Part shown: positions 1 through 64,000 of the stretch, one piece after another | Layout of the letters: every line of letters begins with the position of its first letter | Position numbering within the stretch: position 1 is the first letter of the stretch | The notes under the pieces: model-generated | Databases searched by the model: none | What the model was told of the DNA's origin: nothing | Seen by the model: the letters and a program-made list of their open reading frames with translations, nothing else | Assembly: GCA_023248535.1 (NCBI GenBank) | Contig: JAHFEJ010000003.1 | Span: 29,403-93,402, forward strand | Reading direction: 5' to 3' | Length of the DNA stretch: 64,000 nucleotides | Source: Nitrospinales bacterium | Lineage (GTDB): Bacteria; Nitrospinota_A; UBA7883; JACRGQ01 | Program-made: the position numbers and the translations under genes

Positions 1-1
1 C

Positions 2-1246
2 GCCCGCCTTGAATGGCCGAAGGAGAAGCTGGAGATACAGGTGCTGGACGATTCGGCCGACGATACCGTCGGCATTGTCGATGAAACCGTTGCGCGGCTA
101 ACGCTTGAAGGGGTGAATATCAGGGTGCTCAGGCGCACTAACCGGAACGGATTCAAGGCGGGGGCGTTGCAGGAGGGGATGGAAAAAGCGGCGGGAAAAC
201 TCATCGCCATTTTCGACGCCGATTTTCTTCCGCAACCCGGCTTTCTGAAAAAAACGGCGCCCTGCTTCGCCGATCCGAAAGTCGGCATGGTGCAGGCGCG
301 GTGGACCTTCCTTAACGCCGAGGCGTCGTGGCTCACCGCCGTGCAGTCGCTTCTGCTCAGCCCGCATTTCGGCATCGAACACCGTGTGCGCTGCGGGCGC
401 AAACTTTTTTTCAACTTCAACGGAACGGCCGGCATTTGGCGGCGGACGGCGATAGAATCCGCCGGCGGCTGGAAGGCCGACACGGTCACCGAAGACCTCG
501 ATCTAAGCTACCGCGCCCAGATGCAAGGATGGAAGTTTGTCTACCGCGACGATATCGCGGTTCCCTCCGAGCTTCCCATCACCCTTGCGGGGTTCCGCAG
601 CCAGCAGCAGCGGTGGGCCAAAGGCTCCATACAAACGGCGCGCAAGGTGCTGCCGCGCCTGCTTGTTTCGCGGTTGCCGTTTGCGGTAAAGGCCGAGGCG
701 GCGGCGCACCTGTTGGCGAACCTCGGCTGGCTGCTCGGCACGGTCACCACCCTTACGCTGTACGCCGCCATCGCCTGGCGCGTCGGCATCGGGCCGTATC
801 AGTTGCTGAAGGTCGACGTGCCGCTGCTTGCCGGAACCAGTTTTGCCATTTTGATCTACTTTTTCGCGTATTCCCTTGCCAGCGGGGCGGGCCGCACCGT
901 GCGGTGGCTGCCGATCCTTCCCGTCTTCAGCATCGGCATGTCCCCCAGCATCGCCCTTTCCGTCATCAAGGGGGCGCTGAGCAACGGCGGCTTTTTTGAG
1001 CGGACGCCAAAATTCGGATTGCAGGGGAGCCAGCCGCCGCCGCTGTTGGCGTTCCTCTACCGGCAAAAGGCGGTGCCGTACCTTTTTATGAACAGCCTCT
1101 TCCTGCTCTACAGTTTTATACCTATCATCTTTTCGTGGCAAAGGGGAACCTGGCTCGCCATCCCGTTCCTGTCGCTCTTTCCCGCCGGGTTCATGCTGGT
1201 GATAATGAAAGACCTCGCCGACATGGCGTGTCTCCGCCACGGTTAG
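2..1246 (+). CDS. Family-2 glycosyltransferase, processive type (cellulose-synthase-like / glucosyltransferase). 5'-partial: the reading frame is open to the window start.
   Basis: DxD-type motifs (FDADF), a QxxRW motif (FRSQQQRWAKGS), and multiple C-terminal TM helices. No stop codon upstream within this frame. Confidence 0.7.
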   Translation, partial: ARLEWPKEKLEIQVLDDSADDTVGIVDETVARLTLEGVNIRVLRRTNRNGFKAGALQEGMEKAAGKLIAIFDADFLPQPGFLKKTAPCFADPKVGMVQARWTFLNAEASWLTAVQSLLLSPHFGIEHRVRCGRKLFFNFNGTAGIWRRTAIESAGGWKADTVTEDLDLSYRAQMQGWKFVYRDDIAVPSELPITLAGFRSQQQRWAKGSIQTARKVLPRLLVSRLPFAVKAEAAAHLLANLGWLLGTVTTLTLYAAIAWRVGIGPYQLLKVDVPLLAGTSFAILIYFFAYSLASGAGRTVRWLPILPVFSIGMSPSIALSVIKGALSNGGFFERTPKFGLQGSQPPPLLAFLYRQKAVPYLFMNSLFLLYSFIPIIFSWQRGTWLAIPFLSLFPAGFMLVIMKDLADMACLRHG

Positions 1247-1264
1247 TGCTCCCCGCTGAGGTAA

Positions 1265-1422
1265 GGCCGCCGGTTAATGAACCACAGAGGCACGGAGCCA
1301 CAGAGGGGAAAAGAGGGAGCATAACCTGGAAGGTTGTCATACTGAGGGAGCGTTAGCGGCCGAAGTATCTCTTTCCGGCAAGAGCAATGAAGGTTTCCTC
1401 TGTGTCTCTGAGTCTCTGTGGT
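1265..1422. repeat. MITE/REP-like palindromic repeat element, copy A. Terminal inverted repeats are CCACAGAG...CTCTGTGG.
   Basis: About 85% identical to 7164-7366. Internal inverted repeats are present. Intergenic position directly after a GT2 gene. Confidence 0.6.
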
Positions 1423-1462
1423 TATACCCATTTTGGAAATGCGGCGGCATCGCAACGGCGGA

Positions 1463-2347
1463 TCACTGGGAAGAGAGTTTCCACCACGCCTCCATCCCCC
1501 CTTCGTAGTTGCGCGCATCGGGCAGCCCCGCAAGCCGGTGCACCATCCACGCATAGCCGCTGCGGACGCCCCCCCGGCAATAGTAGACGACCGGTTTTGC
1601 GGTGTCGACGCCATTCTCCTTCAGCAGCTGTTTGAACGCCGCCGCGTTCAGCGGATGGCGGTCGTCGCCGGTGTAGAAGTTGGTCCACTCGATGTGGATC
1701 GCCCCCGGTATCCTGCCGCGCAGCCACTCCAGCGTCGAGCGGGTGTCCACCAATACCATCGGGGTTTTCCGCTGCTCGATCTCGGCGGTGGAAATATCAA
1801 GCTGCGGCTGGAGGGTGTAATGGTAAACGGTTTTTTCCGCAGCTTTCGGCGCGTCTGATGTGACCGGGAGTGCGCCGTTCCGCCACGCCTGAATGCCGCC
1901 GTTCAAAATGCGCACGGGGCCGCCGTGTCCCAGCCAGGCGAATGTCCATGCGGCCCACCCCTCGCCGCCCCAGCTTTTGTCGGCATCGCCGTAAATGACG
2001 ATGGAGGTTTTTTCGCCGATCCCCATTTCCCCCAGCGCCGCCGCCAGTTCCCGCGGGGGGAGCGCCCGGAACGGTATTCCTTTCTCGTCGGTTCTGGTAA
2101 AGTTCTCCCATGAAAACGACAGCGCGCCAGGGATGTGGCCGGCTTGCCACTCGGCCTTTGGCCGGGCGTCAAGGATCACGAATTTTGAGAGGCCGCCTTT
2201 CAGCGCGGAAGGTTCGATCAGGCTTATGGTGCCGGCCATTGCGTGTTCCCCCGAAAATAGCGTTAGGGTCATGGTGAATAATACCGCCAGCGGCAGTCTC
2301 AATCCATATCCGCCGCATCGATTCATTGTCATGGGCATTCCCGTCAT
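1463..2347 (-). CDS. Tandem-rhodanese-domain sulfurtransferase (thiosulfate/3-mercaptopyruvate sulfurtransferase-like), secreted.
   Basis: Two rhodanese-like halves and an active-site loop CRGGVRS. N-terminal signal peptide. Confidence 0.8.
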   Translation of the reverse strand: MTGMPMTMNRCGGYGLRLPLAVLFTMTLTLFSGEHAMAGTISLIEPSALKGGLSKFVILDARPKAEWQAGHIPGALSFSWENFTRTDEKGIPFRALPPRELAAALGEMGIGEKTSIVIYGDADKSWGGEGWAAWTFAWLGHGGPVRILNGGIQAWRNGALPVTSDAPKAAEKTVYHYTLQPQLDISTAEIEQRKTPMVLVDTRSTLEWLRGRIPGAIHIEWTNFYTGDDRHPLNAAAFKQLLKENGVDTAKPVVYYCRGGVRSGYAWMVHRLAGLPDARNYEGGMEAWWKLSSQ

Positions 2348-3686
2348 CGTCGCGCTCTCCTATTGCTTCATCGCTTTTCAGGCCGACCTTCGTTATTCCA
2401 TCCCCGCCCTGGTGGGGGCATCCGCCCTCATCGTCGCTGCCCTTGCCTTCTCGCTCTATTACGGCGAGTCGAAAAACATCGGCTGGTCGCCGCGCACGGT
2501 TATCATTATCGCCGCCGCGCTCCGGTTATTGTTCCTGTTCCGTTCGCCGGAACTTTCCGACGACATCTTCCGCTACCTATGGGACGGTCTGACATCGGCC
2601 CACGGCGGCAACCCTTACGCCTTCGCCCCGTCCGCCGCGCAACCGGCAGCCGACGGACTTCTTGCCCATGTCAACCACCCGCATTTGATTACCATTTATC
2701 CCCCCGCCGCACAAATTATTTTTGCCGAGGGGGCGTTGCTGGGCGGCATGTTGGGAATGAAGGCGCTGCTTGTAGCGGCGGATGTCGCCGTCTGCGCAAT
2801 TATTCTGCGCCTCCTTTCGCGGATGAAATTGCCGCCGTCGCGGGCGGTCATTTACGCATGGCATCCGCTCCCCATTCTGGAGATCGCCTCGTCGGGGCAT
2901 ATCGATGGCGCGGGAGTTTTTTTCCTGATGCTGGCGTTCATGTTCCTGATTCCGGCCAAGAATGCGCCAAGCCTCCCCGGTTCAAGAAGCTGGCTGCCCC
3001 CCGCGCTGGCGGGCTTGGCTTTTTCCGCCGCCGCACTGGTAAAGCTGTTCCCGTTAGTTTTGTTTCCGTTGTTTGTTTTTCTGGCCGGACGGAAGGGGAG
3101 GGGGGCGTTCATCGCGGGGGCCGCATTTGGCGCGGCAATGCTGACGGTTCCTTTTCTTCCCCATGTCTTTAACATCTTCTCCACGCTGGATGTCTACGTG
3201 CGCAATTGGGAATTCGCCGGATTTGCGTTTCAGGCGCTTCACCTCCTGATTCCCGCCGGGGCCGCCGCGCGGTGGCTGCTTGCGGCCTTTTTTCTCCTCA
3301 TAACGGCCTTTGTCTACTTCTCCCTTTTCCGCAAACGCGAGGGTCGGGAAAAGGACGTTTCCCCTTTTTCCCTGTTTCCGGCCGCGTTTCAGGCCGCCTA
3401 CGGCATCACGCTGGCCTTCCTTTTGCTCACGCCGACATTGCATCCGTGGTACGCGCTTTATCTGGCCTGCTTTCTGCCGTTTGTTCCGGGAGCCGCCGGG
3501 CTGGTGATGACGTGGGCGGTTCTGCTTTCTTACCGCGTGCTTATCAACTACGCGCTTCTGGGCGTGTGGGAGGAGAGGGACGATATCCCCGCCCTCATCT
3601 GGCTGTCCACCATTGGCGCGCCGCTTCTCTGCTGGCTGCTGGCCGAAAAGCGTGCAGCCCGCTTCATTCGCCGGATAACGGGGTAA
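2331..3686 (+). CDS. Polytopic integral membrane protein, putative GT-C-type glycosyltransferase (DUF2029/PMT-like). The start was chosen at an internal ATG to avoid antisense overlap with the rhodanese gene.
   Basis: At least 10 predicted TM helices. Periplasmic-loop motif FRYLWDGL...HGGNPY. Lies next to GT2 genes. Confidence 0.4.
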   Translation: MGIPVIVALSYCFIAFQADLRYSIPALVGASALIVAALAFSLYYGESKNIGWSPRTVIIIAAALRLLFLFRSPELSDDIFRYLWDGLTSAHGGNPYAFAPSAAQPAADGLLAHVNHPHLITIYPPAAQIIFAEGALLGGMLGMKALLVAADVAVCAIILRLLSRMKLPPSRAVIYAWHPLPILEIASSGHIDGAGVFFLMLAFMFLIPAKNAPSLPGSRSWLPPALAGLAFSAAALVKLFPLVLFPLFVFLAGRKGRGAFIAGAAFGAAMLTVPFLPHVFNIFSTLDVYVRNWEFAGFAFQALHLLIPAGAAARWLLAAFFLLITAFVYFSLFRKREGREKDVSPFSLFPAAFQAAYGITLAFLLLTPTLHPWYALYLACFLPFVPGAAGLVMTWAVLLSYRVLINYALLGVWEERDDIPALIWLSTIGAPLLCWLLAEKRAARFIRRITG

Positions 3687-3696
3687 AATAACGCGC

Positions 3697-4539
3697 ATGG
3701 CGGCTATTGAGGAGCGCGCGGCAAATGTCCTTCCTTCCCCTCTTTGGAAAAGAGGGGCCAGGGGGGATTTTTTTAAAAATCCCCCTCCGCGCGCGGCGCG
3801 GATGCCGGTGGCGGCTGTTTTGGTTTTTCTGTTCTCTCTCACTGCATCCGCGTACGCCTTCGATTTCAGCGGGTGGGACGCGATCCTGAAGAAAAACACG
3901 AGGCCCGCGAATTACGGGGGCATCGAATATACCGGTTTCGATTATGCGGCGCTCCGCGGCTCGCGGGAGTTTGACGCGCTGTTCGCCGGACTGGACTCAT
4001 TCCCGCCGTCGGAGCTGCACGGCAGGGATGAAACATTGGCGTTTTGGATAAACGTCTACAACATTTTCGCGGTGAAGCTGGTGCGCGATCATTACCCCGT
4101 TGCGGGCATCAAGGATGTGGGAAGCCTTTTTTCCCCGGTCTGGAAGAAGCCCGCCGGAAAAGTCGGCGGAAAAAGTTACTCGCTTGACGATATCGAGCAG
4201 GGGATACTGCGCCCGATGAAGGAGCCGGGCATCCACTTCGCCATCGTCTGCGCCTCGGTATCGTGCCCCGACCTGCGGCCGGAGGCGTATACGGCATCGG
4301 CGTTGAAAGACCAATTGAAATCCCAGGCCGTCCTCTTCCTCGCCAACGGCGGTAAAGGGCTGCGCATCGACAGGGATAAAATGACGGCGCATCTTTCAAA
4401 AATATTCGGCTGGTATGAAAAGGATTTCGACGCGTCCGGCGGCGTCATTGGCTTTATCAACAGCCGCGGTGGAAGCATTCCCCCCGGCTATGCGGCAGAG
4501 TATCTCCCCTACAACTGGGATTTGAATACCGTACGATGA
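3697..4539 (+). CDS. DUF547-family protein, probably secreted.
   Basis: FWINVYNIFAVKLV motif typical of DUF547. An internal signal-peptide-like segment (MPVAAVLVFLFSLTASAYA) suggests the true start lies downstream of 3697. Confidence 0.55.
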   Translation: MAAIEERAANVLPSPLWKRGARGDFFKNPPPRAARMPVAAVLVFLFSLTASAYAFDFSGWDAILKKNTRPANYGGIEYTGFDYAALRGSREFDALFAGLDSFPPSELHGRDETLAFWINVYNIFAVKLVRDHYPVAGIKDVGSLFSPVWKKPAGKVGGKSYSLDDIEQGILRPMKEPGIHFAIVCASVSCPDLRPEAYTASALKDQLKSQAVLFLANGGKGLRIDRDKMTAHLSKIFGWYEKDFDASGGVIGFINSRGGSIPPGYAAEYLPYNWDLNTVR

Positions 4540-5240
4540 GCAGCCCGGTTCCCTCGTTCAGCTTCATCGTTCCCGCGCTCAACGAAGAAAAAAATCTTCC
4601 CGCCGCCATCGCCGAGATCGTGTCCGCGGCCCGCGCGGGGGGCGTATCGGATTACGAGATCATCGTGGTGGACGACGGCAGCACGGACGGGACCGTCGCG
4701 GCGGTGGAGCAGCTTTGCGCGCGCTACGGCAATATCACGCTCATGTGCAACGAAACCAGAAGAGGGGTCGGCAAAAGTTTCTTGGCCGGCGCCGCCATCG
4801 CCCGAAAGGAGTACTGTCTCATCGTCCCCGGCGATAACGAGTTCGATCTTGGTTTTTTTTCCCGCGCGGTCGCCACTCTTGCCGGCGGCGAGGCGGACTT
4901 TATTGTCACCCATGTGGTGAATTCTGGGCTTCGCCCGTGCCACCGGCGCGTCATCTCGTTCCTCTATCTCGGCCTCTTCAACTTCCTGTTCGGTACCCGC
5001 TTCCGGTATACCAACGGGATTGTCATCTATCCCGCGGCATGGATACGGTCGGCGAAACTGCTGTCGGGGGGATACACCTTTCAGAGCGAGGCGCTGTTAA
5101 AAGCGCACCGCGAAGGAAAGCGGTTCGCCCACGCGGGGATGAATATCCGGCCCCGCGCCCACGGCAGATCGAAGATATTTTCGTTCGGCGTTCTGGCGGA
5201 AGTCCTCGCCTCCCTTGCCCGTATAAAACGCGCCCCCTGA
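4536..5240 (+). CDS. Family-2 glycosyltransferase (dolichyl-/polyprenyl-phosphate sugar synthase-like).
   Basis: FSFIVPALNEE...IIVVDDGSTDGT motif. ATGA start/stop overlap with the upstream gene. Confidence 0.75.
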   Translation: MSSPVPSFSFIVPALNEEKNLPAAIAEIVSAARAGGVSDYEIIVVDDGSTDGTVAAVEQLCARYGNITLMCNETRRGVGKSFLAGAAIARKEYCLIVPGDNEFDLGFFSRAVATLAGGEADFIVTHVVNSGLRPCHRRVISFLYLGLFNFLFGTRFRYTNGIVIYPAAWIRSAKLLSGGYTFQSEALLKAHREGKRFAHAGMNIRPRAHGRSKIFSFGVLAEVLASLARIKRAP

Positions 5241-5458
5241 ATTGGCGCGGATTAACGGGTCAAGGGCGATGTGGATTTCCAACCATAGAAGCGGCTTTAG
5301 CTTGCTGCGACGGCGGGAAGGCATGTTCCGAAAACGGCAAAATGCCCGGCTCCCAAAAGCTGAACGGCTTTTTGATTCAGAATATGGAGGATGAGATGGT
5401 AAATTGTGTGTACTGGCGTGAATAGCTATTATTACCCGGGACGTGGAGTATTATCCCG

Positions 5459-7042
5459 GTGTTAAGGAAGGAAGGGGATATGGGGTCATCTGGAAAATGC
5501 CGGATGAAACACGTTGTATTGCGAAGTTTGGCCGCCTATGGCTTAGTTTTGATTTTCCTTCCGGGTTGTAGCGGGGGCAAGGGTGTTAATGACGCCAATG
5601 GGGCGGCCTTGGTCAACTTCCTTATCCCTGACGCATCTCAAATGCTTTACACCGGCAGCAGCTATATCTTCATGGCCCAGGCTCAAGGAGCATTAAACGC
5701 GACGGTCAAAGATCAATCGCAAACCACCTTGGGCTGTAGTTATAATCCCGCCACAGGACTTATCAGTTGCGCATATGTTCCATCCGTTGCCGGGACTCTT
5801 ACGCTAACGCTCACGGCGGCCTTGCCAGATGGAACAACCCAAACGGCCTCAAGGCAATTCACGGTGTCCACGCCAACGGGAATCTACCCTTTGGGCGACA
5901 GGTTTATGTATGGCTTCTACTCGGTAAGTACGAACAGGTTTGCGGCGGTTCAAGCATTAAGCTATGTGAACGCAAGCCATGAATACTGCCCTGCATGCAC
6001 CGCCAACGGCAGGCTGAATTATATCAATGCGGCAAAAGCGTCTGGACTAAGCGCATTCGCCTCGATGGATTATGATATAAACGGTTCCGCTTCCACCCCG
6101 GCCACTAATAGCTGCGTTACAGCCCCCTCGGTCTGCACAAGCGCCATAGATGCCATGGCGCCGAACGCGAATTTTCTGATTTGGGACATCCCCGAGGAAA
6201 TGGATTACCTCATTTCTTCGCAGATGAACGCGATGACAACCATCGCGGCATACGCGCATGCCCACGATCCCATGAAACGTCCCGTATACATGTATATCGC
6301 GTCTAATTATACAGCCAAGGACATCCAGAACTATGTCCCTTACCTCGACATCATTGGAGCGGGCGCTTACGGAATTGACAATAGCCAGCCATCGGCATGG
6401 GTGAGGTGGAGGGCGGAGGCCGAAGTCAATGCGATCATCGCCGCAGGCTACACCACGCAACAGAAAACCCCGATTCTGGTCACCGAAGCTTTCTGTTCAC
6501 CCCGCGGTTGCACCGCTGGAGCCAATTTCATTCACGACACCTTTACCGGACTGGCGGCGGGATTGAAGGGCATTATGGTCTATGGCTACGAGCAAATGCT
6601 TTCAACGGCCGCGGATACTCCAGCGGCGGCCGCCAAAACAATAAACTTGGTCATGGGTACCGAGGCGTTGGGCGAGTGGGTGGTAAAGGGAAAGAGCAAA
6701 GGCGATTTGACGGTAGTCATCACGAGTGGATCGCTCACGACACCGTTTTTTACTCCCGACCATGGCGAACCAACCCAGAATTTTCCATCCGTCCGCGCGG
6801 CGGCTTTTGATTGGGCGGGGGTGCGATTGGTGATTGCGGTCAATTCGTCGCCTTTGCCGGTCACGGCCATCCTTTCCGGTTTGCCAACCGGGGTGTCTTT
6901 TGCAAACGTCGTAAACGAATCAAGATACGCCATGATTACAGGCGGCGCTTTGACGGATTCGTTCGATGGGCTTGGAGTTCATATTTACAAGGTGCCAATG
7001 GTGGGCCAACAAAGCGATGGACACTGGATTTCACTCCAATAG
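5459..7042 (+). CDS. Lipoprotein, putative clan GH-A (TIM-barrel) glycoside hydrolase. Encoded on a lower-GC insert.
   Basis: Lipobox LIFLPGC. Candidate acid/base motif IWDIPEE and nucleophile motif ILVTEAF lie about 120 aa apart, as in GH5-like enzymes. The functional assignment is tentative. Confidence 0.45.
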   Translation: MLRKEGDMGSSGKCRMKHVVLRSLAAYGLVLIFLPGCSGGKGVNDANGAALVNFLIPDASQMLYTGSSYIFMAQAQGALNATVKDQSQTTLGCSYNPATGLISCAYVPSVAGTLTLTLTAALPDGTTQTASRQFTVSTPTGIYPLGDRFMYGFYSVSTNRFAAVQALSYVNASHEYCPACTANGRLNYINAAKASGLSAFASMDYDINGSASTPATNSCVTAPSVCTSAIDAMAPNANFLIWDIPEEMDYLISSQMNAMTTIAAYAHAHDPMKRPVYMYIASNYTAKDIQNYVPYLDIIGAGAYGIDNSQPSAWVRWRAEAEVNAIIAAGYTTQQKTPILVTEAFCSPRGCTAGANFIHDTFTGLAAGLKGIMVYGYEQMLSTAADTPAAAAKTINLVMGTEALGEWVVKGKSKGDLTVVITSGSLTTPFFTPDHGEPTQNFPSVRAAAFDWAGVRLVIAVNSSPLPVTAILSGLPTGVSFANVVNESRYAMITGGALTDSFDGLGVHIYKVPMVGQQSDGHWISLQ

Positions 7043-7094
7043 CGGGGGGTTGAAAAACCCCGCTTGAAAGGCAAGCTTCCTGTTTTTGCGCTGA

Positions 7095-7151
7095 TAAATC
7101 CCGGATCGCCGGAAGTCATCGCCTCCCTTGCCCGCATAAAACACGCCGCCC
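7095..7151 (+). pseudogene. Duplicated 3'-end fragment of the GT2 gene at 4536-5240 (...PEVIASLARIKHAARS*).
   Basis: About 90% nucleotide identity to 5196-5236. The same reading frame is retained. Confidence 0.45.
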
Positions 7152-7163
7152 GGAGTTAGCGTT

Positions 7164-7366
7164 TAAGGCCGGATTAATTCATGTCGTTTTATCGCGGTTG
7201 CATTTATGGAATTGAAGGGGCGATAGACCACAGAGTCACAGAGACACGGAGGGGAAAGAGGGGGCATAGCCTGAAAGGTTGTCATGCTGAGGGAGGGCTG
7301 GCGACCGAAGTATCTCTTTCCGGATAGAGCAATGAAGGTTTTCTCTGTGCCTCCGTGTCTCAGTGG
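7164..7366. repeat. MITE/REP-like palindromic repeat element, copy B.
   Basis: Aligns to 1265-1422, including the flank ttaaggccgg...ttaat and the terminal inverted repeats CCACAGAG/CTCAGTGG. Confidence 0.6.
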
Positions 7367-7524
7367 TTTTTTCTACAGTTCTTCCACCCCATTTTTACGC
7401 GGGCACATCAAGCATGCGTGGCGGAAAAGGTGAAATTGGCGCGGTTGGCGCAAATGAAAGTTTGCGCGCCCTCAAAGCGGGAGGTTCTGGCGGAGATGGA
7501 GGTTTTGGGGCCTCACGGAGGATT

Positions 7525-7578
7525 TGCGTGAAAAGAAAGAAGCGTTTTTCACGCCGTTCCGTGTTCCGGAACGGCGTG
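7525..7578 (-). terminator. Intrinsic terminator of the FNR gene.
   Basis: 12-bp stem cacgccgttccg/cggaacggcgtg with loop gaaca, followed on the minus strand by a T-rich tract, immediately after the stop codon. Confidence 0.45.
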
Positions 7579-7593
7579 AAACGTGATGGCCGG

Positions 7594-8409
7594 TTACCAG
7601 AACCGTTCGAGGTGTACCTGGCCCGGCTCCTTTTTCTTGTGCTCCCTGAACCCTTCGGCTGACAGCAGCTGCGACATCTCTTCCGCCATCGCCGGGGCGC
7701 CGCAAAGAAAGATGTGCGTGTTCTCCGGTTTCAACGGAGCGCCCCATCGCTGCTCAAGAACTTTTTTCCGCCACACGTCCTGCACATAGCCGCCATGGCC
7801 GGTCCATCCTTCCTTCTCGTCGCCGGGACGGCTGATGACGGGGAGGTAGGCGAAGTTTTTAAAATAATACGCCAGCGTGGAAAGCTCGGCGCGGTATCCC
7901 AGGTCCCACGAATGGCGCGCGCCATGAATGACGGCAAACCGCCGGTTGGGCCGTTCCTTGAATTCCGTGCGGATCATGCTCATGTACGGCGCGATGCCGG
8001 TGCCGGTGGCCACCATGACAATGTTCGCCTGTTCGGGAACCTCCTTCAGCGTGAACATCCCCTTGAACTTCTCTCCCAGAAAAACAGCGTCCCCCTCCTT
8101 GAGCGCGAAAACCCGGGGAGTAAGCGATCCGCTGCGGATGAGGGTGATGTACAGTTCGACGTACTCTTTTTCCTTTGACGACGAGGCGATGGAGTAGGCC
8201 CGCTTGATAAGCTTGTCGGCGGGCGGCGCCTCCGTTTCGGGATCGGAAAGTTCGGCGCGTTTGGCGGAACCGGGAAGGGCGAGCACGGCGTACTGGCCCG
8301 CTTCAAAATCCGGCAGCGTCCATCCATTGGGCCGGACGGTTAAAATTATCAATCCGGGCGCGACTTCAACCCGCTTCAGGATAACGGCATTCAACTGGTT
8401 TTCTTCCAT
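7594..8409 (-). CDS. fpr: Ferredoxin--NADP(+) reductase.
   Basis: FAD-binding motif RAYSIAS and NADP-binding motif MVATGTGIAP. Length about 270 aa. Confidence 0.85.
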   Translation of the reverse strand: MEENQLNAVILKRVEVAPGLIILTVRPNGWTLPDFEAGQYAVLALPGSAKRAELSDPETEAPPADKLIKRAYSIASSSKEKEYVELYITLIRSGSLTPRVFALKEGDAVFLGEKFKGMFTLKEVPEQANIVMVATGTGIAPYMSMIRTEFKERPNRRFAVIHGARHSWDLGYRAELSTLAYYFKNFAYLPVISRPGDEKEGWTGHGGYVQDVWRKKVLEQRWGAPLKPENTHIFLCGAPAMAEEMSQLLSAEGFREHKKKEPGQVHLERFW

Positions 8410-8590
8410 GACGGTGTCCTCCGTTAATTGTCCGCCACCATTATATTTGAAAACCGCTTCATCTCCGATTTATTCGGGTGAAGTGGGATGATGGCTAAAC
8501 CCTCATGTTACACACACCGGCGGCTAAGAATACGTCATCCATCTTGAGCCTATCGGCGCAGGCCGGAGCCGACTGGCGCGAACCATTATT

Positions 8591-9316
8591 TCACGAGGTA
8601 AATTCGTCCAAAGTACCGTCACATTCAATGTCAAGTGCGTATTGATATTTATAAAAGGGCAATCCATAAAAAAAAGAATTTTCGCTTGCTACAAGTAAAG
8701 CAACAATATTCCCAAAAGTATCCATTATTGGAGCCCCACTGCATCCCCAATAATAATCCGGGCCATTATACTGAGCATTGCATTTAAAAATGTAATAGTC
8801 CTTATCTTCCTTGATGTAGTTCAGATCAATCTCAGTGTGCAGTTCAGCATTTTTTACACTTCCATCCAATTTGTTATTTCGTAGTCCTGCGAACCCATAT
8901 TTGTAATCTAACATAGGTTTTATATTGCAATTAAGGGGGGTGATCTTTCTTTGCGTTTCTTTCAAAATGCATCCTTCTTTGGATATCTCCTGATAGAAAG
9001 CTTGAACATCTTCAGCTATTATTTTAAACGTAAAGTCAACATCATCAACCTTCTTTTCATCCAGTTGAATTATTTTCAAATAGGTCATATTGCCCAAGGG
9101 AATAGTTAATGTCCCCCTTCCAGGAACAAATTTACTTTGAATAGACCATATTTCATTGGGCCTCAAAGCATGGAAAACAGAAAGAATCAGATTCTTTCCT
9201 TTATAAGACACCAAGCAACCTGACGCATAAGCAATTGGCAAATTTTCCGAATCAAGTTGAATTAGAGGAACGCTAGCATTTATTAGTATTGATCTCCATT
9301 CTATATTTTTGTCCAT
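8591..9316 (-). CDS. Hypothetical protein on an AT-rich islet. Possible chymotrypsin-fold serine peptidase.
   Basis: Codon usage and GC are far below the surrounding genes. GCSGAPI resembles the GDSGGP catalytic-serine motif. A candidate catalytic His lies in LSVFHAL. Confidence 0.5.
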   Translation of the reverse strand: MDKNIEWRSILINASVPLIQLDSENLPIAYASGCLVSYKGKNLILSVFHALRPNEIWSIQSKFVPGRGTLTIPLGNMTYLKIIQLDEKKVDDVDFTFKIIAEDVQAFYQEISKEGCILKETQRKITPLNCNIKPMLDYKYGFAGLRNNKLDGSVKNAELHTEIDLNYIKEDKDYYIFKCNAQYNGPDYYWGCSGAPIMDTFGNIVALLVASENSFFYGLPFYKYQYALDIECDGTLDEFTS

Positions 9317-9436
9317 ATACCCTTTCGGTTTAAAGCAATTTTTTTGTAATCATCTAAAGCTTAAATTAGCACATCCAGAAAATTATGGGAAATGGCTAAA
9401 ACACGTCAAAAGGCCACTGTTTTCACCCAGTGTCGA

Positions 9437-9870
9437 TGTTTGTCTTTGTTGGCGGGCACACTCACAATGGACTCGGCCACACTCGCGGCAACATCACGTT
9501 GCCGCTCGCGCGGCCCCCGGCGTTTTCCCGCCAAACATCCTGTTTGGCGTCACTCCCTTACCGGTCGCGCACGAAACCGCCGTTCGAGTCCTGGTGGCCG
9601 GCGCAATTTGGGATATGGGATGGAGCGAACTTGTTTGTTGGACGTGGTCAGAGGAAAAATGGTGGGCCCACACCCGAAGGACTCGGCCACTCTCGGGCTC
9701 GCATCACGCTCGCCCTCCATCGGCCCCGACTCGCTTCCTTGTCCCGCATCCATGCGGGCCAACACTCGCTTATCGCTCGTGTGCGGAAGCTCGCTTTCGA
9801 GTCCTGGGGGCCAGCGTAAAAGCGTGATTGGGGATGTAGCGGTCTTGATTGTGGGACATGGTCAGAGGAA
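9437..9870. repeat. Two degenerate tandem units of about 215 bp, each ending in gtggtcagaggaaaaatggtgggcccac. They carry direct and inverted fragments of the tRNA-Met 3' end.
   Basis: tggtgggcccac...ggactcgg occurs at 9657, and the authentic tRNA 3' end is at 9874. Inverted copies ttcgagtcctggtgg are at 9583 and 9797. Confidence 0.5.
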
Positions 9871-9873
9871 AAA

Positions 9874-9952
9874 TGGTGGGCCCACCAGGACTCGAACCTG
9901 GGACAGCCCGGTTATGAGCCGGGAGCTCTAACCAACTGAGCTATAGGCCCAC
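9874..9952 (-). tRNA. tRNA-Met (anticodon CAU), CCA-encoded.
   Basis: Reverse complement reads GTGGGCCTATAGCTCAGTTGGTTAGAGCTCCCGGCTCATAACCGGG...GGTTCGAGTCCTGGTGGGCCCACCA, a cloverleaf with a CAT anticodon. Confidence 0.9.
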
Positions 9953-9996
9953 ACAATAAAAAAGAGCCGCGCGCCGTTGGCTGGCGCGGCGGCTCT
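9953..9996 (-). terminator. Intrinsic terminator between rpoD and tRNA-Met.
   Basis: GC-rich hairpin agagccgcgcgcc/ggcgcggcggctct, followed on the minus strand by TTTTTTAT. Confidence 0.5.
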
Positions 9997-10002
9997 TGAC
10001 GT

Positions 10003-11721
<1,719 letters not shown>

Positions 11722-11801
11722 ATCAAATTGGATCCTTATTAAATAAGGGTTCTCGATGAAAAATAAGAGATTAACGTACCATAAAATTCAGGCTCAAACA
11801 A

Positions 11802-13529
11802 TCATTCTTTCCGCTCCAGATTGTTAAACGCCTGGCGTTTCTTATCGGCAATATCCTCTTTTCGCATACGTTCGCCATCACGTTTTTTGAGGAAGTCATT
11901 GATAATTTGACTCTTTCTTCCTTCGTCCTCGTCACGTGTCTCCATTATTAGAGCCCGCATATTCCCTTTAAGTTCCAGATTGGGGCAACTTTCTATCAAT
12001 TCGCCGGTGGAGGTTCCCCCTTTTATCGCAAGTTCCGCCTGAAAATGCTCCAGCATCCGCCGGTATTCGGGGGTATGTAAATCTTCCGCTTTGAGGGACG
12101 CCAGCGGTCCGGCCAGCGTTTCCGGGAAATTCAGGATGATCTGGACGATCCATTTTTCCATCGGCGAGGCTGGGCGCGGCGGACGGCGGGCCGGTGGGGG
12201 CGTAGCAGGGGCGCCCTGGGCCGCTTGCGCTTGTGGCGGGGTGTGGCGGGGGGTAGTGCTCCTGATCTGTCCGCTGATGGCGGAGGCCGGTATACCGGTC
12301 CGCTCGGAGAGAAGCTCCACATAGCTGGCCCGCTCTATCGGGCCGGCAACGCGGGAAAGCTCCGGCAATAATGAGCGGATGGCGTCCGCTTTTCCCTCGG
12401 GCGTTGCGACATCGAATTTGCGGCAGGCCTGTTCTATCAGGTAGGTCATATAGGGGCGCGCGTTTTTCACGATCTCTTCAAACGCCGCCGGGCCTCCCTG
12501 CTTTATCAGGTCGTCGGGATCCACCCCGCCGGGGAGCATCGCCACGCTGGGGCGGATTTCGAGCTCGGCGGCCACTTCGGTGGCGCGTGCGGCGGCGCGG
12601 CGGCCGGCTTCGTCGCCGTCAAAGATCATGACCAGGTTGTGGGTGTACCGCTTGAGCGCGCGGCACTGCTGCGCCGTGAATGCGGTGCCGGAGGTGGCGG
12701 CTACATTTTCAAAGCCGCCCTGGTGCAGCGCGATGGCATCCATGTACCCTTCCACGATCATTATCCGGTTGGCGGCGCGGGCCTTGGCGGCGGCGAAGTT
12801 GAGCGCGTAGAGCACGCGCGATTTGTTGTAGGCCGGCGTTTCGGGGGAATTAAGGTATTTCGGCCCCTTTTCATCGTCCGCCAGCGCCCGTCCGCCAAAG
12901 GCGATCACCCGGTTATGCTCGTCCATTATCGGGAAAATGAGACGGTTGCGGAACCGGTCGATCGGGTTCCCGGCGGAAGAGAGCTTGGTCAGCCCCGCTT
13001 TGCCGATTTCATTGAGGGTGATTTTTTTGTCGACGAGGTGGCGGTAGAGCGAATCCCACGCGTCCGGGGCGTAGCCGATGCGGAATTTTTCAACCGTCTC
13101 AGCGGCCAGCGCCCGTTTTTTAATGTATTCGGCCACGAACGGGGGGGCGTTCTTGAGCTGCTGTTGGTAAAACTCGGCGGCCATTTTGTTGATGTTGTAT
13201 ATGTACGAGTTGTCTTCCCCCTCCTTGTCGCGCGGCAGGGGGATGCCGGCGCGCGCGGCCAGCAACGCCAGCGCATCGGGAAAGCTCATGTTTTCGTGCT
13301 TCATCACGAAGGTGATAACGTTTCCCCCTTCGCCGCAGCCGAAGCAGTGCCATATCTGGCGCGCCGGGTTGACATTGAACGAGGGGCTTTTTTCGGTGTG
13401 AAACGGGCAGCGCGCGGTGAAATTCGCCCCGCTTTTCTTAAGGGGAAGGTAGGAGGAAACGACATCGACGATATCGGCCGCTTCGCGGATGCGGTCGATC
13501 AACTCCTGCGGATACAGACCCGCCATCAT
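11802..13529 (-). CDS. dnaG: DNA primase DnaG.
   Basis: CHC2 zinc finger CPFHTEKSPSFNVNPARQIWHCFGCG, a TOPRIM domain, and operon context. Confidence 0.95.
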   Translation of the reverse strand: MMAGLYPQELIDRIREAADIVDVVSSYLPLKKSGANFTARCPFHTEKSPSFNVNPARQIWHCFGCGEGGNVITFVMKHENMSFPDALALLAARAGIPLPRDKEGEDNSYIYNINKMAAEFYQQQLKNAPPFVAEYIKKRALAAETVEKFRIGYAPDAWDSLYRHLVDKKITLNEIGKAGLTKLSSAGNPIDRFRNRLIFPIMDEHNRVIAFGGRALADDEKGPKYLNSPETPAYNKSRVLYALNFAAAKARAANRIMIVEGYMDAIALHQGGFENVAATSGTAFTAQQCRALKRYTHNLVMIFDGDEAGRRAAARATEVAAELEIRPSVAMLPGGVDPDDLIKQGGPAAFEEIVKNARPYMTYLIEQACRKFDVATPEGKADAIRSLLPELSRVAGPIERASYVELLSERTGIPASAISGQIRSTTPRHTPPQAQAAQGAPATPPPARRPPRPASPMEKWIVQIILNFPETLAGPLASLKAEDLHTPEYRRMLEHFQAELAIKGGTSTGELIESCPNLELKGNMRALIMETRDEDEGRKSQIINDFLKKRDGERMRKEDIADKKRQAFNNLERKE

Positions 13530-13636
13530 CGCCCCTTTCCCGCAGGCTGTCGAAAAAAGTCCGTGACTGCACTCGGAATGACATGCATAAAAAGCTTCTC
13601 AACGCCCAACTGGCGGATACCGGAGCCGCCCACGGC

Positions 13637-14086
13637 TCATTTCCCGGAGAGGACTTCTTTCACCAGGCGGCTCACCACGGCCCCATCGGCCTGTTTGCCG
13701 ATCTCCGCCATAACCCCCTTCATAACCTGCCCCATCTGCTTGATGTCGGGGTTGCCCATGGCGGCGGCGACGGCTTTCACCTTTTCGCGGATTTCGGCTT
13801 CGCCGAGTTGGGTGGGGAGGTAGCGCGTAAGGTATTCCACCTCTTGCTGCTCTTTTTCGGCCAGTTCCGGCCGGTTCCCCTTGGTGAACATTTCGACCGA
13901 TTCGCGGCGCTTTTTGATGGCGCTGGAGATCACGGCCAATACTTCCGTGTCGTCCAGCGCCGTTTTCTTTTCGATCTCGCGGTTCTTTATCTCGGATTTC
14001 ACCATGCGCAGCACTTCCACGGCCGCTTTGTCCTGGCCCTTGAAAGCGGCCTTAAAGTCCTCTTCGATCCGTGCTTTCAGCGGCAT
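13637..14086 (-). CDS. yqeY: GatB/YqeY-domain protein.
   Basis: Full-length similarity to the YqeY family. Canonical position between rpsU and dnaG. Confidence 0.85.
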   Translation of the reverse strand: MPLKARIEEDFKAAFKGQDKAAVEVLRMVKSEIKNREIEKKTALDDTEVLAVISSAIKKRRESVEMFTKGNRPELAEKEQQEVEYLTRYLPTQLGEAEIREKVKAVAAAMGNPDIKQMGQVMKGVMAEIGKQADGAVVSRLVKEVLSGK

Positions 14087-14106
14087 GTGAAACCCCTTTT
14101 CCGCGA

Positions 14107-14289
14107 TTAATAGCGGCTGTATTTCTTTTTCCGCGCCGCGATGATCTTCTTTTTCTTCTTCACGGACGGTTTTTCGTAATGCTCACGCTTGCGAATTTCG
14201 GACAATACGCCGATTTTTTCACACTGCTTCTTGAAACGTTTCAGCGCAAGCTCAAACGGCTCGCTTTCCCGTACTTTTATACCGGGCAA
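14107..14289 (-). CDS. rpsU: 30S ribosomal protein S21, with a TTG start.
   Basis: (M)[27 protein letters not shown]... matches S21. The RBS aggggtga lies 7 nt upstream of the TTG. Confidence 0.9.
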
Positions 14290-15378
14290 ACAACTCACCC
14301 CTCTCAATTATTTAATAATAACGGCTACAAGGTTAACGTAACGATTTCTGCGCCTTTTCCCATCAATGGGAAAAAGTGATACTAACATAGCCCGTAAGGG
14401 CGCGCAACGCTTAAAAAGTGAAATGCGGCTTTCGGGGCGGTTTTTTAAATTATGGAAAATAATTGATTAACTGCGCTAAAAAAAACGATGTTGGGATAAT
14501 CGATTCCGCATCGCTTAAAGGCTTTATCAATAGAAAAATATCTATTGATGCGTTGTCTGTTGGTTGGCGGGCTGGCAACAATTGAGGATATTGTTATAGT
14601 AGCGGCGACCTGTTCCCGTGGCAATATTGCTTGGTAGTTCAAGGCATTGTCTCTTGTTATGGCATTGCTGGTTAGTCTCGGTGAGGTGGTTGGGCGTAGA
14701 GCGGAGCTTCATGGGAAGGTTGAAAATACAATCGATCCGGCAAATGCTTAATAAGTCCTATTTGTCATAGGTTATTTTCTATGCGTTCCCGGCTGTTTTG
14801 TCCTGCCATATTGTTGGTGGTTTTTCAAAGCGAATTTAGGGCGAATGTATTTAATGCGCCAATGTAAGGCCTGGCGTCCCTAGACGGATAGATATTAATC
14901 AATTCGTATCACTTATCAAATGGTAAGCAAGTGTGCATCTAATTGTAATGACAATGTAAATTAGCCTGATACGATGTTGGTAATTTAAGGATCATAAGTG
15001 GGTCGACTCTAATTTTGGGCGGCTATGATTGATTTCTTTTAAACAAAGCGACTCCAAATTCCCTGATACCAACATTGCGAAGTAGCTAAAAATGGCTTGC
15101 GGAGGTTGTGAATGTATAGATATTAATGGATATGATGAGGGGCCTATGAGCCGACCCCGCCTTTTTTAAAGGGCGGTGTTGCCCGATGCCGTTTGAAGCG
15201 GAAAACAAGTCTGAAAAGGATTAGGCCGTGGCCGCTTTTTCTCTGGAAAAGATTTTCTCAAACTCGTTGAGGGCCTAGATCAGCAATGATGCCGATGCGC
15301 CCAACACTGGGCCGCCGCACGGCATTATGGTCACGCCGGAGGCTTCGGGGATTTCCTGGCGTGAGGGAGGGGAAAGTA

Positions 15379-15723
15379 TCAGCCGGGGGGCCAGTGCATC
15401 GGTCTTCCCCCCAGCAGGTGCATATGGAGGTGGAAAATCGTTTGCCCGCCATGAACCCCTTGGTTGACAACCAGTCTGAAGCCGTTATTTTCAAGCCCCT
15501 TCTTTTTGACCACTTCACGCGTGACGTGATACATGTCGTTGAGCAGCTCTTTATCGTCCTGTCCAAGGCTGGTGACGCCATCCACATGCTTTTTGGGGAG
15601 TATGAGATAGTGTTTTGGCGCCTGGGGGAATTTATCTTCTATAACGAGTATGGTGTCGGTTTCAAATATTTTATCGGACGGCAATGCCCCCGCGATAACT
15701 TTGCAAAAAATACAATTTTCCAT
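15379..15723 (-). CDS. HIT-family (histidine triad) nucleotide hydrolase.
   Basis: HIT motif HLHMHLLGG. The start is placed at MENCIFCKV. Confidence 0.85.
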   Translation of the reverse strand: MENCIFCKVIAGALPSDKIFETDTILVIEDKFPQAPKHYLILPKKHVDGVTSLGQDDKELLNDMYHVTREVVKKKGLENNGFRLVVNQGVHGGQTIFHLHMHLLGGRPMHWPPG

Positions 15724-15948
15724 AGTCTTCTTTATCCCCCGATTTACTTCATATCCTATTGCCATTTTACCTGTTTTGGGCATCAAAATTTAATTGCGGC
15801 AGGAGATGTGGAAACGTATTGAATCATGGCATCGCTGTAAAAAAGGGCGTGTTGCCACGCCGATGCCCGTTGGCGTACAATTAGCGCGGTTAAGGACAAG
15901 GGAGGACGCGCCCCCTGGCGCTTCGCGATATCAACTGACGGAGGAGTA

Positions 15949-16410
15949 ATGAACGCCGAACTTATCAATCCATTCCTGAAAGCAACCGTGAACGTTCTGT
16001 CCATGATGGCGTTTGTTAAGCCGGTGCCGGGAAAACCGTTTTTAAAGCATGACAACAAGGCGCAGGGGGATATCTCCGGCGTTATCGGCATGACCGGGCA
16101 CGCCCGGGGAGTGGTGGTGTTCAGCCTGTCTGAAGGGGCGGCGTTGAAAATTGTTTCTTCAATGTTGTCGGAAAGCTTTACCGAGCTTAATGCCGAGGTG
16201 AGCGACGCCGTTGGCGAACTTACCAACATGATATCCGGCGATGCCCGGCGCGAATTGGCCACCAAGGGGTTCAAATTCGAGGCCGGCCTGCCAAGCATTA
16301 TCAAAGGCAAAGGGCATATCGTCGAAAGCATGACCAAAGGGCCCACTATCGCCATTCCGTTCGACATCGATGGCGCCGCATTTGTTGTGGAAACCAGCTT
16401 TGAAGGGTAA
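15949..16410 (+). CDS. cheX: Chemotaxis phosphatase CheX-family protein.
   Basis: CheX/CheC-like fold signature (GDISGVIGMTG...VVFSLSE...ISGDARRELATKGF). Confidence 0.75.
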   Translation: MNAELINPFLKATVNVLSMMAFVKPVPGKPFLKHDNKAQGDISGVIGMTGHARGVVVFSLSEGAALKIVSSMLSESFTELNAEVSDAVGELTNMISGDARRELATKGFKFEAGLPSIIKGKGHIVESMTKGPTIAIPFDIDGAAFVVETSFEG

Positions 16411-16573
16411 TATACCCCTTATTTGATTGTTCCGCGGCAAGCTGATGGCAGCATGTAACAAAAGGAGTGTGCCGGACAAAATGGATACAATGCGTAAATT
16501 CGCGGTGGCTGATTTGGTGTCGCGGAACCTATCCGGTGCTTCTGTCCCTCAAGGAGCTTGAAGCGTAATACCC

Positions 16574-17437
16574 ATGAATTCAGCCATGCAGGAGCAAAGC
16601 GCCAAACTGGCCATTTTGGTCGTCGATGACGAGGAAAATATCCGCAACGTGCTGGAAACCGTTTTTACCAGCAAGGGATACGGCGTCATCAAGGCCGCCA
16701 ACGGTTTCGAGGCGATCAAGGTGGTCGAGAATGCAAGGGTCGATCTCGCCATCATTGACATCAAGATGCCGGGAATGGATGGCATGGAGCTGCTCTCCCG
16801 CATTAAAGAGCATTCCAGCGAGTTTCCGGTCGTTGTCATGACCGGTTTTGCCGATGTCGAGACCACCGCCAAGGCCCTCAAAGCGGGGGCTTCCGATTTT
16901 CTTGCGAAGCCGTTTGGCGCCCAGGAGGTATTTCATTCCGTCTCGCGCCTGCTCGAGACCCGCAAGGTGCGCCAGGAAAACCGCAAAATCCTCCCTTTCT
17001 TTAAATTCAAATTGGAAGGGGATATCCCCTCGCGCACGGAAAACATCAACGGCGCCATCCACTACCTCACGGGACCTCTTAAGGATGTCGAGTTGTGTGA
17101 ATCATCGGAGCTGTCCAACCTCGTCATCGCCCTGTACGAGGCGATCGTGAACAGCATGCGCCACGGCAACGGCGGCGATCCCGGGAAGAAGGTTCGGGTT
17201 AGGGCGGAAATCGACTATAACGAGGCGCGCTTCGTCATCGCCGATGAGGGAGATGGGTTCTCTTTGGATGGCATTGCCAATCCGACCGACCCCAAGAACC
17301 TTTACAAGAGCAGCGGCCGGGGCATTTACCTCATGAAGCATTTCATGGACGAGGTCTCTTATAACGACCAAGGGAACGAAGTGACCTTGGTCAAACGGAG
17401 GAAGGGCGGGGCGCGGCCGGTGCCGGGAGAGGCCTGA
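16574..17437 (+). CDS. Response-regulator receiver domain fused to an RsbW/SpoIIAB-type serine-protein-kinase (HATPase_c_2) domain.
   Basis: REC residues (DD..D..K). C-terminal N-box YEAIVNSMRHG, G1 box ADEGDGF and G2 box GRGIYLM. Confidence 0.75.
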   Translation: MNSAMQEQSAKLAILVVDDEENIRNVLETVFTSKGYGVIKAANGFEAIKVVENARVDLAIIDIKMPGMDGMELLSRIKEHSSEFPVVVMTGFADVETTAKALKAGASDFLAKPFGAQEVFHSVSRLLETRKVRQENRKILPFFKFKLEGDIPSRTENINGAIHYLTGPLKDVELCESSELSNLVIALYEAIVNSMRHGNGGDPGKKVRVRAEIDYNEARFVIADEGDGFSLDGIANPTDPKNLYKSSGRGIYLMKHFMDEVSYNDQGNEVTLVKRRKGGARPVPGEA

Positions 17438-17438
17438 C

Positions 17439-18176
17439 ATGCCCGCGAGGCTGGTGGCCGTTCCCGTGTACAGCGAAGAACGGTATATCACGCGCGTGAT
17501 GGAACGCATACGCGAGTTCCACAAGGGCGATATACTTGTAATTGACGACGGTTCCCCCGACCGCTCCGGCGAAATCCTCCGTTCGATCCCCGGTATCGGC
17601 CTCATCAGCCACCCGGTCAACCGGGGATACGGCGCCTCGCTTATCGACGCATTCAATTACGCCATTGCCAACGGATATGATCAACTCATCACCATCGATT
17701 GCGATGAACAGCATGAACCCCGGCATATCCCCGCGTTGTTCCGCCGCCTTGAACGGGGCGGCGTGGACATAGTTTCCTGCTCGCGCTATCTCCAATCCAG
17801 CGCCGCGGATGACGCCCCGCCGAAGGACCGCTTCGCCATCAATAAAAAGATGACGGAGATGATCAACGGCATTACCGGCTACGGCCTCACCGACAGCTTC
17901 TGCGGCATGAAGGGGTACCGCGTGGCGGTATTGACGCCGCTCCGGCTGACCGAAAACGGTTATGCATTCCCATTGCAGTTTTGGGTGCAGGCATTTCATT
18001 TCGGGCTGACGGTGGAGGAATTCCCGATAGCGCGGATTTATAAAAACCTTGACCGGAAGTTCGGCGGCGAATTGGACGATCCACAACGGCGTTTTAACCA
18101 CTATTTTGAAGTGTTGCGGAAGGAGCTTGCCCAATGGTCGATATCCTTGCCGTCGGAATTCATCCCGACGATATAG
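17439..18176 (+). CDS. Family-2 glycosyltransferase (DPM1-like).
   Basis: ILVIDDGSPDRS...ITIDCDEQHEP motifs. Confidence 0.75.
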   Translation: MPARLVAVPVYSEERYITRVMERIREFHKGDILVIDDGSPDRSGEILRSIPGIGLISHPVNRGYGASLIDAFNYAIANGYDQLITIDCDEQHEPRHIPALFRRLERGGVDIVSCSRYLQSSAADDAPPKDRFAINKKMTEMINGITGYGLTDSFCGMKGYRVAVLTPLRLTENGYAFPLQFWVQAFHFGLTVEEFPIARIYKNLDRKFGGELDDPQRRFNHYFEVLRKELAQWSISLPSEFIPTI

Positions 18177-18826
18177 AACTGGGGGCCGGCGCCACTCTGG
18201 CCGCGCTGATCCGCCAGGGAAGAAACGTGGCGGCGCTCGACCTCACCAACGGCGAGCCGACCCCGCACGGCACGCCGGAACTGCGGCGCGCGGAGACCGC
18301 GCGGGCCAACGAAATACTTGGCCTTACCCAACGGCTTAATCTGGGACTGCCCAACCGCTGGCTGCGCGATACCGAAGAAAGGCGCATAGCCATTGCGGAA
18401 GTCTACCGCCAGTTGCAGCCGAAGGTATTGCTGCTGCCGCATTGGGAAGACGCCCATCCGGATCATGTGGCGGCTTCGGAGATGGCGCAGGCGGCCCGCT
18501 TCATCGCCAAGTACACCAAAACGGAAATGAAGGGGGAGCCTTATTACGTGCCACGCGTGTTCTTCTATTTCTGCATCCATCTCAAAAAGCTGGTAACGCC
18601 GTCGTTTATTTTCGATGTTTCCGAAACCCTGGAGACCAAGCTTCAGGCGGTGGCGGCATACCACTCCCAGTTCTACGCCGGGGGGAAGGAAAGGGGCGAT
18701 GAGCTGATTGCCCGGCTCCGCGCGCAGGCCGGATACTATGGCGGGCTTATCCGCGTCCGCTATGGCGAGCCGTTTTTCGCGGTGGAAGAACTGGGCGTTC
18801 GCTCGTTCGACCCGTTTTTATTATGA
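18134..18826 (+). CDS. PIG-L/LmbE-family N-acetylglucosaminyl deacetylase (BshB/MshB-like).
   Basis: AVGIHPDDIELGAGAT...DLTNGE...HPDH zinc-binding motifs. Confidence 0.8.
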   Translation: MVDILAVGIHPDDIELGAGATLAALIRQGRNVAALDLTNGEPTPHGTPELRRAETARANEILGLTQRLNLGLPNRWLRDTEERRIAIAEVYRQLQPKVLLLPHWEDAHPDHVAASEMAQAARFIAKYTKTEMKGEPYYVPRVFFYFCIHLKKLVTPSFIFDVSETLETKLQAVAAYHSQFYAGGKERGDELIARLRAQAGYYGGLIRVRYGEPFFAVEELGVRSFDPFLL

Positions 18827-20295
18827 CCTTGGCCACGCCCGCTTCAGGGGAACGGCTGACGCTGCCGCCGTTTGAACACTGGGAGGCGGCGGCGCGGGAA
18901 AATGGCGTGGCGTTTAAGCCGCTGGTCCCGTTGCGTGATGCCATGCGCCGGGCCGCCCTTGAATCGGCGGAGCGTTATACCCGGCGGCTCGGCCTGCCGG
19001 TTTCTTCCGCCGCTCCCGGCTTGCCTTTGGTGATGGCGGGGCATCAGCCCTCCTTTTATCATCCCGGCGTTTTGTACAAATACCGGCTGCTGGCGGAAGC
19101 CGCCGCGCGTGGAATGACGGCGATCAACCTCAATGTGGATACCGATCCGTCGGAAGGGTTTTTGGTCAAAGTCCCTTCATTTTCCGGCGGAGAGTACCGG
19201 CGGATTGCACATTACGCCGCCCCCGCCGCGGCGAACATGCTTTATTTGGATGCTCCCGTGCGGGAGGGGGAGATTACCGCTTTCGCCGAAAACGTGCTGC
19301 GCGACCTCCGCTCGATACCGGAGCGGATTTTCAGTTTTGGCGAGATATTTGCGGAAACGGAATTGCGGCGCGAACTCCCGCCGCTGATGGCCGATGCCGC
19401 GGTGCATCTGCGGCGGACGTACACGTCGCATTGGCCGGGGGGGGTGTTGGAACTGCCGCTGTCGGAACTTTGCCGCACGGAGCCGTTTTTCACTTTTGCG
19501 TTCGGTCTCTTGACGCGCGCGCCGGAGGCGGCGGCAATTTTCAACGAGACGCTGGCGGCCTACCGTGCCGAACATGGGATACGATCGAAGGCAAACCCTT
19601 TTCCCGATCTTGCCTCGGATGGGCAGGCTGTGGAGACCCTTTTTTGGGTGTGCAAAAACGGTGTTCGCCAGCCGCTGTCGGTTGCGATGCGCGGCGGCTT
19701 TCCTGCGTTGCTGGTGGATGGAATGCATGAAATGCGGGATGTGGGGATGTTGCGGGATTTTTGCGGGAAGCGGGAATTGCAGTTGTGGCCCCGCGCAATG
19801 GCTCTTTCGGTTTTGAACCGGCTTTTTGTGGCCGACCTTTTCGTGCACGGCACCGGCGGCGCGAAGTACGACCGCATCACCGACCTGTTTATCTCCCGCT
19901 TCCATGGCATCACCGCGCCGCCATTCGCGGTTGCCAGCGCCACGCTCAAATTGCCGGGGCTGGACGATCCAGCGCCGGGATTGGCCGCGCTGCGGCAACG
20001 GCTGCGGGAGGCCGCCTTCCATCCGGAGCGTTTTTTGGAAAACGCCCCGCCGGCACTGGTGGCGGAAAAGGAAAATCTGCGGGCGGCGATTACCGCGCCG
20101 GGAGCCGATAAAAAGGGGATCGGCAAACGGATCAGCGAAATCAATATCGAGCTTAACAACCTGATGGGGCCGGTGAGGCACGATCTGGAACGGCGCATAG
20201 CGTCGGCGGAAAAGGCGCTGGGCCGCCATGAGGCGCTGGCCGACCGGGAATTCCCCTACTTTTTCTATCCGCCAACGGCAATGCCATCACCGTAA
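18823..20295 (+). CDS. Conserved protein, possibly BshC-like (bacillithiol cysteine-adding enzyme family). Low confidence.
   Basis: The motif LVMAGHQPSFYHPGVLYKYRLL resembles the BshC ...TGQQ.GLLTGPLYTIHK... signature as I recall it from memory. About 490 aa with a helical C-terminus. Translationally coupled to the LmbE-like gene. Confidence 0.4.
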   Translation: MTLATPASGERLTLPPFEHWEAAARENGVAFKPLVPLRDAMRRAALESAERYTRRLGLPVSSAAPGLPLVMAGHQPSFYHPGVLYKYRLLAEAAARGMTAINLNVDTDPSEGFLVKVPSFSGGEYRRIAHYAAPAAANMLYLDAPVREGEITAFAENVLRDLRSIPERIFSFGEIFAETELRRELPPLMADAAVHLRRTYTSHWPGGVLELPLSELCRTEPFFTFAFGLLTRAPEAAAIFNETLAAYRAEHGIRSKANPFPDLASDGQAVETLFWVCKNGVRQPLSVAMRGGFPALLVDGMHEMRDVGMLRDFCGKRELQLWPRAMALSVLNRLFVADLFVHGTGGAKYDRITDLFISRFHGITAPPFAVASATLKLPGLDDPAPGLAALRQRLREAAFHPERFLENAPPALVAEKENLRAAITAPGADKKGIGKRISEINIELNNLMGPVRHDLERRIASAEKALGRHEALADREFPYFFYPPTAMPSP

Positions 20296-20437
20296 AAAGT
20301 ATGCTTAGCGGTTGATTTTGGGGCGGGGATAAAATACCATCTTCTATTACCGTTTAACTCTTAACCTTTAACAGAATCAGGGGTGGATTATTAGCAACGG
20401 AAAAATTGCCGTCGCCTGCGACCACGGCGGGGTCGGG

Positions 20438-20968
20438 ATGAAGAAGTTTGTGGTGGAACTCCTTGAAAAACGGGGGTATGAAGTCGATGACCTGGGCACC
20501 AATTCAACCGACTCGGTGGATTATCCCGACTACGGCCATGTAGTGGCCGAGCGGATCGCTTCGGGCAAGAACGAGCGCGCGGTGCTTATTTGCGGCACCG
20601 GCATCGGCATGAGCATCACCGCCAACCGCCATCAGGGGGTTCGCGCCGCGCTGTGCAACGACCTGTATTCGGCCCGGATGAGCCGCCTGCACAACGATGC
20701 CAACGTGCTGGTTATCGGCGGGCGCGTCATCGGCCCGGCGGTCGCCGAGGAGATCGTGATGACGTGGCTCACCACCGATTTCGAGGGGGGGCGCCACGCC
20801 CGCCGCCTTGAAAAGATAGATACCGCCAATGTGGAAAACGTGGTGAAAAAAGTGGTGACGCATTACCTCGATAAGCATCATGAAGTGGACAGCAAGGCAA
20901 TTGAAAAGATGATCCACGATTCGGTGAACCAGCTATTGAACAGCAAAAAAGAAGATAACAATAAATAA
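20438..20968 (+). CDS. rpiB: Ribose-5-phosphate isomerase B (RpiB/LacAB family). The true start is probably upstream of the first ATG.
   Basis: Conserved N-terminus KIAVACDHGG is encoded in frame upstream (20402-20431) but with no ATG/GTG/TTG. The rest matches RpiB (CGTGIGMSITANR). Confidence 0.85.
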   Translation: MKKFVVELLEKRGYEVDDLGTNSTDSVDYPDYGHVVAERIASGKNERAVLICGTGIGMSITANRHQGVRAALCNDLYSARMSRLHNDANVLVIGGRVIGPAVAEEIVMTWLTTDFEGGRHARRLEKIDTANVENVVKKVVTHYLDKHHEVDSKAIEKMIHDSVNQLLNSKKEDNNK

Positions 20969-20988
20969 TTAATTAAGGAAGGGGCGCC

Positions 20989-22233
20989 ATGTCCGAACTC
21001 GCCAAAACCGACCCGGAAATATTTAAGGCCATCAAAGACGAAACCGGCCGCCAGGCGCATACGCTGGAGATGATCGCCAGCGAGAACTTCGTCTCCGAGG
21101 CGGTGCTGGAGGCGCAAGGCTCGGTGCTAACCAATAAATACGCGGAAGGGTATCCCGGCAAGCGGTACTATGGCGGTTGCGAGTTTGTCGACGTGGCGGA
21201 GCAGCTCGCCATCGACCGCGCCAAGCAGCTTTTCGGCGTCGATCATGCCAATGTGCAGCCGCACTCCGGATCGCAGGCAAACACCGCCATCTTTATCGCT
21301 GCGCTCAAGCCGGGCGACACCATATTGGGAATGAATCTTTCCCACGGCGGGCATCTCACGCATGGCCACCCGCTCAACCTGTCGGGCCGCCTCTACAAGA
21401 TCGCCGCCTATGGCGTTAACCGCGACACCGAACAGGTCGATTACGACGAGTTGATGAAGCTGGCCAAAGAACACCGCCCCAAGCTTATCATCGCCGGATG
21501 GAGCGCCTATCCGCGCGTACTCGATTTCGCCGCTTTCCGCCGCGTCGCCGACGAGGTGGGGGCGATGCTGATGACCGATATGGCGCACTTCGCCGGGCTT
21601 GTGGCGGCGGGGTTACACCCCAGCCCGGTGCCGCATTCCGATTTCGTCACCACCACCACTCACAAAACGCTGCGCGGCCCGCGCGGCGGCATGAGCATGT
21701 GCCGTGCGCAATATGCCAAAGAGCTTGATACCGCCGTCTTTCCCGGCATCCAAGGCGGGCCGCTCATGCATGTCATTGCCGCCAAAGCGGTCGCGTTTAA
21801 GGAAGCGCTGCAGCCCCCGTTCAAAGCGTATCAGCAGCAGATACTGAAAAACGCGAAGTCGCTGGGCGAGGAATTGACCGCGCATGGTTTCCGCCTCGTA
21901 TCGGGCGGCACCGATGTTCATCTGGTGCTCGTTGACCTCCGGCTGAAAAAGATCACCGGCAAGGTGGCGCAGCACGCGCTGGAAGAGGCGGGTATTACCG
22001 TGAACAAAAACACCATCCCCTTCGATCCCGAAAAACCGATGGTCACCAGCGGCATCCGGATCGGCACCCCGGCGCTCACCACCCGCGGCATGAAAGAAGG
22101 GGAGATGCGCAAAATCGCGAAGTGGATAGCCGAAACGCTCGATGCGCCGGACAACGCCTCCGTCGCGGCCGATGTCCGTAAAAAGGTGGAAACGCTCACG
22201 CGGGAATTCCCGCTGTACGCCAACCGGCTGTAG
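20989..22233 (+). CDS. glyA: Serine hydroxymethyltransferase.
   Basis: Full-length SHMT, including the PLP site [14 protein letters not shown]. Confidence 0.95.
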
Positions 22234-22302
22234 CTGGGGGCGGGGAACGATGAAGAAACGCCCGGCGGCCGCGGGCGGCGCGCCGGGGCAAAGGAGTGTT
22301 GG

Positions 22303-22761
22303 ATGAAATGTCCCTTTTGCGGCAATACCGAGAATAAGGTGGTTGATTCGCGCGTGAGCAAGGAAGGGGACATCATCCGCCGCCGCCGCGAGTGCGACAA
22401 GTGCGGCGAACGGTTCACCACCCACGAGCGGATCGAGGAGACGCTGCCGCTCATCATCAAGAAAGACGGCCGCCGCGAGGAATTCGACCGCGAGAAGATC
22501 CGCAAGGGGCTGGACAAGGCCTTTGAGAAACGGCAGGTGGGTGTGGAGCAGAAAGAAGCGATCATTGACCGGGTGACCAAGCGGCTGAGGGACCTGGGTG
22601 AAAAAGAAATAAAAAGCGCCGCTATCGGGCAGGCCATTATGGACGAACTGAAAAACACCGACGAGGTGGCGTACGTCCGTTTCGCATCGGTTTACCGCTC
22701 GTTCCGCGACGTGAATGAATTCATGGATGAACTCAATAAACTGCTGGGGGAAAAGAAATAA
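22303..22761 (+). CDS. nrdR: Transcriptional repressor NrdR.
   Basis: Zinc ribbon MKCPFCG...[10 protein letters not shown] plus an ATP-cone. Confidence 0.95.
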
Positions 22762-23390
22762 TGCCCCGCTTTTATCCAATGATGCTCGACCTGCGGGGGA
22801 AGCGGTGTGTGGTGGTGGGCGGCGGCGAAGTGGCGGCCCGCAAGGTGGAATCGCTGGTGGAATGCGGCGCGAAAGTGACCGTGATCGCCCCGGCGGTCGA
22901 TCCATCGCTGAAACCGCTTATCAGCGGCGGCGCGGTGACGCACTTCCCGCACAGCTATGGCGCGGGCGACCTGCACGGGGCCGTCTTGGCCATCGCCAGC
23001 ACCGACAACGAGGTGGTAAACCGCGCGGTCTATGCCGACGCCAACGCGCTGGGTATCCCGGTCAACGTGGTGGATGTGCCCGATCTCTGCACGTTCATCG
23101 TGCCGGCGGTTGTCGAGCAGGGGGACCTTACCATCGCGATTTCGACCTCCGGGAAAAGTCCTGCGATGGCCAAGCGTATCCGCAAGGAGATGGAAAAACA
23201 CTTTGGCCCCGAATACGGCGTGATGTTGAATCTGCTCGGCGAGGTGCGGCTACTGGCGCAGGCGCGGGAAAAGAGCCTGGACCGCCGGATGAAGCTGCTG
23301 ACCGCCATCGTAAACAGCGATGTATTGGAGCGGCTTCGCGGCGGCGCGCGCCCCTCGGCGGAAGAAGTGTATAGGGAATTCGCCGGATGA
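22761..23390 (+). CDS. sirC: Precorrin-2 dehydrogenase / sirohydrochlorin ferrochelatase (siroheme synthase N-terminal-type, SirC/Met8-like).
   Basis: Rossmann motif VVVGGGEVAARKV and characteristic length. Confidence 0.8.
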   Translation: MPRFYPMMLDLRGKRCVVVGGGEVAARKVESLVECGAKVTVIAPAVDPSLKPLISGGAVTHFPHSYGAGDLHGAVLAIASTDNEVVNRAVYADANALGIPVNVVDVPDLCTFIVPAVVEQGDLTIAISTSGKSPAMAKRIRKEMEKHFGPEYGVMLNLLGEVRLLAQAREKSLDRRMKLLTAIVNSDVLERLRGGARPSAEEVYREFAG

Positions 23391-24178
23391 AGACGCTGCT
23401 GACCCTGGCGCTCTTTTGCTATTTTCTGGCGATGCTCAAATTTTTTATGCATCTCGCCGTGCGGCGGCAATTTTTCCACGCCCTGGCTGTCACCATGTCG
23501 CTGATCGGCTTTGGGCTGCACACGGCGGGCCTGATGGCGATTTCGGCCAAGACCGGCCACGGCCCGTATACCACCCCGTTCGAATACACGTCGTTCTTTG
23601 CCTGGACCACAATGGCGGTGTTGCTGGTGTTCGCCGTTTTTCTCCGCCGCATCGCTTCGGTAGGGGCGTTTGTTTCCCCGTTGGCATTTCTTCTGATGGC
23701 GTATTCCATGCTGCTGCCTGAAGAGACCGGCGGCGGGCAAGTGCGCGCCTTCTGGCTCACCATGCACTATACCGTTTCGTTCCTGGCGCTCTCGTCGTTT
23801 ATCGTGGTATTCGCCGCCAGCGCCATGTATCTTATCCAGGAGAACGAGCTGAAGCACCACCGCTTCAGCGGCCTCTTCAAACGGATGCCGGATCTCGGCA
23901 CCCTTGACCTTCTGCTGAACCGGGCGCTGGTATTCGGTTTCCCCCTGATCAGCGTTGGCGTTTTGAGCGGCATGATCTGGTCCAATAAACTGTTCGGCAC
24001 GCTGATGGGGCCGAAACCGGTGCGGGTATTGCCGATCATTCTGGTCTGGTTCGTCTATGCCCTTCTCATGTTTGGGCGCACCGTCATCGGTTGGCGCGGC
24101 CACAAAATCGCGTTAGTGGGGCTGGCGGGCTTCGCGCTGGCCGCCGCCGCGGTCGGCATTCATCTCGCGGTGCGGTAA
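23387..24178 (+). CDS. Cytochrome-c-assembly-family membrane protein (HemX/CcsA-like).
   Basis: Eight TM helices. Similarity to the HemX-type proteins that follow haem-biosynthesis genes. No WWD motif seen. Confidence 0.5.
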   Translation: MKTLLTLALFCYFLAMLKFFMHLAVRRQFFHALAVTMSLIGFGLHTAGLMAISAKTGHGPYTTPFEYTSFFAWTTMAVLLVFAVFLRRIASVGAFVSPLAFLLMAYSMLLPEETGGGQVRAFWLTMHYTVSFLALSSFIVVFAASAMYLIQENELKHHRFSGLFKRMPDLGTLDLLLNRALVFGFPLISVGVLSGMIWSNKLFGTLMGPKPVRVLPIILVWFVYALLMFGRTVIGWRGHKIALVGLAGFALAAAAVGIHLAVR

Positions 24179-24245
24179 TTCTTCCTTTTTGCGCTATAAT
24201 CGCCCGCATAGGCACGCGTGTAATAAAAGGAGTCATTCCGGAAAC

Positions 24246-25493
24246 ATGGAAAGTGTCCTGCTTCTTGAGGAAAATGCGGCTTTCGCCCGGGTGATCGCCG
24301 CCAAGCTTCACAACGAGGCCGGATGCCATACCGTTATTGCCGCAAATCTGGCCGAGGCGCGCCGCCAGCTGGAATCAGGCGTCGAAGACATCATCATGGC
24401 GGTATGCGGATTTTCCCAGGCGGGTTCTCCAGGCGGGGCCGCTCTAGACTACCTGCTTGATAAAAAAATCCCCACCATCGCGCTGTGCGAAAAGTACGAC
24501 GAATCAATTCGTCAACGGCTGGCGGATAAGCCGGTAGTGGATCTGCTGCTGAAGCGGACCACTGAAGACCTTAACGTGCTGGCCACCGCGGTGCGCCGCG
24601 TACTGGGCAACCGGGGCCTCAAAATACTGCTGGTGGACGACGCCGCCCCCTACCGCGTCACCATGCGTGAAATGCTGGAACGGCAGCTTTACACGGTGTT
24701 TGAGGCTGCGGACGGGCGGGAGGGGTTGGATCAGCTTGAAAAGAATCCCGATATTAAGATCATCGTAACCGATTACTATATGCCGGTGATGGACGGTTTC
24801 GAGTTCGTCACCCGCGTGCGGAAAAATCACAAGCAGGAGAAGCTTGCCATCATCGTTCTCTCCGGCGCGCGGGAGGAGGACGTGGCGGCGAAGTTTCTCA
24901 AGTTCGGCGCAAACGACTTCATCAAAAAGCCGTTTTCCAGCGAAGAGTTTAGCTGGCGGATCAATCTCAACGCCGATCATTTGGAGCTAATGGAGCAGTT
25001 GCGGCGGACGGCCAATACCGACTACCTGACCGGCCTGTTGAACCGCCGCGCCTTTTATGCGGCGGCTGAGCGGCAGTTTGCCGAAGCGGTGGCGCATGGG
25101 CAGACACTGGCGCTGGGGATGTTGGACATCGACCATTTCAAGAAGGTGAATGACACCTATGGCCACGACGCCGGCGATGTGGCGATAAAGGATTTGGCCT
25201 CCCTGTTGACGAGGCATCTTCCAGCCGCGGATGCAATCGCCCGTTTTGGCGGCGAGGAGTTTTGCGTGTTGGCGCGGCGAAAGACTCCGGCGGCGATACT
25301 GGAAATGTTTGAATCGGCGCGGAAGGCCGTTGAGGCCTCATCAACCCGTTGCGGCGATGCCTCCTTCAGCTTCACCGTATCGGTGGGGGTCTGTATGAAA
25401 CCGATGGCGACGCTGGAGGAAACAATCGCGCGGGCCGATGCGCTGCTGTATGAAGCCAAGAATGGCGGACGAAACCGCGTTTGCGCCGGCTGA
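24246..25493 (+). CDS. Diguanylate cyclase response regulator (degenerate REC - REC - GGDEF; PleD-like).
   Basis: Second REC has an intact Asp pocket. GG(D/E)EF motif RFGGEEF with an upstream RxxD-like I-site. Confidence 0.85.
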   Translation: MESVLLLEENAAFARVIAAKLHNEAGCHTVIAANLAEARRQLESGVEDIIMAVCGFSQAGSPGGAALDYLLDKKIPTIALCEKYDESIRQRLADKPVVDLLLKRTTEDLNVLATAVRRVLGNRGLKILLVDDAAPYRVTMREMLERQLYTVFEAADGREGLDQLEKNPDIKIIVTDYYMPVMDGFEFVTRVRKNHKQEKLAIIVLSGAREEDVAAKFLKFGANDFIKKPFSSEEFSWRINLNADHLELMEQLRRTANTDYLTGLLNRRAFYAAAERQFAEAVAHGQTLALGMLDIDHFKKVNDTYGHDAGDVAIKDLASLLTRHLPAADAIARFGGEEFCVLARRKTPAAILEMFESARKAVEASSTRCGDASFSFTVSVGVCMKPMATLEETIARADALLYEAKNGGRNRVCAG

Positions 25494-25579
25494 CTCTCTG
25501 TATCAACACCACCCCCTTTTTCAAGGGGCGCAATGCAAGTGGTGCTAGAATGATACGCAAAATCATTATGGAGGCTAAC

Positions 25580-26167
25580 ATGAAAAAAGTTTTGGCATTG
25601 CTCATGGTTTTCATCATCGGCGGGGCAGGATCAGCGGGGGCGGCTACTTACGTCCTGGACAAATCACACTGCAATATCGGCTTTTCCGTCAAGCATATGG
25701 TTATTTCCAATGTGAAAGGAAAGTTCGACGACTTCGAAGGGAGCTTCGACTTTGATGAGGCAAAGAAAAGCATTGGCAGCGCCCAGGCGGTCATCAAGGC
25801 GGTAAGTATCAACACCAGCGACCAGAAACGCGACGACCATCTCCGCTCGCCCGAGTTTTTCGGCGTGGAACAGTTTCCCGAAATAACCTTTGCGTTAAAG
25901 AATGCCCGCTCCCTCGGCGGCGGCAAGATGCAGGTGTCGGGCGATCTCACGATACGCGGCGTCACCAAATCGGTGACCCTCACCGGTGAATTTTTGGGAA
26001 CCGCCAACGACCCGTGGGGGAACAAGCGCGCCGGGTTTACCGCCGAAGGGGAAGTCGTGCGCGCCGATTACGGCATGGTTTGGAACAAGCTGCTTGATGG
26101 CGGCGGCGTGGTGGTTGGCGAAAAGATAAAGCTGCAACTGGAAATCGAAGGGATTTTGAAGAAATAA
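25580..26167 (+). CDS. YceI-family periplasmic protein.
   Basis: Signal peptide plus YceI signature (DKSHCNIGFSVKHMVISNVKGKF). Confidence 0.85.
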   Translation: MKKVLALLMVFIIGGAGSAGAATYVLDKSHCNIGFSVKHMVISNVKGKFDDFEGSFDFDEAKKSIGSAQAVIKAVSINTSDQKRDDHLRSPEFFGVEQFPEITFALKNARSLGGGKMQVSGDLTIRGVTKSVTLTGEFLGTANDPWGNKRAGFTAEGEVVRADYGMVWNKLLDGGGVVVGEKIKLQLEIEGILKK

Positions 26168-26194
26168 TCACTGCCAATCGCGATTAGTTTTAAA

Positions 26195-26224
26195 GGGCGG
26201 CGTCACAGCGCCGCCCTTTTTTTA
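26195..26224 (+). terminator. Intrinsic terminator after the YceI gene.
   Basis: gggcggcg-tcacag-cgccgccc followed by TTTTTTTA. Confidence 0.6.
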
Positions 26225-26283
26225 TTCCGGCATGCAAGGCCTCCGGCAGGGAATGGGGATGAAACGGTTTTTGGCGGTATCGG

Positions 26284-26892
26284 TCATTGAGCAATGCCGG
26301 GAGCCGCAAGGGTCATCTTAAAAAACTGAAATGTGCCCGGGATGTTCGGATGGCAATGCACGCAGGTTTTTTTCATTCTTTCGATATCCATGAAATGGTA
26401 GGCGGGGTCGCCGGGGGAATGTGCGGGGTGGCAATCGATGCAGGGAAATTTGATCTTTGGCCGATGCGCGCTGATCCCGTGAAAGGTGCCGTGTTCCGCA
26501 TGGAGCGATTGGTGGCACGATTCGCACGTATCGTCCGGCATCATGCCCGCCTGCATCCGTTCCGGTTCCTTGTAGGCGCCTAGCAAATAGGCCGCGGTGT
26601 TTTTAACCTCTTCCCACCGGATGGCGAGCCGCTGCCCGGATGTTCGTCCTTCGTGGCATCCGGCGCAACTGAAATCCGCCTGTTTCGCCCGGTGCAGGGC
26701 GGCAAGGTTGCGTTGCGGCCGTTCCCGGAACAGCCGGCCCTTTTCGGCGTGGAGTGTCGTGCCGTCCGGCAAATGGCAGGTGGCGCAAAACGCCGGATCG
26801 CGTTTGGCTGTTTCAAGCGCCACGGCCAGTGCGGCGGCAAGAATCAAGCCGGCCAGCCCGGCGGCGATCAGGAGCATGACATTTTTTTTCAC
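26284..26892 (-). CDS. Membrane-anchored multihaem cytochrome c (5 CxxCH; NapC/NrfH-like).
   Basis: CATCH, CAGCH, CESCH, CIDCH and CVHCH motifs. N-terminal TM helix. Confidence 0.8.
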   Translation of the reverse strand: MKKNVMLLIAAGLAGLILAAALAVALETAKRDPAFCATCHLPDGTTLHAEKGRLFRERPQRNLAALHRAKQADFSCAGCHEGRTSGQRLAIRWEEVKNTAAYLLGAYKEPERMQAGMMPDDTCESCHQSLHAEHGTFHGISAHRPKIKFPCIDCHPAHSPGDPAYHFMDIERMKKTCVHCHPNIPGTFQFFKMTLAAPGIAQ

Positions 26893-26933
26893 AATTCATG
26901 TGCGGGCGCATTAAAACACCACGCGGCGTTATT

Positions 26934-27851
26934 CTACTGTGTATCGGCGTTGGCGGAATATTCGGGAAGCTCTTCGTCGCCCGCGGGATAATCCTCATGA
27001 TCCGCCGGGGAGCGTTTATCGACCGCCGCAAAACCGCCGCCGCGCTTGCGTCCTTCATTTATCGGCACGATGTTGCGCGCTTCCATTCCTTTTTCCCCTG
27101 GTACCAGGTCGAATTCAAAAACGATATCGCGGCTGGGAAGTTCATCCGCCACGGACTGGTCGCGGAAGCTGTAAAGGTGGGCGAAAGCGCTGACATACGG
27201 CGAGACCGGTTTGCGCGGATCCGTGACCCAGAGGTTGTCCAGCTTGTTCAGAAAACGCATGAAGCCGTACCCCTTGTCCTTGAAGAACTTGTTGCAGGTG
27301 CCGCGCACCTTGCTTCCCGGTTTGCCCCAATCGCCGCCGCCGTCGATCGGCAGAAGGCCTGGGATCAGGTAGCCGCTTACGAAGAGGTCGGCCTCTTTCT
27401 TCAGATCGTACGATACGTTTTTAAAGGCCACGATCTCGCAGCGCAGCCCCTTGCTTTGCAGTGCGCGCGCCACCTGCACAAAGTCGCCATCGCCGGTGGC
27501 CAGTATCACCTTTTCCATCCCCTCGGATTGCAGCAGCGCGTCCACGGCCATTTCCAGGTCGGTGTTCGCCTTGCTGTGGCGGTTGCCCAGTTCATCGGTG
27601 AACCATTTCACCTTTTTTTCGATGACTTTGTAGCCCCAGTCGCGCAGGGTGGAATAGAAATCGTTGGTGCCATGGCGGTAGTTGTTGTCGGTGCGGCCTT
27701 TTTCCTCGTCGAACACGGCGTACACGTTGAGGCGCACCGGGTTGTAGCCGTCACGGCTGGCGAAATCGCGCAGCACGTCGAAGCGCATGCCGTAGCCGCC
27801 CCCCATGTTCAGATTGCTCAGGTCCACATAAACGCCGACTGCTTTAGCCAT
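26934..27851 (-). CDS. NYN-domain (LabA-like) protein with a C-terminal cold-shock domain.
   Basis: N-terminal NYN/PIN-like acidic residues (VYVDLSN...ILATGDGDF). C-terminal CSD motifs KGYGFM and FHLYSF-like (VSAFAHLYSF). Confidence 0.65.
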   Translation of the reverse strand: MAKAVGVYVDLSNLNMGGGYGMRFDVLRDFASRDGYNPVRLNVYAVFDEEKGRTDNNYRHGTNDFYSTLRDWGYKVIEKKVKWFTDELGNRHSKANTDLEMAVDALLQSEGMEKVILATGDGDFVQVARALQSKGLRCEIVAFKNVSYDLKKEADLFVSGYLIPGLLPIDGGGDWGKPGSKVRGTCNKFFKDKGYGFMRFLNKLDNLWVTDPRKPVSPYVSAFAHLYSFRDQSVADELPSRDIVFEFDLVPGEKGMEARNIVPINEGRKRGGGFAAVDKRSPADHEDYPAGDEELPEYSANADTQ

Positions 27852-28127
27852 AAAATTCCCTTTCGGAATGGCGCAATGTGAGGCAATGAAGAGGGAATAC
27901 CGGGAGTGTGGCGTGAAAAGAGGCTGGATCGGTGATTATGAAACGCGCCTGGGGGCGCGCCGGCCGGTTTTGTGATTCATTGCTCTCATTGCGGATTATT
28001 GATATTTGGTTGAAAACGGCAAACACGGGTTTCCCGCGTTTGCTTTAATGTGCGCTGACGATTTCAATGTCCGTAATTGATTGTGGCGTCATTTTACCGT
28101 ATCCGGCCGAATATTCAAAACCGGAGG

Positions 28128-28868
28128 TTATTCCTCTTCTGATTTTTCCCTGGCGGGAGTTTGCCAAGGCTGCAGCAGCGCGGTAAGGCCGGATTCCTCC
28201 AGAAAACGTTCTTTGCCGATTTTGGCGATAAGGCGCCCAAGCCGCATTTTTTTGCCCCCTTGCTGCATGTAGGCGATGACCTTTTCGATCACGGCAAGCA
28301 CCGTTTTTTTGTCCTTGGCAAGGCCAACGCTTTGGGCCAGCACCGGGCCAAGGCCCGCCGAGCCTCCCAGCAGGATTTCGTACCCTTGGTTGTGCCCGAT
28401 GATGCCGATGTCTTTCACCGCCGGTTCGCTGCAGCTGCGGGGACAGCCGGCAATGCCGATGTGCAGTTTGACCGGCAGCGGAGTGCCGCGGAAGCGTTCG
28501 TCAATCGTCCGCGCCAGGTCCAGCACCGGCTGCTTGAAGCGCTGGCAAAACACCTCGGCGCTGCAGAGCCGCACGGGGCGGACGACCGGCGCTTTAAAGT
28601 TGTTCGATTGATAGCCGGGGGCGGGCTCGTGCGGGCGTTCATGCCCTTTCCAGACGAATACCATCTCGCCGCCGAATTTCACTTTTTCCGCGCCGGATTC
28701 TTTCATCTGCCCCACCAGCTTTTCCAGGTCGCCAATGGTAATGACCCCCGCCGGCATGTAGGGGGCGAACGTGGCGGGGCGCACCCGCCCGCTGGTGAGC
28801 GGTTTCTTTTTCATTGGCATGGGCTTCAGATTACCACAGCGGGGCGCGGGCCAAATGACTTTCGTCAT
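28128..28868 (-). CDS. Small assimilatory-type (low-molecular-weight) sulfite/nitrite reductase sirohaem-[4Fe-4S] protein.
   Basis: Cys cluster CSAEVFC...IAGCPRSC (Cx5C...CxxxC) typical of SiR/NiR haemoprotein domains. About 220 aa. The start is probably at MPMKKKP. Confidence 0.6.
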   Translation of the reverse strand: MTKVIWPAPRCGNLKPMPMKKKPLTSGRVRPATFAPYMPAGVITIGDLEKLVGQMKESGAEKVKFGGEMVFVWKGHERPHEPAPGYQSNNFKAPVVRPVRLCSAEVFCQRFKQPVLDLARTIDERFRGTPLPVKLHIGIAGCPRSCSEPAVKDIGIIGHNQGYEILLGGSAGLGPVLAQSVGLAKDKKTVLAVIEKVIAYMQQGGKKMRLGRLIAKIGKERFLEESGLTALLQPWQTPAREKSEEE

Positions 28869-28903
28869 TTCCGCGCCGCCGCGCCGCCATCGGTGGTATA
28901 CTC

Positions 28904-30181
28904 TTGCCCGTTATGAAAGTTCTGGTGATCGGCGGCGGCGGGCGCGAGCATGCCATCGCATGGCGTTTGAGCCAAAGCCCCCGCGTGACAAAGCTGTTCT
29001 GCGCGCCCGGGAATCCCGGCACCGCCGTCATCGCCGGCAATGTGGCGTTGGCGGCGGACGATGTGGAAGGGCTGCTTGCCTTCGCGCAAAAAGAACGGAT
29101 CGATTTCACCGTCGTCGGCCCCGAAATCCCCCTCGTCAAAGGGGTGGTGGACCTGTTTGCGAAAAACGGCCTGAAAATATTCGGCCCCACCCAAAGCGCA
29201 GCGCGGCTCGAGGGGAGCAAGGTCTTTATGAAGGAAATGCTCGTCAAGGCGGGCATTCCCACCGCGCACTACCAAGCGTTTGACGACGCCGCTTCCGCCA
29301 TCTCGCATCTCGACACTGCCGAGTTTCCGCTGGTCATAAAAGCGGATGGCTTGGCCGCCGGCAAAGGGGTGCTGGTCACGCACGACAAAGCGGAAGCGCG
29401 GGAGTTTATCAATGCCGCAATGGGGAAAAAAGTTTTTGGCGCCAGCGGCGACGCCATCATCATCGAACAATTCCTTCCCGGCGAGGAGGCCAGCTACATC
29501 GTGGTGGCGGACGGAACGGATTTTGTGCCGCTCGCCAGCGCACAGGATCACAAGCGCGTTTTCGACGGCGACAAGGGGCCAAACACCGGCGGGATGGGCG
29601 CCTACAGCCCCGCTCCGGTGGTGACAAAAGAGGTGGATGAAAAAATCAGGCGGAAGGTCATCGCGCCGCTTCTTAAAACAATGCGCGAAGAAGGATGCCC
29701 GTTCACCGGTTTCCTCTATGCTGGCATCATGGTCAGCAACGGCGAGCCGTATGTGCTGGAGTTTAACGTCCGCCTGGGTGATCCCGAGGCGCAGCCGTTG
29801 ATGTTCCGCTACCACGGCGACCTGTTGGCGGTGCTTGAAGCGGCGGTTGCGGGAAACGTCACCAGCGTAACCCCGCAATGGAAGAACGATGCCGCCGTCT
29901 GCGTGGTGATCGCTTCGGGGGGCTATCCCGGCGAATTCGAAAAGGGATTTATCATTGAGGGATTGGACGTCGCCGCTGAAAACGTAATGGTCTTTCACGC
30001 CGGAACAAAACGGGAAGCGGGTAATACCATAACCGCCGGGGGGCGCGTATTGGGAGTGACCGCCGGGGGGGCGACCATCGAAGAAGCAACAAGGCGTGCC
30101 TATGCACGGGCCGCGGTTATCAAGTTTGAGAGGATGTTTTACCGCAAAGACATCGCCCACCGCGCCATCAACCGCAAATAA
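28904..30181 (+). CDS. purD: Phosphoribosylamine--glycine ligase.
   Basis: Full-length PurD with an ATP-grasp domain. Confidence 0.95.
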   Translation: MPVMKVLVIGGGGREHAIAWRLSQSPRVTKLFCAPGNPGTAVIAGNVALAADDVEGLLAFAQKERIDFTVVGPEIPLVKGVVDLFAKNGLKIFGPTQSAARLEGSKVFMKEMLVKAGIPTAHYQAFDDAASAISHLDTAEFPLVIKADGLAAGKGVLVTHDKAEAREFINAAMGKKVFGASGDAIIIEQFLPGEEASYIVVADGTDFVPLASAQDHKRVFDGDKGPNTGGMGAYSPAPVVTKEVDEKIRRKVIAPLLKTMREEGCPFTGFLYAGIMVSNGEPYVLEFNVRLGDPEAQPLMFRYHGDLLAVLEAAVAGNVTSVTPQWKNDAAVCVVIASGGYPGEFEKGFIIEGLDVAAENVMVFHAGTKREAGNTITAGGRVLGVTAGGATIEEATRRAYARAAVIKFERMFYRKDIAHRAINRK

Positions 30182-30248
30182 GCGGCCAATAACTCCAGAC
30201 GAAAAAAAAGCGGGAACCCGTAAAGGCTCCCGCTTAAGGTAAAGAACG

Positions 30249-30821
30249 TTATTTCGGCGTTTTTATTTCAACGGCCGGGGATGGTTTGCTTTCAAGCCCG
30301 GTCGAATCGACCGCCGTGACATAGAACCCGTACGAAGAATCGGGTTTCACATCCTTCGAGATGAAAGAAGTTTCCGCGACAGTCGCCAGGACCGAGCCGC
30401 CAAAAAACCCCTTTTTGTAGACGTTGTATTTCACCACGTCTCCCGTGGGGGAAGGGCTCCATGAAAGATTGATGCCAGTCTGGTCCAGCGTGGCTGACGG
30501 GCTGCCGGGGGGGGTTGGCAACGGTTTAGTGGCGATACTGACGGTATCGGATTGAGCGCTTTCCAGGCCGTCGGTATCTTTCGCCGTCACGCGGAAGTAG
30601 TACGTCGCGCCATCATCCAGCTTGCCGGCGGTGAAAGAGGTTTCCTTTGCGCTGCCGGCCGAAGAGAACCCCTTGTCGGCATTTGTGCTCCGGTAGATCA
30701 GGTATTCTTTGATGTCTTGTTCCGCATTGGCGGTCCATTTAAGGGATGTCTGTTTTACTTCGCCGCTGGTTCCGGCAAGACCGGATGGTTTGGCTGGCAA
30801 CGGTTTGGTAACTCCGTTCAC
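30249..30821 (-). CDS. Two fibronectin-type-III repeats. This is the C-terminal continuation of the upstream FN3 protein, separated from it by a single in-frame TAA.
   Basis: Same frame as 30831-33299. FN3 consensus (W..Y.Y.V.A.D..G.ES) appears twice. Confidence 0.6.
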   Translation of the reverse strand: MNGVTKPLPAKPSGLAGTSGEVKQTSLKWTANAEQDIKEYLIYRSTNADKGFSSAGSAKETSFTAGKLDDGATYYFRVTAKDTDGLESAQSDTVSIATKPLPTPPGSPSATLDQTGINLSWSPSPTGDVVKYNVYKKGFFGGSVLATVAETSFISKDVKPDSSYGFYVTAVDSTGLESKPSPAVEIKTPK

Positions 30822-30830
30822 CGGTTCGGA

Positions 30831-33299
30831 TTACGCGCTTGCCACCTCGGCCACATTATACGCCGTGATCCGGTACTGGTAGGTGGTGTTGTCTTTCAGT
30901 GCGCCAAAAATCCCTCCCTTGTCGGTGAAAGCGGCCATATCACGGCCAGCCAGCTTTTTTATTGACTCATATTTTTTTCCATCAACGGAGCGGAATAGCT
31001 CGTATCCGGCTATCTCCTCTTTCTTGATGGGGGCCCAGGCCAATTGCACTTCCCGGAATTTTCCGGTGCTTGCCATGAGTTCCTGGGGGATTTCGGGCGG
31101 GCCGAAAGTGGTGGCTTTGACCGCCAGGGAAAGGGGACTTTCAACGGTTCCCCCTTTGAGGAATGTGGAAATGGCGTAGTGGTATTCGGCGCCGTCTTTG
31201 AGGTGGTTTCCCTTGTCGATATAGGTGGCCGCCGTTCCTTCTTTCGTTTCGCCTATTTTTTTAAATTCGGCCCCCGGCGCATCTTGCCGGTAAACGATAT
31301 AGCCTGCGGCATCTTTATCGGGATGTTGATCCCAGCCAAGGGAGATGCTGCGAACGAACTCCTTGGTGATGCGCGGTGCGGCCGGGGCTTCCGGCCGGGC
31401 ATGCGTAGAGGCGCTCACCGTTGCCGAGGGTTTGCCCGCCCTTCCCACCTTGTTTACCGCCAGCAGCCGGTAGTAATAGGCGCGGCCGTTTTCCAGCGGA
31501 GCTTCCTTTGATGATTTCAGCACGGCCTGAACATCTTCACCCCTTTTGATGGAAAACACATCGGTGAACTTGCCGTCTTCCGTGTTGGCTTTTTGAAGTG
31601 TATAGCCGGTGGTGTCGGGATCGGACATCTTGGCCCAGGTAAAAGTCACCTGTTGGATTTCATTGGAAACCGCATTGAAAGCGGTGGGGGCGGCGGGGCC
31701 TCCTTTGGTGGTGGCATTGGCCGGTTCTGAAGGGATGCCTTCCACTTTTTCCGCATTAATGGCGGCCACTTTGTAATGGTAGGTTGTTTCATCGTTGATC
31801 GGGCTTGCCTTGCTGTCGATGTCGGAGTATGTGGGGGCTTCGGTTGCCTTTATTGTGGCGATGAGGGCATATTTTCCATCTTGCGTTACGCCACGGTAGA
31901 TGGCGTATCCTGTTGCTTCCGGTTCTTTGGCCGGCATCCAGGCAAGATCGACAGCGCGGATTTTAGTGGAGGTGGCGGTAAGTCCGCTCACCGGGCCGCA
32001 ACGCAAACGCACTAATTGGTTCGGGGCGATTTTTTCGGGAGCGGCCTCGGCGGCCACTTCCACGGTCGCGGTTTTGGGAGTGACCGCCACGACTTTGATT
32101 TTCCCGGTGAAAACCTGTTTTATCTGGCGGATCTGGCCGGTTGCCTGATCGGTGATTTTTTCGTCGGCGCGGATAACGCTCAGGATGTCCCCTTTTTTCA
32201 GGCCATCCAGCGAGCCAATGTTGATAACCGCTTCCTTGGCTCCCTCTTTGCGTTCAATCACCATTCCTTCGGCATAGGGCTTTACTTTCAGTATCTGAAT
32301 GGAGAAGGGCTTTTCGGCGGAACCGGCCGCCGCGCGGTTTTCCGCCTCGTCCCACGCTTCAATATAGTATTCAACCGCGTTGCCCCCCATCACCACCCCG
32401 GGGATGTTAAGGGAAACCGCGCCGGTAGCGGGGACGGGCCGCACCTCTTTTACAAAATTCTTTTCTCCCGATTTCCGGTAGACGATCTGTGCCGTGGCGG
32501 CGCCGGAATTGTCGGTGATTTTTGCCGAAATGATCAGCTCGGAAACGTCGGAAATTATTTTCATTGGCTCGTGCAGGATCACCGGAGGTTCTTTATCCTG
32601 CCCTTGAATGGCCAACTCATATGGCGATTCCGCCGTGCCATCGATGCCTACATTGCCGGCGGCGTCCACGGCGCTCAGGTAATATTGCAGCGTATTGCCT
32701 TTGACCACGTTGCTGGGAACAACCCCTTCGTAGAGGCCTTCCGCAATTTTGAACATGGAGCTTTTTACGTACTCTCCCCCGGCCTGTTTGGCGCGAAAGT
32801 GGAGAAACACTTCCTTTACCGCTTTATTGTCGCGCGCCGAGGTTCGCACCGCATAGGATCGCCCTTCCCGCGGTTTTTGCCCTACCGAATGGATGATCTG
32901 GGGCGGGGTTTTATCCTCTTCTTCTTTGGGCTTAAGCGTCACCGCCACAGTGGCGCGGGTGTCGCCGGTGATTGTCACGCTTTGAGTATGGCTGATGCTT
33001 CCTTCTTTTATGACCTGGATGAGGTGATCGCCGGGCGCCAATTGCTCAACCACCATCGGTGTGTAGCCAGCCGGTTTGCCATCGAGTACGGCGGTGGCTC
33101 CCGATGGGGACGATGTTATGGAAAGGGATCCCAATTTCGGGGCGGGAGCCACTGCGGGTTTCGCCGGTTCCGGTGTGGCAACTTGAGCCGGCACCGCTTC
33201 TTCTTGTGCGGCATCGACTGCGGGTGGAGTATCCGTTTCTGCAAAAGCACAAGTAGCCGTGATCAGGAAAACCGCCGTGAGCCACCCTTTTTTTATCAC
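30831..33299 (-). CDS. Large secreted surface protein: signal peptide, PEGA domain, then multiple FN3 / Ig-like repeats.
   Basis: N-terminal signal peptide. PEGA-like SITSSPSGATAVLDGKPAGYTP. At least 5 FN3-like repeats. Confidence 0.7.
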   Translation of the reverse strand: MIKKGWLTAVFLITATCAFAETDTPPAVDAAQEEAVPAQVATPEPAKPAVAPAPKLGSLSITSSPSGATAVLDGKPAGYTPMVVEQLAPGDHLIQVIKEGSISHTQSVTITGDTRATVAVTLKPKEEEDKTPPQIIHSVGQKPREGRSYAVRTSARDNKAVKEVFLHFRAKQAGGEYVKSSMFKIAEGLYEGVVPSNVVKGNTLQYYLSAVDAAGNVGIDGTAESPYELAIQGQDKEPPVILHEPMKIISDVSELIISAKITDNSGAATAQIVYRKSGEKNFVKEVRPVPATGAVSLNIPGVVMGGNAVEYYIEAWDEAENRAAAGSAEKPFSIQILKVKPYAEGMVIERKEGAKEAVINIGSLDGLKKGDILSVIRADEKITDQATGQIRQIKQVFTGKIKVVAVTPKTATVEVAAEAAPEKIAPNQLVRLRCGPVSGLTATSTKIRAVDLAWMPAKEPEATGYAIYRGVTQDGKYALIATIKATEAPTYSDIDSKASPINDETTYHYKVAAINAEKVEGIPSEPANATTKGGPAAPTAFNAVSNEIQQVTFTWAKMSDPDTTGYTLQKANTEDGKFTDVFSIKRGEDVQAVLKSSKEAPLENGRAYYYRLLAVNKVGRAGKPSATVSASTHARPEAPAAPRITKEFVRSISLGWDQHPDKDAAGYIVYRQDAPGAEFKKIGETKEGTAATYIDKGNHLKDGAEYHYAISTFLKGGTVESPLSLAVKATTFGPPEIPQELMASTGKFREVQLAWAPIKKEEIAGYELFRSVDGKKYESIKKLAGRDMAAFTDKGGIFGALKDNTTYQYRITAYNVAEVASA

Positions 33300-33370
33300 A
33301 ATTCCCCTTTAACTTAAATGTCTGCCGCCTACTATAGCAAAATGGGGGAAACCCGGGGGAGGGAAAAAGG

Positions 33371-33418
33371 AAAAAAACGGGGGGAAGGGGAGGGGGAGGG
33401 GAAACCCCCCGTTTTTTT
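33371..33418. terminator. Bidirectional intrinsic terminator with a perfect 14-bp stem and a G-rich loop.
   Basis: aaaaaaacgggggg-[aaggggagggggaggggaaa]-ccccccgttttttt. A-tracts and T-tracts are present on both sides. Confidence 0.6.
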
Positions 33419-33698
33419 ATTTTGGCGTTCTCTGGGAGCCAAGGAAAACATGTTTGATGTTGCCCTCAGCCTTATGCCAAATTATAATGCATGATGCGTG
33501 CCATAAATATCACGTTAAAAATCAATTGTATAGCTAGGTGCGCAACTTTGGTAAGTGTGGTAAAAAGGTTGCAGTGCGGCAATGTCGTATCTATTGGCTA
33601 AGTCTCAGGGGTGATTTGTATCGTTATCATAATTGATTTGAAAACGAGGTAACTCGTAATGAATTTATTTTTTTTAAGTGGGTTCTATTAAAGGGGGA

Positions 33699-35072
33699 TC
33701 AAAGACGGCGATAAAATATGCTCCGGTCCAGTTTTAGTATATCGGCCGCTTTTGACTTGTTCCCGTTACACTTTTCAAGGATCAGTTTCAGCACCTCGTC
33801 TGTCACCTTCTCCATCGAAAATGTCTCTTCGGGAAGGTCTATTACCAGATGGATATTGCCCGGACGGTTTTTGCCGGGTGCGCCGTGGCCGCTATCATCG
33901 TTGATAGAGAGGTGTTTCGGCTGTATCAATTGGCCGTCGGTGAGGATGGCTGCCCGCTCCAGGCAGTTTTTCAGCTCGCGGATGTTGCCGGGCCATTCGT
34001 AACGCAACAGCTTTTCCATCGCTTTTTCCGAAAGGCCGGGGAGCGGTTTTCCCAGTTCTTTCCGCAATTGTCCCAGAAAATAGTTTGCCAGGAGCGGGAT
34101 ATCCTCTTTCCGCTCACGAAGTGGCGGCAGCGTGATCGGGAACGAACTGATACGGTGGAAAAGATCCACCCGGAAACTTTCGTTTGCCACCATCTCCTCA
34201 AGATTGCGGTTGGTCGCGACAATGATCCGGACGTCGGCTTTTATCGGTTTGTGAGATCCGACTTTTTCATATACCCGTTCTTGCAATATCCGCAACAATT
34301 TTGCCTGCAGGTCCAGTGGCATATCGCCGATTTCATCAAGCAGGATGGTTCCCTTTTGCGCGAGGTCGAACTTGCCGTCCCGGTCACGGTCCGCGCCCGT
34401 GAACGCCCCTTTGACATGGCCGAACAGTTCCGATTCCAGCAGGGCGGATGGTATGCCGGCGCAGTTCACCGCCACAAAGCTGTTTGCCATGCGGGGGCCG
34501 GAGAAATGGATCGCGCGGGCCAGAACTTCTTTGCCGGTTCCGCTTTCCCCGTAAATGGCCACGGAGGTGTTGATGGTGGCGGCCACTTTTTCGGCCGTTT
34601 CCAGCACCCGTTTCATCAGGGCGGATTGGGTGACGATATTGTGGAAGCTGTATTGCTCTTTTAACTGGCTTTTGAGCTTTACGTTTTCTTCATTGAGCCG
34701 CCGGAATTCCAGGCTGCGCCGGATGGCTGCAACCAGTTCCCGCGGTTCGAACGGCTTTATCATGTAGTCAGTGGCGCCGTCCTTCATGGTGGCGACCGCC
34801 ATATCGATGCTGCCGTGACCAGTCAACATGATGAACGGCAACGAGCTATTCCGCTTCTTCACCTCTTTAAGGAGACCCGGCCCATCCAGGTGGGGCATCT
34901 TTTGGTCGGCAATGACCATATCCGCGTCTTCCTGGTCCAGGATGCCGAGCGCTTCAAGCCCATTGCGGGCGGTGAATATCTGAAAGCCTTCCCCCCTGAG
35001 GATGCTTCCTAGTGTTAGTAAGGCCACCTCGTCGTCATCGACGATAAGCACCGATGCTTCGTAATTCCCCAT
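33699..35072 (-). CDS. Sigma-54-dependent response regulator (NtrC family: REC-AAA+-Fis HTH).
   Basis: GESGTGKE Walker A, ESELFGH/GAFTGA motif, C-terminal HTH. Confidence 0.9.
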   Translation of the reverse strand: MGNYEASVLIVDDDEVALLTLGSILRGEGFQIFTARNGLEALGILDQEDADMVIADQKMPHLDGPGLLKEVKKRNSSLPFIMLTGHGSIDMAVATMKDGATDYMIKPFEPRELVAAIRRSLEFRRLNEENVKLKSQLKEQYSFHNIVTQSALMKRVLETAEKVAATINTSVAIYGESGTGKEVLARAIHFSGPRMANSFVAVNCAGIPSALLESELFGHVKGAFTGADRDRDGKFDLAQKGTILLDEIGDMPLDLQAKLLRILQERVYEKVGSHKPIKADVRIIVATNRNLEEMVANESFRVDLFHRISSFPITLPPLRERKEDIPLLANYFLGQLRKELGKPLPGLSEKAMEKLLRYEWPGNIRELKNCLERAAILTDGQLIQPKHLSINDDSGHGAPGKNRPGNIHLVIDLPEETFSMEKVTDEVLKLILEKCNGNKSKAADILKLDRSIFYRRL

Positions 35073-35238
35073 ATAGTCCCCCGGCGCCCATTATGCGCCA
35101 AACCGCCGCCGCAAGGCAAACCGCCTATAAAGCGCCTGTGGATCGGCGCGCTTATAAGCGGCTATTGAGAGGTGCCCGGAGTAAAGGTCATTTTTTAAAG
35201 GTCTCGTGCCGTGCTTTGCAATATAATTAGCGGCGTAT

Positions 35239-36180
35239 ATGACGAAAAAGCATGAGCGGGCGGATTTCGGGAAAATAACCAACTATCCCATCGGCGAGCG
35301 GACGAACAAGGTGAAGGTTGCCGATTTCGCCAACGTCGGCCGCTACCGCGCGTCGAAAAACATCGCCGACCTGTTGCCGAAACAGCTTAAGGCGGCGGAT
35401 CTCAAGGCCATTGTGGGCCACCTGCGGGCCGCGGCAAAGCACAACAAAGGGGTCATCTTTGCCATCGGCGCGCACGTCATCAAGGTCGGCTGCTCCAGCA
35501 TCCTCATCGATTGGATAGAGCGCGGCATCATCACCGGCATCGCCATGAACGGCGCGGGGGCGGTGCACGACCTTGAGATCGCCCTCATCGGCCAGACCAG
35601 TGAGGACGTGGAAGAGGAAGTAAAAACGGGCCGCTTCGGCATGGTGGAAGAGACCGCCGCCATGACGATGGAGGCGTTGCGCGCCTACCCCGATATGGGC
35701 TTCGGCCAGTGTATCGGCCAGTACATCCTCGACAGGAAAATGCCATACGCCGGCAAAAGCATCCTCGCCGCCTGCGCGGCCAAGGGGATACCGGCCACCG
35801 TTCACGCCGCCATCGGCTGCGAGATCACCCATATCCACCCGCTGACGGACGGCGCGTTGGTAGGCGGAAAGAGTTTCGACGATTTCCGCGTTTTCACCGC
35901 CATGCTCAAAACGCTCACCGGCGGCGGCTGCTATTTCAATGTCGGTTCGGCGGTCATCCTGCCGGAAATTTTCATCAAGGCGCTTTCCGCCGCCCGTAAT
36001 TTGGGGGACGATGTGCGCGATTTCACCGCCGTCGATTTCGACATGACCATGCACTACCGCCCGGGCGTGAACGTGGTGCACCGCCCCGTCACCACCGGCG
36101 GCAAGGGATTCCGCGTGACCGGCCACCACGAGCTGTTGTTGCCTCTGCTGTATCACCTGTATGAAAACGGTAATTTCTGA
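35239..36180 (+). CDS. Deoxyhypusine-synthase-like protein (putative).
   Basis: IGAHVIKVGCSSILIDWIE...GIITGIAMNGAGAVHDLE resembles the DHS-family NAD-binding core. Tentative. Confidence 0.4.
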   Translation: MTKKHERADFGKITNYPIGERTNKVKVADFANVGRYRASKNIADLLPKQLKAADLKAIVGHLRAAAKHNKGVIFAIGAHVIKVGCSSILIDWIERGIITGIAMNGAGAVHDLEIALIGQTSEDVEEEVKTGRFGMVEETAAMTMEALRAYPDMGFGQCIGQYILDRKMPYAGKSILAACAAKGIPATVHAAIGCEITHIHPLTDGALVGGKSFDDFRVFTAMLKTLTGGGCYFNVGSAVILPEIFIKALSAARNLGDDVRDFTAVDFDMTMHYRPGVNVVHRPVTTGGKGFRVTGHHELLLPLLYHLYENGNF

Positions 36181-36950
36181 TGAAGCTTCGCGTGCTTGGC
36201 TCCGGCAGCGAGGGAAACGCCACCCTTATCCATTCTGAAACCACCGCGGTGCTGATCGACGCCGGGTTCGCATGCCGGGAACTGGAAAACCGCCTCAAGC
36301 TGGCCGGTTTTATGCCGGGGGAAATCAAGGCCATCGCCATTACCCACGAACACACCGACCACCTCCGCGGCGCGGCCCTTTTTTCGCGCCGGTATGATAT
36401 ACCGCTGTACCTCACCCACGGCACGCGGCTGGCCGGCAACGGTCAACTGGAAAAAGCGGGCCGGATAGAGACCGTCATCCCCGAAGAACCATTCACCGTG
36501 GGGGACATCACGTTGCACCCTTTTCCCGTTCCGCATGACGCCGCCGAGCCGGTGGCGTACCTGAGCGAATGCGGCGGAAGGCGCGCGCTGGTAATGACGG
36601 ACTTGGGGTGCGTTACCGTGCGCGCCATGGAAAATTTCCGCCTTGCGCATCTCGCGCTGGTGGAAAGCAATCACGATCCGGAATTGCTGGCTATCGGCCC
36701 CTACCCGTGGCCGTTGAAGCAGCGCATTAAGGGCAAGCTGGGGCATCTTTCCAATGACGATTGCATGCGGCTGTTGTCGGACGCGGCTGGGGAAGGCCTC
36801 GGCACCGTTATCTTCGCCCACTTGAGCCGGCAGAATAACAATCCGAATCTCGTCCGCCTGGGAGCCGACAGCTTTATCGCCGCGGCGGGCCAGCGGATAA
36901 CATATGAAATAGCACGGCAGGATCAGCCGGGCGCATTGCACGATGTATAA
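36180..36950 (+). CDS. MBL-fold metallo-hydrolase.
   Basis: ITHEHTDH (HxHxDH) and downstream His/Asp ligands. TGATG overlap with the upstream gene. Confidence 0.8.
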   Translation: MKLRVLGSGSEGNATLIHSETTAVLIDAGFACRELENRLKLAGFMPGEIKAIAITHEHTDHLRGAALFSRRYDIPLYLTHGTRLAGNGQLEKAGRIETVIPEEPFTVGDITLHPFPVPHDAAEPVAYLSECGGRRALVMTDLGCVTVRAMENFRLAHLALVESNHDPELLAIGPYPWPLKQRIKGKLGHLSNDDCMRLLSDAAGEGLGTVIFAHLSRQNNNPNLVRLGADSFIAAAGQRITYEIARQDQPGALHDV

Positions 36951-36962
36951 GGAGCCAAATCG

Positions 36963-38258
36963 ATGATTGAGCGGTATACCTTGAAGGAAATGGCCACCCT
37001 CTGGTCGATGCAAAACAAATTCGCCGTCTGGCTGGAAGTGGAGATCGCCGCGTGCGAGGCCCACCACAAGCTGGGGAACATCCCCGCCGATGCGCTGGCG
37101 GTCATCAAACAAAAGGCCAAGTTCGATGTTGCCCGCATAGATGAGATCGAGAAAGAAGTGCGGCACGACGTGATCGCCTTTACCACCTCCGTGGCCGAAT
37201 TCATCGGGCCCGAAAGCCGGTATGTCCACATGGGGCTTACCTCGTCCGACGTGGTGGATACCGCCCTCTGCGCGTTGATGAAACGCGCCGGGGGGTTGAT
37301 CCTGGAAAAGCTGGACCTTTTCCTCGCCGCGCTTGAAAAGCAGGCGCACGCCTACAAAATGACGCCGTGCATGGGGCGCACCCACGGCGTCCATGCCGAG
37401 CCGACGACCTTCGGCCTCAAGCTGGCGCTCTGGCACGCCGAGATGCGGCGCAACCGCCTGCGGCTGGTAAACGCCATCGAAACCATCAGCGTGGGGAAAA
37501 TATCCGGCGCGGTGGGCACCCACGCTCATTGCAGCCCGCAGATCGAGAAGTACGTTTGTGAAAAGATGGGCCTTGTTCCCGCCCCCATCAGCACACAGAT
37601 CATTCAGCGCGACCGGCACGCCGATTACATGGCGGCTCTTGCCATCACGGCTGCCACTATCGAAAAGATAGCGCTTGAAATACGGCATCTCCAGCGCAGC
37701 GAGGTGTTGGAGGCTGAAGAGCCGTTCCATCAGGGGCAAAAAGGCTCTTCCGCCATGCCGCACAAGCGGAACCCGGTGCAGTGCGAACAGATGTGCGGCT
37801 TGGCCCGCGTGATGCGCGGCAACATGCATACCGCCCTGGAAAACGTGGCGCTGTGGCACGAGCGCGATATCAGCCACAGTGGCGCCGAGCGGGTTATCGT
37901 GCCGGATAGCACCACCCTGCTGCATTACATGCTTGAAAAGATGCGCAAAGTTATCGAGGGGTTGCATGTGTACCCCAAGCGGATGCTCAGGAATATCGAC
38001 GCCACCTATGGCCTTTTCTATTCACAAAAAGTGCTGCTGGCATTGGTGGAAAGCGGCATGGTCCGCGAAGAGGCTTACGCGCTGGTGCAAGGACTGGCAA
38101 TGCGTTGCTGGCGCGAAGAGCTTCTGTTCAAGGACCTGGTGATGGACGAGCCGAAAATCACGGGGCGGCTGGGCCAGGCCCGGATTGAAGAATTGTTCGA
38201 CCTGAACTATTATCTAAGGAACGTGGACGAAATTTTCAAACGTGTATTTGGCGGCTGA
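36963..38258 (+). CDS. purB: Adenylosuccinate lyase.
   Basis: Full-length fumarate-lyase-family PurB (SSAMPHKRNP signature). Confidence 0.95.
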   Translation: MIERYTLKEMATLWSMQNKFAVWLEVEIAACEAHHKLGNIPADALAVIKQKAKFDVARIDEIEKEVRHDVIAFTTSVAEFIGPESRYVHMGLTSSDVVDTALCALMKRAGGLILEKLDLFLAALEKQAHAYKMTPCMGRTHGVHAEPTTFGLKLALWHAEMRRNRLRLVNAIETISVGKISGAVGTHAHCSPQIEKYVCEKMGLVPAPISTQIIQRDRHADYMAALAITAATIEKIALEIRHLQRSEVLEAEEPFHQGQKGSSAMPHKRNPVQCEQMCGLARVMRGNMHTALENVALWHERDISHSGAERVIVPDSTTLLHYMLEKMRKVIEGLHVYPKRMLRNIDATYGLFYSQKVLLALVESGMVREEAYALVQGLAMRCWREELLFKDLVMDEPKITGRLGQARIEELFDLNYYLRNVDEIFKRVFGG

Positions 38259-38279
38259 CCGCCGCATCGGGAGGAAACC

Positions 38280-38990
38280 GTGACCAAACAGCTGGAAAAG
38301 ATTTACGAGGGGAAGGCCAAAATCCTTTACCTCACCGACAACCCGGATCAGGTGATACAGCATTTCAAGGACGATGCCACCGCGTTCAACGCGCAAAAGC
38401 GCGGCACCATCGCGGACAAAGGGGTGATGAACAATATGCTCACCGCCCACCTTTTCGAGTTCCTGGAAAAGAACGGGGTGAAAACCCACTTCGTGAAAAA
38501 GCTCAACGACCGCGACATGCTGGTGAAAAAAGTGTCCATCGTCCCCGTTGAAGTGGTGGTTCGCAACGTGCTTGCGGGTTCGCTAGCCAAAAAACTGGGC
38601 AAAGACGAGGGGAGCCAGCTGGCCCATCCGGTGGTTGAATACTATTACAAGGACGATGCGCTGGGCGACCCGATGATCATGCCCGACCATGTACTGGTTT
38701 TCGGCTGGGCCACCCAAAGCGAGCTGGACACCATTCGCGCGGCGGCGCTGCGGGTGAACGGCCTGTTGCTGGAGCTTTTCAAAAATCATGGCATCCGGCT
38801 GGTCGACTTCAAACTGGAATTTGGACGCTTCAAAGGCGAGATTATCCTCGCGGACGAGTTCTCGCCTGATACCTCCCGCCTGTGGGATATGGAGAGCGGC
38901 GAAAAGATGGATAAGGACCGCTTCCGCCGCGACTTGGGCAAAGTGGAAGAATCGTATCGCGAAGTTGTGCGGAGGATATGCGGGCAATGA
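38280..38990 (+). CDS. purC: SAICAR synthetase.
   Basis: GTG start with RBS gggagg. Full-length PurC. Confidence 0.95.
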   Translation: MTKQLEKIYEGKAKILYLTDNPDQVIQHFKDDATAFNAQKRGTIADKGVMNNMLTAHLFEFLEKNGVKTHFVKKLNDRDMLVKKVSIVPVEVVVRNVLAGSLAKKLGKDEGSQLAHPVVEYYYKDDALGDPMIMPDHVLVFGWATQSELDTIRAAALRVNGLLLELFKNHGIRLVDFKLEFGRFKGEIILADEFSPDTSRLWDMESGEKMDKDRFRRDLGKVEESYREVVRRICGQ

Positions 38991-39235
38991 AGGCAAGAGT
39001 GACGGTGACGTTGCGCGAAGGCATTCTGGATACGCAGGGGAAAGCGGTGGAGCACGCGCTCCACTCGCTCGGTTTCACAGGGGTTAAAAACGTCCGCATC
39101 GGCAAACATATCGAGATGGATGTTGACGGCGCGGACGCGGCGGCCGTTCAGCGGCAAGCGGATGACATCTGCAGAAAGCTGTTAAGCAATCCGGTAATGG
39201 AAAATTTCCGGGTCACCGTGGAAGAAGGGAAATAA
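38987..39235 (+). CDS. purS: FGAM synthase PurS subunit.
   Basis: About 82-aa PurS fold sequence (MKARVTVTLREGILDTQG). Confidence 0.9.
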   Translation: MKARVTVTLREGILDTQGKAVEHALHSLGFTGVKNVRIGKHIEMDVDGADAAAVQRQADDICRKLLSNPVMENFRVTVEEGK

Positions 39236-39236
39236 A

Positions 39237-39701
39237 GTGGACATCGCCGGGATCAAGAACATCATGTGTGAGATACCGATGTTCGATAACATCAAGCAAT
39301 CAGACATTGTTATTCTCGCCAGCAAGCTGGAACACCGCCGTTATCCGGCCGATACAATGGTGGCGAAGGAGGGATCCGCCGGCGATTCCGTGCTGTTTAT
39401 CACCAGCGGAAAAGTGGAGATACGCAAAGAGAGCCTTGACGGCAAGTACACCATGCTTGCCCAGCATGGAAAAGGGAGAAGCGTGGGTGAAATGGCGCTG
39501 GTGCGGGGCGAGGCAACGCCGCGCGGAGCCAGCATCGTCGCCACTGAACCGACCGAAGCGCTTTTTCTCTCTCGCGCCAATTTTGACATTCTCATAGAAA
39601 AAAATCCTTCCATCGCCATACAGATACTGCGCAATATCGCCTCGACCATAAGCGACCGCCTGGATCACCTCGGCAGCCGCTTCGCCGACAACCAGCGCTG
39701 A
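39237..39701 (+). CDS. Cyclic-nucleotide-binding (cNMP/CAP-effector) domain protein inserted inside the purine operon.
   Basis: cNMP-binding beta-barrel signature (GDSVLFITSGKVEI...GEMAL...RGASIVA). Confidence 0.7.
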   Translation: MDIAGIKNIMCEIPMFDNIKQSDIVILASKLEHRRYPADTMVAKEGSAGDSVLFITSGKVEIRKESLDGKYTMLAQHGKGRSVGEMALVRGEATPRGASIVATEPTEALFLSRANFDILIEKNPSIAIQILRNIASTISDRLDHLGSRFADNQR

Positions 39702-40399
39702 TGGCCGCCATGAAGAATCCTAAAATCGGTGTGGTGCTGTTTCCCGGCGCGAACTGCGAACGGGATACGATTCATGCCGCGTCACTGCTTCCCGGCGCTT
39801 CCGTGCGCCACATTTGGCATAAGGATACCTCGGTGGGGAACCTCGACGTGGTATTCCTTCCCGGCGGTTTTTCGTACGGCGATTACCTCCGTTGCGGCGC
39901 CATAGCCCGCTTTTCACCGGTAATGCGGTCGGTCGTGGAGTTTGCGGAAAAAGGGGGGATCGTCATCGGCATCTGCAACGGCTTCCAGGTGCTTACCGAA
40001 TGCCATCTGCTGCCGGGCGCGCTGTTGATGAACGAGTCGCGCAAATTCATCTGCAAGAACATTCATGTCCGCGTTGAACGTAACGACATCCCCGCCACGC
40101 GCGCGTTGAAAAAAGGGGATGTGCTGAAACTTCCCATCGCCCATGGCGAAGGGCGCTTTTACGCCCCCCCCGAAACGCTGCAAGCACTGGAAGCCAACGG
40201 CCAGGTAGTGGTGCGGTATTGCGACCAAAGCGGCAACATAACGCGCGAGGCCAATCCCAACGGCGCGCTCAATAACATCGCCGGCATTTGCAACGAGCGC
40301 GGCAACGTGTTTGGATTGATGCCGCATCCCGAACGCGCCGCCGAGCCGATTTTGGGCAATACCGACGGTTGGGGAATTTTACAATCGCTCCTGATGTGA
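39701..40399 (+). CDS. purQ: FGAM synthase glutamine amidotransferase subunit PurQ.
   Basis: Class-I GATase with Cys in GICNGFQ and His/Glu near the C-terminus. Confidence 0.9.
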   Translation: MAAMKNPKIGVVLFPGANCERDTIHAASLLPGASVRHIWHKDTSVGNLDVVFLPGGFSYGDYLRCGAIARFSPVMRSVVEFAEKGGIVIGICNGFQVLTECHLLPGALLMNESRKFICKNIHVRVERNDIPATRALKKGDVLKLPIAHGEGRFYAPPETLQALEANGQVVVRYCDQSGNITREANPNGALNNIAGICNERGNVFGLMPHPERAAEPILGNTDGWGILQSLLM

Positions 40400-40419
40400 C
40401 AGCCAGCGGGGGCCGTGGC

Positions 40420-41796
40420 ATGATCAACCGGCTTATCGAAAGGATATACCGCACCCCCCTCATTCATATCTTTTGGATCAGCGTTGCGCTTTCCGTAATG
40501 TTATCCGAGTTCATCACCAGCGCCATGAGCCTGCATTTCAACGGGGTGGTGACGGACGACTATTTGATCACCGGCGCGGTTGCTTCGTTCTTCGTGTCGG
40601 GCGGGGTGACGTTGCTTATCATCGCGTTCATCAACCATTTGCGTTCGGTTGATGCCCGCCATCAGGCCGAGAAGGCCGCAACTTCCGCCGTTAACCTGCG
40701 GCTTGCCGCCGCGGTAGAGCAGACCGGCGAGGGCGTGTATATCACCGACGCCGGCAACAAGATCGTGTACGCCAATCCGGCCTTCACCCGGATCACCGGC
40801 TATCCCGCCGAAGAAGTTTTGGGGAAAACGCCCGACTTCCTGAACAGCGGCAAAAATACGGAACAGTTTTACCGGACGATGTGGGAAACGCTGCGAGATG
40901 GCAAGATGTGGGAGGGGCGCTTCATCAACCGCCGCAAGGATGGCAGCCTCTTTGAGCAGCTCACCGGGATTTCCCCGGTGTATGGCGCGGATGGAACGGC
41001 CACCCACCATGTGGCGGTGATGCGCGATGTGTCGCGGGAGGAGATGCTCAACCGCGCCCGGCGCTATTTTACGGCGGTCACTTCGCACGAACTGCGCACC
41101 CCCTTGAGCCGCCTGCAGCTGGTGGAGGCGTTGATAACCTCGGCGCTAACCGCCCCGCCGGATCAGCCGGTAATTCTGCGTCAGGCCGCTGAGGGGCTGG
41201 CGCACTGCCGCAAGGATTTCGATGACATCCTTGCCACCACCGACCTGTTGGCGCAGTTGAGCGGCGGCGAACTGCAGAAAGAACACCCCTCCTGTCATCT
41301 TTATTTTCTTTTGCGGCAGTGCGCCGCCCATACCGGCAAGCGCATCGACGAGGAACGGAGAGGAATTACGTTCACCGTCGACTTGGCACGGTTGCCCGCG
41401 TTTTCCACCGTACCTGCAAATCAGGAAATGCTTGGCTGGGCGGTGAACGAGTTGTTGGCGAACGGGGTGCGCTTCACGCCGGACGGAGGATCGCTAACGC
41501 TGGAAGCCAGCGTCGACGGAGACCGGGCGGTCATTGCGGTAACCGATACCGGCATTGGCATTCCCGAAGGGAGCGGCCGCTATGTGTTCGAGCCGTATTT
41601 CGCGTTGGAGGACATCGCTCTCCACTCGTCGGGCAAGTACCGCTTCAAAAGTGGCGGGATGGGATTGGGATTGACGCTGGTTAAAATGGTGATGGAACAA
41701 ATCAACGCCGAATTTTCCCTCACGAGCGAAGGCGAGAACCGCGGCTCCCGCGCGGTGATCAGGATCAGGATGGAGGGCGGCTCGGCCGCCGCTTAA
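40420..41796 (+). CDS. Membrane-bound PAS-domain sensor histidine kinase.
   Basis: Two TM helices, PAS, H-box SHELRTPL and HATPase_c G-boxes. The start is set after the purQ stop. Confidence 0.85.
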   Translation: MINRLIERIYRTPLIHIFWISVALSVMLSEFITSAMSLHFNGVVTDDYLITGAVASFFVSGGVTLLIIAFINHLRSVDARHQAEKAATSAVNLRLAAAVEQTGEGVYITDAGNKIVYANPAFTRITGYPAEEVLGKTPDFLNSGKNTEQFYRTMWETLRDGKMWEGRFINRRKDGSLFEQLTGISPVYGADGTATHHVAVMRDVSREEMLNRARRYFTAVTSHELRTPLSRLQLVEALITSALTAPPDQPVILRQAAEGLAHCRKDFDDILATTDLLAQLSGGELQKEHPSCHLYFLLRQCAAHTGKRIDEERRGITFTVDLARLPAFSTVPANQEMLGWAVNELLANGVRFTPDGGSLTLEASVDGDRAVIAVTDTGIGIPEGSGRYVFEPYFALEDIALHSSGKYRFKSGGMGLGLTLVKMVMEQINAEFSLTSEGENRGSRAVIRIRMEGGSAAA

Positions 41797-41808
41797 CCCT
41801 TCGCCCGC

Positions 41809-44800
41809 TTACAGGGGGCGCGGGCCTTGTTGCCGCGCCAGGCGGCGGGCGGCGCGTTTTTCAAACCACCCCTCCGCCAACGAATAAACGCTGGGCACCA
41901 CCAACAGCGTGAGGAATGTCGACGATATCATGCCGCCGATGACGGCAATGGAAAGCGGGGCGTTGGTTTCGCTTCCTTCGCCCAATCCCATAGCGGAGGG
42001 CAGCATGGCGAAGATCACCGTCAAGCTGGTCATCAGCACCGGCCTCATGCGCACGGGGCAGGCTTCGCGCAGGGCGGTTTCGATATCCTTCCCCTCCGCG
42101 CGCAGCTGATTGGCGAAGTCGACCAGCAGGATGGAGTTCTTGGCGACCAACCCCATCAGCAGCACCAGCCCGATCATCGAAAAGATGTTGAGCGTGCTGC
42201 CGGTGATCCAAAGTGCGGCAAGGCCGCCGATGATCGCCAGCGGCTGCGCCACCATGATGATGAGCGGTTGCGTGAAGCTGTTGAACTGGCTGGCCAGCAC
42301 CATGTACAGCAGGATAATCGACGTGGTGAAGGCAAATATCATGTAGCCCACCGTTTTGGCGAATTCCTCCGCTTGGCCGCGCATCATCACCGTGTAGCCC
42401 AACGGGAGGATTGAAGCGGCGGTATCTTTCACCTTTTGCGCCGCGGCGGCCAACGGAATGGCGGGATCGGAAAAGAAATTGGCGGCATATTTGAGGTCAA
42501 GGCGGCTGATGACCGCCGGGCCCAGCTCTTTTTTGAACGATGCAATGGAATCAAGACGCACCATCGTGCCGTCGTGCGTTCTGACGTATATCTTTTTAAG
42601 GTCGGCGGGGTGTTCCACGTTCCCGTCGGCGGCCTTGATGCGGACGTCGTACCGCTCGCCGTCCCCCGGCTCGTCGTTGTATTTCGCCACGTCGAAGCCC
42701 CCTACCAGTACGTTCACCGCCATCGCCATATCCATGGCGGAAAGTCCCAGGTTGGCCGCGCGGGCGCGGTCGATGCTGATGTTCACCTGTGGCATGTCGG
42801 TTTGGAGGTCGAGGTCGAGGCGTCCCAACGCGCCGTCGGCGGCCAGCTTTTTCTTTATTTGATCCGCCAGCGCGGCCACCTGGTCGAAGTTGACGCCGCT
42901 CAAGGTGAATTGGAGCGGTTCGCCGCGTCCTCCGCTTACTATGGGAACGGCGGAGGGAAACGCCATCACCCCCGGTATCATCGCAAATTTCGCCGCCAGC
43001 GCGTCCATCACTTGATGCTGCTTGAGCGCGCGCTCCCCCTTTGGTTTAAGGCGGACGAATGCCATCCCCTGGTTCATCTGGCCCTGCATGCCGATAGCGG
43101 TGAAATACGTCTGGACTTCCTTTTGGCTGGCCATTGCTTTTTCCACCGCCGTCAGGCGGCCCGCAACGTAATCGATGCTGGAGCCAAGCGGTGTTTTCAA
43201 AAACACTATAAAGCGTCCTTCATCTTCTTTCGGCGCGAACTCTTTTCCCACCATTGCGAAGAAAAAGCCGGTGGAGAGGACGGCGGCCATGGTAAACAGC
43301 ACCACTTTCCACCGGTGGAAAAGCGCATATTCCAGCATCATTATGTAAAAACGGTCCATCGCGTGGAATGCCCGGTCAAAAAACCGGTAGATCGGGCCGT
43401 GCGTTTCCTTGTCCGTCATCACCAAAAAGCGCGAGCAGAGCATCGGCGTCAGCGTCATGGAGACGAACCACGAGGCAATGACCCCCACGGTGACAACCAC
43501 CGCGAACGATTGGAAAAACCGCCCGATGATCCCCCCCATGAATATCACGGGGAAGAAAATGGATATTAAGGTAAGCGTCGCCGCCAACACGGCAAACACC
43601 ACCTGTTGCGACCCGTTGATCGAGGCCGATATCGGGTCGCGGTCGATGTGTTCGCGGTGGCGGTAGATATTTTCCAGCACCACGATGGCGTCGTCCACCA
43701 CCACGCCGATAAGCAGCAGCAACGCCAGCAGCGTGAGGGTGTTGAACGTAAAGCCGGAAAAATACATTGCGGCGATGGCGGATAGGAGTGAAACCGGTAT
43801 GGCGGTGGCGATGATAAAGGTTGCGCGGAAGCTCTTGAGGAACAGGAAGACCACCAGCGCCGCCAGCATTACCGACTCAAGGATGTGCTCCTTAAGGGAG
43901 TCCACCATCGCTTGAATGAAAAGGCCGTCGTTCGAGGCCTCCTGGATGATCAGTCCGGGGGGGAGCTGGGGAAGTATCTCGCTTTGAAGCCGCTCCTGCA
44001 CCTTGCGGATGACTTCTATCGTGTTGGAGCGGCTCACTTTTACGATGCCCAGCCCCACGGCCGGTTTCCCGTTGAAGTTGGCGACCTGGCGGTAATCGGC
44101 AAGGCCGTCTTCCACCCGCGCCACGTCTTGCATCCGTATCGGCGCGTTCTCCTTGAAGCCGATGATCATGCCGCGCATATCTTCTAGGTTGTGGAATTCG
44201 GCGTCCAGCTTGACGAGGTACTCCATGTTGGTGCCGGAAAGAAACCCCCCCGGCAGCACCACGTGCTCGCCGCCAAAGGCCCCCAGCACGTCGTTGGCCG
44301 AGATTCCCAGGCCCGCCATCGCCGCCAGGTTCAGGTTCACCCGTATCTGCCGTTTGCGTTCGCCGCCGATCATCACCTGTCCCACGCCGTCGATATTTTC
44401 CAGCCGTTTCTTGATGACGTTGCGGGCGTACAGGTTTAGGTCGCCGAGTGTCCGGTCGCCGCTGAGGGCCAGCCACATCACTGGTTGCGCTCCCACTTCC
44501 ACTTTGGCGACCACCGGATTGTCGATTCCTTTCGGCAGTTGGCGCAGCGACTGGTTTACCTTTGCCTGCACCTCATTAAAGGCGACGTCGACGTTTTTAC
44601 TGAGATCAAACTCGATCACCACCATCGATACGCCGGGCGAGCTGGTGGACTGGATGTGGTTGATTCCCGGCACGGAATTGACTGCCGCCTCGATGACGTT
44701 GGTGATGTTGGAGTCGATGACATTCGGATTTGCGCCGGCCATCGTGGTCATAACGGTGATGACGGGGAATTCGATTTGCGGGAAACGGTCGATTCCCAGC

Positions 44801-44892
44801 CGGGTGTAGCCGATGTAACCGAGCAGCATCAGCACGCCGCTCATCATGTACGCCAGAACGTGGCGGCGTATTGACAGCTCGGGCAGCGTCAT
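41809..44892 (-). CDS. RND (HAE1/AcrB-family) efflux permease.
   Basis: About 1027 aa, 12-TM AcrB architecture with conserved motifs throughout. Confidence 0.95.
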   Translation of the reverse strand: MTLPELSIRRHVLAYMMSGVLMLLGYIGYTRLGIDRFPQIEFPVITVMTTMAGANPNVIDSNITNVIEAAVNSVPGINHIQSTSSPGVSMVVIEFDLSKNVDVAFNEVQAKVNQSLRQLPKGIDNPVVAKVEVGAQPVMWLALSGDRTLGDLNLYARNVIKKRLENIDGVGQVMIGGERKRQIRVNLNLAAMAGLGISANDVLGAFGGEHVVLPGGFLSGTNMEYLVKLDAEFHNLEDMRGMIIGFKENAPIRMQDVARVEDGLADYRQVANFNGKPAVGLGIVKVSRSNTIEVIRKVQERLQSEILPQLPPGLIIQEASNDGLFIQAMVDSLKEHILESVMLAALVVFLFLKSFRATFIIATAIPVSLLSAIAAMYFSGFTFNTLTLLALLLLIGVVVDDAIVVLENIYRHREHIDRDPISASINGSQQVVFAVLAATLTLISIFFPVIFMGGIIGRFFQSFAVVVTVGVIASWFVSMTLTPMLCSRFLVMTDKETHGPIYRFFDRAFHAMDRFYIMMLEYALFHRWKVVLFTMAAVLSTGFFFAMVGKEFAPKEDEGRFIVFLKTPLGSSIDYVAGRLTAVEKAMASQKEVQTYFTAIGMQGQMNQGMAFVRLKPKGERALKQHQVMDALAAKFAMIPGVMAFPSAVPIVSGGRGEPLQFTLSGVNFDQVAALADQIKKKLAADGALGRLDLDLQTDMPQVNISIDRARAANLGLSAMDMAMAVNVLVGGFDVAKYNDEPGDGERYDVRIKAADGNVEHPADLKKIYVRTHDGTMVRLDSIASFKKELGPAVISRLDLKYAANFFSDPAIPLAAAAQKVKDTAASILPLGYTVMMRGQAEEFAKTVGYMIFAFTTSIILLYMVLASQFNSFTQPLIIMVAQPLAIIGGLAALWITGSTLNIFSMIGLVLLMGLVAKNSILLVDFANQLRAEGKDIETALREACPVRMRPVLMTSLTVIFAMLPSAMGLGEGSETNAPLSIAVIGGMISSTFLTLLVVPSVYSLAEGWFEKRAARRLARQQGPRPL

Positions 44893-45959
44893 TTCGATCC
44901 GTCCGCGGCGGAAGCCGTTTTCACCGCCGCCCCGTCGGCAAGGTAGCTGGCGCCGTCGGCGGCAAGGGTTTCATCCCCCTTGAGGCCGCTGGTGATTTCC
45001 ACCATGCCCCCCTGCCGCTCGCCCGTTTTCACCGGTACGGCGTGTGCCGTGTTGCCGGTGATTGTGTAAACCACTTCGCCGGAGGGGCGGAGCACCACGC
45101 AGAGTGCTGGCACCACCACCGCCGTTTTACGGAAATCCAGCAGAACCGAGCCGGTGACGCTGGCGCCCGGCATCCAGCCGCCGGGGTTGTCCCTGTTCAC
45201 GATCACGTCTATGGAGCGGCTGCCGGCGGTGATTACCGGACGGATTTCCGATATCTTCCCCTCGATCACGGTGTCCGGGGTTGTGGGGCTGGTTATTCGG
45301 ACGGCCTGTCCCGCCGCGAAGCGGCGGGCGATGGATTCGGGGAACGGCAGATGTATCTGCAGGCGGTTGCTCCCGGCGATGACAAACATCGGCTTGCCGG
45401 GATTTACATAGTCCCCCTCGGCCACCAGCCGGCTTTGCACCTTCCCGTCGAGCGGAGCGGTGATGGTGGCCCTTTTCAGGTCGCGCGTGGCGGCGGCAAG
45501 CTGGCTCCGCAATGCCGTCAGTTGCGTCTGCGCGTCATCAAGCTGGCTCTCGGGGATAACCTTTTCGGCAAACAGATTTCTCAGGCGGGATATGTTTTTT
45601 TCCGCGTTTGATGCCGCCGCGAGGGCCGCTTCATGCCGCAGCTTCAGGTCGCCGTCGTCGATTCTCGCCAGCGCCTCACCCGCGCGCACCGCCGCGCCAT
45701 TATCAACCAACACGGCGCTCACCCGGCCGCCCACTTCGGCCGATACGGCGGGAGCCTCGGGTCCCTCGATGTAGCCCACCGATTCCTCCCGGATTTCCAC
45801 GGGGCGCAGCTCCGCCTTCATGGCAATAACCGGCACGGGACGGGGGCCATTGCCGGCCTGTGATGCCTCTTTTTTCTTGCAGCCGGCCGACAGCAACAAT
45901 GCCGCCGCGCATAATGCCGCCGCCATCCGCCTGTTCCGTCCGGAGCCGAATATGTCCAT
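44889..45959 (-). CDS. RND efflux periplasmic adaptor (membrane fusion protein), lipoprotein.
   Basis: HlyD/AcrA-like biotinyl-lipoyl and beta-barrel regions. Lipobox LLSAGC. Confidence 0.9.
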   Translation of the reverse strand: MDIFGSGRNRRMAAALCAAALLLSAGCKKKEASQAGNGPRPVPVIAMKAELRPVEIREESVGYIEGPEAPAVSAEVGGRVSAVLVDNGAAVRAGEALARIDDGDLKLRHEAALAAASNAEKNISRLRNLFAEKVIPESQLDDAQTQLTALRSQLAAATRDLKRATITAPLDGKVQSRLVAEGDYVNPGKPMFVIAGSNRLQIHLPFPESIARRFAAGQAVRITSPTTPDTVIEGKISEIRPVITAGSRSIDVIVNRDNPGGWMPGASVTGSVLLDFRKTAVVVPALCVVLRPSGEVVYTITGNTAHAVPVKTGERQGGMVEITSGLKGDETLAADGASYLADGAAVKTASAADGSK

Positions 45960-45981
45960 TGCGCGTTTCTCCCTTTTACCG

Positions 45982-46716
45982 TTAGCGCGGCCTGATGCCG
46001 TTGAGCAATATTTCAGAAACCGTTTTTACATAGCCTTCCGGGTCATCCGCGAAGGTCACTTCGCGGTAATGACGGAGCACATCGTTATTCTGAAAGAAAA
46101 ATATGTTCGCCGCCAGCACCAGGGCCGTCACCGCGGCGGGATCCAGGTCTTTGCGCAGTTCGCCGTTTTTTTGCCCTTTGCGTACGAGCGTGGTGAGCGC
46201 GGAAAAATTCCGGGCGAAGCCGCTTTCGGCGATCTCGCGCCCCCGTTTGCGGCTGTCCGTCAGCAGTTCGCGCAGGATAAGCCGCGACATGTCGGGATGA
46301 CTGTGCATGCCCTCTATATGCGCCTGCGCAAAAAGTTCAAGCTTGCGCGATACCGTCCCGCCGCTTTCTTCAACGTTTTCCAGCAGGCTTTTAATGCTTT
46401 CGGCGGCGAAGCGCAGCGCCGCCTGATGCAGGTCATCCTTGGCGCGGAAGTGGTGATAGATGTTGGCCTTGCTCGTTCCGGCCTCTTTGGCGATGGCGCT
46501 CATGGATACGGCGGCGAAGCCGTGCTTGGAGAAAAGCTTTTCCGCGGCGGCAAGTATGCGGCTCACGACGGGGCAACACTCTTTGACCGCAACTTTTTTA
46601 ACGGAAACGGTTTTTGCCACAACTCCTCCATGATTTGCCCGACCAACCGGCCGGTCAGCAGCCATTATCCCCCATTTCCCAACACTGTCAAGCATGTGCT
46701 GGGGCGGCGTTTTCAC
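45982..46716 (-). CDS. TetR/AcrR-family transcriptional regulator. The true start is probably internal.
   Basis: HTH AAVSMSAIAKEAGTSKANIYHHF. Lies divergent from the pseudopilin genes and adjacent to the RND operon. Confidence 0.8.
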   Translation of the reverse strand: MKTPPQHMLDSVGKWGIMAADRPVGRANHGGVVAKTVSVKKVAVKECCPVVSRILAAAEKLFSKHGFAAVSMSAIAKEAGTSKANIYHHFRAKDDLHQAALRFAAESIKSLLENVEESGGTVSRKLELFAQAHIEGMHSHPDMSRLILRELLTDSRKRGREIAESGFARNFSALTTLVRKGQKNGELRKDLDPAAVTALVLAANIFFFQNNDVLRHYREVTFADDPEGYVKTVSEILLNGIRPR

Positions 46717-46805
46717 GCACCCGTCTTCCGTGGCGGAAAACCGGCCAAGGGGTGACGATCCCCTTTTTCTTGCCGCGCCGCCCGCTCACCCGGTATCCTG
46801 TTTCC

Positions 46806-47309
46806 ATGATGCGGAACGGCGGGCGATCTGGCTATACCCTCGTGGAGCTGCTCATCGTGATGGCGGTCATTGCGATGGTGGCGGGGTTGGGCGTGCCGTT
46901 TTTCGCACGCTCGCTTGAGCGGGCGGAACTGAAATCAGCCGCCGGGGAGATGGCGGCACTGATGCGGCTGACCCGTCAAGAGGCGATCTCGCGCAAAACG
47001 GTTTTCTCAACCGTCATAGACCCCGCGCGCAAAACGGCCTACGCCATTGAGGGGCGGTTCGATGCCGGGAACCCGGCGGGGCCGTTCAACGGCGAAGCAG
47101 TGAACATTCCCGATGCCGCAAAGGTATGGACGCCCCGCGGCGGGCTGCTGCTTCTGGAATTCAGCCCCGCCGGAACCGCCACCGCCTGCGACCTCGCCGT
47201 CACCTCCGCGAAAGCGGATGGCGCCGATGACGAAGGCGGTTACCGCGTGACCCTTGATCCGCTCTCCGGTCGCGCCCGGGTGATCCGCAATGGGGCGGCG
47301 GACAAATGA
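46806..47309 (+). CDS. Prepilin-type pseudopilin (GspH-like).
   Basis: N-terminal GYTLVELLIVMAVIA prepilin cleavage/methylation motif. Confidence 0.55.
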   Translation: MMRNGGRSGYTLVELLIVMAVIAMVAGLGVPFFARSLERAELKSAAGEMAALMRLTRQEAISRKTVFSTVIDPARKTAYAIEGRFDAGNPAGPFNGEAVNIPDAAKVWTPRGGLLLLEFSPAGTATACDLAVTSAKADGADDEGGYRVTLDPLSGRARVIRNGAADK

Positions 47310-47737
47310 AAAGGGCGATCTTTTCCCATCTCGGTTTCACGTTATTGGAGATACTCGTCGCCGTCACCATTCTCGCCGTATCGTTCACCGCCATCTTCCA
47401 TCTTTATGGCGGCACGCTCCGCAACATCGGGCGGGGCGAACGTCACGCGCGGGCGGCCGTGCTGGGCGGCGAAAAACTGGAGGAGCTTCTGGCCCACAGC
47501 CCCTTTCCTCCGCCGGGCGAACAGGGGGCTTTTCCCGGCAATCCGGACTATTCATACAAAACAACCGTAGAGGAATATCAGGAGCCGGTAGGGCGGAAGG
47601 AAAAAAATATCCCGCGCGATGCCGCCGAGCGGACGGCCCTTTACCGCCTTGCGGTGAAGGTGGAATGGAAAGACGGCACCGCCACAAAAGAGCTTGTCCT
47701 GAACACCCTCAAGGCGGTGGTGGAGCCGAACCGGTGA
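47306..47737 (+). CDS. Prepilin-type pseudopilin (GspI-like).
   Basis: GFTLLEILVAVTILAV motif. Confidence 0.55.
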   Translation: MKRAIFSHLGFTLLEILVAVTILAVSFTAIFHLYGGTLRNIGRGERHARAAVLGGEKLEELLAHSPFPPPGEQGAFPGNPDYSYKTTVEEYQEPVGRKEKNIPRDAAERTALYRLAVKVEWKDGTATKELVLNTLKAVVEPNR

Positions 47738-48393
47738 GGAACCAGCGCGGTTTCACCCTGCTCGAGCTGCTGATCGCCATCACCCTGTTGGCGGCGATCA
47801 CCGCCATTCTCGCCGCCGGATTCCACCTTTCGCTCCGTTCGTGGGAGGCGGGGCGTGGCCGGATGGAGGGGCATTACGATTTCACCGAGGGGATGGGCCT
47901 GATCGCGGGCCAGCTCAAAAGCGCGAGGGCGGTCAATCTGGTGAACGAAAAGAACGAAAAAGTCATCGCCTTCCACGGCGAGGCGGAGAAACTCCTCTTT
48001 GTGGCGAACGCCCCGCGCCTCAAAGCGCTGACGGATGCCGACGGCTTTTATCTGCAAAGACTGTCGTTCGACGCGGAGAAGAAGAGTCTCCTTTTTTCCG
48101 AAGCGCCGTTTAATCCGCATACGCCGGTTGAGGAAGTGAAATGGACAGACGTGCCTATGGGGGAGGGGACGGTCAAGGGCTTTAAGTGCGAGTACCTTTA
48201 CCGCGAAGGGGCGGGAAGTGATGTAAAGGATGTCTGGCGCGAAAAAAGCGCGGGCGACAAGGATGTGGACGCAATGCCGCTGGCGGTACGTCTCTCGCTG
48301 ACAGTGGAGGAGGGCAACGATCCGTTTGTCTGGCCGCCGCTTATCGTGCGGATAGAGCCGGGCGCCGCTGTGGCCCCGGAGGTGGCGCGGTGA
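47734..48393 (+). CDS. Prepilin-type pseudopilin (GspJ-like). GTG start overlaps the upstream stop codon.
   Basis: GFTLLELLIAITLLAAI motif. Confidence 0.5.
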   Translation: MRNQRGFTLLELLIAITLLAAITAILAAGFHLSLRSWEAGRGRMEGHYDFTEGMGLIAGQLKSARAVNLVNEKNEKVIAFHGEAEKLLFVANAPRLKALTDADGFYLQRLSFDAEKKSLLFSEAPFNPHTPVEEVKWTDVPMGEGTVKGFKCEYLYREGAGSDVKDVWREKSAGDKDVDAMPLAVRLSLTVEEGNDPFVWPPLIVRIEPGAAVAPEVAR

Positions 48394-49343
48394 AGCGGGC
48401 ACGGGGCGAGCGGGGCATTGCGCTGCTGCTGGTGATCTGGGTACTGGTGATTCTGGCGGCGTTGGCGGCAGAGATGGCGATGAGCGCGCGCGGCGATATA
48501 GGGGCGGTACGCAACTTCAAGGAGGGGCGTGAGGCATATTATCTCGCCCGCGCCGGTGTGCAGATGGCGTTCGCGGAGTTGCTGGAGGATTTCGATTACG
48601 TTCATATCAAAGACGGGCAGGATATTTTGGGGCGCGCGGGCGATGATCTGAAAGAGCCGGAGTTTTCGCCGCGCCAGGTAAAGTTCGGCGGCGGGCTGGC
48701 GGCGTATGTCATTACCGACGAGAACGCGAAGCTGAACCTCAACGCGTTGGCGCGCGACGAAGGTGGGCTGAGGCGCCTCTTCAAAACATTGTTCCCGGAC
48801 GGGATTGAAGGTGAAGATACAGTCATCGACAGCATCCTCGATTGGGCGGACGCCGACGACTTCCACCGCCCAAACGGTGCTGAGAGTGATTACTATCAAT
48901 CACTAAAACCCCCCTATAAGGCGAAGAACGGCGATTTCGACAGCGTGGCCGAGTTACGGCGGGTAAAAGGGGTTTCTCCCCAAATATTCGCCGCGCTGGA
49001 AAAGGTTCTCACGGTTTATTCAGCCGGGGCGCTGAACCCAAACACCGCAACGCCCGAAGTTCTGTTGGCGTCCGGTATGGCGCAGGATAAGGTGAGCGCC
49101 ATTATGGATGCGAGAGATCACGGCGCCGTTCCCGACCCGAACGGCAAGTCGGATACGTTTGCGATCGTCGCCACCGGCCGCTTCGAGGGGAGCGCCTTAA
49201 TCCGTTCGGTGCGGGTGGTGGTGCGCAAGACGGCCCCCCGCCGCCTCACGCTTCTGGATTGGACCGACGATTATTACGAACCCCCCGCCTCCAGGAAACC
49301 GCCATCCGTCCCGCCCGCCAACGCACGGTTTCAAAGAAGATAA
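48390..49343 (+). CDS. Type II secretion minor pseudopilin GspK-like.
   Basis: GIALLLVIWVLVILAALA N-terminus plus GspK-like periplasmic region. Translational coupling to the upstream genes. Confidence 0.6.
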   Translation: MKRARGERGIALLLVIWVLVILAALAAEMAMSARGDIGAVRNFKEGREAYYLARAGVQMAFAELLEDFDYVHIKDGQDILGRAGDDLKEPEFSPRQVKFGGGLAAYVITDENAKLNLNALARDEGGLRRLFKTLFPDGIEGEDTVIDSILDWADADDFHRPNGAESDYYQSLKPPYKAKNGDFDSVAELRRVKGVSPQIFAALEKVLTVYSAGALNPNTATPEVLLASGMAQDKVSAIMDARDHGAVPDPNGKSDTFAIVATGRFEGSALIRSVRVVVRKTAPRRLTLLDWTDDYYEPPASRKPPSVPPANARFQRR

Positions 49344-49413
49344 TTGGCGGCGTAATGGGGCAGAAATATTTTGGCTGTTTTCCTTTCCCCTCGTCTTGTA
49401 AACTCACCGTGCC

Positions 49414-50088
49414 ATGAAAAAGCTGATACGCGGTATTGTCGAGTTCCGGAGCAAGCTGCGCCCGGAGTACGCCGAGACATTCGCCCGGCTGGCATTGGGG
49501 CAAAACCCGGATACCCTCTTCATCGCCTGCTCCGACAGCCGCGTGGTGCCCAATCTCTTTGCTTCCACCGATCCCGGCGATCTTTTCGTCATCCGCAACG
49601 TCGGCAATCTCATTTCCCCCTGCGGGGCGGACGGCGTATCGCTGGGGGACGTGTCGGAGGCGGCGGCCATCGAGTATTCGGTTCTCTCTCTCGGCATTTC
49701 CAATATCGTCGTCTGCGGCCACTCGGAATGCGCCGCGATGAAGGAATTGATAGCCACCAGCGCGGGGGTCGATATGCCGATGTTCAAGACTTGGCTGTAC
49801 AACGGCTATCCTTCGCTGGCCCGGATGGATGCCGCCACATGGATAGACCAAAAGCTTGCGCCGCATAACAGGCTTTCGCAGGCGAATGTCCTCCAGCAGT
49901 TGGAACATCTCAAGAGCTACCCTTCCGTGAAAAGGCTGATGGACGCCGGGAAACTCTCCTTCCATGGCTGGTGGTTCGATATAGCCCATGCCGAGGTTTT
50001 CGCCTACGAAGAAGAGCTGGGGTTCGTGTTGATCGACGAGACGGAAGCGCAACGCATCATCCAGCGTATGAACCGCAAAAACCCTTAG
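49414..50088 (+). CDS. Beta-class carbonic anhydrase.
   Basis: CSDSRV...HSECAAM zinc ligand motifs. Confidence 0.9.
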   Translation: MKKLIRGIVEFRSKLRPEYAETFARLALGQNPDTLFIACSDSRVVPNLFASTDPGDLFVIRNVGNLISPCGADGVSLGDVSEAAAIEYSVLSLGISNIVVCGHSECAAMKELIATSAGVDMPMFKTWLYNGYPSLARMDAATWIDQKLAPHNRLSQANVLQQLEHLKSYPSVKRLMDAGKLSFHGWWFDIAHAEVFAYEEELGFVLIDETEAQRIIQRMNRKNP

Positions 50089-50231
50089 CGCCGTTTTCAA
50101 TAATTCTGAAATTCCGGAGGATGCACCCTACCCATAAACGTATGGGGCATGGAAGCGGCTAAAGGGCCTGGGGTCTTGCTTTTAGCATTTTCCGAAAGGC
50201 TGCAAAGCAAGACCTCAGAAGTTCCACTTCA

Positions 50232-50636
50232 TCAGAGGATCGGGGCGTCCTTGTTCTCTTTCTTGCCTGCGGCGTATTTCTTGAAGGACTCCTTTCCTTC
50301 TTCATGCCACCAGGCATCATAGTGATTCCAGTCGCCGCATTCGCCGGCATCCTTCCTCGTCCATCCGCACCATCCGCCGTAGCGGTGTCCGTGATGGCCG
50401 TGCCGATGTCCGATGGAGCCGAACAGCAGCCGCGCCAGGATCAACAATCCCAACGCTTGCATGTAGGAAATTGTTCCCAAGGCGAAGACGGCAGGGAACA
50501 GGGCATTCCAGAGCAGTTGCACCACAAATCCGACAACCAGAATTGCCGCACCGGCAAATAAAACGCAGCCAAAGCAGCGGCAGTAGCAGGGTCGGTTGGT
50601 GCACTCTTTTTTATCGGAGGCACATTTATCAAACAT
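50232..50636 (-). CDS. Small Cys/His-rich membrane protein (putative metal-binding).
   Basis: CxxC/CxC cluster near the N-terminus, two TM helices, and a HRHGHHGHRYGGWCGW segment. The start is chosen at MFDKCASD, which has an RBS. Confidence 0.5.
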   Translation of the reverse strand: MFDKCASDKKECTNRPCYCRCFGCVLFAGAAILVVGFVVQLLWNALFPAVFALGTISYMQALGLLILARLLFGSIGHRHGHHGHRYGGWCGWTRKDAGECGDWNHYDAWWHEEGKESFKKYAAGKKENKDAPIL

Positions 50637-50760
50637 GGCTTTTTCCTTTCCGTTATCGGTTAACAACACGGATAAGCGAGCCTCGCTCATGCTTATATTC
50701 TACGTCCGATTTGACCCGGTGGGCTTTTTATCAGGCTTTTAAGGGAATCTTTTGAAGATG

Positions 50761-50796
50761 AAAAAAATGGGGTGGACAGTGGGAGGTGCCCACCCC
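50761..50796 (-). terminator. Intrinsic-terminator-like hairpin plus U7 inside the 5' leader of the Cys/His-rich protein gene (attenuator/riboswitch-like).
   Basis: Minus-strand ggggtgggcacctcccactgtccacccc followed by ATTTTTTTC. Confidence 0.45.
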
Positions 50797-50844
50797 TAAC
50801 CGGAGAGGAGGAAATAGTAGGTATTTCCACCTGCACCAATAACC

Positions 50845-50862
50845 AAGCAATCGCCGTGCCAA
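50845..50862 (-). promoter_or_regulatory. Sigma-54 (-24/-12) promoter consensus on the minus strand.
   Basis: Minus strand reads TGGCACggcgaTTGCT (TGGCAC-N5-TTGC). Confidence 0.4.
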
Positions 50863-51227
50863 TGGTTTTCCCTTTATTGTCAATGTCATGCATAAGGTCG
50901 GAAAACCGCGAGTGTATACAAAAGTATTATTTGTGCAGGAAAAAGTTATACATCTGCCAGCGACAGTGCCAGCGCGGGATCGCCGCGCCGAAAAAAAGCT
51001 ATGAGGCGGCAAGCTAATGCAATAGAATGTGCACATATGCGAATACACACCAATCCGAAGCTGACCATCTCATCGGGCAAGTGGCGCGTTGCGCGCTCGA
51101 ACGTTGCGTTCACCTTTCCTGTCCGCCTTCTCCTCCTAAGCCTTTAATCCCCCTACGGCTTTAGGCGCCACTTTTTCGCCATTTATGGCGGCAATCGTTT
51201 AATATAGGCAGGGTAAAGGACAAAAAT

Positions 51228-52747
<1,520 letters not shown>

Positions 52748-52751
<4 letters not shown>

Positions 52752-53623
52752 GCTGGTTTACAAAGAAAAAAATCCCGCTGGGGAAAAGCGAACGCCGGGG
52801 AGGGGTTCCCGAAGGACTCTTCCTGAAATGCGAAGGCTGCGGCGAGATGGTGTATGCCGCCGAGTTCGAAGCCAACTGGCGCGTGTGTAAAAAATGCGGC
52901 AAGCACCACACCATGCCGGCCCGCCGCCGCATCATGTTGCTGATCGACGAAGGCAGCTTTGAGGAGGCCGATGCCGACATGCAGGCGGTGGACGTGCTTA
53001 AATTCAAGGATACCAAGCGGTACCGCGACCGGATCAAGAGCGCGCAAAAAGAGAGCGGCGAAATGGATGCCATCGTCTGCGGCAACGGCAATCTGGACGG
53101 CTATCCCGTCGAAATCGCCGCGTTTGAATTCGGATTTATGGGGGGATCGATGGGGGCGGTGGTGGGTGAAAAAATCACCCGCACCATCGAGCGCGCCGTG
53201 AACAACCGCGCGGCGGTTATCATCGTCTCCTGCTCCGGCGGCGCGCGCATGCAGGAAGGGGCGTTCTCGCTTATGCAAATGGCCAAAACATCGGCCGCGT
53301 TGGCCGAACTGGAAGAGGCCGGGCTGCCCTATCTGTCAGTGCTGGCCCATCCAACCGCGGGCGGCGTCACCGCGTCGTTTGCCATGCTGGGCGATGTCAT
53401 TATCGCCGAACCGGACGCGCTCATCTGTTTTGCCGGCCCGCGCGTCATCGAGCAGACCATCCGCCAAAAACTTCCCGAAGGATTTCAGAAGTCGGAATTC
53501 CTCGTGGAGCACGGTTTTGTGGATATCATCGTGAAGCGCGATGAGCTGAAGGCTTCTATTGCCTCCTTGCTCCGCCACATGGGAACTAAAATGGCCCGCC
53601 GTGTTTCCCCCGCCAACGCTTGA
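52748..53623 (+). CDS. accD: Acetyl-CoA carboxylase carboxyltransferase beta subunit.
   Basis: Zn-finger CEGCGEMVY...CKKCGKH plus the CT domain. ATGA overlap with leuA. Confidence 0.9.
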
Positions 53624-53700
53624 TGTTGCGTATTGGTGGCACGTGTAAATTGGTGGACAGGCCCCCGCAATCAGTTTAGAATTCCCGAATTGCAATTCCC

Positions 53701-53787
53701 GCCGGAGTGGCGAAATTGGTAGACGCAGGGGACTCAAAATCCCCCGTAGGCGACTATGTGCCGGTTCGAGTCCGGCCTCCGGCACCA
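53701..53787 (+). tRNA. tRNA-Leu (anticodon CAA), class II with a long variable arm, CCA-encoded.
   Basis: GCCGGAGTGGCGAAATTGGTAGACGCAGGGGACTCAAAATCCCC...GGTTCGAGTCCGGCCTCCGGCACCA. Confidence 0.9.
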
Positions 53788-53952
53788 CTATTCCAAGGAT
53801 CATGAACCGGGCTTGAAGCGAGGCTCCGGCGCGACCGAAGAGGGAGCGCAACCGGACAGGGACGTCCGGTTAGGAGGCGAGCCGGCCAGGACGAGCCGAA
53901 GCGTGACGCGCAGGCGAGTGATGGCGAGTCCGGCCTCCGGCACCACTATTCC
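53768..53952. repeat. Perfect 27-bp direct repeat of the tRNA-Leu 3' end (gagtccggcctccggcaccactattcc), at 53768-53794 and 53926-53952. att-like.
   Basis: Exact repeat read directly from the sequence. A 131-bp GC-rich spacer lies between the copies. Confidence 0.6.
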
Positions 53953-54081
53953 TCTCGGCACCATTAAAAGTGGTTCGATAGGCTCATTCGAAAAAATGGG
54001 TGGAGGCCACTTCCGCTACAGGTCGGGAAATAATTCGGCAGTTTCCCAATCTTGTTTCCCAAAAAAGCGGAAAGCAGTAAT

Positions 54082-54119
54082 AAAAAAAGCCCCGTGGCCG
54101 AAGCACACGGGGCTTTTTG
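54082..54119. terminator. Bidirectional intrinsic terminator downstream of the RRM gene.
   Basis: aaaaaaa-gccccgtg-gccgaagca-cacggggc-ttttt. Confidence 0.55.
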
Positions 54120-54136
54120 AAAAAGCTCGTTATGGG

Positions 54137-54502
54137 TTAGTAGCGTCCGCCGCCGCCACCGCCGTAACCACCACCACCGCCGCCACGGCCGCCGCGGCCA
54201 CCGCCGCCGCCGCCGAAGCCGCCACGGCCACCGCCACCGCCACCGGTGCGGGGTTCTTGCGGTTTTGCCTCGGCCACGCGCAAGGCGCGCCCTTCAACAC
54301 TGACACCGTTGAGTTGGGCTATCGCCGCTTCCGATTCTTCATCGGTAGCCATTTCAACGAAACCGAACCCTTTGCAGCGATTGGTTTCGCGGTCAATGAT
54401 TACCTTTGCCGATTCCACCGTTCCCGCTTGCTCGAACTGTTCGCGCAGCGATTCGTCGGTTGTGGAATAAGGCAGGTTGCCCACATACAGTTTCTTACCC
54501 AT
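54137..54502 (-). CDS. Glycine-rich RRM-type RNA-binding protein.
   Basis: RNP2 LYVGNL, RNP1 KGFGFVEM, and a C-terminal RGG/GGG tail. Confidence 0.85.
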   Translation of the reverse strand: MGKKLYVGNLPYSTTDESLREQFEQAGTVESAKVIIDRETNRCKGFGFVEMATDEESEAAIAQLNGVSVEGRALRVAEAKPQEPRTGGGGGGRGGFGGGGGGRGGRGGGGGGYGGGGGGRY

Positions 54503-54721
54503 TAGAACTCCAAAAAAACACGTAACATAATTGACCCCGCCGACCGGAACTTAAGCCCACGCTTAATGGATCCCTAAATGCGGAGCATGACTAACGCTTA
54601 AATGCTAACACAATCCCCAAAAGTTGGAAAATTATATTTTTTATTTCCAGAAGGGTTGTACCGCATAAGGGTAAGGCCCCTATTTTGCGATGCTTGGATA
54701 ATCCTCTATTATGTGGATTAT

Positions 54722-55492
54722 ATGCGAACAAAGCGGTGGCTTTATCTGGGCATTGGGGCCGCCGCCGGGTTTTTTGGCGGGCTGGTCGGGCTGGGCGGGG
54801 GTATCGTCATGGTGCCGCTGTTAACCGGCGCGGCGGGATTTTCACAACGCCGCGCCCATGGCACCAGTTTGGCTGCGCTGGTTTTCACCGGTATTGCGGG
54901 GGCCGCCACATATGCGTTGTCCGGCGCGGTTGATTTACTGGCGGCGGCGGCGTTGGCATCCACCGCCGTGCTTTCGGCGGGGGCCGGCGCGCGGAACGCG
55001 CATCACCTTCCGGCGGAAAAGCTCAAGCGGTATTTCGGGATTTTTCAACTGGGGATCGCCGCGTTGCTCTTCGCGAAACCGTGGCTTGTGCAAGGGGGCG
55101 CTCCCGCCGTGTGGACTAAAATTATTTTATTGCTGGCCACAGGGGCCTTCACAGGGTATCTCTCCGGGATGATGGGGGTTGGCGGCGGATCGATCATGGT
55201 TCCCGCCATGGTGCTGCTGGCCGGGATGGGGCAGCATGTGGCGCAGGGGAGCGCGCTATTGGCGATGGTTCCGGCGGGCATTGCCGGCGGGGCGGCGCAC
55301 CACCGGCTGGGGAACGTGGCGAAGGATGCGTTGTGGTGGCTGCTGCCGGGGATCGTGGCGGGCACGTTTGCCGGGGGGCGGGCGGCTGCGGCTATCGACG
55401 GCGATTGGCTGCGGATGCTGTTTGCCTGTGTGCTGGTTTATGTGGGGACGCGGTACGCCATGACCCCCGCGGCGGCGGAAAAACCGGCATAA
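54722..55492 (+). CDS. TauE/SafE-family (DUF81) sulfite/anion exporter.
   Basis: Two repeated G-rich TM motifs (GGLVGLGGGIVMVP / GMMGVGGGSIMVP). Confidence 0.85.
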   Translation: MRTKRWLYLGIGAAAGFFGGLVGLGGGIVMVPLLTGAAGFSQRRAHGTSLAALVFTGIAGAATYALSGAVDLLAAAALASTAVLSAGAGARNAHHLPAEKLKRYFGIFQLGIAALLFAKPWLVQGGAPAVWTKIILLLATGAFTGYLSGMMGVGGGSIMVPAMVLLAGMGQHVAQGSALLAMVPAGIAGGAAHHRLGNVAKDALWWLLPGIVAGTFAGGRAAAAIDGDWLRMLFACVLVYVGTRYAMTPAAAEKPA

Positions 55493-55589
55493 CCGGCTTT
55501 CATGCTTTTCGTTCTTTTCAGCCAGAGGCGCCCATCCCCTCCAAATCCTCCAGCCGCTCCAAAAAACCGGAAAATACCCCCGCGGAAGG

Positions 55590-55630
55590 ATAAATTGTTT
55601 GGGCATGAATTGTCACAAAATTGTGAGATT
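55590..55630 (+). promoter_or_regulatory. Candidate operator upstream of the WYL regulator gene: three AATTGT repeats at helical spacing, including the inverted repeat TCACAA-aa-TTGTGA.
   Basis: taaATTGTttgggcatgaATTGTcacaaaATTGTgagatt. Confidence 0.35.
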
Positions 55631-55764
55631 TCAAAAATCCTAAATCCTAGGTTTCTTCTACCAAGACCGAAAAGAGCCATCTCCATTCATTGGGCTTGAC
55701 GAACCAGCATAAAGCGGCATCTGCGATATGTGCGATACGCAGAAAAAGGACGTAAAATGATTTC

Positions 55765-56778
55765 ATGAAAAAGGATTCACGGCCACTTTTAACGCCGAGC
55801 CAGAAACAGATAGCAATCATATTTAGACTTCTTGCTTCGCCTGAAGGCATTGCAGTTTCGGCACTCATGCGGGACTACGAATTATCCTATAGGACATTCA
55901 GAAATTATTTGACTCATTTTCAAAACATACCGGATTTGGCCGATGACTTGGGTGACCCGCTCGTCATGGAAGATATCCGAGAAGGCGTTAAATATCTTCG
56001 GCTGAAACTTTCCATGATAGACGGCTCAAAAACTTCAGAACAACGTGCGCTGGCATTTTTATCTGGGATTTTATTGGAATTCCTTGAAGGAACCACTTTT
56101 TATGAGTCGTTACAGCAATTGGGTCACATCCATTCAAGCGATGGCATGAGGATTTTAGGGGTCAAATATCTTGACAGAAAAATATATTCAAAATTGCTAC
56201 ATCCCAAAATTTACGCCGGCAAAAGCGAGATTTTGAAGAAATCTATTTCAGTAGTCTTAAATCAGCGAAAAATCGACGTTAAATACAAAAGCCGAACGTC
56301 TAAATCGTTAGAGATGATAAAGCAATTTAAGCCGTACACTGTGCTGCATTACAGGTCAGGTCTTTATCTGGTGGGGGAATGCACACGCCAAGAAATGGGA
56401 AAGATTATTTACTTGGCAATCGAGCGTATCGATGAGTTAAAGGTTTTAAAGGAATCTTTCCATTACCCTGGCAATTATTCTCCCCAAAAGCTTGTATCAG
56501 ATTCGTTCGGGATAATGAAAGGGGGCAAAAGTTTCCATGTAGAGCTATTGTTCAAAAAGAACGTTGCGGAGCAAATCAAGGAGAGGCTCTGGCATAAAAC
56601 TCAAAAGATAGTCCAACTAAAAAACAAAGAGATTAAGCTCACCTTTACCGTATCTTCTCTTGACGAAGTGATTAATTGGGTGTTGAGCTACGGTGATAAC
56701 GTCAAAGTGCTGCAACCTGTCGAATTAAAGAATCTGGCGCTGAAGAGAGCACAGGAATTCCTCTTTCATAATTCTTAA
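55765..56778 (+). CDS. HTH-WYL-WCX transcriptional regulator (BrxR/CapW-like).
   Basis: N-terminal wHTH (IAVSALMRDYELSYRTFRNYL), central WYL-like motif LHYRSGLYLVGEC, and a C-terminal extension. Low GC. Confidence 0.65.
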   Translation: MKKDSRPLLTPSQKQIAIIFRLLASPEGIAVSALMRDYELSYRTFRNYLTHFQNIPDLADDLGDPLVMEDIREGVKYLRLKLSMIDGSKTSEQRALAFLSGILLEFLEGTTFYESLQQLGHIHSSDGMRILGVKYLDRKIYSKLLHPKIYAGKSEILKKSISVVLNQRKIDVKYKSRTSKSLEMIKQFKPYTVLHYRSGLYLVGECTRQEMGKIIYLAIERIDELKVLKESFHYPGNYSPQKLVSDSFGIMKGGKSFHVELLFKKNVAEQIKERLWHKTQKIVQLKNKEIKLTFTVSSLDEVINWVLSYGDNVKVLQPVELKNLALKRAQEFLFHNS

Positions 56779-56851
56779 ATATTTCTCTTTGTCCCTCAAT
56801 TAATTTGAAAAGTGAAAAATTCCTGCAAGTAAATATGGTTTATATAGACCA

Positions 56852-57721
56852 ATGGAATCTTACAATAAATATCTGCCTGATGTCAGTGCAGTCGTGCATG
56901 AAGCAATCAAGCATTTAGAAATGCTCTACCATCGAAAAGAATCAATCCACGGCATTCCAACGGGTTTTAAAAAGCTAGATAAAATGACGGCTGGATTTCA
57001 GGGTGGAGACCTCATCGTCTTCGCGGGCCTTCCCTCAACGGGGAAGAGTCTCATTTGCAGTAACATGGCGGAACATATGGCCGTATATGAAGCAAGGAGT
57101 GTTGCCTATTTTTCATTAGAAATGAGCAGCATTCAGGTGGTGTTACGTATGATTTCATCTATGGCCGCTATCGATATCCTGAAAATGAGAGCCGGTTTCC
57201 TGTCGGAAGACGATTGGTGCAAGATAAAAGCTGCGGGCAACAGTCTCACGGCTTCAAAAATCCATTTTGATGACGCACCAGCCCAGACCGTGTATGACAT
57301 TCGTTGGAAGGCAATTCTTAGGAAGGCTAAAGCCGGGTTGGACATACTATTTATTGATGACCTTGGACTTATTATGGAGCATCGCCAACCCGAAAATCGT
57401 ACACATGAAATTCGAGAAATCATCCGTTGCCTTAAAGATCTAGCACGCGAATTAAATATTCCAGTCGTTGTCACGTCAAAGCTCATGAAAAAAGGTAAAG
57501 GCCCCCTTGGCAAGCAGCCTCAAGAGGTCAATTTTGGTGAGTTCGGAGCCATTGAGCAGTTCGCTGATCTGGTGTGCCTTGTTAATCGCAAAATATATGA
57601 TTTCATCGAAGAAGCAGGGAGTTCATCAGCAGAGATCATTATTGTTAAGCATCGTAATGGCCCGATAGGCAAAATCCCTTTGGTTTTTTCAAATAGCTTT
57701 ATCAGATTTGATAACCCGTAA
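56852..57721 (+). CDS. Stand-alone DnaB-C-terminal-like RecA-fold ATPase (no N-terminal helicase or primase-binding domain).
   Basis: Walker A GLPSTGKS, SLEMS, Walker B ILFIDDLGLI and an arginine-finger region, as in the DnaB/KaiC/RadA ATPase core. Only 289 aa. Confidence 0.65.
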   Translation: MESYNKYLPDVSAVVHEAIKHLEMLYHRKESIHGIPTGFKKLDKMTAGFQGGDLIVFAGLPSTGKSLICSNMAEHMAVYEARSVAYFSLEMSSIQVVLRMISSMAAIDILKMRAGFLSEDDWCKIKAAGNSLTASKIHFDDAPAQTVYDIRWKAILRKAKAGLDILFIDDLGLIMEHRQPENRTHEIREIIRCLKDLARELNIPVVVTSKLMKKGKGPLGKQPQEVNFGEFGAIEQFADLVCLVNRKIYDFIEEAGSSSAEIIIVKHRNGPIGKIPLVFSNSFIRFDNP

Positions 57722-57786
57722 TATGCGATGCCTGATATTGAAAGAAAGATGTTGAGAAGGACGGTGAGAACCCTAATAGAAAAAGA

Positions 57787-58788
57787 GTGGATAATATGAA
57801 GGGGATTGCAAATAATCCAGTCATTTCCGGTGAAACACTCAATACGAGTCCATGCTTCAGCTTTTTACGCGACACTGGTTCACTTCATGTTGATTTTAGT
57901 CCGTGGATTAGCCTTTTAATGCGCATCGGCCCGGCGGAAACGGAGTTTCAGGTTGAATGCCAATATGGCAGTGAGGTGTGGTTGCCAGAGGCGCCATACT
58001 TTGAGCCTAAACTGCCATTCCTCGACTTCAACGATCCTGCAATAAATAGTTTCTTGGATCGAATTGAAAAGCGCGATGTAGAGGCGTCAAAATCGTTCCC
58101 AGAATACCAGCTTACTTTTCTTAGAATATTATCAAGTGCACCTGAAATGCATCAGTTGCTGGATTTTCGGCTTTTGGCCGTGCTCATTGCAGAGGCCGTA
58201 GCTTCCGGGGAGGTCGATATGCAAGAACTTCCAGCAATATTAAGGAATGATCGAAAAGAAATTCTTATCCGCGTTGCGGGATGTGAAGAAACCGGGCAGG
58301 AAGCATTGAACATCTTAAATAAACTACAACTATCCAATCTCGGTTTGGGTAATAGAATGTGGTGCAATGACGGCAATTTGGCGGTAATAAAGCGGGCGTT
58401 GAAATCAAAAACCAGCGTGATGTCGCTTAACAGGTATCCAATAATCACACAGTCATTGTTACGGTTATCGCTTGATGCGCCAGAGCTGGTGTCTTCGCAA
58501 TTGATGAGAACGGAGATTGCCAATAATCCTAATGACATCGAGGAAACCATTTTGACGATACGGGCGGTGTTCGATCAAGCAAAGCGCATGAAAAGGGCGA
58601 AAATACAAAAAAATCAGTTAACGGTTAAGTATGTTCTGGGATATGCCTATGGGGGGTACTTCGTGTGCAGAGAGCAGGGAGATGACGGAAACGCTGATTT
58701 GATGATTAGGCTAATGGAGAGCATAGGCCTTAATTGGCCAAAAGATAAAGATTTGTTAGGTGAAGATGGTTATCGTGGCTTGATTTAA
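57787..58788 (+). CDS. Hypothetical protein (island gene 3).
   Basis: Long ORF with island-type codon usage. No recognisable motif. Confidence 0.45.
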   Translation: MDNMKGIANNPVISGETLNTSPCFSFLRDTGSLHVDFSPWISLLMRIGPAETEFQVECQYGSEVWLPEAPYFEPKLPFLDFNDPAINSFLDRIEKRDVEASKSFPEYQLTFLRILSSAPEMHQLLDFRLLAVLIAEAVASGEVDMQELPAILRNDRKEILIRVAGCEETGQEALNILNKLQLSNLGLGNRMWCNDGNLAVIKRALKSKTSVMSLNRYPIITQSLLRLSLDAPELVSSQLMRTEIANNPNDIEETILTIRAVFDQAKRMKRAKIQKNQLTVKYVLGYAYGGYFVCREQGDDGNADLMIRLMESIGLNWPKDKDLLGEDGYRGLI

Positions 58789-58870
58789 AGAGTGCTGGGA
58801 TTCGGTATAGGTTTGCCCTCCTTACGAATAAGTTGTATAAATAATCAACAATTAATGTTGGGGAGATTTC

Positions 58871-59839
58871 ATGAAAAGAGGCTTGTCTCCAGAGTTTGCC
58901 AAGCAGTTGGAAGATAAGGGAGGTCTTCTAAACAAGTTCCTGGAAGTGGTCAAGAAGGATTCCACTCTTTGTCTTGAGATTCGGAACAATGCCATAAATG
59001 TTTACTATAGAGGTGGAAGCTTATTCAAAATTGAAGATAAAAAAAATGGATTTGAATATGCCATTTCATTCAATAAAAAATATTTCATGGGAAATTCTCA
59101 TAGTGATTTGCCCCAAATTATAAAAGCGGAAAATGACGTTGCATCGGAATGGATAAGAAAGGTGCCCGATCTGAAAAATGCAATGGATTTATTTTTTGGA
59201 AAGCATCCTAAAAATGAACGCGAATTTCAGCAGCTTATTTTAAGGGAAAACAACCAAGGAGCGTTGGGGCGAAGCACGGACTATTTTATTTGTGACATAG
59301 AATATGACAATCGGGAAGGTGCTCGATTTGACCTGATAGCGGTCAAGTGGCCAAGCACACCAAAGGACAGAAAAAATGCCAAGTACCTTAGATTGGCCTT
59401 TATTGAGAAAAAATATTTAGACGGCGCTTTGAGGAGTGCATCAACACCAGCCAAAATGGAAAGGCCAGGAATATCGAAACACTTACGCGACATGCGCGAA
59501 TACCTTAAGCCAAGCACCGTCGAGAATTTAAAAAAGGAAATGAAAGAAGTAGTCAACCTGAAGAAGAAATTAGGATTGATTAACATTCCCGATGAAATTG
59601 AAAGCTTCAGCAATGAAAAACCCGAATTTATTCTATTATTGGCAAACCACGATCCTGCCTCGAAAATATTAATTGAGGAACTCCGCAAAATTGATGAAAA
59701 GAAATTATCTGACATGCCGTTTGATTTAAAATTCGCTGTGAGCAATTTTATGGGTTACGGATTATTCAATGAGTGTATATACACTTTGAGCGAATTTAAG
59801 GCTCGATTTGCAAAGCAAATATATTCGGGGCCCGCCTAA
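58871..59839 (+). CDS. Hypothetical protein (island gene 4). Possible PD-(D/E)xK-like nuclease core.
   Basis: YFICDIEYD...RFDLIAVKW has the hydrophobic-strand-D ... hydrophobic-strand-xK spacing. This is weak evidence. Confidence 0.45.
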   Translation: MKRGLSPEFAKQLEDKGGLLNKFLEVVKKDSTLCLEIRNNAINVYYRGGSLFKIEDKKNGFEYAISFNKKYFMGNSHSDLPQIIKAENDVASEWIRKVPDLKNAMDLFFGKHPKNEREFQQLILRENNQGALGRSTDYFICDIEYDNREGARFDLIAVKWPSTPKDRKNAKYLRLAFIEKKYLDGALRSASTPAKMERPGISKHLRDMREYLKPSTVENLKKEMKEVVNLKKKLGLINIPDEIESFSNEKPEFILLLANHDPASKILIEELRKIDEKKLSDMPFDLKFAVSNFMGYGLFNECIYTLSEFKARFAKQIYSGPA

Positions 59840-59853
59840 GCGCCTTTAGGAAA

Positions 59854-61095
59854 ATGAATAACAATGTGAAGGTGGTAATTCACCGTGGGTCTCATGAAAT
59901 TGGGGGAACATGCATATCCATTACTACTCCCAAAACAAAACTGCTTCTTGATGCTGGAATGCCGCTTTCTGATGCCAGCGTCGGGATTGATATAAACTCC
60001 ATCAAGCCCGATGCGGTTTTTATAAGTCACCCGCACACCGATCATTTTGGAATGATGGAGACAGTTGATCCATCCATTCCAGTATATATGGGTCAGTTAA
60101 GCAAGAAGTTGATCGACTCGACAAGGATGTTCATTCGGAAAAGGCCCCTCATTAATAAAACTGTCATTTTTAAGCCGGGGGAAACAATTGTCGTTAATAA
60201 TGACATTCATGTCACCCCGCATCTTGTTGACCACTCCTCCGCCGAATCTTTTGCCTTTGAAATTGAGGCCGATGGAAAACGTCTTTTTTATAGCGGCGAC
60301 TTCAGGGGACATGGGAACAAAGGCCAGCTTTTTGAGCAGATGTTGAAAAATCCTCCTAAAAATATTGATGTGATGTTTATGGAAGGTACATGCATCCAGA
60401 GGAGTAACGACATCTTCCCAACTGAACATTCCGTGTTTAAAGTGATATTGGAAGTGCTGGAAGGACAGGCCAATATTTCCTTTTTGATTTCCTCCGCCCA
60501 AAACATAGATCGCTTAGTATGGGCACATCATGCGTGTCAGGATGCCGGTAAAATCATGGTGATTGATTTGTATATGGCATGGGTTTTGGAAGCCCTTTCT
60601 TCTGTTTCAGATAAAACACCCACCATGGCCAGCCCAAACGTTAAAGTCTTTATAGATTTCAACTTCTATAGCGCATTAAATAACAACCGCCTGGCCTATA
60701 ACGATTTCATACACCGGGCATTCCAGAAAAGGGTCAAAGAAGAGCAATTGCGGGCAAATCCTGCTGGATACCTATACTGTTCCAGAATTTCCGGATGCAG
60801 AAGGATGAAGGCCTTTGCCAAGCATGGAAAGATAAACATTATTTATTCCCAGTGGAGAGGATACCTTGAAAAGAAAGAGGATCGCAAAGTACAGGAGTTC
60901 AATGCTCTGGCAGAAAAGAACAATTATGTTTATGCGCATACGAGCGGACATGCGCCATTAAGCGATTTGAAAAAGCTGGCCCAAGCAATTAATCCCCAAA
61001 TGCTTGTCCCGATACATACTGAGCACGCAAGTGAATTTAAAAAGCATTTCAGCAATGTTTATGAGGCCACGGACAACTTTGGTTTTGAAGTGTAA
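59854..61095 (+). CDS. Metallo-beta-lactamase-fold beta-CASP-family nuclease (RNase J/CPSF73-like architecture).
   Basis: MBL motifs LLDAG, HPHTDH, H in VTPHLVDH, and SGDFRG. beta-CASP motif A-like MEGTC and motif C HTSGHA. Confidence 0.65.
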   Translation: MNNNVKVVIHRGSHEIGGTCISITTPKTKLLLDAGMPLSDASVGIDINSIKPDAVFISHPHTDHFGMMETVDPSIPVYMGQLSKKLIDSTRMFIRKRPLINKTVIFKPGETIVVNNDIHVTPHLVDHSSAESFAFEIEADGKRLFYSGDFRGHGNKGQLFEQMLKNPPKNIDVMFMEGTCIQRSNDIFPTEHSVFKVILEVLEGQANISFLISSAQNIDRLVWAHHACQDAGKIMVIDLYMAWVLEALSSVSDKTPTMASPNVKVFIDFNFYSALNNNRLAYNDFIHRAFQKRVKEEQLRANPAGYLYCSRISGCRRMKAFAKHGKINIIYSQWRGYLEKKEDRKVQEFNALAEKNNYVYAHTSGHAPLSDLKKLAQAINPQMLVPIHTEHASEFKKHFSNVYEATDNFGFEV

Positions 61096-61121
61096 GCTGG
61101 CCATTAAGATTCGGAGGGTAA

Positions 61122-61604
61122 ATGAAAAAAGACACGGCAAAAAAACTCAAGATGGTCATTGAGGGAATTGCCCAAAAAATTGAGCGCCATAAAAAACTGG
61201 TTGCTGGCGGGTGTCCAGCTGTGGGCATTTTCTGGTTTCTTAAAAAGAAGTCTGGACGGCTTGAGATGTATGCACCCGGAACTCCTGGGATTCCCTATAA
61301 ACTGGGCGAAGACGATGGGGAGTTTATTAACTACCCCGTTAGCCACTACCATGAATGGCGTGACATGAAAGTAATGTTCAAGAAGAATGTGAAGAACCGT
61401 ATTTATCCTGAACCATTTGATGCCTACATAGACAAAGAATATGATGACGCTCCACGCGGGAGGATTGTTTATTCAAAGTTGAATAAGAAATTCTACGTTC
61501 ATGTGACAAAATCTCTTATGAAGCCACGAATCAAAACGCTTATTTGCAAGGAATTCAGACTACCGGCAAACACAGTCTTCATGAATGATGAGCATTATGG
61601 CTAG
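61122..61604 (+). CDS. Hypothetical small protein (island gene 6).
   Basis: ORF with island codon usage, 27 bp after the beta-CASP gene. Confidence 0.45.
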   Translation: MKKDTAKKLKMVIEGIAQKIERHKKLVAGGCPAVGIFWFLKKKSGRLEMYAPGTPGIPYKLGEDDGEFINYPVSHYHEWRDMKVMFKKNVKNRIYPEPFDAYIDKEYDDAPRGRIVYSKLNKKFYVHVTKSLMKPRIKTLICKEFRLPANTVFMNDEHYG

Positions 61605-61794
61605 GGTGTAGGGCCGATCAATTTCCCGCCGTTTTCGTGGCTTTTGAGGTCGTGATTATCATTTTTCAAGATCAGCTAAGGCAAGAAGTCGGTATAAGTT
61701 ACCTAAATATAATTGTTTATGCTTCACGCGGAATGCCTCTCCCGCGGAAAGTGCGGTATACTCAAAGTGCACTACCGAAAGGAGCCGATCGCAA

Positions 61795-63606
61795 ATGCAA
61801 AACATACCGATTGCCGCGAAAAAAAATCCGTTCACCCTCATCGGCGACCAGAAAATCATCATCGACTACGCCGCCATTTACTGCCGCACGCCGCAGGAAT
61901 TGCTGAAGAGCACGCTCTTCCTCGAAATACTTACCCGGTTCATCCGCCGCATCGAGGAAAAGCGGACCCCCGGCTACCTCTTTCTGCGCGAACGCCGCCC
62001 GGATCTGAAACCGGAGGCGATCCCCGATTTTGTGCTGCGGCTGCTCCGCCTGCTGGTGGGACACAGCGCGGAAGAGATCATCGCGCTGAACCCCGATTAC
62101 GGGAGCGTGCTGAACGTGGGAAACGACCGCGAATGGATATACGAGCTGCGGCGCGACCTGTACAACTACTGGCGGCGCATCGAGCGGTACATCTTCCTTG
62201 AGATGCCGCACGGCTCCGGCCAGAAGTCGATCGACATCTATCACGACCAGTTCATGAGCGGCTGCGAGGACCTGCGCGCCCTCATCCTGCGCACGAACCG
62301 CCTCATCGGCGAGCACCTCTCCGGCAAAGACCCCAAGGTCTACCGCCAGCTCCCCGCCGGGGCGAACATGGCGATGCTGCTGGAGCGGATCGACTGGAAA
62401 TGCCCGTCGTTCCTGCAGGCGTTCCGGGACGTGGAGTTCATCCGCATCACGCTCATCGAGCCGCCGCTGATCCTCTACTCGAAATCCAACACGCGCAAGG
62501 GGACGTTTCTGGAGATACCCGGCCCCCACGGCCCAATCACGGTGGACCCTTCCGAGTGGTTCTGTTTTCCCGCCAAGGTGGGCGAGCTGACCGCGTTTAT
62601 CTTTTTCCATCTCGACTACATCGCGCAGGCGCTCTCGTTGTCGAACCTGTTCGAGCTGGCGGAATACGACGACATCAACGGCAAGACGCCCGACCTGGCG
62701 GTGCTGTTCGGCGTGCCGGGGGAGGGGATGAAGGAGTACACCGAATTTTTCGAGGACCGCCAAAGCGGCATCATCACCGGCATGGTGAAGCGCAGCGCCG
62801 ATGTCGGCTACTTCGGCTACTTCAAGAAGATGACGCTGACGCTGCACAACGTGGCGATGCTGAACCGGGGCCGCCTGCCGCTGCACGGCGCGATGGTGCA
62901 CATCAAGCTGAAGGCGGGGGGTTACGCCAACATCGTCCTCGTGGGGGATTCCGGCGCGGGCAAGAGCGAAACGCTGGAGGCGTTGCGCACCATCGCCGAC
63001 GAATATTTCAGCGACATCAAGGTGATCTTCGACGATATGGGGAGCCTCGCCATCAAGGAGGACGGCCGCGTACACGGCTACGGCACCGAGATCGGCGCAT
63101 TCGTCCGGCTGGACGACCTCCACCCGAAATACGCCTACGAGGAAGTGGACCGCTCCATCTTCATCAACCCCGACCGGAAGAACGCCCGGCTCATCATGCC
63201 GATAACCGCCTACCACCACGTGGTGATGGGCTACCCGGTGGATATGCTGTTCTACGCCAACAACTACGAGCACCTGGGCGACGACAAACCGGCGGTGGAG
63301 TTTTTCAGCCGCGCGGATGAGGCGCTGCAGGTGTTCCGCGACGGCTCGCGCCTGGCCAAGGGAACCACCGACGAGAAGGGGCTGGTCCGCACCTACTTCG
63401 CCAATCCGTTCGGCGCGCAGCAGCGCGAGGCGAAGCACGAGAAGGTGGCGGCGGCGGTCTTTGCGCGGATGTTCGAGACCGGCGTGAAGGTCGGGCAGGT
63501 GCGCACGCGTCTCGGCATTCCCGGCTTCGAGCAGGAGGGGCCGAAAGCGGTGGCGGAAAAACTTTACGAGGTACTGAAGGAACTGGCCAAACGGCCCGGA
63601 CGCTGA
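61795..63606 (+). CDS. Large protein with a C-terminal HPr-kinase-like P-loop domain (hypothetical kinase).
   Basis: LVGDSGAGKSETLEAL matches the HprK/PEPCK-type Walker A (GDSGxGKSE). The N-terminal 350 aa are unassigned. Confidence 0.5.
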   Translation: MQNIPIAAKKNPFTLIGDQKIIIDYAAIYCRTPQELLKSTLFLEILTRFIRRIEEKRTPGYLFLRERRPDLKPEAIPDFVLRLLRLLVGHSAEEIIALNPDYGSVLNVGNDREWIYELRRDLYNYWRRIERYIFLEMPHGSGQKSIDIYHDQFMSGCEDLRALILRTNRLIGEHLSGKDPKVYRQLPAGANMAMLLERIDWKCPSFLQAFRDVEFIRITLIEPPLILYSKSNTRKGTFLEIPGPHGPITVDPSEWFCFPAKVGELTAFIFFHLDYIAQALSLSNLFELAEYDDINGKTPDLAVLFGVPGEGMKEYTEFFEDRQSGIITGMVKRSADVGYFGYFKKMTLTLHNVAMLNRGRLPLHGAMVHIKLKAGGYANIVLVGDSGAGKSETLEALRTIADEYFSDIKVIFDDMGSLAIKEDGRVHGYGTEIGAFVRLDDLHPKYAYEEVDRSIFINPDRKNARLIMPITAYHHVVMGYPVDMLFYANNYEHLGDDKPAVEFFSRADEALQVFRDGSRLAKGTTDEKGLVRTYFANPFGAQQREAKHEKVAAAVFARMFETGVKVGQVRTRLGIPGFEQEGPKAVAEKLYEVLKELAKRPGR

Positions 63607-63624
63607 TCACGGAGGAGGATGGAG

Positions 63625-64000
63625 ATGCGCGCGCCTGAAAACATGTTGGGGACAAGCGGACTGACGGCGGGACGGCTCGGCTTTTCGGGGGGCTACGGCG
63701 CTCCGGCCGCGGCGTTCGAGATGGCCTTCGAGCGGGGCTGCAACTATTTCTATCACGGCTCCGTCCGCCGCCCCGGCATGAACCAGGCCATCAAGAACAT
63801 CGCCGCCAAGGGGCAGCGCGAAAAACTGATAGTCACGGCTCAGGTGTATCTGCGCGGGGGGTGGCTGGTGCGCTGGAGCATGGACCGTTTCTTCAAAAAG
63901 ACCGGGCTGGATTACGCCGATGTGCTGCTGCTCGGCTGGTACAACGCCATGCCGCCGCAATCGGTGATCGATGCCGCGCTGGAGCTGAAGCGGCAGGGGC
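63625..64000 (+). CDS. Aldo/keto-reductase-family oxidoreductase, 3'-partial.
   Basis: N-terminus LGTSGLTAGRLGFSGGYG resembles the AKR LGxTGLxVSxLGLG motif. Open to the window end. Confidence 0.55.
   Translation, partial: MRAPENMLGTSGLTAGRLGFSGGYGAPAAAFEMAFERGCNYFYHGSVRRPGMNQAIKNIAAKGQREKLIVTAQVYLRGGWLVRWSMDRFFKKTGLDYADVLLLGWYNAMPPQSVIDAALELKRQG

Follow-up and report, generated by a model that had tools for sequence, protein, structure and literature searches.

Covarying units resembling tRNA-linked repeats adjoin a probably unrelated islet with a predicted protease gene at tRNA-Met of a Nitrospinota-related bacterium

In the window, by which we mean the whole 64-kb stretch of DNA that was analysed, a tRNA-Met gene is followed on its 3′ side by two diverged tandem units and then by an AT-rich islet with a protease-like gene. 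We consider it probable that two unrelated things adjoin here, namely repeats that are linked to the tRNA and a protease islet that was acquired separately. The units are members of a conserved family whose secondary structure covaries strongly, as seen in a small sample, and the structured element is most likely an RNA. Judged by their architecture, they would be tRNA-linked repeats (TLRs), without detectable homology to the TLRs of Escherichia coli. In this lineage the region 3′ of the tRNA-Met is variable, which would explain why the units and the protease islet are found next to each other.

The original prediction placed the tRNA gene on the minus strand at 9874-9952; the strand and the start agree with ARAGORN and Rfam, whereas the end lies at 9950. 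Its anticodon is CAT, and the gene, called as tRNA-Met, may instead encode a lysidine-modified tRNA-Ile2. The rpoD terminator directly adjoins it in the window, and a promoter and terminator scan found no promoter for it. Two tandem units of about 215 bp had been predicted on its 3′ side, and units of 214 and 210 nt were indeed found there, denoted Met2 (proximal) and Met1 (distal). The features of the array are as follows:

9874-9950, minus strand: tRNA-Met(CAT), host gene of the repeat array, CCA encoded (ARAGORN; Rfam tRNA, 69.6 bits)
9660-9873, minus strand: proximal unit Met2, 214 nt (repeat families D1, D2 and D4; alignment; covariance model R1, 139 bits)
9811-9873, minus strand: spacer of Met2, beginning TTTTTCCTCTGACCA right after the CCA of tRNA-Met
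9660-9810, minus strand: structured core of Met2 with the tRNA 3′-end copy (core-only model R2, 115 bits at 9686-9798)
9796-9810, minus strand: 5′ strand of helix P1 in Met2, …CCCCCAGGACTCGAA (inverted repeat I5; RNAalifold helix 1)
9450-9659, minus strand: distal unit Met1, 210 nt (repeat families; alignment; R1, 120.9 bits)
9598-9659, minus strand: spacer of Met1 (repeat alignment)
9450-9597, minus strand: core of Met1 with a degenerate tRNA 3′-end copy, …GTGTGCCCGCCA (R2, 97.8 bits at 9476-9585)
9582-9597, minus strand: 5′ strand of helix P1 in Met1 (inverted repeat I1, 100% over 16 nt; RNAalifold)
9408-9432, minus strand: putative weak terminator-like hairpin 3′ of the last unit, CACTG-GGTGAAAA-CAGTG followed by GCCTTTTG (read by eye)

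The hairpin falls under the T-run threshold of the terminator scanner and was consequently not listed by it. The two Met units, whose start-to-start spacing is 210-214 nt, share ungapped segments of 72-88% identity, and Tandem Repeats Finder reported no repeats at the tRNA-Met locus because the copies are too diverged. Units of this family are ~165-215 nt long. A variable spacer comes first, the conserved core (~130 nt) is next, and finally the 3′ end of the host tRNA is repeated from C56 of the T-loop to the CCA. The GC content of the Met cores, taken as the sequence between the direct repeats, is 65-67%. As predicted originally, every Met unit holds both a tRNA 3′-end copy and an inverted copy. 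The former closes each unit on the tRNA strand, reading ...CGAGTCCTTCGGGTGTGGGCCCACCA in the proximal unit and a degenerate ...CGAGTCCATTGTGAGTGTGCCCGCCA in the distal one. The inverted copy at 9582-9597 is the exact reverse complement, over 16 nt, of positions 9882-9897 in the tRNA, and that at 9796-9810 matches tRNA-Met at 14 of 15 positions; CCAGGACTCGAA is present three times in the 64 kb, compared to an expectation of 0.25 (0 of 100 shuffles). These inverted copies form the 5′ strand of P1, which is antisense to the T-loop, the T-stem, and the start of the acceptor 3′ strand of the tRNA, and whose partner in Met2 is CGAGTCCT at the 3′ end of the unit.

The family is found at both tRNA genes of the window, tRNA-Met hosting two copies and tRNA-Leu a single one:

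53701-53787, plus strand: tRNA-Leu(CAA), the sole other tRNA of the window and likewise host to a unit (ARAGORN)
53788-53954, plus strand: tRNA-Leu-linked unit of the same family (R1, 124.5 bits at 53803-53945; R2, 94 bits)

A motif scan of metagenomes gave 21 matches, 19 of which are chance matches within genes; the two genuine ones have the same architecture and follow tRNA-Gly(CCC) in L040 and tRNA-Arg(TCT) in L051, the latter with a terminator-like hairpin between the tRNA and the unit. All five copies, at the Met, Leu, Gly, and Arg tRNAs, begin 0 nt after the CCA (or the trailer) and lie on the same strand as the tRNA. The run of exact identity to the host tRNA always starts at C56 and amounts to 27 nt in Met2 (including the trailer), 28 nt in the Leu unit, 21 nt in the Gly unit, and 19 nt in the Arg unit; the Leu unit ends in CGAGTCCGGCCTCCGGCACCACTATTCC, a 28-nt exact copy of the tRNA-Leu 3′ end plus 7 nt of trailer. 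The closing helix P1 and the 3′ tail differ in sequence from host to host, the P1 pairs being AGGACUCG/CGAGUCCU for Met, GGGAUUCG/CGAAUCCC for Gly, GGGACUCG/CGAGUCCC for Arg, and CCGGGCUUG/CGAGUCCGG for Leu (with two G·U pairs).

The conservation extends to the fold. RNAalifold predicted 44 base pairs in the five copies, which come from four loci and include two from one array, and 24 of these pairs show compensatory double changes; none of 500 shuffles was as good. Of the cells, 93.5% are paired, compared to 76.9% for shuffled and 31-39% for slid controls, with 0 of 500 shuffles reaching the observed value for any of the five measures. The predicted core is a three-way junction formed by helices P2-P6. 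It includes a tandem G·A motif, C-GA-GC…GC-GA-G, as well as a hairpin capped by GUGAU. The P4 and P6 hairpins have been rewritten nearly wholly among the copies, and their pairing has been kept. G·U cells outnumber A·C cells by 14 to 2, and the tRNA-sense strand is therefore the strand under structural selection. The folding energies of single sequences are unremarkable, with z scores of -1.0 and -1.7 for the minus strand and positive z scores for the plus strand. These data make it most improbable that the repeats are protein-coding or a meaningless GC-rich duplication: long plus-strand ORFs of 172-179 aa do cover 9309-9931, and automatic annotation called a gene over the repeats in Logan contig L001, but the substitutions compensate one another in stems and follow no codon pattern, the ORF context differs among the Leu, Gly, and Arg copies, and spurious long ORFs are expected at 60-67% GC.

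Our proposed explanation for the tRNA-linked part is that the units would be co-transcribed with the tRNA and that the tRNA 3′-maturation machinery would excise each of them as a discrete RNA, because each unit ends in the tRNA's own 3′-end sequence. The antisense segment within the unit would pair with the first 8-9 nt of the tRNA copy to give the closing helix P1, and the acceptor 3′ strand and the CCA are predicted to be left as a single-stranded tail of ~17-20 nt. The two-copy array may have arisen by unequal recombination between the tRNA 3′-end direct repeats, which would have duplicated the spacer too.

The locus looks different in relatives. In L058, whose RpoD is 91% identical, an identical tRNA-Met is found without the units and without the protease ORF, and L059 likewise has the identical tRNA but not the islet. 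Matches of 13 and 11 nt in L058 were considered as a unit remnant and set aside, as their alignment is unconvincing. The contigs of the two closest relatives, found by a genome scan with DnaG, end at tRNA-Met, and those two relatives are therefore uninformative on the locus. That the units are absent from a close relative is equally compatible with a functional RNA and with an element that is mobile or dispensable. On the far side of the islet, homology to the ferredoxin-NADP reductase (FNR) loci of the relatives stops at ~8457-8478.

The original prediction took the units for scars of repeated site-specific integration and decay, with the protease gene as the last surviving cargo, and we now regard this as quite improbable. 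The resemblance to the attL/attR repeats of tRNA-integrating islands and prophages is real, in that there are tRNA 3′ direct repeats in tRNA orientation, a locus that varies among relatives (two of whose contigs break at tRNA-Met), and an adjoining gene of foreign composition; the identity moreover begins in the T-loop, which Williams is said to have described in 2002 as a crossover sublocation of tRNA-targeting tyrosine integrases. However, the repeats flank a GC-rich structured core instead of cargo or island DNA, and this core is kept at four tRNAs with compensatory changes and a G·U bias that decaying scars would not preserve. The AT-rich islet lies beyond the last repeat and is not bounded by a tRNA-Met fragment in a search allowing up to 3 mismatches; a 2-mismatch match at 6999-7011, considered as a distal att copy past the islet, is within chance expectation. 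Neither an integrase nor a remnant of one was found among the ORFs of 8.4-9.9 kb, as judged from the ORF list, the HMM libraries having been run on the protease ORF only. The protease is the only convincing ORF in the interval from the FNR gene to the tRNA; the remaining ORFs are GC-rich, overlap one another, and span the repeats. The Gly-locus unit sits amid ordinary genes with no foreign DNA and no shift in composition, and no foreign DNA was seen in that part of the Leu flank that was read, while the Arg contig is too short for such a judgement. Finally, with a core identity of 75%, it is implausible that one integrase lineage was retargeted to the tRNAs for Met, Leu, Gly, and Arg. In annotation, such units should be read neither as decayed att sites nor as ORFs.

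An alternative that we consider unlikely is that the units are non-autonomous mobile elements homing to tRNA 3′ ends. The 5′ strand of P1 would base-pair with the target, insertion would rebuild the tRNA 3′ end, and mobilisation would occur in trans by a recombinase, a reverse transcriptase, or a nuclease, with the structure kept for mobility. The same core at four unrelated tRNAs, with the P1 strand and the tail re-matched to each host, is compatible with this, as is the presence or absence of the units in close relatives with identical tRNAs. So are the mosaic relationships among the copies, since Met1 shares an identical P6 hairpin with the Arg copy, which comes from another metagenome, while the spacers of the two Met units have 87% identity, and so is a 49-nt spacer fragment in a transposase-bearing variable region of relative L055. 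Nevertheless, unequal recombination together with ordinary RNA selection could account for both the arrays and the variability, and a circle of 165-215 bp would be a poor recombination substrate. No candidate mobilising gene was identified beside the Met or Gly copies (from listed ORFs, HMM libraries again having been run on the protease ORF only). Covariance models built from the five copies recovered tRNA-linked copies alone in ~470 kb and in ~194 kb (the window and fetched loci), without any tRNA-independent copy in the ~470 kb, and thus without a donor or free form. Among viral contigs, two patterns gave one chance match and zero matches, respectively, and nothing in plasmids matched a unit. 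If the homing reading were true, the three-way-junction core would be a scaffold for the trans-acting enzyme, be it a recombinase, a reverse transcriptase, or a nuclease.

The closest parallel to the units is found in E. coli. According to the summary in PMC8144298, Egan & Landy (1978) were the first to describe the TLRs of this species, and Rudd (1999) catalogued them. The same paper gives 22 elements at 10 loci, with 1-5 per locus, in which 18-19 bp at the 3′ end match the upstream tRNA or rRNA identically; no function is known for them except that the three rRNA-linked members bind CsrA/Hfq (PMC8144298). Both groups of elements are positioned directly 3′ of a tRNA gene (or, for TLRs, an rRNA gene) on the same strand, occur singly or as tandem arrays at several loci and with different tRNAs, and end in the 3′ end of the upstream tRNA, the shared stretch being 18-19 bp in E. 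coli and 19-28 nt in the present units. In both, an internal antisense segment and the tRNA copy form a closing helix that depends on the host and leaves a CCA-ended tail: the consensus of the Rfam family RtT (RF00391), which represents the tyrT-linked RNA, has a helix of the same kind, GGGGAAGGAU/AUCCUUCCCC with the tail CCACCACCA, and the closing helix of the argV-Q TLR is GGGAUGAU/AUCCUCCC. The interior is a multi-hairpin junction in both cases, and the CUC-GA-GC-GCCA-GC-GA-GAG hairpin of the tyrT unit resembles P3. The differences are that the tRNA copy begins at about position 58-60 in E. coli as opposed to C56 of the T-loop here, that the units described here have an added P5/P6 arm with a GUGAU loop, and that their host is a Nitrospinota-related uncultured bacterium and not an enterobacterium. 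We detected no homology to the E. coli TLRs in sequence or structure; the Rfam RtT model misses the units, R1 gives RtT units 6-9.5 bits, which is no better than tRNA T-arms, and the core model R2 gives 8.2 bits, which is within noise.

An architecture known from E. coli since 1978 is thus present in a Nitrospinota-related bacterium without detectable sequence homology. The TLR-like design is either ancient and widespread or arose more than once, and on either view selection appears to act on it. The new units provide a second, independent family for comparative analysis, with P1-P6 and the tRNA-derived tail as the structural model. More speculatively, and with a low probability in our estimate, these units and the E. 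coli TLRs could together represent widespread programmable elements that home to tRNA 3′ ends, the 5′ strand of P1 and the tail specifying the target.

Several other classes of structured elements were considered and rejected. A search of 8000-10200 against Rfam at E ≤ 10 gave the tRNA and chance matches, and no RtT, tmRNA, or ribozyme; ARAGORN was likewise negative for a tmRNA or permuted tmRNA. The units are not YrlA/Y-RNA-like, as there is no tRNA-like domain, the T-loop being sequestered in P1. For the omega-RNA of IS200/IS605 and the bridge RNA of IS110, no such genes were identified nearby, and the guide-like tail is copied from the adjacent tRNA and not from flanking DNA. In the case of a retroviral-type primer-binding site, the antisense segment stops short of the CCA terminus of the tRNA. 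Integron attC sites were likewise considered and set aside.

The second component of the locus is the islet beyond the last unit, for which the following features were identified:

9382-9409, minus strand: sigma-70-like promoter match, TTGACG-16-CATAAT, 10/12, ~65 nt 5′ of the protease start codon (consensus match only)
8591-9316, minus strand: AT-rich protease ORF, 726 bp, 241 aa plus stop, with G191-C-S193-G-A-P196 (ORF list)
9170-9172, 9035-9037 and 8738-8740: catalytic codons of this ORF for H49, D94 and S193, respectively, the last in GCSGAP
8480-9400, no strand: low-GC lineage-specific islet of one gene with short flanks (composition, homology boundary, absence in relative L058)

The AT-rich 726-bp ORF with a GxSGxP motif stands as originally predicted, with the motif realised as GCSGAP and a GC content of ~35% (0.33-0.385 per 200-nt window vs 0.57-0.62 in the flanking genes). 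The proposed trypsin/chymotrypsin fold is likewise supported. The AlphaFold2 model (pLDDT 92.4, pTM 0.90) is a chymotrypsin-type double β-barrel, which Foldseek matches to HtrA1, DegS, FAM111A, and trypsins (E 3e-7 and weaker, probability 1.00), and also to viral chymotrypsin-like proteases, and H49, D94, S193, and GCSGAP are invariant in an alignment of 41 family members. The HMM search suggested with the original prediction was negative for Trypsin_2, with 14 bits against a cut-off of 27.6 (E 0.089), and none of the 41 members matches that Pfam family at E ≤ 0.01. The ORF resembles HtrA/DegS-type members of the PA clan in its double β-barrel, its His-Asp-Ser order, and its GxSGxP serine motif, but differs in being a single domain of ~240 aa without a PDZ domain and without an obvious signal peptide. 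We therefore predict a standalone PA-clan (chymotrypsin-fold) serine protease, which we infer to be cytoplasmic.

That the ORF is foreign at the locus, another part of the original prediction, is borne out by its absence at the same tRNA in the relative with 91% identical RpoD, by the end of homology on the FNR side, by its low GC content, and by the sporadic distribution of its family. The ORF and the repeats do not form a conserved core locus with matching GC, as both are missing in L058 and the GC content of the ORF is ~35% against ~60% in its surroundings. The ORF would be a horizontally acquired single-gene islet that is separate from the units.

It is very improbable that the units and the protease constitute one functional system, for example with the units as RNA antitoxins or regulators of a toxic protease, as in ToxI/ToxN. 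As in such type III toxin-antitoxin (TA) systems, tandem RNA-like repeats are located 5′ of a potentially toxic enzyme gene, and the repeats, the weak terminator, the promoter-like site, and the protease gene share a strand within 1.3 kb. In contrast to ToxI/ToxN, the units are tied to tRNAs and do not co-occur with the protease elsewhere. They are found without it at tRNA-Leu, tRNA-Gly, and tRNA-Arg, whereas all ten inspected loci of protease homologues are without a unit and only one of them has a tRNA within ~4 kb; the two parts also lie ~25-30 GC points apart. A ToxIN-like type III TA system was rejected for the same mutual independence.

The protease family comprises 772 cluster representatives, nearly all of ~240 aa, and is unannotated. 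A search of NCBIfam returned no family, the two matches in PHROGs are not significant (E 0.083 and 0.18), and no phage protein matched the protease. It is sporadic, and at six of six other loci the gene has a lower GC content than its local surroundings; no conserved partner gene was found across six homologue loci. The family behaves like a mobile single-gene module. The member in the window has lost the LPxxHPGH motif that the family has 5′ of the catalytic serine. The PADLOC model of LmuA (PDLC03855) gives weak-to-moderate matches, with E 0.0022 for the protease in the window and a best E of 2e-7 among the 31 of 41 members that match. These matches cover the N-terminal 170 positions, that is, the protease part, and LmuB (SMC-like) and LmuC are absent both in the window and at the six homologue loci, for which reasons a Lamassu system was rejected. 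Among the neighbours of homologues are genes for an integrase and for type IV secretion (T4SS), along with NACHT, HEPN, HNH, and RES proteins. These defence- and mobile-flavoured neighbours in other genomes and the match to the LmuA model hint at a possible role in defence; the protease is plausibly a conflict or defence effector, and the abortive-infection-type activity originally suggested for it is a possible, putative role. On its own the islet is of modest interest, and including the protease family in defence screens would be reasonable.

The tRNA-Met region of the window is laid out as follows, with every listed feature, from dnaG through the ferredoxin-NADP reductase (FNR) gene, carried by the minus strand.

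Features of the tRNA-Met region
11802-13529, minus: dnaG
10003-11721, minus: rpoD
9970-9988, minus: terminator hairpin of rpoD
9874-9950, minus: tRNA(CAT)
9660-9873 and 9450-9659, minus: two tandem units, proximal (Met2) and distal (Met1)
9408-9432, minus: weak hairpin with a T-run
9409 to 9382, minus: promoter-like site
8591-9316, minus: protease ORF, 726 bp
7594-8409, minus: FNR gene

Coordinates, repeats and GC content bear out the original prediction of a tRNA followed by two tandem units with inverted copies and an AT-rich ORF with a GxSGxP-type motif. The tRNA itself was correctly recognized and its start holds, but its end lies at 9950 rather than 9952; from its CAT anticodon it is called as Met, and it may be either an elongator tRNA-Met or a lysidine-modified tRNA-Ile2. 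GC content is 0.33-0.385 in the ORF compared to 0.57-0.62 in the flanking genes and ~0.61 in the units. A further dip to 0.375-0.43 is seen at 11600-11950, covering the 3' end of dnaG and its junction with rpoD, among genes of 57-70% GC. No promoter-like site was found at 9951-9988, between the rpoD terminator hairpin and the tRNA, where the gap is only ~20 nt, and tRNA-Met and the units may have to be expressed from the rpsU-dnaG-rpoD transcript, by read-through or processing. Antisense to the units and the tRNA run long GC-rich ORFs of 172-179 aa (9309-9931, plus strand), which are almost certainly spurious; one of them is annotated as a gene in a public assembly (Logan contig L001:1495-2040).

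On the tRNA strand, the two Met units can be aligned over their full length. A repeat finder reports them as direct repeats with a spacing of 210-214 nt and 72-88% identity, and it also lists two inverted matches to the T-arm and acceptor of the tRNA, of which the one at 9582-9597 is perfect over 16 nt and the one at 9796-9810 agrees at 14 of 15 positions. For the 12-mer CCAGGACTCGAA, 0.25 occurrences would be expected in 64 kb, and three are present. Both units start with TTTTTCCTCTGACCA straight after CCA and end in ...GGCCGAGTCC...GCCC(A/G)CCA, while their two internal hairpins have kept the hairpin form with almost wholly different sequences.

The units belong to a tRNA-linked family whose members take their 3' end from the host tRNA. 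The sole other tRNA in the window, tRNA-Leu(CAA) (53701-53787, plus strand), also has a homologous unit downstream, extending through 53954, which terminates in a copy, exact over 28 nt, of the tRNA-Leu 3' end plus 7 nt of trailer. Scanning a metagenome collection with a motif drawn from the core, in its conserved 3' portion, gave 21 matches, 19 of which were chance matches inside genes; the other two are genuine units with the same architecture, located after tRNA-Gly(CCC) in contig L040 and after tRNA-Arg(TCT) in contig L051. Every one of the five copies becomes identical to its host tRNA at T-loop C56, where the tRNA reads GGTT|CGA(G/A)TCC and the unit GGC|CGA(G/A)TCC, and except in the degenerate distal Met copy the identity is exact for 19-28 nt. 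Two covariance models derived from the five copies, a whole-unit model (R1) and a core-only model (R2), matched exclusively these tRNA-linked copies in searches of ~470 kb and ~194 kb (window and fetched loci).

The fold derived from the five copies with RNAalifold comprises six helices and an unpaired tail of ~17-20 nt, made up of the acceptor 3' strand and CCA. The sequence of the closing helix varies with the host tRNA.

Helices of the unit fold
P1: closing helix between an internal segment antisense to the host T-loop and T-stem and the initial 8-9 nt of the copied tRNA sequence
P2: surrounds P3 and P4
P3: tandem G·A motif C-GA-GC…GC-GA-G
P4: hairpin whose loop contains GGA
P5 and P6: arm with a GUGAU cap

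P1 strands (5' / 3') by host tRNA
tRNA-Met: AGGACUCG / CGAGUCCU
tRNA-Gly: GGGAUUCG / CGAAUCCC
tRNA-Arg: GGGACUCG / CGAGUCCC
tRNA-Leu: CCGGGCUUG / CGAGUCCGG, with two G·U

Folding energies of single sequences, taken alone, are unremarkable. The fold covaries: 24 of its 44 pairs show compensatory double changes among the five copies, and 93.5% of cells are paired, compared to 76.9% in column shuffles and 31-39% with slid partners. On each of the five measures, none of 500 shuffles matched the observed value. Over the whole structure there are 14 G·U cells but only 2 A·C cells, and the structural constraint is therefore on the tRNA-sense strand. Judged from sequence, this bias points to an RNA transcribed in the tRNA direction; it is less likely that the tRNA-sense strand acts as single-stranded DNA.

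This architecture recalls the tRNA-linked repeats (TLRs) of E. coli, of which 22 are known at ten loci, one to five per locus, in tRNA or rRNA operons, in which the 3'-terminal 18-19 bp exactly repeat the 3' end of the directly preceding gene (PMC8144298). Apart from CsrA/Hfq binding by the three rRNA-linked elements they have no known function, and the authors suggested that the repeated 3' end directs RNase processing as in the mature RNA (PMC8144298). The Rfam RtT model marks three units at the E. coli tyrT-tyrV locus, and its consensus, like the units described here, is closed by a helix (GGGGAAGGAU/AUCCUUCCCC) in which an antisense segment within the unit pairs with the copy of tRNA-Tyr sequence. 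It also has a tail reading CCACCACCA and hairpins in its interior, among them CUC-GA-GC-GCCA-GC-GA-GAG; in the argV-Q TLR the corresponding strands, GGGAUGAU/AUCCUCCC, match tRNA-Arg. On every architectural criterion the window units are thus TLRs. However, the RtT model does not match them, and with R1 and R2 the scores of E. coli TLRs stay within the noise, not above ordinary T-arms, so that homology was not detected; we therefore regard the units as a new TLR variant outside the RtT family. The closest genomes are Nitrospinales-labelled MAGs, and the top named RpoD matches are Nitrospinae/Nitrospinota. The units are a structured element of the TLR type in a phylum distant from enterobacteria and add a second, independent case to a class first described in 1978; we consider them the more interesting half of the locus.

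The original prediction took the units for scars of repeated integration, which we abandon because the same family with a covarying fold occurs at Leu, Gly, and Arg tRNAs and no integrase gene is present among the ORFs at the tRNA-Met locus. That the units are themselves mobile elements would fit a common core that follows tRNAs of four kinds, with P1 and the tail each adapted to the host, but we consider it improbable. As structured RNAs, the units would be co-transcribed with the tRNA and presumably released by the tRNA 3'-end processing machinery, and the array may have grown through unequal recombination between the tRNA 3'-end repeats, which would explain why the spacer is duplicated along with the core. 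In L051, a strong terminator-like hairpin (AAAAGAAAACGG…CCGTTTTCTTTT; 1052-1095) separates tRNA-Arg from its unit, so co-transcription is perhaps not valid for every copy.

Related genomes differ at this site. In the close relative L058/L059, with 91% identical RpoD, an identical tRNA-Met is followed by a ~200-nt unrelated spacer and a convergent CHASE2-cyclase gene, with neither unit nor protease gene downstream. The more distant L009 (DnaG 60% identical) keeps the rpoD-tRNA-Met order with AT-rich, unit-less DNA immediately after it (3645-3854), a further sign of site variability. These differing flanks thus make the tRNA-Met 3' side a synteny breakpoint. For the two species representatives closest to this genome, contigs break off at or just before tRNA-Met (L007:13562 and L008:13598, just before or inside it), as expected if repeats or strain heterogeneity also follow the tRNA there. 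At the other end, similarity to relatives' FNR loci stops at 8457-8478, with different neighbours again beyond, and ~8480-9400 is a genome-specific segment; no additional tRNA-Met 3'-end fragment was found bounding the low-GC islet. In L055, a relative with 91% identical FNR, 49 nt (4065-4113) are 82% identical to the distal Met unit spacer and terminate at GGCCACCA, followed by a T-rich trailer; located ~2 kb upstream of the FNR gene in the same orientation, with a transposase nearby, this stretch could be a remnant of a unit with its core deleted.

The proposed foreign origin of the ORF is upheld by its low GC, its absence from L058/L059, and the GC of its family, which lies below the surroundings at six other loci. 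Its assignment as a GxSGxP-type protease is likewise sound: GCSGAP is present, and the catalytic triad H49, D94, and S193 is invariant in the family together with the ASGC and GCSGAP motifs. The AlphaFold2 model (pLDDT 92.4) has a chymotrypsin/trypsin-like fold, matching HtrA1, DegS, FAM111A, and trypsins (E ~1e-7) as well as viral chymotrypsin-like proteases. In Pfam, the match to Trypsin_2 is sub-threshold; NCBIfam has no families for it, and PHROGs gave two insignificant matches (E 0.083 and 0.18). A set of 5.8 billion proteins contains 44 homologues of ~240 aa, 24-39% identical and nearly all unannotated, and a profile search yielded 772 representatives at 50% identity, single-domain almost throughout. 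Just upstream of the catalytic serine, the family has an LPxxHPGH motif with a conservation of at least 90%; the window protease has CNAQYNG instead (residues 179-185, ~8762-8782), and is so a divergent member.

The protease may serve in conflict or defence. The PADLOC LmuA model PDLC03855 matches 31 of 41 family members (best E 2e-7), but only over the N-terminal 170 of 425 profile positions, and Lamassu partner genes were not found beside the protease. At the six loci neighbour genes are not conserved, and include integrase, T4SS, NACHT, HEPN, HNH, and NUDIX/helicase genes; two distant plasmid homologues lie near a RES toxin gene and a replication gene, respectively. None of the protease-homologue loci carries units, and protease and units are therefore independent. 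In Thioalkalivibrio (L003:8001-12392), a homologue belongs to a run of small unannotated genes that ends at a tRNA-Phe, and this run may be a tRNA-associated island.

Follow-up and report, generated by a model that had tools for sequence, protein, structure and literature searches.

Transcription regulators of the wHTH-WYL-WCX architecture include the BrxR/CapW-type repressors, found upstream of many kinds of defence system, BREX and CBASS among them, and the same architecture also controls DNA-damage regulons, as in DriD and PafBC. Among beta-CASP nucleases, a motif-C histidine together with an RMMBL domain is typical of the RNase J/CPSF branch and not of the SNM1/Artemis DNA-repair branch, and we know of no PD-(D/E)xK neighbour gene described for RNase J, aCPSF1/CPSF73, type VII CRISPR Cas14 or SNM1/Artemis. 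PD-(D/E)xK proteins themselves include the defence nucleases Shedu SduA, Hachiman HamA, Upx and Can2/Card1 and the repair nuclease NucS, which are the nearest kinds to one of the proteins described below. That WYL repressors control defence systems and sense ssDNA is documented in two reports (PMC11662680, PMC9122589).

A foreign six-gene block next to TauE

Within the window, by which we mean the whole 64,000-nucleotide stretch of Nitrospinales DNA that was analysed, six + strand ORFs occupy positions 55765 to 61604, with spacers from gene 1 to gene 6 of 73, 65, 82, 14 and 26 nt. GC content is 0.38-0.45 in this block versus 0.58-0.65 in its flanks, GC3 is 0.41-0.47 for block genes versus 0.69-0.88 for TauE, LeuA and a gene of 603 aa, and codon-frequency cosines reach 0.74-0.88 among the six genes versus 0.48-0.71 against host genes. 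All six ORFs are intact and all are uniformly foreign in composition, which bears out the original prediction of a low-GC block of six co-directional ORFs with altered codon usage. TauE is the upstream neighbour as described, whereas the downstream gene, which had been called HprK-like, is the 603-aa gene and has no Pfam family, only a sub-threshold AAA_16 match.

In three sibling genomes (L075-L077) TauE directly adjoins the 603-aa gene, leaving an empty site, and the block is therefore a discrete insertion of 6,144 bp (55588-61731, + strand) that the siblings lack, its junctions placed by blastn. Host homology to these siblings stops at 55587 on the left and resumes at 61732 on the right, and the left and right homologies both span the same 16 nt of the empty site. 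The left copy of the duplicated target, AAATACCCCCGCGGAA, lies at 55572-55587 and the right copy, AATGCCTCTCCCGCGG, at 61732-61747 (neither is stranded); this target duplication of about 16 nt is imperfect and visible only by comparison with the empty site, and it corrects the earlier statement that no flanking repeats are visible. No integrase was found within 10 kb on either side of the block, in keeping with what had been said of it, and its description as an islet rather than a prophage was upheld. Composition and empty site agree: the block is foreign DNA, a horizontally acquired islet that landed in the spacer between TauE and the 603-aa gene. Domain calls were also reproduced, with WYL and WCX in gene 1, DnaB_C in gene 2 and Lactamase_B_2 and RMMBL in gene 5, while genes 3, 4 and 6 gave no family match in Pfam, NCBIfam, PHROG or PADLOC; the combination, presented as unnamed, fits no system in PADLOC-DB v2.

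The regulator, the DnaB-like protein and two near-orphans

A wHTH-WYL-WCX transcription regulator does stand first in the block, as had been proposed. Gene 1 (55765-56778, + strand, 337 aa) matches WCX (1.1e-14, 54.9 bits) and WYL (3.7e-6, 27.3 bits) in Pfam, two PADLOC WYL models (6.4e-25 and 2.8e-10, the second spanning residues 13-321) and WYL-domain proteins in the PDB (E about 1e-7). Upstream of it, a repeat search found an imperfect palindrome, TGAATTGTCACAA-AA-TTGTGAGATTTCA (55606-55633, unstranded), a candidate operator of gene 1 that overlaps a promoter-like site (TTGTCA-17-AAAAAT, 55610-55638). Such sites were no commoner than in shuffled sequence in the promoter scan, and the operator and promoter at 55606-55638 are therefore candidates only; a terminator-like hairpin with a T-run, 30 nt 3' of gene 6 (61635-61665, + strand), is likewise a consensus match from a terminator scan, so that all three control elements of the block are consensus-level predictions. 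Gene 1 resembles BrxR and CapW in its WYL and WCX domains, its place at the head of the block, an orientation shared with the cargo and the palindrome that overlaps a promoter-like site. It differs from them in that its cargo fits no known system, in that its binding, repression and ligand are only predicted, and in that a WYL gene stands beside gene-4 modules in just one of 38 other genome loci.

Gene 2 (56852-57721, + strand, 289 aa) consists of the RecA-like C-terminal domain of DnaB standing alone, and its helicase motifs are degenerate. DnaB_C is its only Pfam match (2.7e-70, 237 bits); against TIGR00665 it covers model positions 148-432 only and scores 261 bits for a cut-off of 385, and it falls below all NCBIfam cut-offs. 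The closest relatives found are full-length DnaB proteins of 450 aa, at no more than 42% identity. Over this domain gene 2 is 36-42% identical to the DnaB helicases, which include P1 Ban and phrog_243, a phage family made up of short DnaB_C-only proteins, and an alignment with P1 Ban and one full-length DnaB shows that it retains both Walker motifs, A and B. Unlike DnaB-family helicases, it has no N-terminal domain, and in the same alignment SQL has become SKL, the arginine finger DLRESG has become NFGEFG and EQDAD has become EQFAD. With that domain absent and SQL and the arginine finger replaced, gene 2 is, measured against DnaB, implausible as a functioning sensor ATPase.

Gene 3 (57787-58788, + strand, 333 aa) is related to PcfJ-domain proteins over their N-terminal ~230 residues. 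Only four distant relatives (P0130-P0133) were found among 1.84 billion representatives; all four carry PF14284 (PcfJ), which gene 3 does not, and alignment with them shows the PcfJ core (PPL.GN...HCV.SY) to be deleted. PcfJ proteins are annotated on plasmids and on one phage. Gene 6 (61122-61604, + strand, 160 aa) is an orphan ORF with the codon usage of the rest of the block; protein searches, which spanned 1.8-5.8 billion proteins for genes 3 and 6, returned no homologue of it but itself, and its single-sequence AF2 model was unusable (pLDDT 38.6).

Three of the block's genes have their best relatives on one metagenomic contig, L049, an uncharacterised, phage/plasmid-like sequence of equal GC (0.38-0.50) from the same sequencing project series, which carries DNA_pol_A, HNH and DUF2779. 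The relatives in question, of genes 1, 3 and 5 (31%, 30% and 45%, the last with E 4e-121), lie there within 5 kb of one another, with a WYL-WCX gene directly upstream of an MBL operon that lies beside a PcfJ-like gene. Its gene order and orientation differ from those of the block, however, and it lacks homologues of genes 2, 4 and 6, in whose place stand uncharacterised proteins of 116 and 272 aa.

A recurrent pair of predicted nucleases

Both nucleases proposed for the block, genes 4 and 5, were recovered as predicted nucleases, and neither matches any PADLOC model. Gene 4 (58871-59839, + strand, 322 aa) has no match in Pfam, PADLOC or the PDB and belongs to a large, previously unannotated family of predicted PD-(D/E)xK endonucleases that numbers more than 900 clusters; an N-terminal YjbR/YdhG/frataxin-like domain precedes its restriction-endonuclease-like core, the PD-(D/E)xK fold was confirmed and the catalytic residues are intact. 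None of 50,697 phage or 72,556 plasmid records contains it, and IMG/VR has it at two loci only, so it is not typical element backbone. Gene 5 (59854-61095, + strand, 413 aa) is a predicted metallo-beta-lactamase nuclease of the beta-CASP type that retains every metal ligand, matching Lactamase_B_2 (1.7e-14) and RMMBL (8.9e-7) in Pfam, EF2904 and RNase J in the PDB, and RNase J, aCPSF1 and Cas14 models in NCBIfam, each below its cut-off. Residues D33, H59, H61, D63, H64, H127, D149, E177, H362, H366 and H388 are at least 95% conserved among 25 family members. Gene 5 shares MBL motifs 1-4, E177, H362/H366, H388 and RMMBL with RNase J, aCPSF1/CPSF73, Cas14 and SNM1/Artemis, but it is shorter than these, lies far under every equivalog cut-off (62 bits against 400 for RNase J) and adjoins a PD-(D/E)xK partner of a kind not known from these enzymes.

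Across 38 genome loci with a gene-4 homologue, drawn from more than 10 phyla, gene 5 adjoins gene 4 in 23, with adjacent pairs in Planctomycetota, Omnitrophota, Myxococcota, Acidobacteriota, Bacteroidota, Firmicutes, Gemmatimonadota, CPR and others, and the same arrangement recurs at metagenome loci L003, L045 and L047 and on viral contig L051. Pairwise identities of gene 4 correlate with those of gene 5 (r=0.73, 206 pairs); judged by these comparisons, the two predicted nucleases move together and evolve in step in many phyla. In the other genome and metagenome loci gene 4 was never accompanied by a homologue of gene 2, 3 or 6. The expectation that the cargo would co-occur therefore stands for genes 4 and 5 and fails for genes 2, 3 and 6, the set of six is not conserved as one system, and the defensible candidate is the module of genes 4 and 5.

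Where the partner is not gene 5, gene 4 is found with REase-ARP, a DHH-like protein (twice), GIY-YIG, an N6/N4 methylase or NADAR, and in L034, the sole locus with a WYL neighbour, a WYL-WCX gene lies directly upstream of a REase-ARP and gene-4 pair. Decayed copies of gene 5, cut short or broken in two, occur in L024, L031, L032 and L041. Surroundings of gene 4 include HEPN-SNF2, SACS, PDC-S68 and an E2/ThiF/JAB gene in L001, a ResIII helicase, an ABC ATPase and a ParB-methylase in L047, and an SNF2 helicase with PglZ and a transposase in L078. These defence and mobile contexts, the partner swaps, the WYL-WCX genes upstream in L034 and L049 and the frequent decay together suggest defence. The neighbours in 22 loci are mostly of ordinary metabolism, the defence signal among them being modest, and L003, L045 and L080 sit amid housekeeping genes. 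The range of partners would suit DNA-end processing or repair as well, since it includes a 5'-3' exonuclease-type MBL, the DHH-like protein, a PNKP-like HAD phosphatase, NADAR and ARH.

Possible roles of the block

We read the block as a horizontally acquired, WYL-controlled mosaic operon whose functional core is the two-nuclease module of genes 4 and 5, probably defensive, and put this reading about evenly between right and wrong; a defence role for the module is plausible from sequence. The order of promoter and palindrome, WYL regulator, five further genes and terminator would make the block one operon-like insertion, in which gene 1 would repress transcription by binding the palindrome over the promoter and might, as has been demonstrated for CapW and DriD, let go on a nucleic-acid cue such as ssDNA from infection or damage. 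Gene 4 would then recognise and cut a target nucleic acid, perhaps via its YjbR-like domain, and gene 5 could resect or degrade from that break, as beta-CASP enzymes do, with the invading DNA or RNA destroyed or the infection aborted. Genes 2 and 3 would most simply be relics or exapted pieces of the phage or plasmid backbone that carried the module in.

A foreign WYL-headed islet with two predicted nucleases is thus what survives of the defence system originally proposed, and the six-gene unit is what does not. That all six genes form one such system, in which the DnaB_C-like ATPase and the unknown proteins would sense or adapt, the nucleases would be the effectors and the WYL repressor would be in control, seems to us very unlikely: the single inserted block of one composition, its short spacers, its single promoter-like and terminator-like sites, the neighbouring relatives of genes 1, 3 and 5 on L049 and the Walker motifs kept in gene 2 speak for it, and because the six came in as one and have a common codon usage, genes 2, 3 and 6 may have a role at this locus, but gene 4 occurs with none of these three in the 38 genome loci or the metagenome loci, genes 3 and 6 are near-orphans among 1.8-5.8 billion proteins, gene 2 has lost its arginine finger and SQL sensor, and gene 3 its family's conserved core. 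The truncated, motif-degenerate gene 2 and the internally deleted PcfJ-like gene 3 could also be read as signs that the block is a decaying replication or partition fragment of a phage, plasmid or satellite, without selected function and losing its genes, as could the plasmid and phage annotations of PcfJ proteins, the element-like L049, the missing integrase and the existence of phrog_243. We consider such decay unlikely, since every ORF is intact, no catalytic residue has been lost from genes 4 and 5, an identical 8.6 kb was found in a second sample and gene 4 is nearly missing from phage and plasmid collections.

A module for DNA-damage repair or tolerance, induced by a DriD/PafBC-type ssDNA-sensing WYL regulator, would make gene 4 an endonuclease specific for lesions or structures, in which an MmcQ/YjbR-like domain is joined to a NucS-like core, and gene 5 a 5'-3' beta-CASP resection nuclease. 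We hold this to be rather unlikely, as the pair is patchily distributed and missing from siblings within its own lineage, entered recently with foreign DNA, is found inside defence and mobile islands and is frequently pseudogenised, while H388 (motif C) and RMMBL in gene 5 point by the motif rule to RNase J/CPSF and not to SNM1/Artemis. Returning to the two-nuclease core, because genes 4 and 5 recur together across many phyla, the pair is a plausible new phage-defence or DNA-processing module.

An inserted low-GC block

The six forward-strand ORFs within 55765-61604 (genes 1 to 6; 337, 289, 333, 322, 413 and 160 aa, with successive spacers of 73, 65, 82, 14 and 26 nt) sit in a block of operon-like layout whose composition departs sharply from that of its surroundings. 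GC content in 500-nt windows is 0.38-0.45 over exactly this stretch of ORFs, compared with 0.58-0.65 outside, and third-position GC is 0.41-0.47 in genes 1 to 6 compared with 0.69-0.88 in TauE, LeuA and the downstream gene for a 603-aa protein. Codon-frequency cosines of 0.74-0.88 among the six genes and of 0.48-0.71 between them and host genes likewise bear out the original prediction, made from sequence, of a six-ORF low-GC block with altered codon usage.

Comparison with sibling genomes defined the edges of this block. Near-identical copies of the 603-aa protein occur in three other assemblies (L075-L077; L-numbers denote comparison loci or contigs), where TauE is followed directly by this gene across a spacer of ~140 nt. 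Searching this empty site with blastn revealed that homology on the left (85-86% identity) stops at 55587 and homology on the right (89%) restarts at 61732, with the two segments overlapping over one 16-nt stretch of the empty site in both the blastn result and the alignment. Because both flanks share these 16 nt, 55588-61731 (6,144 bp) is inserted DNA, flanked by an imperfect target duplication of ~16 nt (AAATACCCCCGCGGAA on the left, AATGCCTCTCCCGCGG on the right). The evidence for the duplication is this empty-site comparison, since a comparison of the block ends with each other, for direct or inverted terminal repeats, gave scores of 22 and 20, which were not significant against shuffles (15.7 +/- 2.3, maximum 29). 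A second sample yielded an identical assembled stretch of 8.6 kb, and the whole block had zero matches in the plasmids searched.

As scans with Pfam, NCBIfam, PHROG and PADLOC models reproduced the predicted domain calls (WYL and WCX in gene 1, DnaB_C only in gene 2, MBL and RMMBL in gene 5, no family in genes 3, 4 and 6), the original observation stands with two corrections. The block had been described as having neither integrase nor flanking repeats; the former holds, with no recombinase (integrase or transposase) inside the block or up to 10 kb away, while the ~16-nt duplication overturns the latter. A prophage or integrative element was rejected for the block given this absence of a recombinase, even though a target duplication is present. 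The second correction concerns the downstream gene (61795-63606), whose product had been called HprK-like but is not recognisably so and belongs to no Pfam family; it is conserved and kept in the sibling genomes, and its sole Pfam trace is a sub-threshold AAA_16 match at residues 373-403.

The last 21 nt of a tRNA-Leu(CAA) gene plus the next 7 nt (53767-53794) recur exactly 158 nt downstream (53925-53952), and this region (53701-53952) has the appearance of an att-like scar left when something integrated or excised at the tRNA in the past; as an island boundary the repeat was ruled out because it does not flank the island. Synteny with the siblings is lost upstream of 54084, a second rearrangement point ~1.5 kb from the island, beyond which the window carries tRNA-Leu, AccD and LeuA and the siblings carry a Na+/H+ exchanger, OmpA and BamE. 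The real gene at 54137-54502 (reverse strand) encodes an RRM_1 RNA-binding protein whose glycine-rich tail gives rise to a 9/12-nt GGC-type repeat family at 54138-54257, and a 249-aa forward-strand ORF at 53756-54505 is probably spurious. Another variable spot lies just past the right end of the window, ~4 kb beyond the island, where this strain has genes for a TPR/DUF2971 protein and a Y1 transposase-like protein (L043, 15882-18208) and a sibling genome has a WD40/TPR gene.

The regulator and the probable remains of a donor element

Gene 1 carries WYL (PF13280, 27.3 bits, cut-off 21.8) followed by WCX (PF25583, 54.9 bits, cut-off 23.9), the domain order of wHTH-WYL-WCX regulators of the BrxR/CapW/DriD type. 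At E<=0.1 its N-terminus has no HTH match in Pfam, the full-length PADLOC WYL model PDLC01457 aligns over residues 13-321, and its solved relatives are WYL-domain regulators (E~1e-7). A palindrome with 13-nt arms at 55606-55633 overlaps a promoter-like TTGTCA-17-AAAAAT and is a candidate operator; operator and promoter are candidates only, as promoter-like sites are no commoner here than in shuffles.

Gene 2 encodes only part of a DnaB helicase. It scores 261 bits against TIGR00665 (cut-off 385) and covers model positions 148-432, so that the N-terminal domain and linker of a full replicative helicase are missing, and the 73-nt spacer before it leaves no room for that domain. The DnaB hexamer ATPase needs, along with Walker A and B, the SQL motif (H3) and an arginine finger (DLRESG). 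Alignment to P1 Ban and to a full-length DnaB showed that gene 2 keeps Walker A/B but differs from DnaB helicases in H3 and the arginine finger, with SQL changed to SKL, DLRESG to NFGEFG (R to G) and EQDAD to EQFAD; judged by what is known of DnaB, these changes would leave it with neither gamma-phosphate sensor nor arginine finger. The nearest relatives in the collections searched were ordinary 450-aa DnaBs at <=42% identity, viral contigs yielded nothing, and metagenomes yielded full-length DnaBs only, also at <=42%.

Genes 3 and 6 have hardly any relatives. An exhaustive search of 1.84 billion representatives found four distant relatives of gene 3, all of them PcfJ proteins with the C-terminal PcfJ domain (PF14284), a domain that gene 3 lacks even at E<=10; the alignment revealed that the conserved core (PPL.GN...HCV.SY...RATLEI) is deleted in gene 3, which sets it apart from the PcfJ family. 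PcfJ-domain proteins are annotated on plasmids and a Shewanella phage. In a word-indexed set of 5.8 billion sequences, genes 3 and 6 matched only themselves, and none of the small ORFs flanking gene-4/5 pairs elsewhere resembles either of them. Gene 6 is an orphan whose AF2 model, built without an alignment, was unusable (pLDDT 38.6).

The nearest relative of gene 3 (protein P0130) is encoded on L049, a phage/plasmid-like contig. It belongs to a longer ENA contig of 65.9 kb, whose other products include a family-A DNA polymerase of 1,332 aa, an HNH protein, DUF2779 and an AAA ATPase. Divergent from P0130, on the opposite strand of L049 (1-5200), is an operon of a WYL-WCX regulator, a 116-aa protein, a beta-CASP MBL/RMMBL and a 272-aa protein, which supplied the best matches found to gene 1 (31% identity) and to gene 5 (45%, E 4e-121); MBLs adjoining gene 4 elsewhere are 30-38% identical to gene 5. 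The GC content of L049 (0.38-0.50) matches that of the island. This operon is a second uncharacterised WYL-headed MBL module, and further along L049 lie a 5'-nucleotidase, DUF2779, HNH and AAA ATPase genes. The 272-aa protein after its MBL was rejected as a divergent gene 4 (hhalign probability 0.4%). Together with the truncation of the DnaB and the loss of the PcfJ core from gene 3, the L049 relatives point to a phage- or plasmid-like donor for the block and suggest that genes 2 and 3 are leftovers of the donor's backbone.

A conserved pair with a constant nuclease

A faint PD-(D/E)xK-like core had originally been glimpsed in one of the cargo proteins, and gene 4 indeed has a restriction-endonuclease-like alpha/beta core with acidic residues and a (D/E)xK motif on consecutive strands. 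Its family comprises >900 clusters in which a YjbR-like domain is fused to the PD-(D/E)xK core, and it has no Pfam, PADLOC or PDB relative; the family profile found nothing among PDB sequences, nor did Foldseek find anything in the PDB at E<=1e-3. Gene 4 is not typical cargo of mobile elements: neither 50,697 phage records nor 72,556 plasmid records contained a match to it, and 2.9 million IMG/VR contigs gave only 2 loci. Some homologues are longer, with a conserved N-terminal extension of ~190-210 aa that has no Pfam match (P0016, P0018, P0045 and P0037, Desulfosporosinus-type; L005, 100-1311) or a different extension of 170 aa (P0023).

Gene 5 possesses all four MBL motifs (D33; H59-x-H61-x-D63-H64; H127; D149), each >=95% conserved, and scores 54.3 bits for Lactamase_B_2. 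Its conserved E177, H362/H366 and H388, together with RMMBL (29.3 bits, cut-off 21.6), fit beta-CASP motifs A, B and C as read from the sequence, and it distantly resembles RNase J, aCPSF1 and Cas14.

Scanning one genome per species for the gene-4 family returned 38 loci, drawn from Planctomycetota, Omnitrophota, Myxococcota, Acidobacteriota, Bacteroidota, Firmicutes, Gemmatimonadota, Binatia, Gammaproteobacteria, Peribacteria and others. Comparing all six proteins with these loci by tblastn revealed that in 23 of them a gene-5 homologue directly follows gene 4, often with an overlap of a few bases, whereas homologues of genes 2, 3 and 6 were never linked to gene 4 and a WYL gene adjoined it in L034 only. 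Given this linkage, the conserved unit is genes 4 and 5. The pair was also found in metagenome loci (L003, L045/46, L047) and a viral contig (L051), and pairwise gene-4 identities correlate with those of gene 5 (Pearson 0.73; 206 pairs from 21 loci), although only the trend counts, as the pairs are not independent. Small genes flanking the pair are unconserved except among close relatives, and the small upstream ORFs in high-GC gene-4/5 loci look mostly spurious. Co-occurrence across unrelated genomes, the mark of a conserved multi-gene defence system, therefore fails for the six-gene set and holds for this pair.

Where gene 5 is missing, gene 4 adjoins other enzymes: REase-ARP/PDDEXK_13 in L011-L013 and L034 (about 8930-10900), a following DHH-motif protein in L001 and L078 (the two being 73% identical), a GIY-YIG protein in L026, an N6/N4 methyltransferase in L027 (8990-10936), NADAR in L079 (7547-8954) and, assigned by visible sequence motifs, a T5orf172-like protein in L016. 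Gene 4 is thus the constant element of a partner-swapping arrangement. Just upstream in L078, inside a SNF2/PglZ region, lie an ADP-ribosylglycohydrolase (ARH) and a NucS-like protein. Small HAD phosphatases occur beside or near the gene-4/5 pair in L047 (9585-10004), L039 (9567-9986), L015 (12178-12513) and L028 (8296-8601), the one in L047 being closest to the PNKP phosphatase domain, below the Pfam cut-off.

Immunity, repair or relic

We consider it very probable that the block is a mosaic insertion whose conserved core is genes 4 and 5; that this core is defensive has a chance close to, or a little short of, even. The best composite explanation, a mosaic insertion with a defensive gene 4-5 core, we hold to be evenly balanced. 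Were it correct, and going by what is known of these families, WYL-mediated repression would be released by ssDNA, gene 4 would cut endonucleolytically and gene 5 would process exo- or endonucleolytically.

Several loci place gene 4 in defensive company, including HEPN-SNF2, SACS, PDC-S68 (E 1.9e-226) and an E2/ThiF/JAB gene in L001, a ResIII helicase, ABC ATPase and ParB-methylase in L047, and a SNF2 helicase, PglZ and a transposase in L078. The patchy distribution of the gene-4/5 module, which is absent from the sibling genomes, the swapping of partners, the WYL gene heading two related modules (L034, L049) and the decayed copies in L024, L031, L032 and L041 argue in the same direction. Against defence, the loci in L003, L045 and L080 are embedded in ordinary metabolism genes, and 130 pooled neighbors from 22 loci carry only a modest defence or mobile-element signal (methylases x4, WYL x2, REase-ARP x2, HEC-05, mad2 and phage tail genes). 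No PADLOC model of a defence system matched either: in PADLOC-DB v2.0.0, genes 3-6 had no match at E<=0.1 and gene 2 had only a weak one to mad8 (1.3e-8), and MADS membership was rejected on the grounds of generic RecA-like similarity with no other mad genes. This agrees with the original view that the combination corresponds to no named defence system. Nuclease islets with a WYL gene at their head are a familiar arrangement; the gene families and their pairing are described neither in the family libraries nor in the literature searched, where no account of the pair was found.

The same partner list of exonuclease-type MBL, DHH-like protein, PNKP-like phosphatase, NADAR and ARH also suits the processing of DNA ends or lesions, and WYL regulators are described as driving damage regulons as well as defence systems (PMC11662680, PMC9122589, PMC9186387); set against the defence-associated neighbors, a DNA-repair module in place of immunity is an improbable reading of the pair. 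Genes 4 and 5, predicted nucleases, have the folds of their families and intact catalytic residues, and genes 2 and 3 are the likely relics, and we give a somewhat smaller chance to the whole block being a functionless relic of a mobile element. A true six-gene system, which the tidy operon-like layout had suggested, dissolves on comparison of loci and is the least probable of these readings.

Returning to a defensive gene 4-5 core, a broader version of it is tentative and on balance unlikely, though less so than repair: the gene-4 family would be the constant part of a widespread, undescribed partner-swapping immune system, its second component usually the beta-CASP nuclease but replaceable by REase-ARP, a DHH-like, GIY-YIG or methylase protein, or a de-ADP-ribosylating NADAR/ARH, and the copy in the window would be a WYL-regulated form acquired from a mobile element. 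If true, this would be a hint that the nucleic acid recognised is modified, possibly by ADP-ribosylation, and the NADAR/ARH links would tie nuclease defence to the chemistry of ADP-ribose.

For annotation, the lesson is that a neat operon with a WYL gene at its head can turn out to be a mosaic, part conserved module and the rest degraded mobile-element cargo. Partner swapping offers a natural experiment in how a constant nuclease couples to different second enzymes, in a family spread over at least 10 phyla that include the poorly studied Omnitrophota, Planctomycetota, Myxococcota and CPR. If genes 4 and 5 protect against phages or plasmids, they would form a compact system of two nucleases, based on a protein family currently recognised by none of the annotation resources.

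Follow-up and report, generated by a model that had tools for sequence, protein, structure and literature searches.

Six genes on one strand form a cassette of 6,153 bp within the window, the whole 64-kb stretch of DNA that was analysed. The host genome is Nitrospinota-like, and the cassette sits between tauE and a gene encoding a 603-aa protein. The boundaries and genes are as follows.

55579 to 55587, no strand: left 9-bp direct repeat CCCGCGGAA, a target duplication or att core
55588 to 61740, no strand: inserted cassette of six same-strand genes, delimited by composition and by empty sites in relatives
55765 to 56778, plus strand: g1, first cassette gene, HTH-WYL-WCX transcription regulator, 337 aa (Pfam WCX 1.1e-14, WYL 3.7e-6)
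56852 to 57721, plus strand: g2, second cassette gene, headless DnaB paralogue consisting of linker helix and RecA-type C-terminal domain, 289 aa
57787 to 58788, plus strand: g3, ORFan, 333 aa (start 57796 and 330 aa in public calls)
58871 to 59839, plus strand: g4, 322 aa, unannotated family (915 matches) with an invariant D154...E179-x-K181, a PD-(D/E)xK-like motif
59854 to 61095, plus strand: g5, beta-CASP metallo-beta-lactamase (MBL)-fold nuclease, 413 aa (Pfam Lactamase_B_2 1.7e-14, RMMBL 8.9e-7)
61122 to 61604, plus strand: g6, ORFan, 160 aa, with a strong GGAGG ribosome-binding site
61741 to 61749, no strand: right 9-bp direct repeat CCCGCGGAA

The cassette is clearly horizontally acquired mobile DNA. 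Its GC content is 0.38-0.44 and its GC3 0.41-0.47, versus a GC of about 0.60 and a GC3 of 0.69-0.88 for the host genes. In close relatives (L128, L129, L130 and L124), located via members of 90%-identity clusters, the site is empty: TauE is followed by about 140 nt and then by the 603-aa gene, and a single related copy of the repeat, CCTCGCGGAA, is present. A search of metagenome contigs with the 603-aa protein for the empty site returned only relatives at 25-59%, without synteny. Terminal inverted repeats at the cassette ends did not exceed a shuffle control, promoter and terminator scans of the cassette remained at chance level, and an Rfam search of positions 55300 to 62000 gave no match.

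The regulator g1 matches the PADLOC WYL model at 6.4e-25, and its best PDB sequence matches (chains of 7u02, 7tzv and 8tp8; E about 1e-7) bear the names 'WYL domain-containing protein' or 'DeoR-family transcriptional regulator'. The initial annotation had placed g2 in an island under a WYL regulator, and indeed g2 lies directly behind this HTH-WYL-WCX gene in the acquired cassette. For the third gene, g3, homology is limited to roughly the first 270 aa of a small number of PcfJ-like proteins, and g3 has no PcfJ domain. Its AF2 model is good over residues 22-270, with no fold match in the PDB or BFVD, and a literature search for PcfJ gave only C. elegans pCFJ plasmids. For g4, the AF2 model has a pLDDT of 84 and the best fold match is the Hachiman nuclease HamA, a weak one (E 0.023, probability 0.57); the g4 family profile found nothing among PDB sequences. 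The g5 protein carries an HPHTDH motif at residue 59 and the RMMBL C-terminal motif, with partial matches to RNase J, aCPSF1 and Cas14 and PDB matches to 2az4 and RNase J. No family, PDB or viral match was obtained for g6, and scans of viral contigs with g2, g3 and g6 found nothing.

Within the cassette, only the pair g4 and g5 is widely conserved; it occurs across many phyla, the g4 family alone having about 900 members there. Homologues of the two adjoin in 58 of the 82 loci examined. Elsewhere the genes around the pair vary from locus to locus and frequently encode NTPases or are of the restriction or defence type (REase-ARP, Mrr, type I R subunit, methylase, AAA_5, SNF2, UvrD-like, AbiEi, BrxA and ShosA), with neither a recurrent third partner nor a recurrent ATPase partner. 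The g4 family is absent from Pfam and the module from PADLOC, which gave no match for g3 to g6; a recognised defence system under g1 was not found. This unannotated two-gene module of a PD-(D/E)xK-like protein and a beta-CASP MBL nuclease is a candidate defence or repair system, with a wider reach than g2. None of the 82 other g4 loci holds a DnaB_C gene, and g2 is absent from a related WYL/PcfJ-like/MBL locus (L087).

Analysis of the open reading frame confirms g2 as a 289-aa protein with the RecA core of DnaB-type helicases. In an HMM alignment, residues 34-288 cover positions 1-255 of the 255 positions of the Pfam DnaB_C profile PF03796 (E 2.7e-70), and the motifs quoted in the initial annotation are all present (GLPSTGKS at residues 59-66, SLEMS at 88-92 and ILFIDDLGLI at 165-174). 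The N-domain is missing, as had been claimed: the Pfam search gave no PF00772 match, and the start codon is the first one after a stop, making upstream extension impossible. The complete g1 ends 73 nt upstream and g3 lies 65 nt downstream. Full-length DnaB queries match the 64-kb window at 56882-57715 via query residues 164-443 only, and no relic of the N-domain was found across the window, the best N-domain matches (E 0.02-0.2) falling at unrelated places. Since the frame cannot be extended and the window holds no N-domain relic, no frameshift or missed upstream exon, either of which the initial annotation had allowed for, can supply the domain. A fusion of g1 and g2 is likewise rejected, as they are in different reading frames and separated by a 73-nt spacer after the stop codon.

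Two public gene calls differ in the start of g2, with 289 aa in ENA and 214 aa, from M76, in Logan. Sequence variation is rejected as the cause because the DNA is 100% identical and only the start call differs. No recognisable Shine-Dalgarno sequence precedes the ATG of the 289-aa form, whereas g1, g4, g5 and g6 each have one. Nevertheless, the longer form is favoured because DnaB-like conservation, including the Walker A motif that a start at M76 would remove, lies upstream of M76. All 289 codons are intact in DNA of about 44% GC, with a GC3 equal to that of the other cassette genes.

One element of the initial description has to be corrected. The linker was said to be lacking, but the linker helix is retained, given that TIGR00665 aligns from model position 148 and BstDnaB from residue 163, which corresponds to g2 residue 12. 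The helix spans about residues 11-33, with the sequence VSAVVHEAIKHLEMLYHR..., and its aligned part is:

56882 to 56935, plus strand: retained DnaB linker helix of g2, residues 11-28, aligned to BstDnaB 162/163-179 and to TIGR00665 from 148

The N-terminus of g2 lies at a natural domain boundary, within the flexible segment that precedes the linker helix. In the PDB, residues 4-283 of 6kza_A, a 292-residue chain named 'Replicative DNA helicase', match g2.

Among 5.8 billion proteins, the sole close match to g2 is g2 itself. The next-best matches are full-length chromosomal DnaBs at 44-46% identity, and no truncated relative was found in these proteins or in cluster look-ups. Against TIGR00665, g2 scores 261.5 bits (E 1.3e-77), below the equivalog cut-off of 385.25, and all 15 DnaB-type NCBIfam models likewise score it below their cut-offs. 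According to the initial annotation, best matches to phage or plasmid replicative helicases would have spoken against its reading. These reach only 37-41.6% identity, lower than the cellular DnaBs, and a phage or plasmid origin is not supported by best match. An assignment to the KaiC, RadA (Sms) or archaeal RadA-RadB ATPases is also rejected, the best profile not coming from these families; the KaiC (32 bits) and Sms (22 bits) profiles score far below DnaB (261 bits). Neither an rplI-dnaB arrangement nor a phage or plasmid initiator, loader or primase surrounds g2. By comparison, the phage DnaB-type helicases at eight other loci (L088-L095) possess N-domains (411-481 aa) and are set among replication genes. 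The search for homologues in known defence islands, which had also been suggested, gave none, in terms of both truncated relatives and DnaB_C genes at the 82 other loci of the g4 and g5 pair. A primase with a domain for DnaB binding is encoded by the host itself, implying a canonical DnaB elsewhere in the host. As no truncated orthologue of g2 exists in these data, purifying selection is not measurable and a conserved partnership not demonstrable, and conclusions on this singleton will not generalise without experiments.

Next, the conserved columns of g2 were compared with a panel of 13 diverse DnaB-family helicases, including very divergent phage ones. The motifs and their changes are listed below.

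57026 to 57049, plus strand: Walker A GLPSTGKS; K65 corresponds to Bst K216, and the preceding invariant Arg is lost (AARP to AGLP, R60L)
57113 to 57127, plus strand: motif H1a SLEMS; catalytic Glu E90, corresponding to Bst E241, is kept
57344 to 57373, plus strand: Walker B ILFIDDLGLI; D169, corresponding to Bst D320, is kept and the adjoining invariant Tyr is lost (DYLQL to DDLGL)
57473 to 57490, plus strand: degenerate H3 TSKLMK; Gln and Arg of 'SQLxR' (Bst Q362 and R365) are both replaced by Lys
57527 to 57568, plus strand: degenerate H4/DNA-loop region VNFGEFGAIEQFAD
57647 to 57664, plus strand: KHRNGP; the Lys/Arg finger is kept, with K266/R268 corresponding to Bst K418/R420

In total, 41 of the 59 strongly conserved columns are kept in g2, and these include every nucleotide-site residue, i.e. 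the Walker A Lys, the catalytic Glu, the Walker B Asp and the trans Lys/Arg finger. Five of the replaced residues (R60L, Y170D, Q210K, R213K and D227N) are invariant in all 13 panel members, while the original residues at E216K, R229G, S231F and D237F are present in 12 of the 13. In the H4/DNA-loop region, Bst D379 is changed to N, R381 to G, S383 to F and D389 to F, with E382 and G384 kept; g2 carries neither the H3 (SQLxR) nor the H4-loop (D-L-R-E-S-G) motif of the helicases. The losses concentrate in residues 205-250, a range chosen post hoc (13 of 23 conserved positions versus 5 of 36; Fisher p=0.001). Based on the BstDnaB-ssDNA structure, we take Bst Q362 to be the gamma-phosphate-sensing Gln and Bst R381 the Arg of the ssDNA-contact loop. 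Judged from sequence, the loss of invariant H3 and H4 residues would be a better argument against helicase function than the missing N-domain. The earlier statement that truncated DnaB_C proteins are not replicative helicases stands for g2 in so far as it is not canonical (no N-domain, 261 versus 385 bits, no replication synteny), but fails as a blanket statement. DNA unwinding persists in the N-truncated mycobacteriophage Wildcat gp80 (PMC4523182), and the N-domain of H. pylori DnaB was reported to be dispensable in vitro (Nitharwal 2007, cited in PMC2761005).

The reading we prefer, with a probability of about 0.4, is that g2 is an ATPase or mimic derived from DnaB, impaired in translocation and without a replicative role, that plays an accessory part in a mobile nuclease cassette. 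Because the front domain and several DNA-gripping residues are lost, g2 is less likely to work as a helicase than as an accessory ATPase or a mimic of DnaB. With the N-domain, the domain described as mediating the interaction of DnaB with the primase DnaG is missing. The gene would have arisen lineage-specifically from a chromosomal-type replicative helicase DnaB by loss of the N-domain. Its product may still form ATP-binding rings or co-assemble with DnaB-type subunits, and is probably no longer a processive ssDNA translocase. It might then serve the cassette as accessory ATPase or DnaB mimic, with the g4 and g5 pair as the effector core and expression presumably set by the WYL regulator g1. 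In favour of this reading are the truncation at a domain boundary, the intact frame, the selective motif pattern, the discrete insertion headed by a WYL gene, the closest similarity to cellular DnaBs, the frequent position of g4 and g5 near defence genes, and the host primase. Against it count the lack of a g2 orthologue, the absence of g2 from the 82 g4 loci and from L087, the missing Shine-Dalgarno sequence and the M76 call. The same holds for the two 'half genes' g2 and g3 side by side, which suit decay as well as exaptation.

As to a specific role, for which the initial annotation had suggested an NTP-dependent sensor/translocase or a decoy, the most likely one, although speculative, might be that of a platform or decoy for proteins binding the C-terminal tier of DnaB. 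Possible targets would be invaders' helicase loaders, or else the DnaB protein, with g2 as a poison subunit, and binding could couple replication interference to nuclease action. In its fullest form, this 'replisome decoy' would be an ATP-binding, non-translocating g2 ring kept as a mimic of the host helicase. Such a ring would capture invader loaders and DnaB hijackers or poison DnaB rings, an event that would license the beta-CASP and PD-(D/E)xK nucleases, themselves controlled by a WYL regulator sensing ssDNA. We consider this complete scheme quite improbable, and a literature search found no precedent for a DnaB mimic, decoy or helicase-loader decoy in defence. If true, it would represent a new logic for sensing invader replication, and a DnaB-mimic g2 would directly link invader replication to immunity or replication arrest.

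The main rival, which is somewhat less probable, is that g2 and g3 are functionless leftovers of a larger mobile element, the former of its replicative DnaB and the latter of a PcfJ-like gene, leaving only g1, the g4 and g5 pair and perhaps g6 as a working cassette. Alone among the cassette genes, g2 and g3 each resemble one half of a longer protein, and each is a singleton in public data. The lack of a Shine-Dalgarno sequence, the disagreement of gene callers on the start, the loss of residues kept even by very divergent phage DnaB-type helicases, and the occurrence of g4 and g5 without g2 or g3 at every other locus also fit such a decaying relic. However, g2 has diverged by about 55% of its amino acids from the nearest DnaB and still runs through 289 codons without a stop or frameshift, which neutral drift should have put into this AT-rich gene. 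Moreover, the truncation coincides precisely with the domain boundary ahead of the linker helix, and the intergenic gaps of 14-82 nt hold no non-coding debris. Finally, the losses are clustered in the H3/H4 region; uniform decay is disfavoured because it is not expected to spare every nucleotide-site residue.

An unlikely explanation is that g2 is an active minimal motor, a RecA-core ring helicase or translocase that feeds DNA to g4 and g5 in a helicase-nuclease defence or repair module like Hachiman HamB-HamA. The intact ATP-site residues and linker helix, and the unwinding reported for DnaB-family proteins without an N-domain (PMC4523182; Nitharwal 2007, cited in PMC2761005), would suit such a motor. 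The weak HamA fold match of g4 also points this way, as do the NTPases or helicases adjoining some g4 modules: UvrD-like (L003), AAA_5 (three loci), SNF2 and type I R subunit. On the other hand, g2 has replaced both the H3 Gln (Bst Q362) and the Arg of the ssDNA loop (Bst R381), which are fully or almost invariant across the 13 helicases, the most divergent phage ones included, and the g4 and g5 pair has neither a recurrent ATPase partner nor a DnaB_C gene at the 82 other loci.

It is highly improbable that g2 replicates the cassette or an excised circle in the manner of RSF1010 RepA, the SPI-7-type island DnaBs or P1 Ban. DnaB-family helicases are indeed found on mobile elements, which the cassette clearly is; g2 matches the SPI-7-type and phage_DnaB models of NCBIfam at 1.4e-57 to 1.7e-57, and P1 Ban shares 37% identity with it. 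However, genes for an initiator, a primase, an integrase or partition are all missing from the cassette, as are origin-like repeats. Every phage DnaB-type helicase retrieved carries an N-domain and is encoded in a replication neighbourhood. Finally, g2 scores 23.8 bits with the RepA-type model, whose cut-off is 156, and it lacks invariant helicase residues.

Several known systems share parts of this arrangement. RSF1010 RepA, a ring helicase from the DnaB/RecA superfamily, has only the core and measures about 280 aa. Its model (NF004629) aligns with g2 over residues 45-104 only, and no plasmid replication genes lie near g2. The RecA-core-only DnaB relatives of mycobacteriophages, the N-truncated Wildcat gp80 (PMC4523182) and PHROG 243 likewise lack the N-domain, and phrog_243 (short DnaB-like helicases) matches g2 nearly end to end (1.1e-36). 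However, g2 is much nearer to full-length cellular DnaBs (phrog_19 4.9e-55; TIGR00665 1.3e-77), indicating an independent truncation rather than descent from the phage core-only families, and the mycobacteriophage proteins sit in phage replication modules, whereas g2 does not. A separate DnaB_C-only ORF is also found next to type XI-like retron reverse transcriptases, in defence-type loci, where the WYL-associated and DnaB_C-associated lineages are mutually exclusive (preprint 10.64898/2026.05.14.725207). The cassette, in contrast, has neither a reverse transcriptase domain in g1 to g6 nor an Rfam ncRNA in 55300-62000. Similarity to MADS is limited to a weak, partial match of mad8 to g2 (E 1.3e-8, 32.7 bits), with no other mad gene in the cassette.

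As in Hachiman, with its HamB helicase and HamA PD-(D/E)xK nuclease, an NTPase gene stands beside nuclease genes, but g2 is of the DnaB type and not an SF2 helicase. MBL-fold nucleases are established defence effectors, e.g. HamM (PMC12799240); g5 differs from this type in being a beta-CASP and not a ComEC-like MBL protein, and the cassette has no trypsin-like protease. WYL regulators of the DriD type sense ssDNA (PMC12041258). With WYL-regulated loci, g1 shares the HTH-WYL-WCX architecture and its place at the head of a same-strand operon, although the genes behind it do not make up any recognised system of defence or damage response.

Proteins with DnaB_C and no N-domain are usually passed as 'helicase'. 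Among the known systems close to g2 is DnaB itself (TIGR00665; PF00772 plus PF03796), e.g. of Geobacillus stearothermophilus (2r6a/4esv; PDB match E 5.5e-58). The two share the linker helix and C-terminal domain at 44-46% identity, with the Walker A Lys, SLEMS Glu, Walker B Asp and K/R finger. The differences are the missing N-domain, the replaced H3 Gln and Arg and H4-loop Asp and Arg, and a foreign nuclease cassette in place of a replication context. In g2 the ATP site and the ring-forming linker are kept and the DNA-gripping and H3 residues lost, a pattern suggesting that the replicative helicase fold has been domesticated for a non-helicase use in a mobile nuclease cassette.

The gene under study, g2, occupies the second position in a tightly packed series of six same-strand genes (g1 to g6), which together form a low-GC inserted cassette. 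Positions are those of the window.

55765–56778, + strand: g1, HTH-WYL-WCX regulator
56852–57721, + strand: g2, headless DnaB, 289 codons
57787–58788, + strand: g3, ORFan with a PcfJ-family N-terminal region only
58871–59839, + strand: g4, PD-(D/E)xK-like protein
59854–61095, + strand: g5, beta-CASP MBL-fold nuclease
61122–61604, + strand: g6, ORFan

As described in the initial annotation, g2 is a stand-alone DnaB_C ORF of 289 aa, with residues 34–288 matching the complete PF03796 profile (1–255 of 255, E 2.7e-70, Pfam). The motifs quoted there were all retrieved: GLPSTGKS at residues 59–66, SLEMS at 88–92 and ILFIDDLGLI at 165–174. The claimed lack of a DnaB N-domain also stands, as Pfam detected no PF00772 match in g2, an in-frame stop precedes the ORF with no other start codon in between, and the complete WYL gene g1 ends 73 nt upstream in a different frame. 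In tblastn searches of the window, three full-length DnaBs matched only via their residues 164–443, at 56882–57715, and N-domain-only queries gave best E values of 0.02–0.2 at unrelated positions. Since these queries found no relic in the window, no missed exon or frameshift can supply an N-domain. The linker, however, was wrongly reported as lacking. Alignments to g2 begin at position 148 of TIGR00665, the replicative DnaB profile, and at residue 163 of Geobacillus stearothermophilus DnaB (BstDnaB), so that residues ~11–33 represent the DnaB linker helix. Linker aside, the original observation is essentially correct. Public annotations disagree on the length, with two gene calls from DNA that is 100% identical giving 289 aa and 214 aa (start at M76). 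No Shine-Dalgarno sequence precedes the ATG of the 289-aa form, while g1, g4, g5 and g6 each have one; DnaB-like conservation, including the Walker A motif, extends upstream of M76.

Based on profile scores, g2 is unambiguously DnaB-type, with 261 bits for TIGR00665 compared to 32 for KaiC, 22 for RadA/Sms and 24 for RSF1010-RepA-type proteins, and it scores under every curated DnaB cut-off. Among 5.8 billion proteins, the sole high-identity match to g2 was g2 itself. The next-best matches, at 44–46% identity, are annotated as ‘replicative DNA helicase’ and are full-length (414–460 aa), the named sources being one Deltaproteobacteria MAG and one Thermodesulfobacteriota MAG. Phage and plasmid records stay lower, at 37–41.6% identity. 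All eight DnaB-type genes examined from phages or phage collections encode proteins of 411–481 aa with N-domains, and most of them lie in replication modules. Given these relatives, g2 is a truncated chromosomal-type DnaB that arose independently and is specific to its lineage, outside the known N-less families. Public data contain no second such protein, and it is a conserved partner of nothing.

The cassette differs strongly from its surroundings, with a GC content of 0.38–0.44 and GC3 of 0.41–0.47, against ~0.60 and 0.69–0.88 in host genes. An empty site was found in three close relatives of the host (L128–L130; flanks of 85–90% nucleotide identity) and in the somewhat more distant L124, in the order RRM-protein gene, tauE, ~140 nt and a 603-aa gene. 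Junction mapping places the insertion at 55588–61740 (6,153 bp). The 9-bp direct repeat CCCGCGGAA is present on both flanks (55579–55587 and 61741–61749), and the empty sites hold a single related copy. Within the insert, no integrase or transposase was found, nor terminal inverted repeats exceeding the shuffle control. Host dnaG (11802–13529, − strand), which includes the DnaB-binding domain, lies in the window beside rpoD (10003–11721, − strand), both being host macromolecular-synthesis genes (10003–13529). As this dnaG retains its DnaB-binding domain, the host surely has a canonical DnaB elsewhere and relies on the DnaB-DnaG pair.

Several other features of the window were recorded. The last 21 nt of tRNA-Leu(CAA) (53701–53787) plus the next 7 nt recur perfectly 158 nt downstream, and the two 28-nt copies (53767–53794 and 53925–53952) resemble an att-type scar left at the tRNA by an element that integrated or was excised. 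A gene for an RRM_1 RNA-binding protein (54137–54502, − strand) encodes a Gly/Arg-rich C-terminal tail by degenerate 9–12-nt tandem repeats (54138–54257), and the protein measures 95, 117 or 121 aa across relatives. In L124, the interval between accD and the RRM gene carries a ~6.5-kb block (TetR, DUF2141 and MacB/ABC transporter genes) that is absent from the window. More GC dips (0.44–0.51 versus ~0.59) occur at 8001–10000, 14001–16000 and 50001–51000, one adjoining tRNA-Met (9874–9950). These dips contain ORFs without a Pfam match (8591–9316, 15286–15822, 15783–16367 and 50232–50690) and may be additional small foreign insertions. Public start calls on identical DNA also differ for g3 (333 aa for the longest ORF versus 330 aa; starts 57787/57796) and g5 (413 versus 409 aa; 59854/59866).

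A set of 1.84 billion representative proteins contained only four distant relatives of g3. Each has at its C-terminus a PcfJ domain (conserved HCV.SY motif) that g3 lacks; homology is confined to the N-terminal ~270 aa of these PcfJ-like proteins, and no PcfJ-domain relic was found in the window. The closest relative is full-length (3944–5158 of locus L087, which stems from the same sequencing project). Genes for a WYL regulator and an MBL nuclease, 31% and 45% identical to g1 and g5, respectively, are also present in L087, and a DnaB_C gene and g4 are both missing. With DNA polymerase A, HNH and AAA genes adjacent, this region looks like a phage, plasmid or other mobile element.

The unannotated g4 family comprises 915 matches at ~50% identity. 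g4 has no Pfam match. Its invariant residues D154, E179 and K181 (D...ExK) form a PD-(D/E)xK-like signature, and its AF2 model (pLDDT 84) gave the Hachiman nuclease HamA as best, weak fold match (E 0.023). Across 82 g4 loci (80 from many phyla, with one genome per species, plus L003 and L005), a g5-type MBL gene adjoins g4 in 58. None of the 82 holds a homologue of g2, g3 or g6, and only two (L023 and L037) have a WYL gene directly upstream of the g4+g5 module. Its immediate neighbours are variable, often restriction or defence genes (REase-ARP/PDDEXK_13, Mrr, type I R subunit, methylases, AbiEi, BrxA, ShosA) and assorted NTPases (AAA_5, SNF2, UvrD-like). PADLOC returned no match for g4 or g5. 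As a module they are candidates for a defence or repair system that is so far uncharacterised. Judged by these relationships, the cassette is a mosaic of mobile-element genes in which g4+g5 is the sole widely conserved unit. As g2 is a singleton, the reach of its findings is limited, and the g4+g5 module (58871–61095) is the lead of broader, more general value.

Next, g2 was aligned to 13 diverse DnaB-family helicases: three deltaproteobacterial-type DnaBs, the C-terminal domains of BstDnaB and Vibrio DnaB, Acinetobacter DnaB, P1 Ban, P22 gp12 and helicases of Ralstonia, Bacillus, Staphylococcus, Mycobacterium and Microbacterium phages. Of the 59 columns shared by 11 or more members of this panel, g2 retains 41 (0.69); leave-one-out retention is 0.92–1.0 for cellular DnaBs and P1 Ban, and 0.69–0.86 for the other phage helicases. 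Kept residues (BstDnaB equivalents in brackets) are K65 of Walker A (K216), the catalytic E90 (E241), D169 of Walker B (D320), E230/G232 (E382/G384) and K266/R268 (K418/R420), the last pair being the trans-acting finger of the BstDnaB-ssDNA structure. Changed are the panel-invariant (13/13) R60L (R211), Y170D (Y321), Q210K (Q362), R213K (R365) and D227N (D379), and, at positions shared by 12/13, E216K, R229G (R381), S231F (S383) and D237F (D389). In the same structure, Q362 is the gamma-phosphate sensor, and within the central channel R381 makes contact with ssDNA. Losses affect 13 of 23 conserved positions in residues 205–250 versus 5 of 36 elsewhere (Fisher p=0.001, for a region picked post hoc). 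Overall, the nucleotide site and linker are intact and the H3 (‘SQLxR’)/H4 (DNA-loop) region is degraded. g2 is a real, intact and foreign N-less DnaB paralogue whose linker helix is present and whose ATP site is complete, and the alignment fits a ring ATPase that would no longer grip ssDNA in the helicase manner.

The reading preferred here, at a probability of roughly 0.4, is that g2 might serve the nuclease cassette as a DnaB-mimicking subunit or an ATP-binding ring with no replicative role, perhaps as a decoy or poison for DnaB-binding proteins. The earlier interpretation is supported in part: g2 is not a canonical helicase and lies in a WYL-headed foreign island, and the sensor or decoy role suggested there is putative. 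The accompanying search for homologues in defence islands came back empty, and the literature yielded no earlier case of a defence component that mimics DnaB. A somewhat less probable explanation is that g2 is a relic, as it is an orphan without a Shine-Dalgarno sequence and lies beside g3, the two being adjacent ‘half genes’. Its loss pattern would not be expected from uniform decay. An active minimal motor feeding the cassette nucleases seems unlikely, even though N-less DnaB-type cores can unwind DNA (PMC4523182; Nitharwal 2007, as cited in PMC2761005). That g2 is the replication helicase of the element is very improbable.

The g1–g6 cassette can also be compared to type XI-like retron loci. 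It differs from these in carrying neither an RT nor an Rfam ncRNA, while there, too, stand-alone DnaB_C ORFs of unknown function adjoin the retron RTs (preprint 10.64898/2026.05.14.725207).
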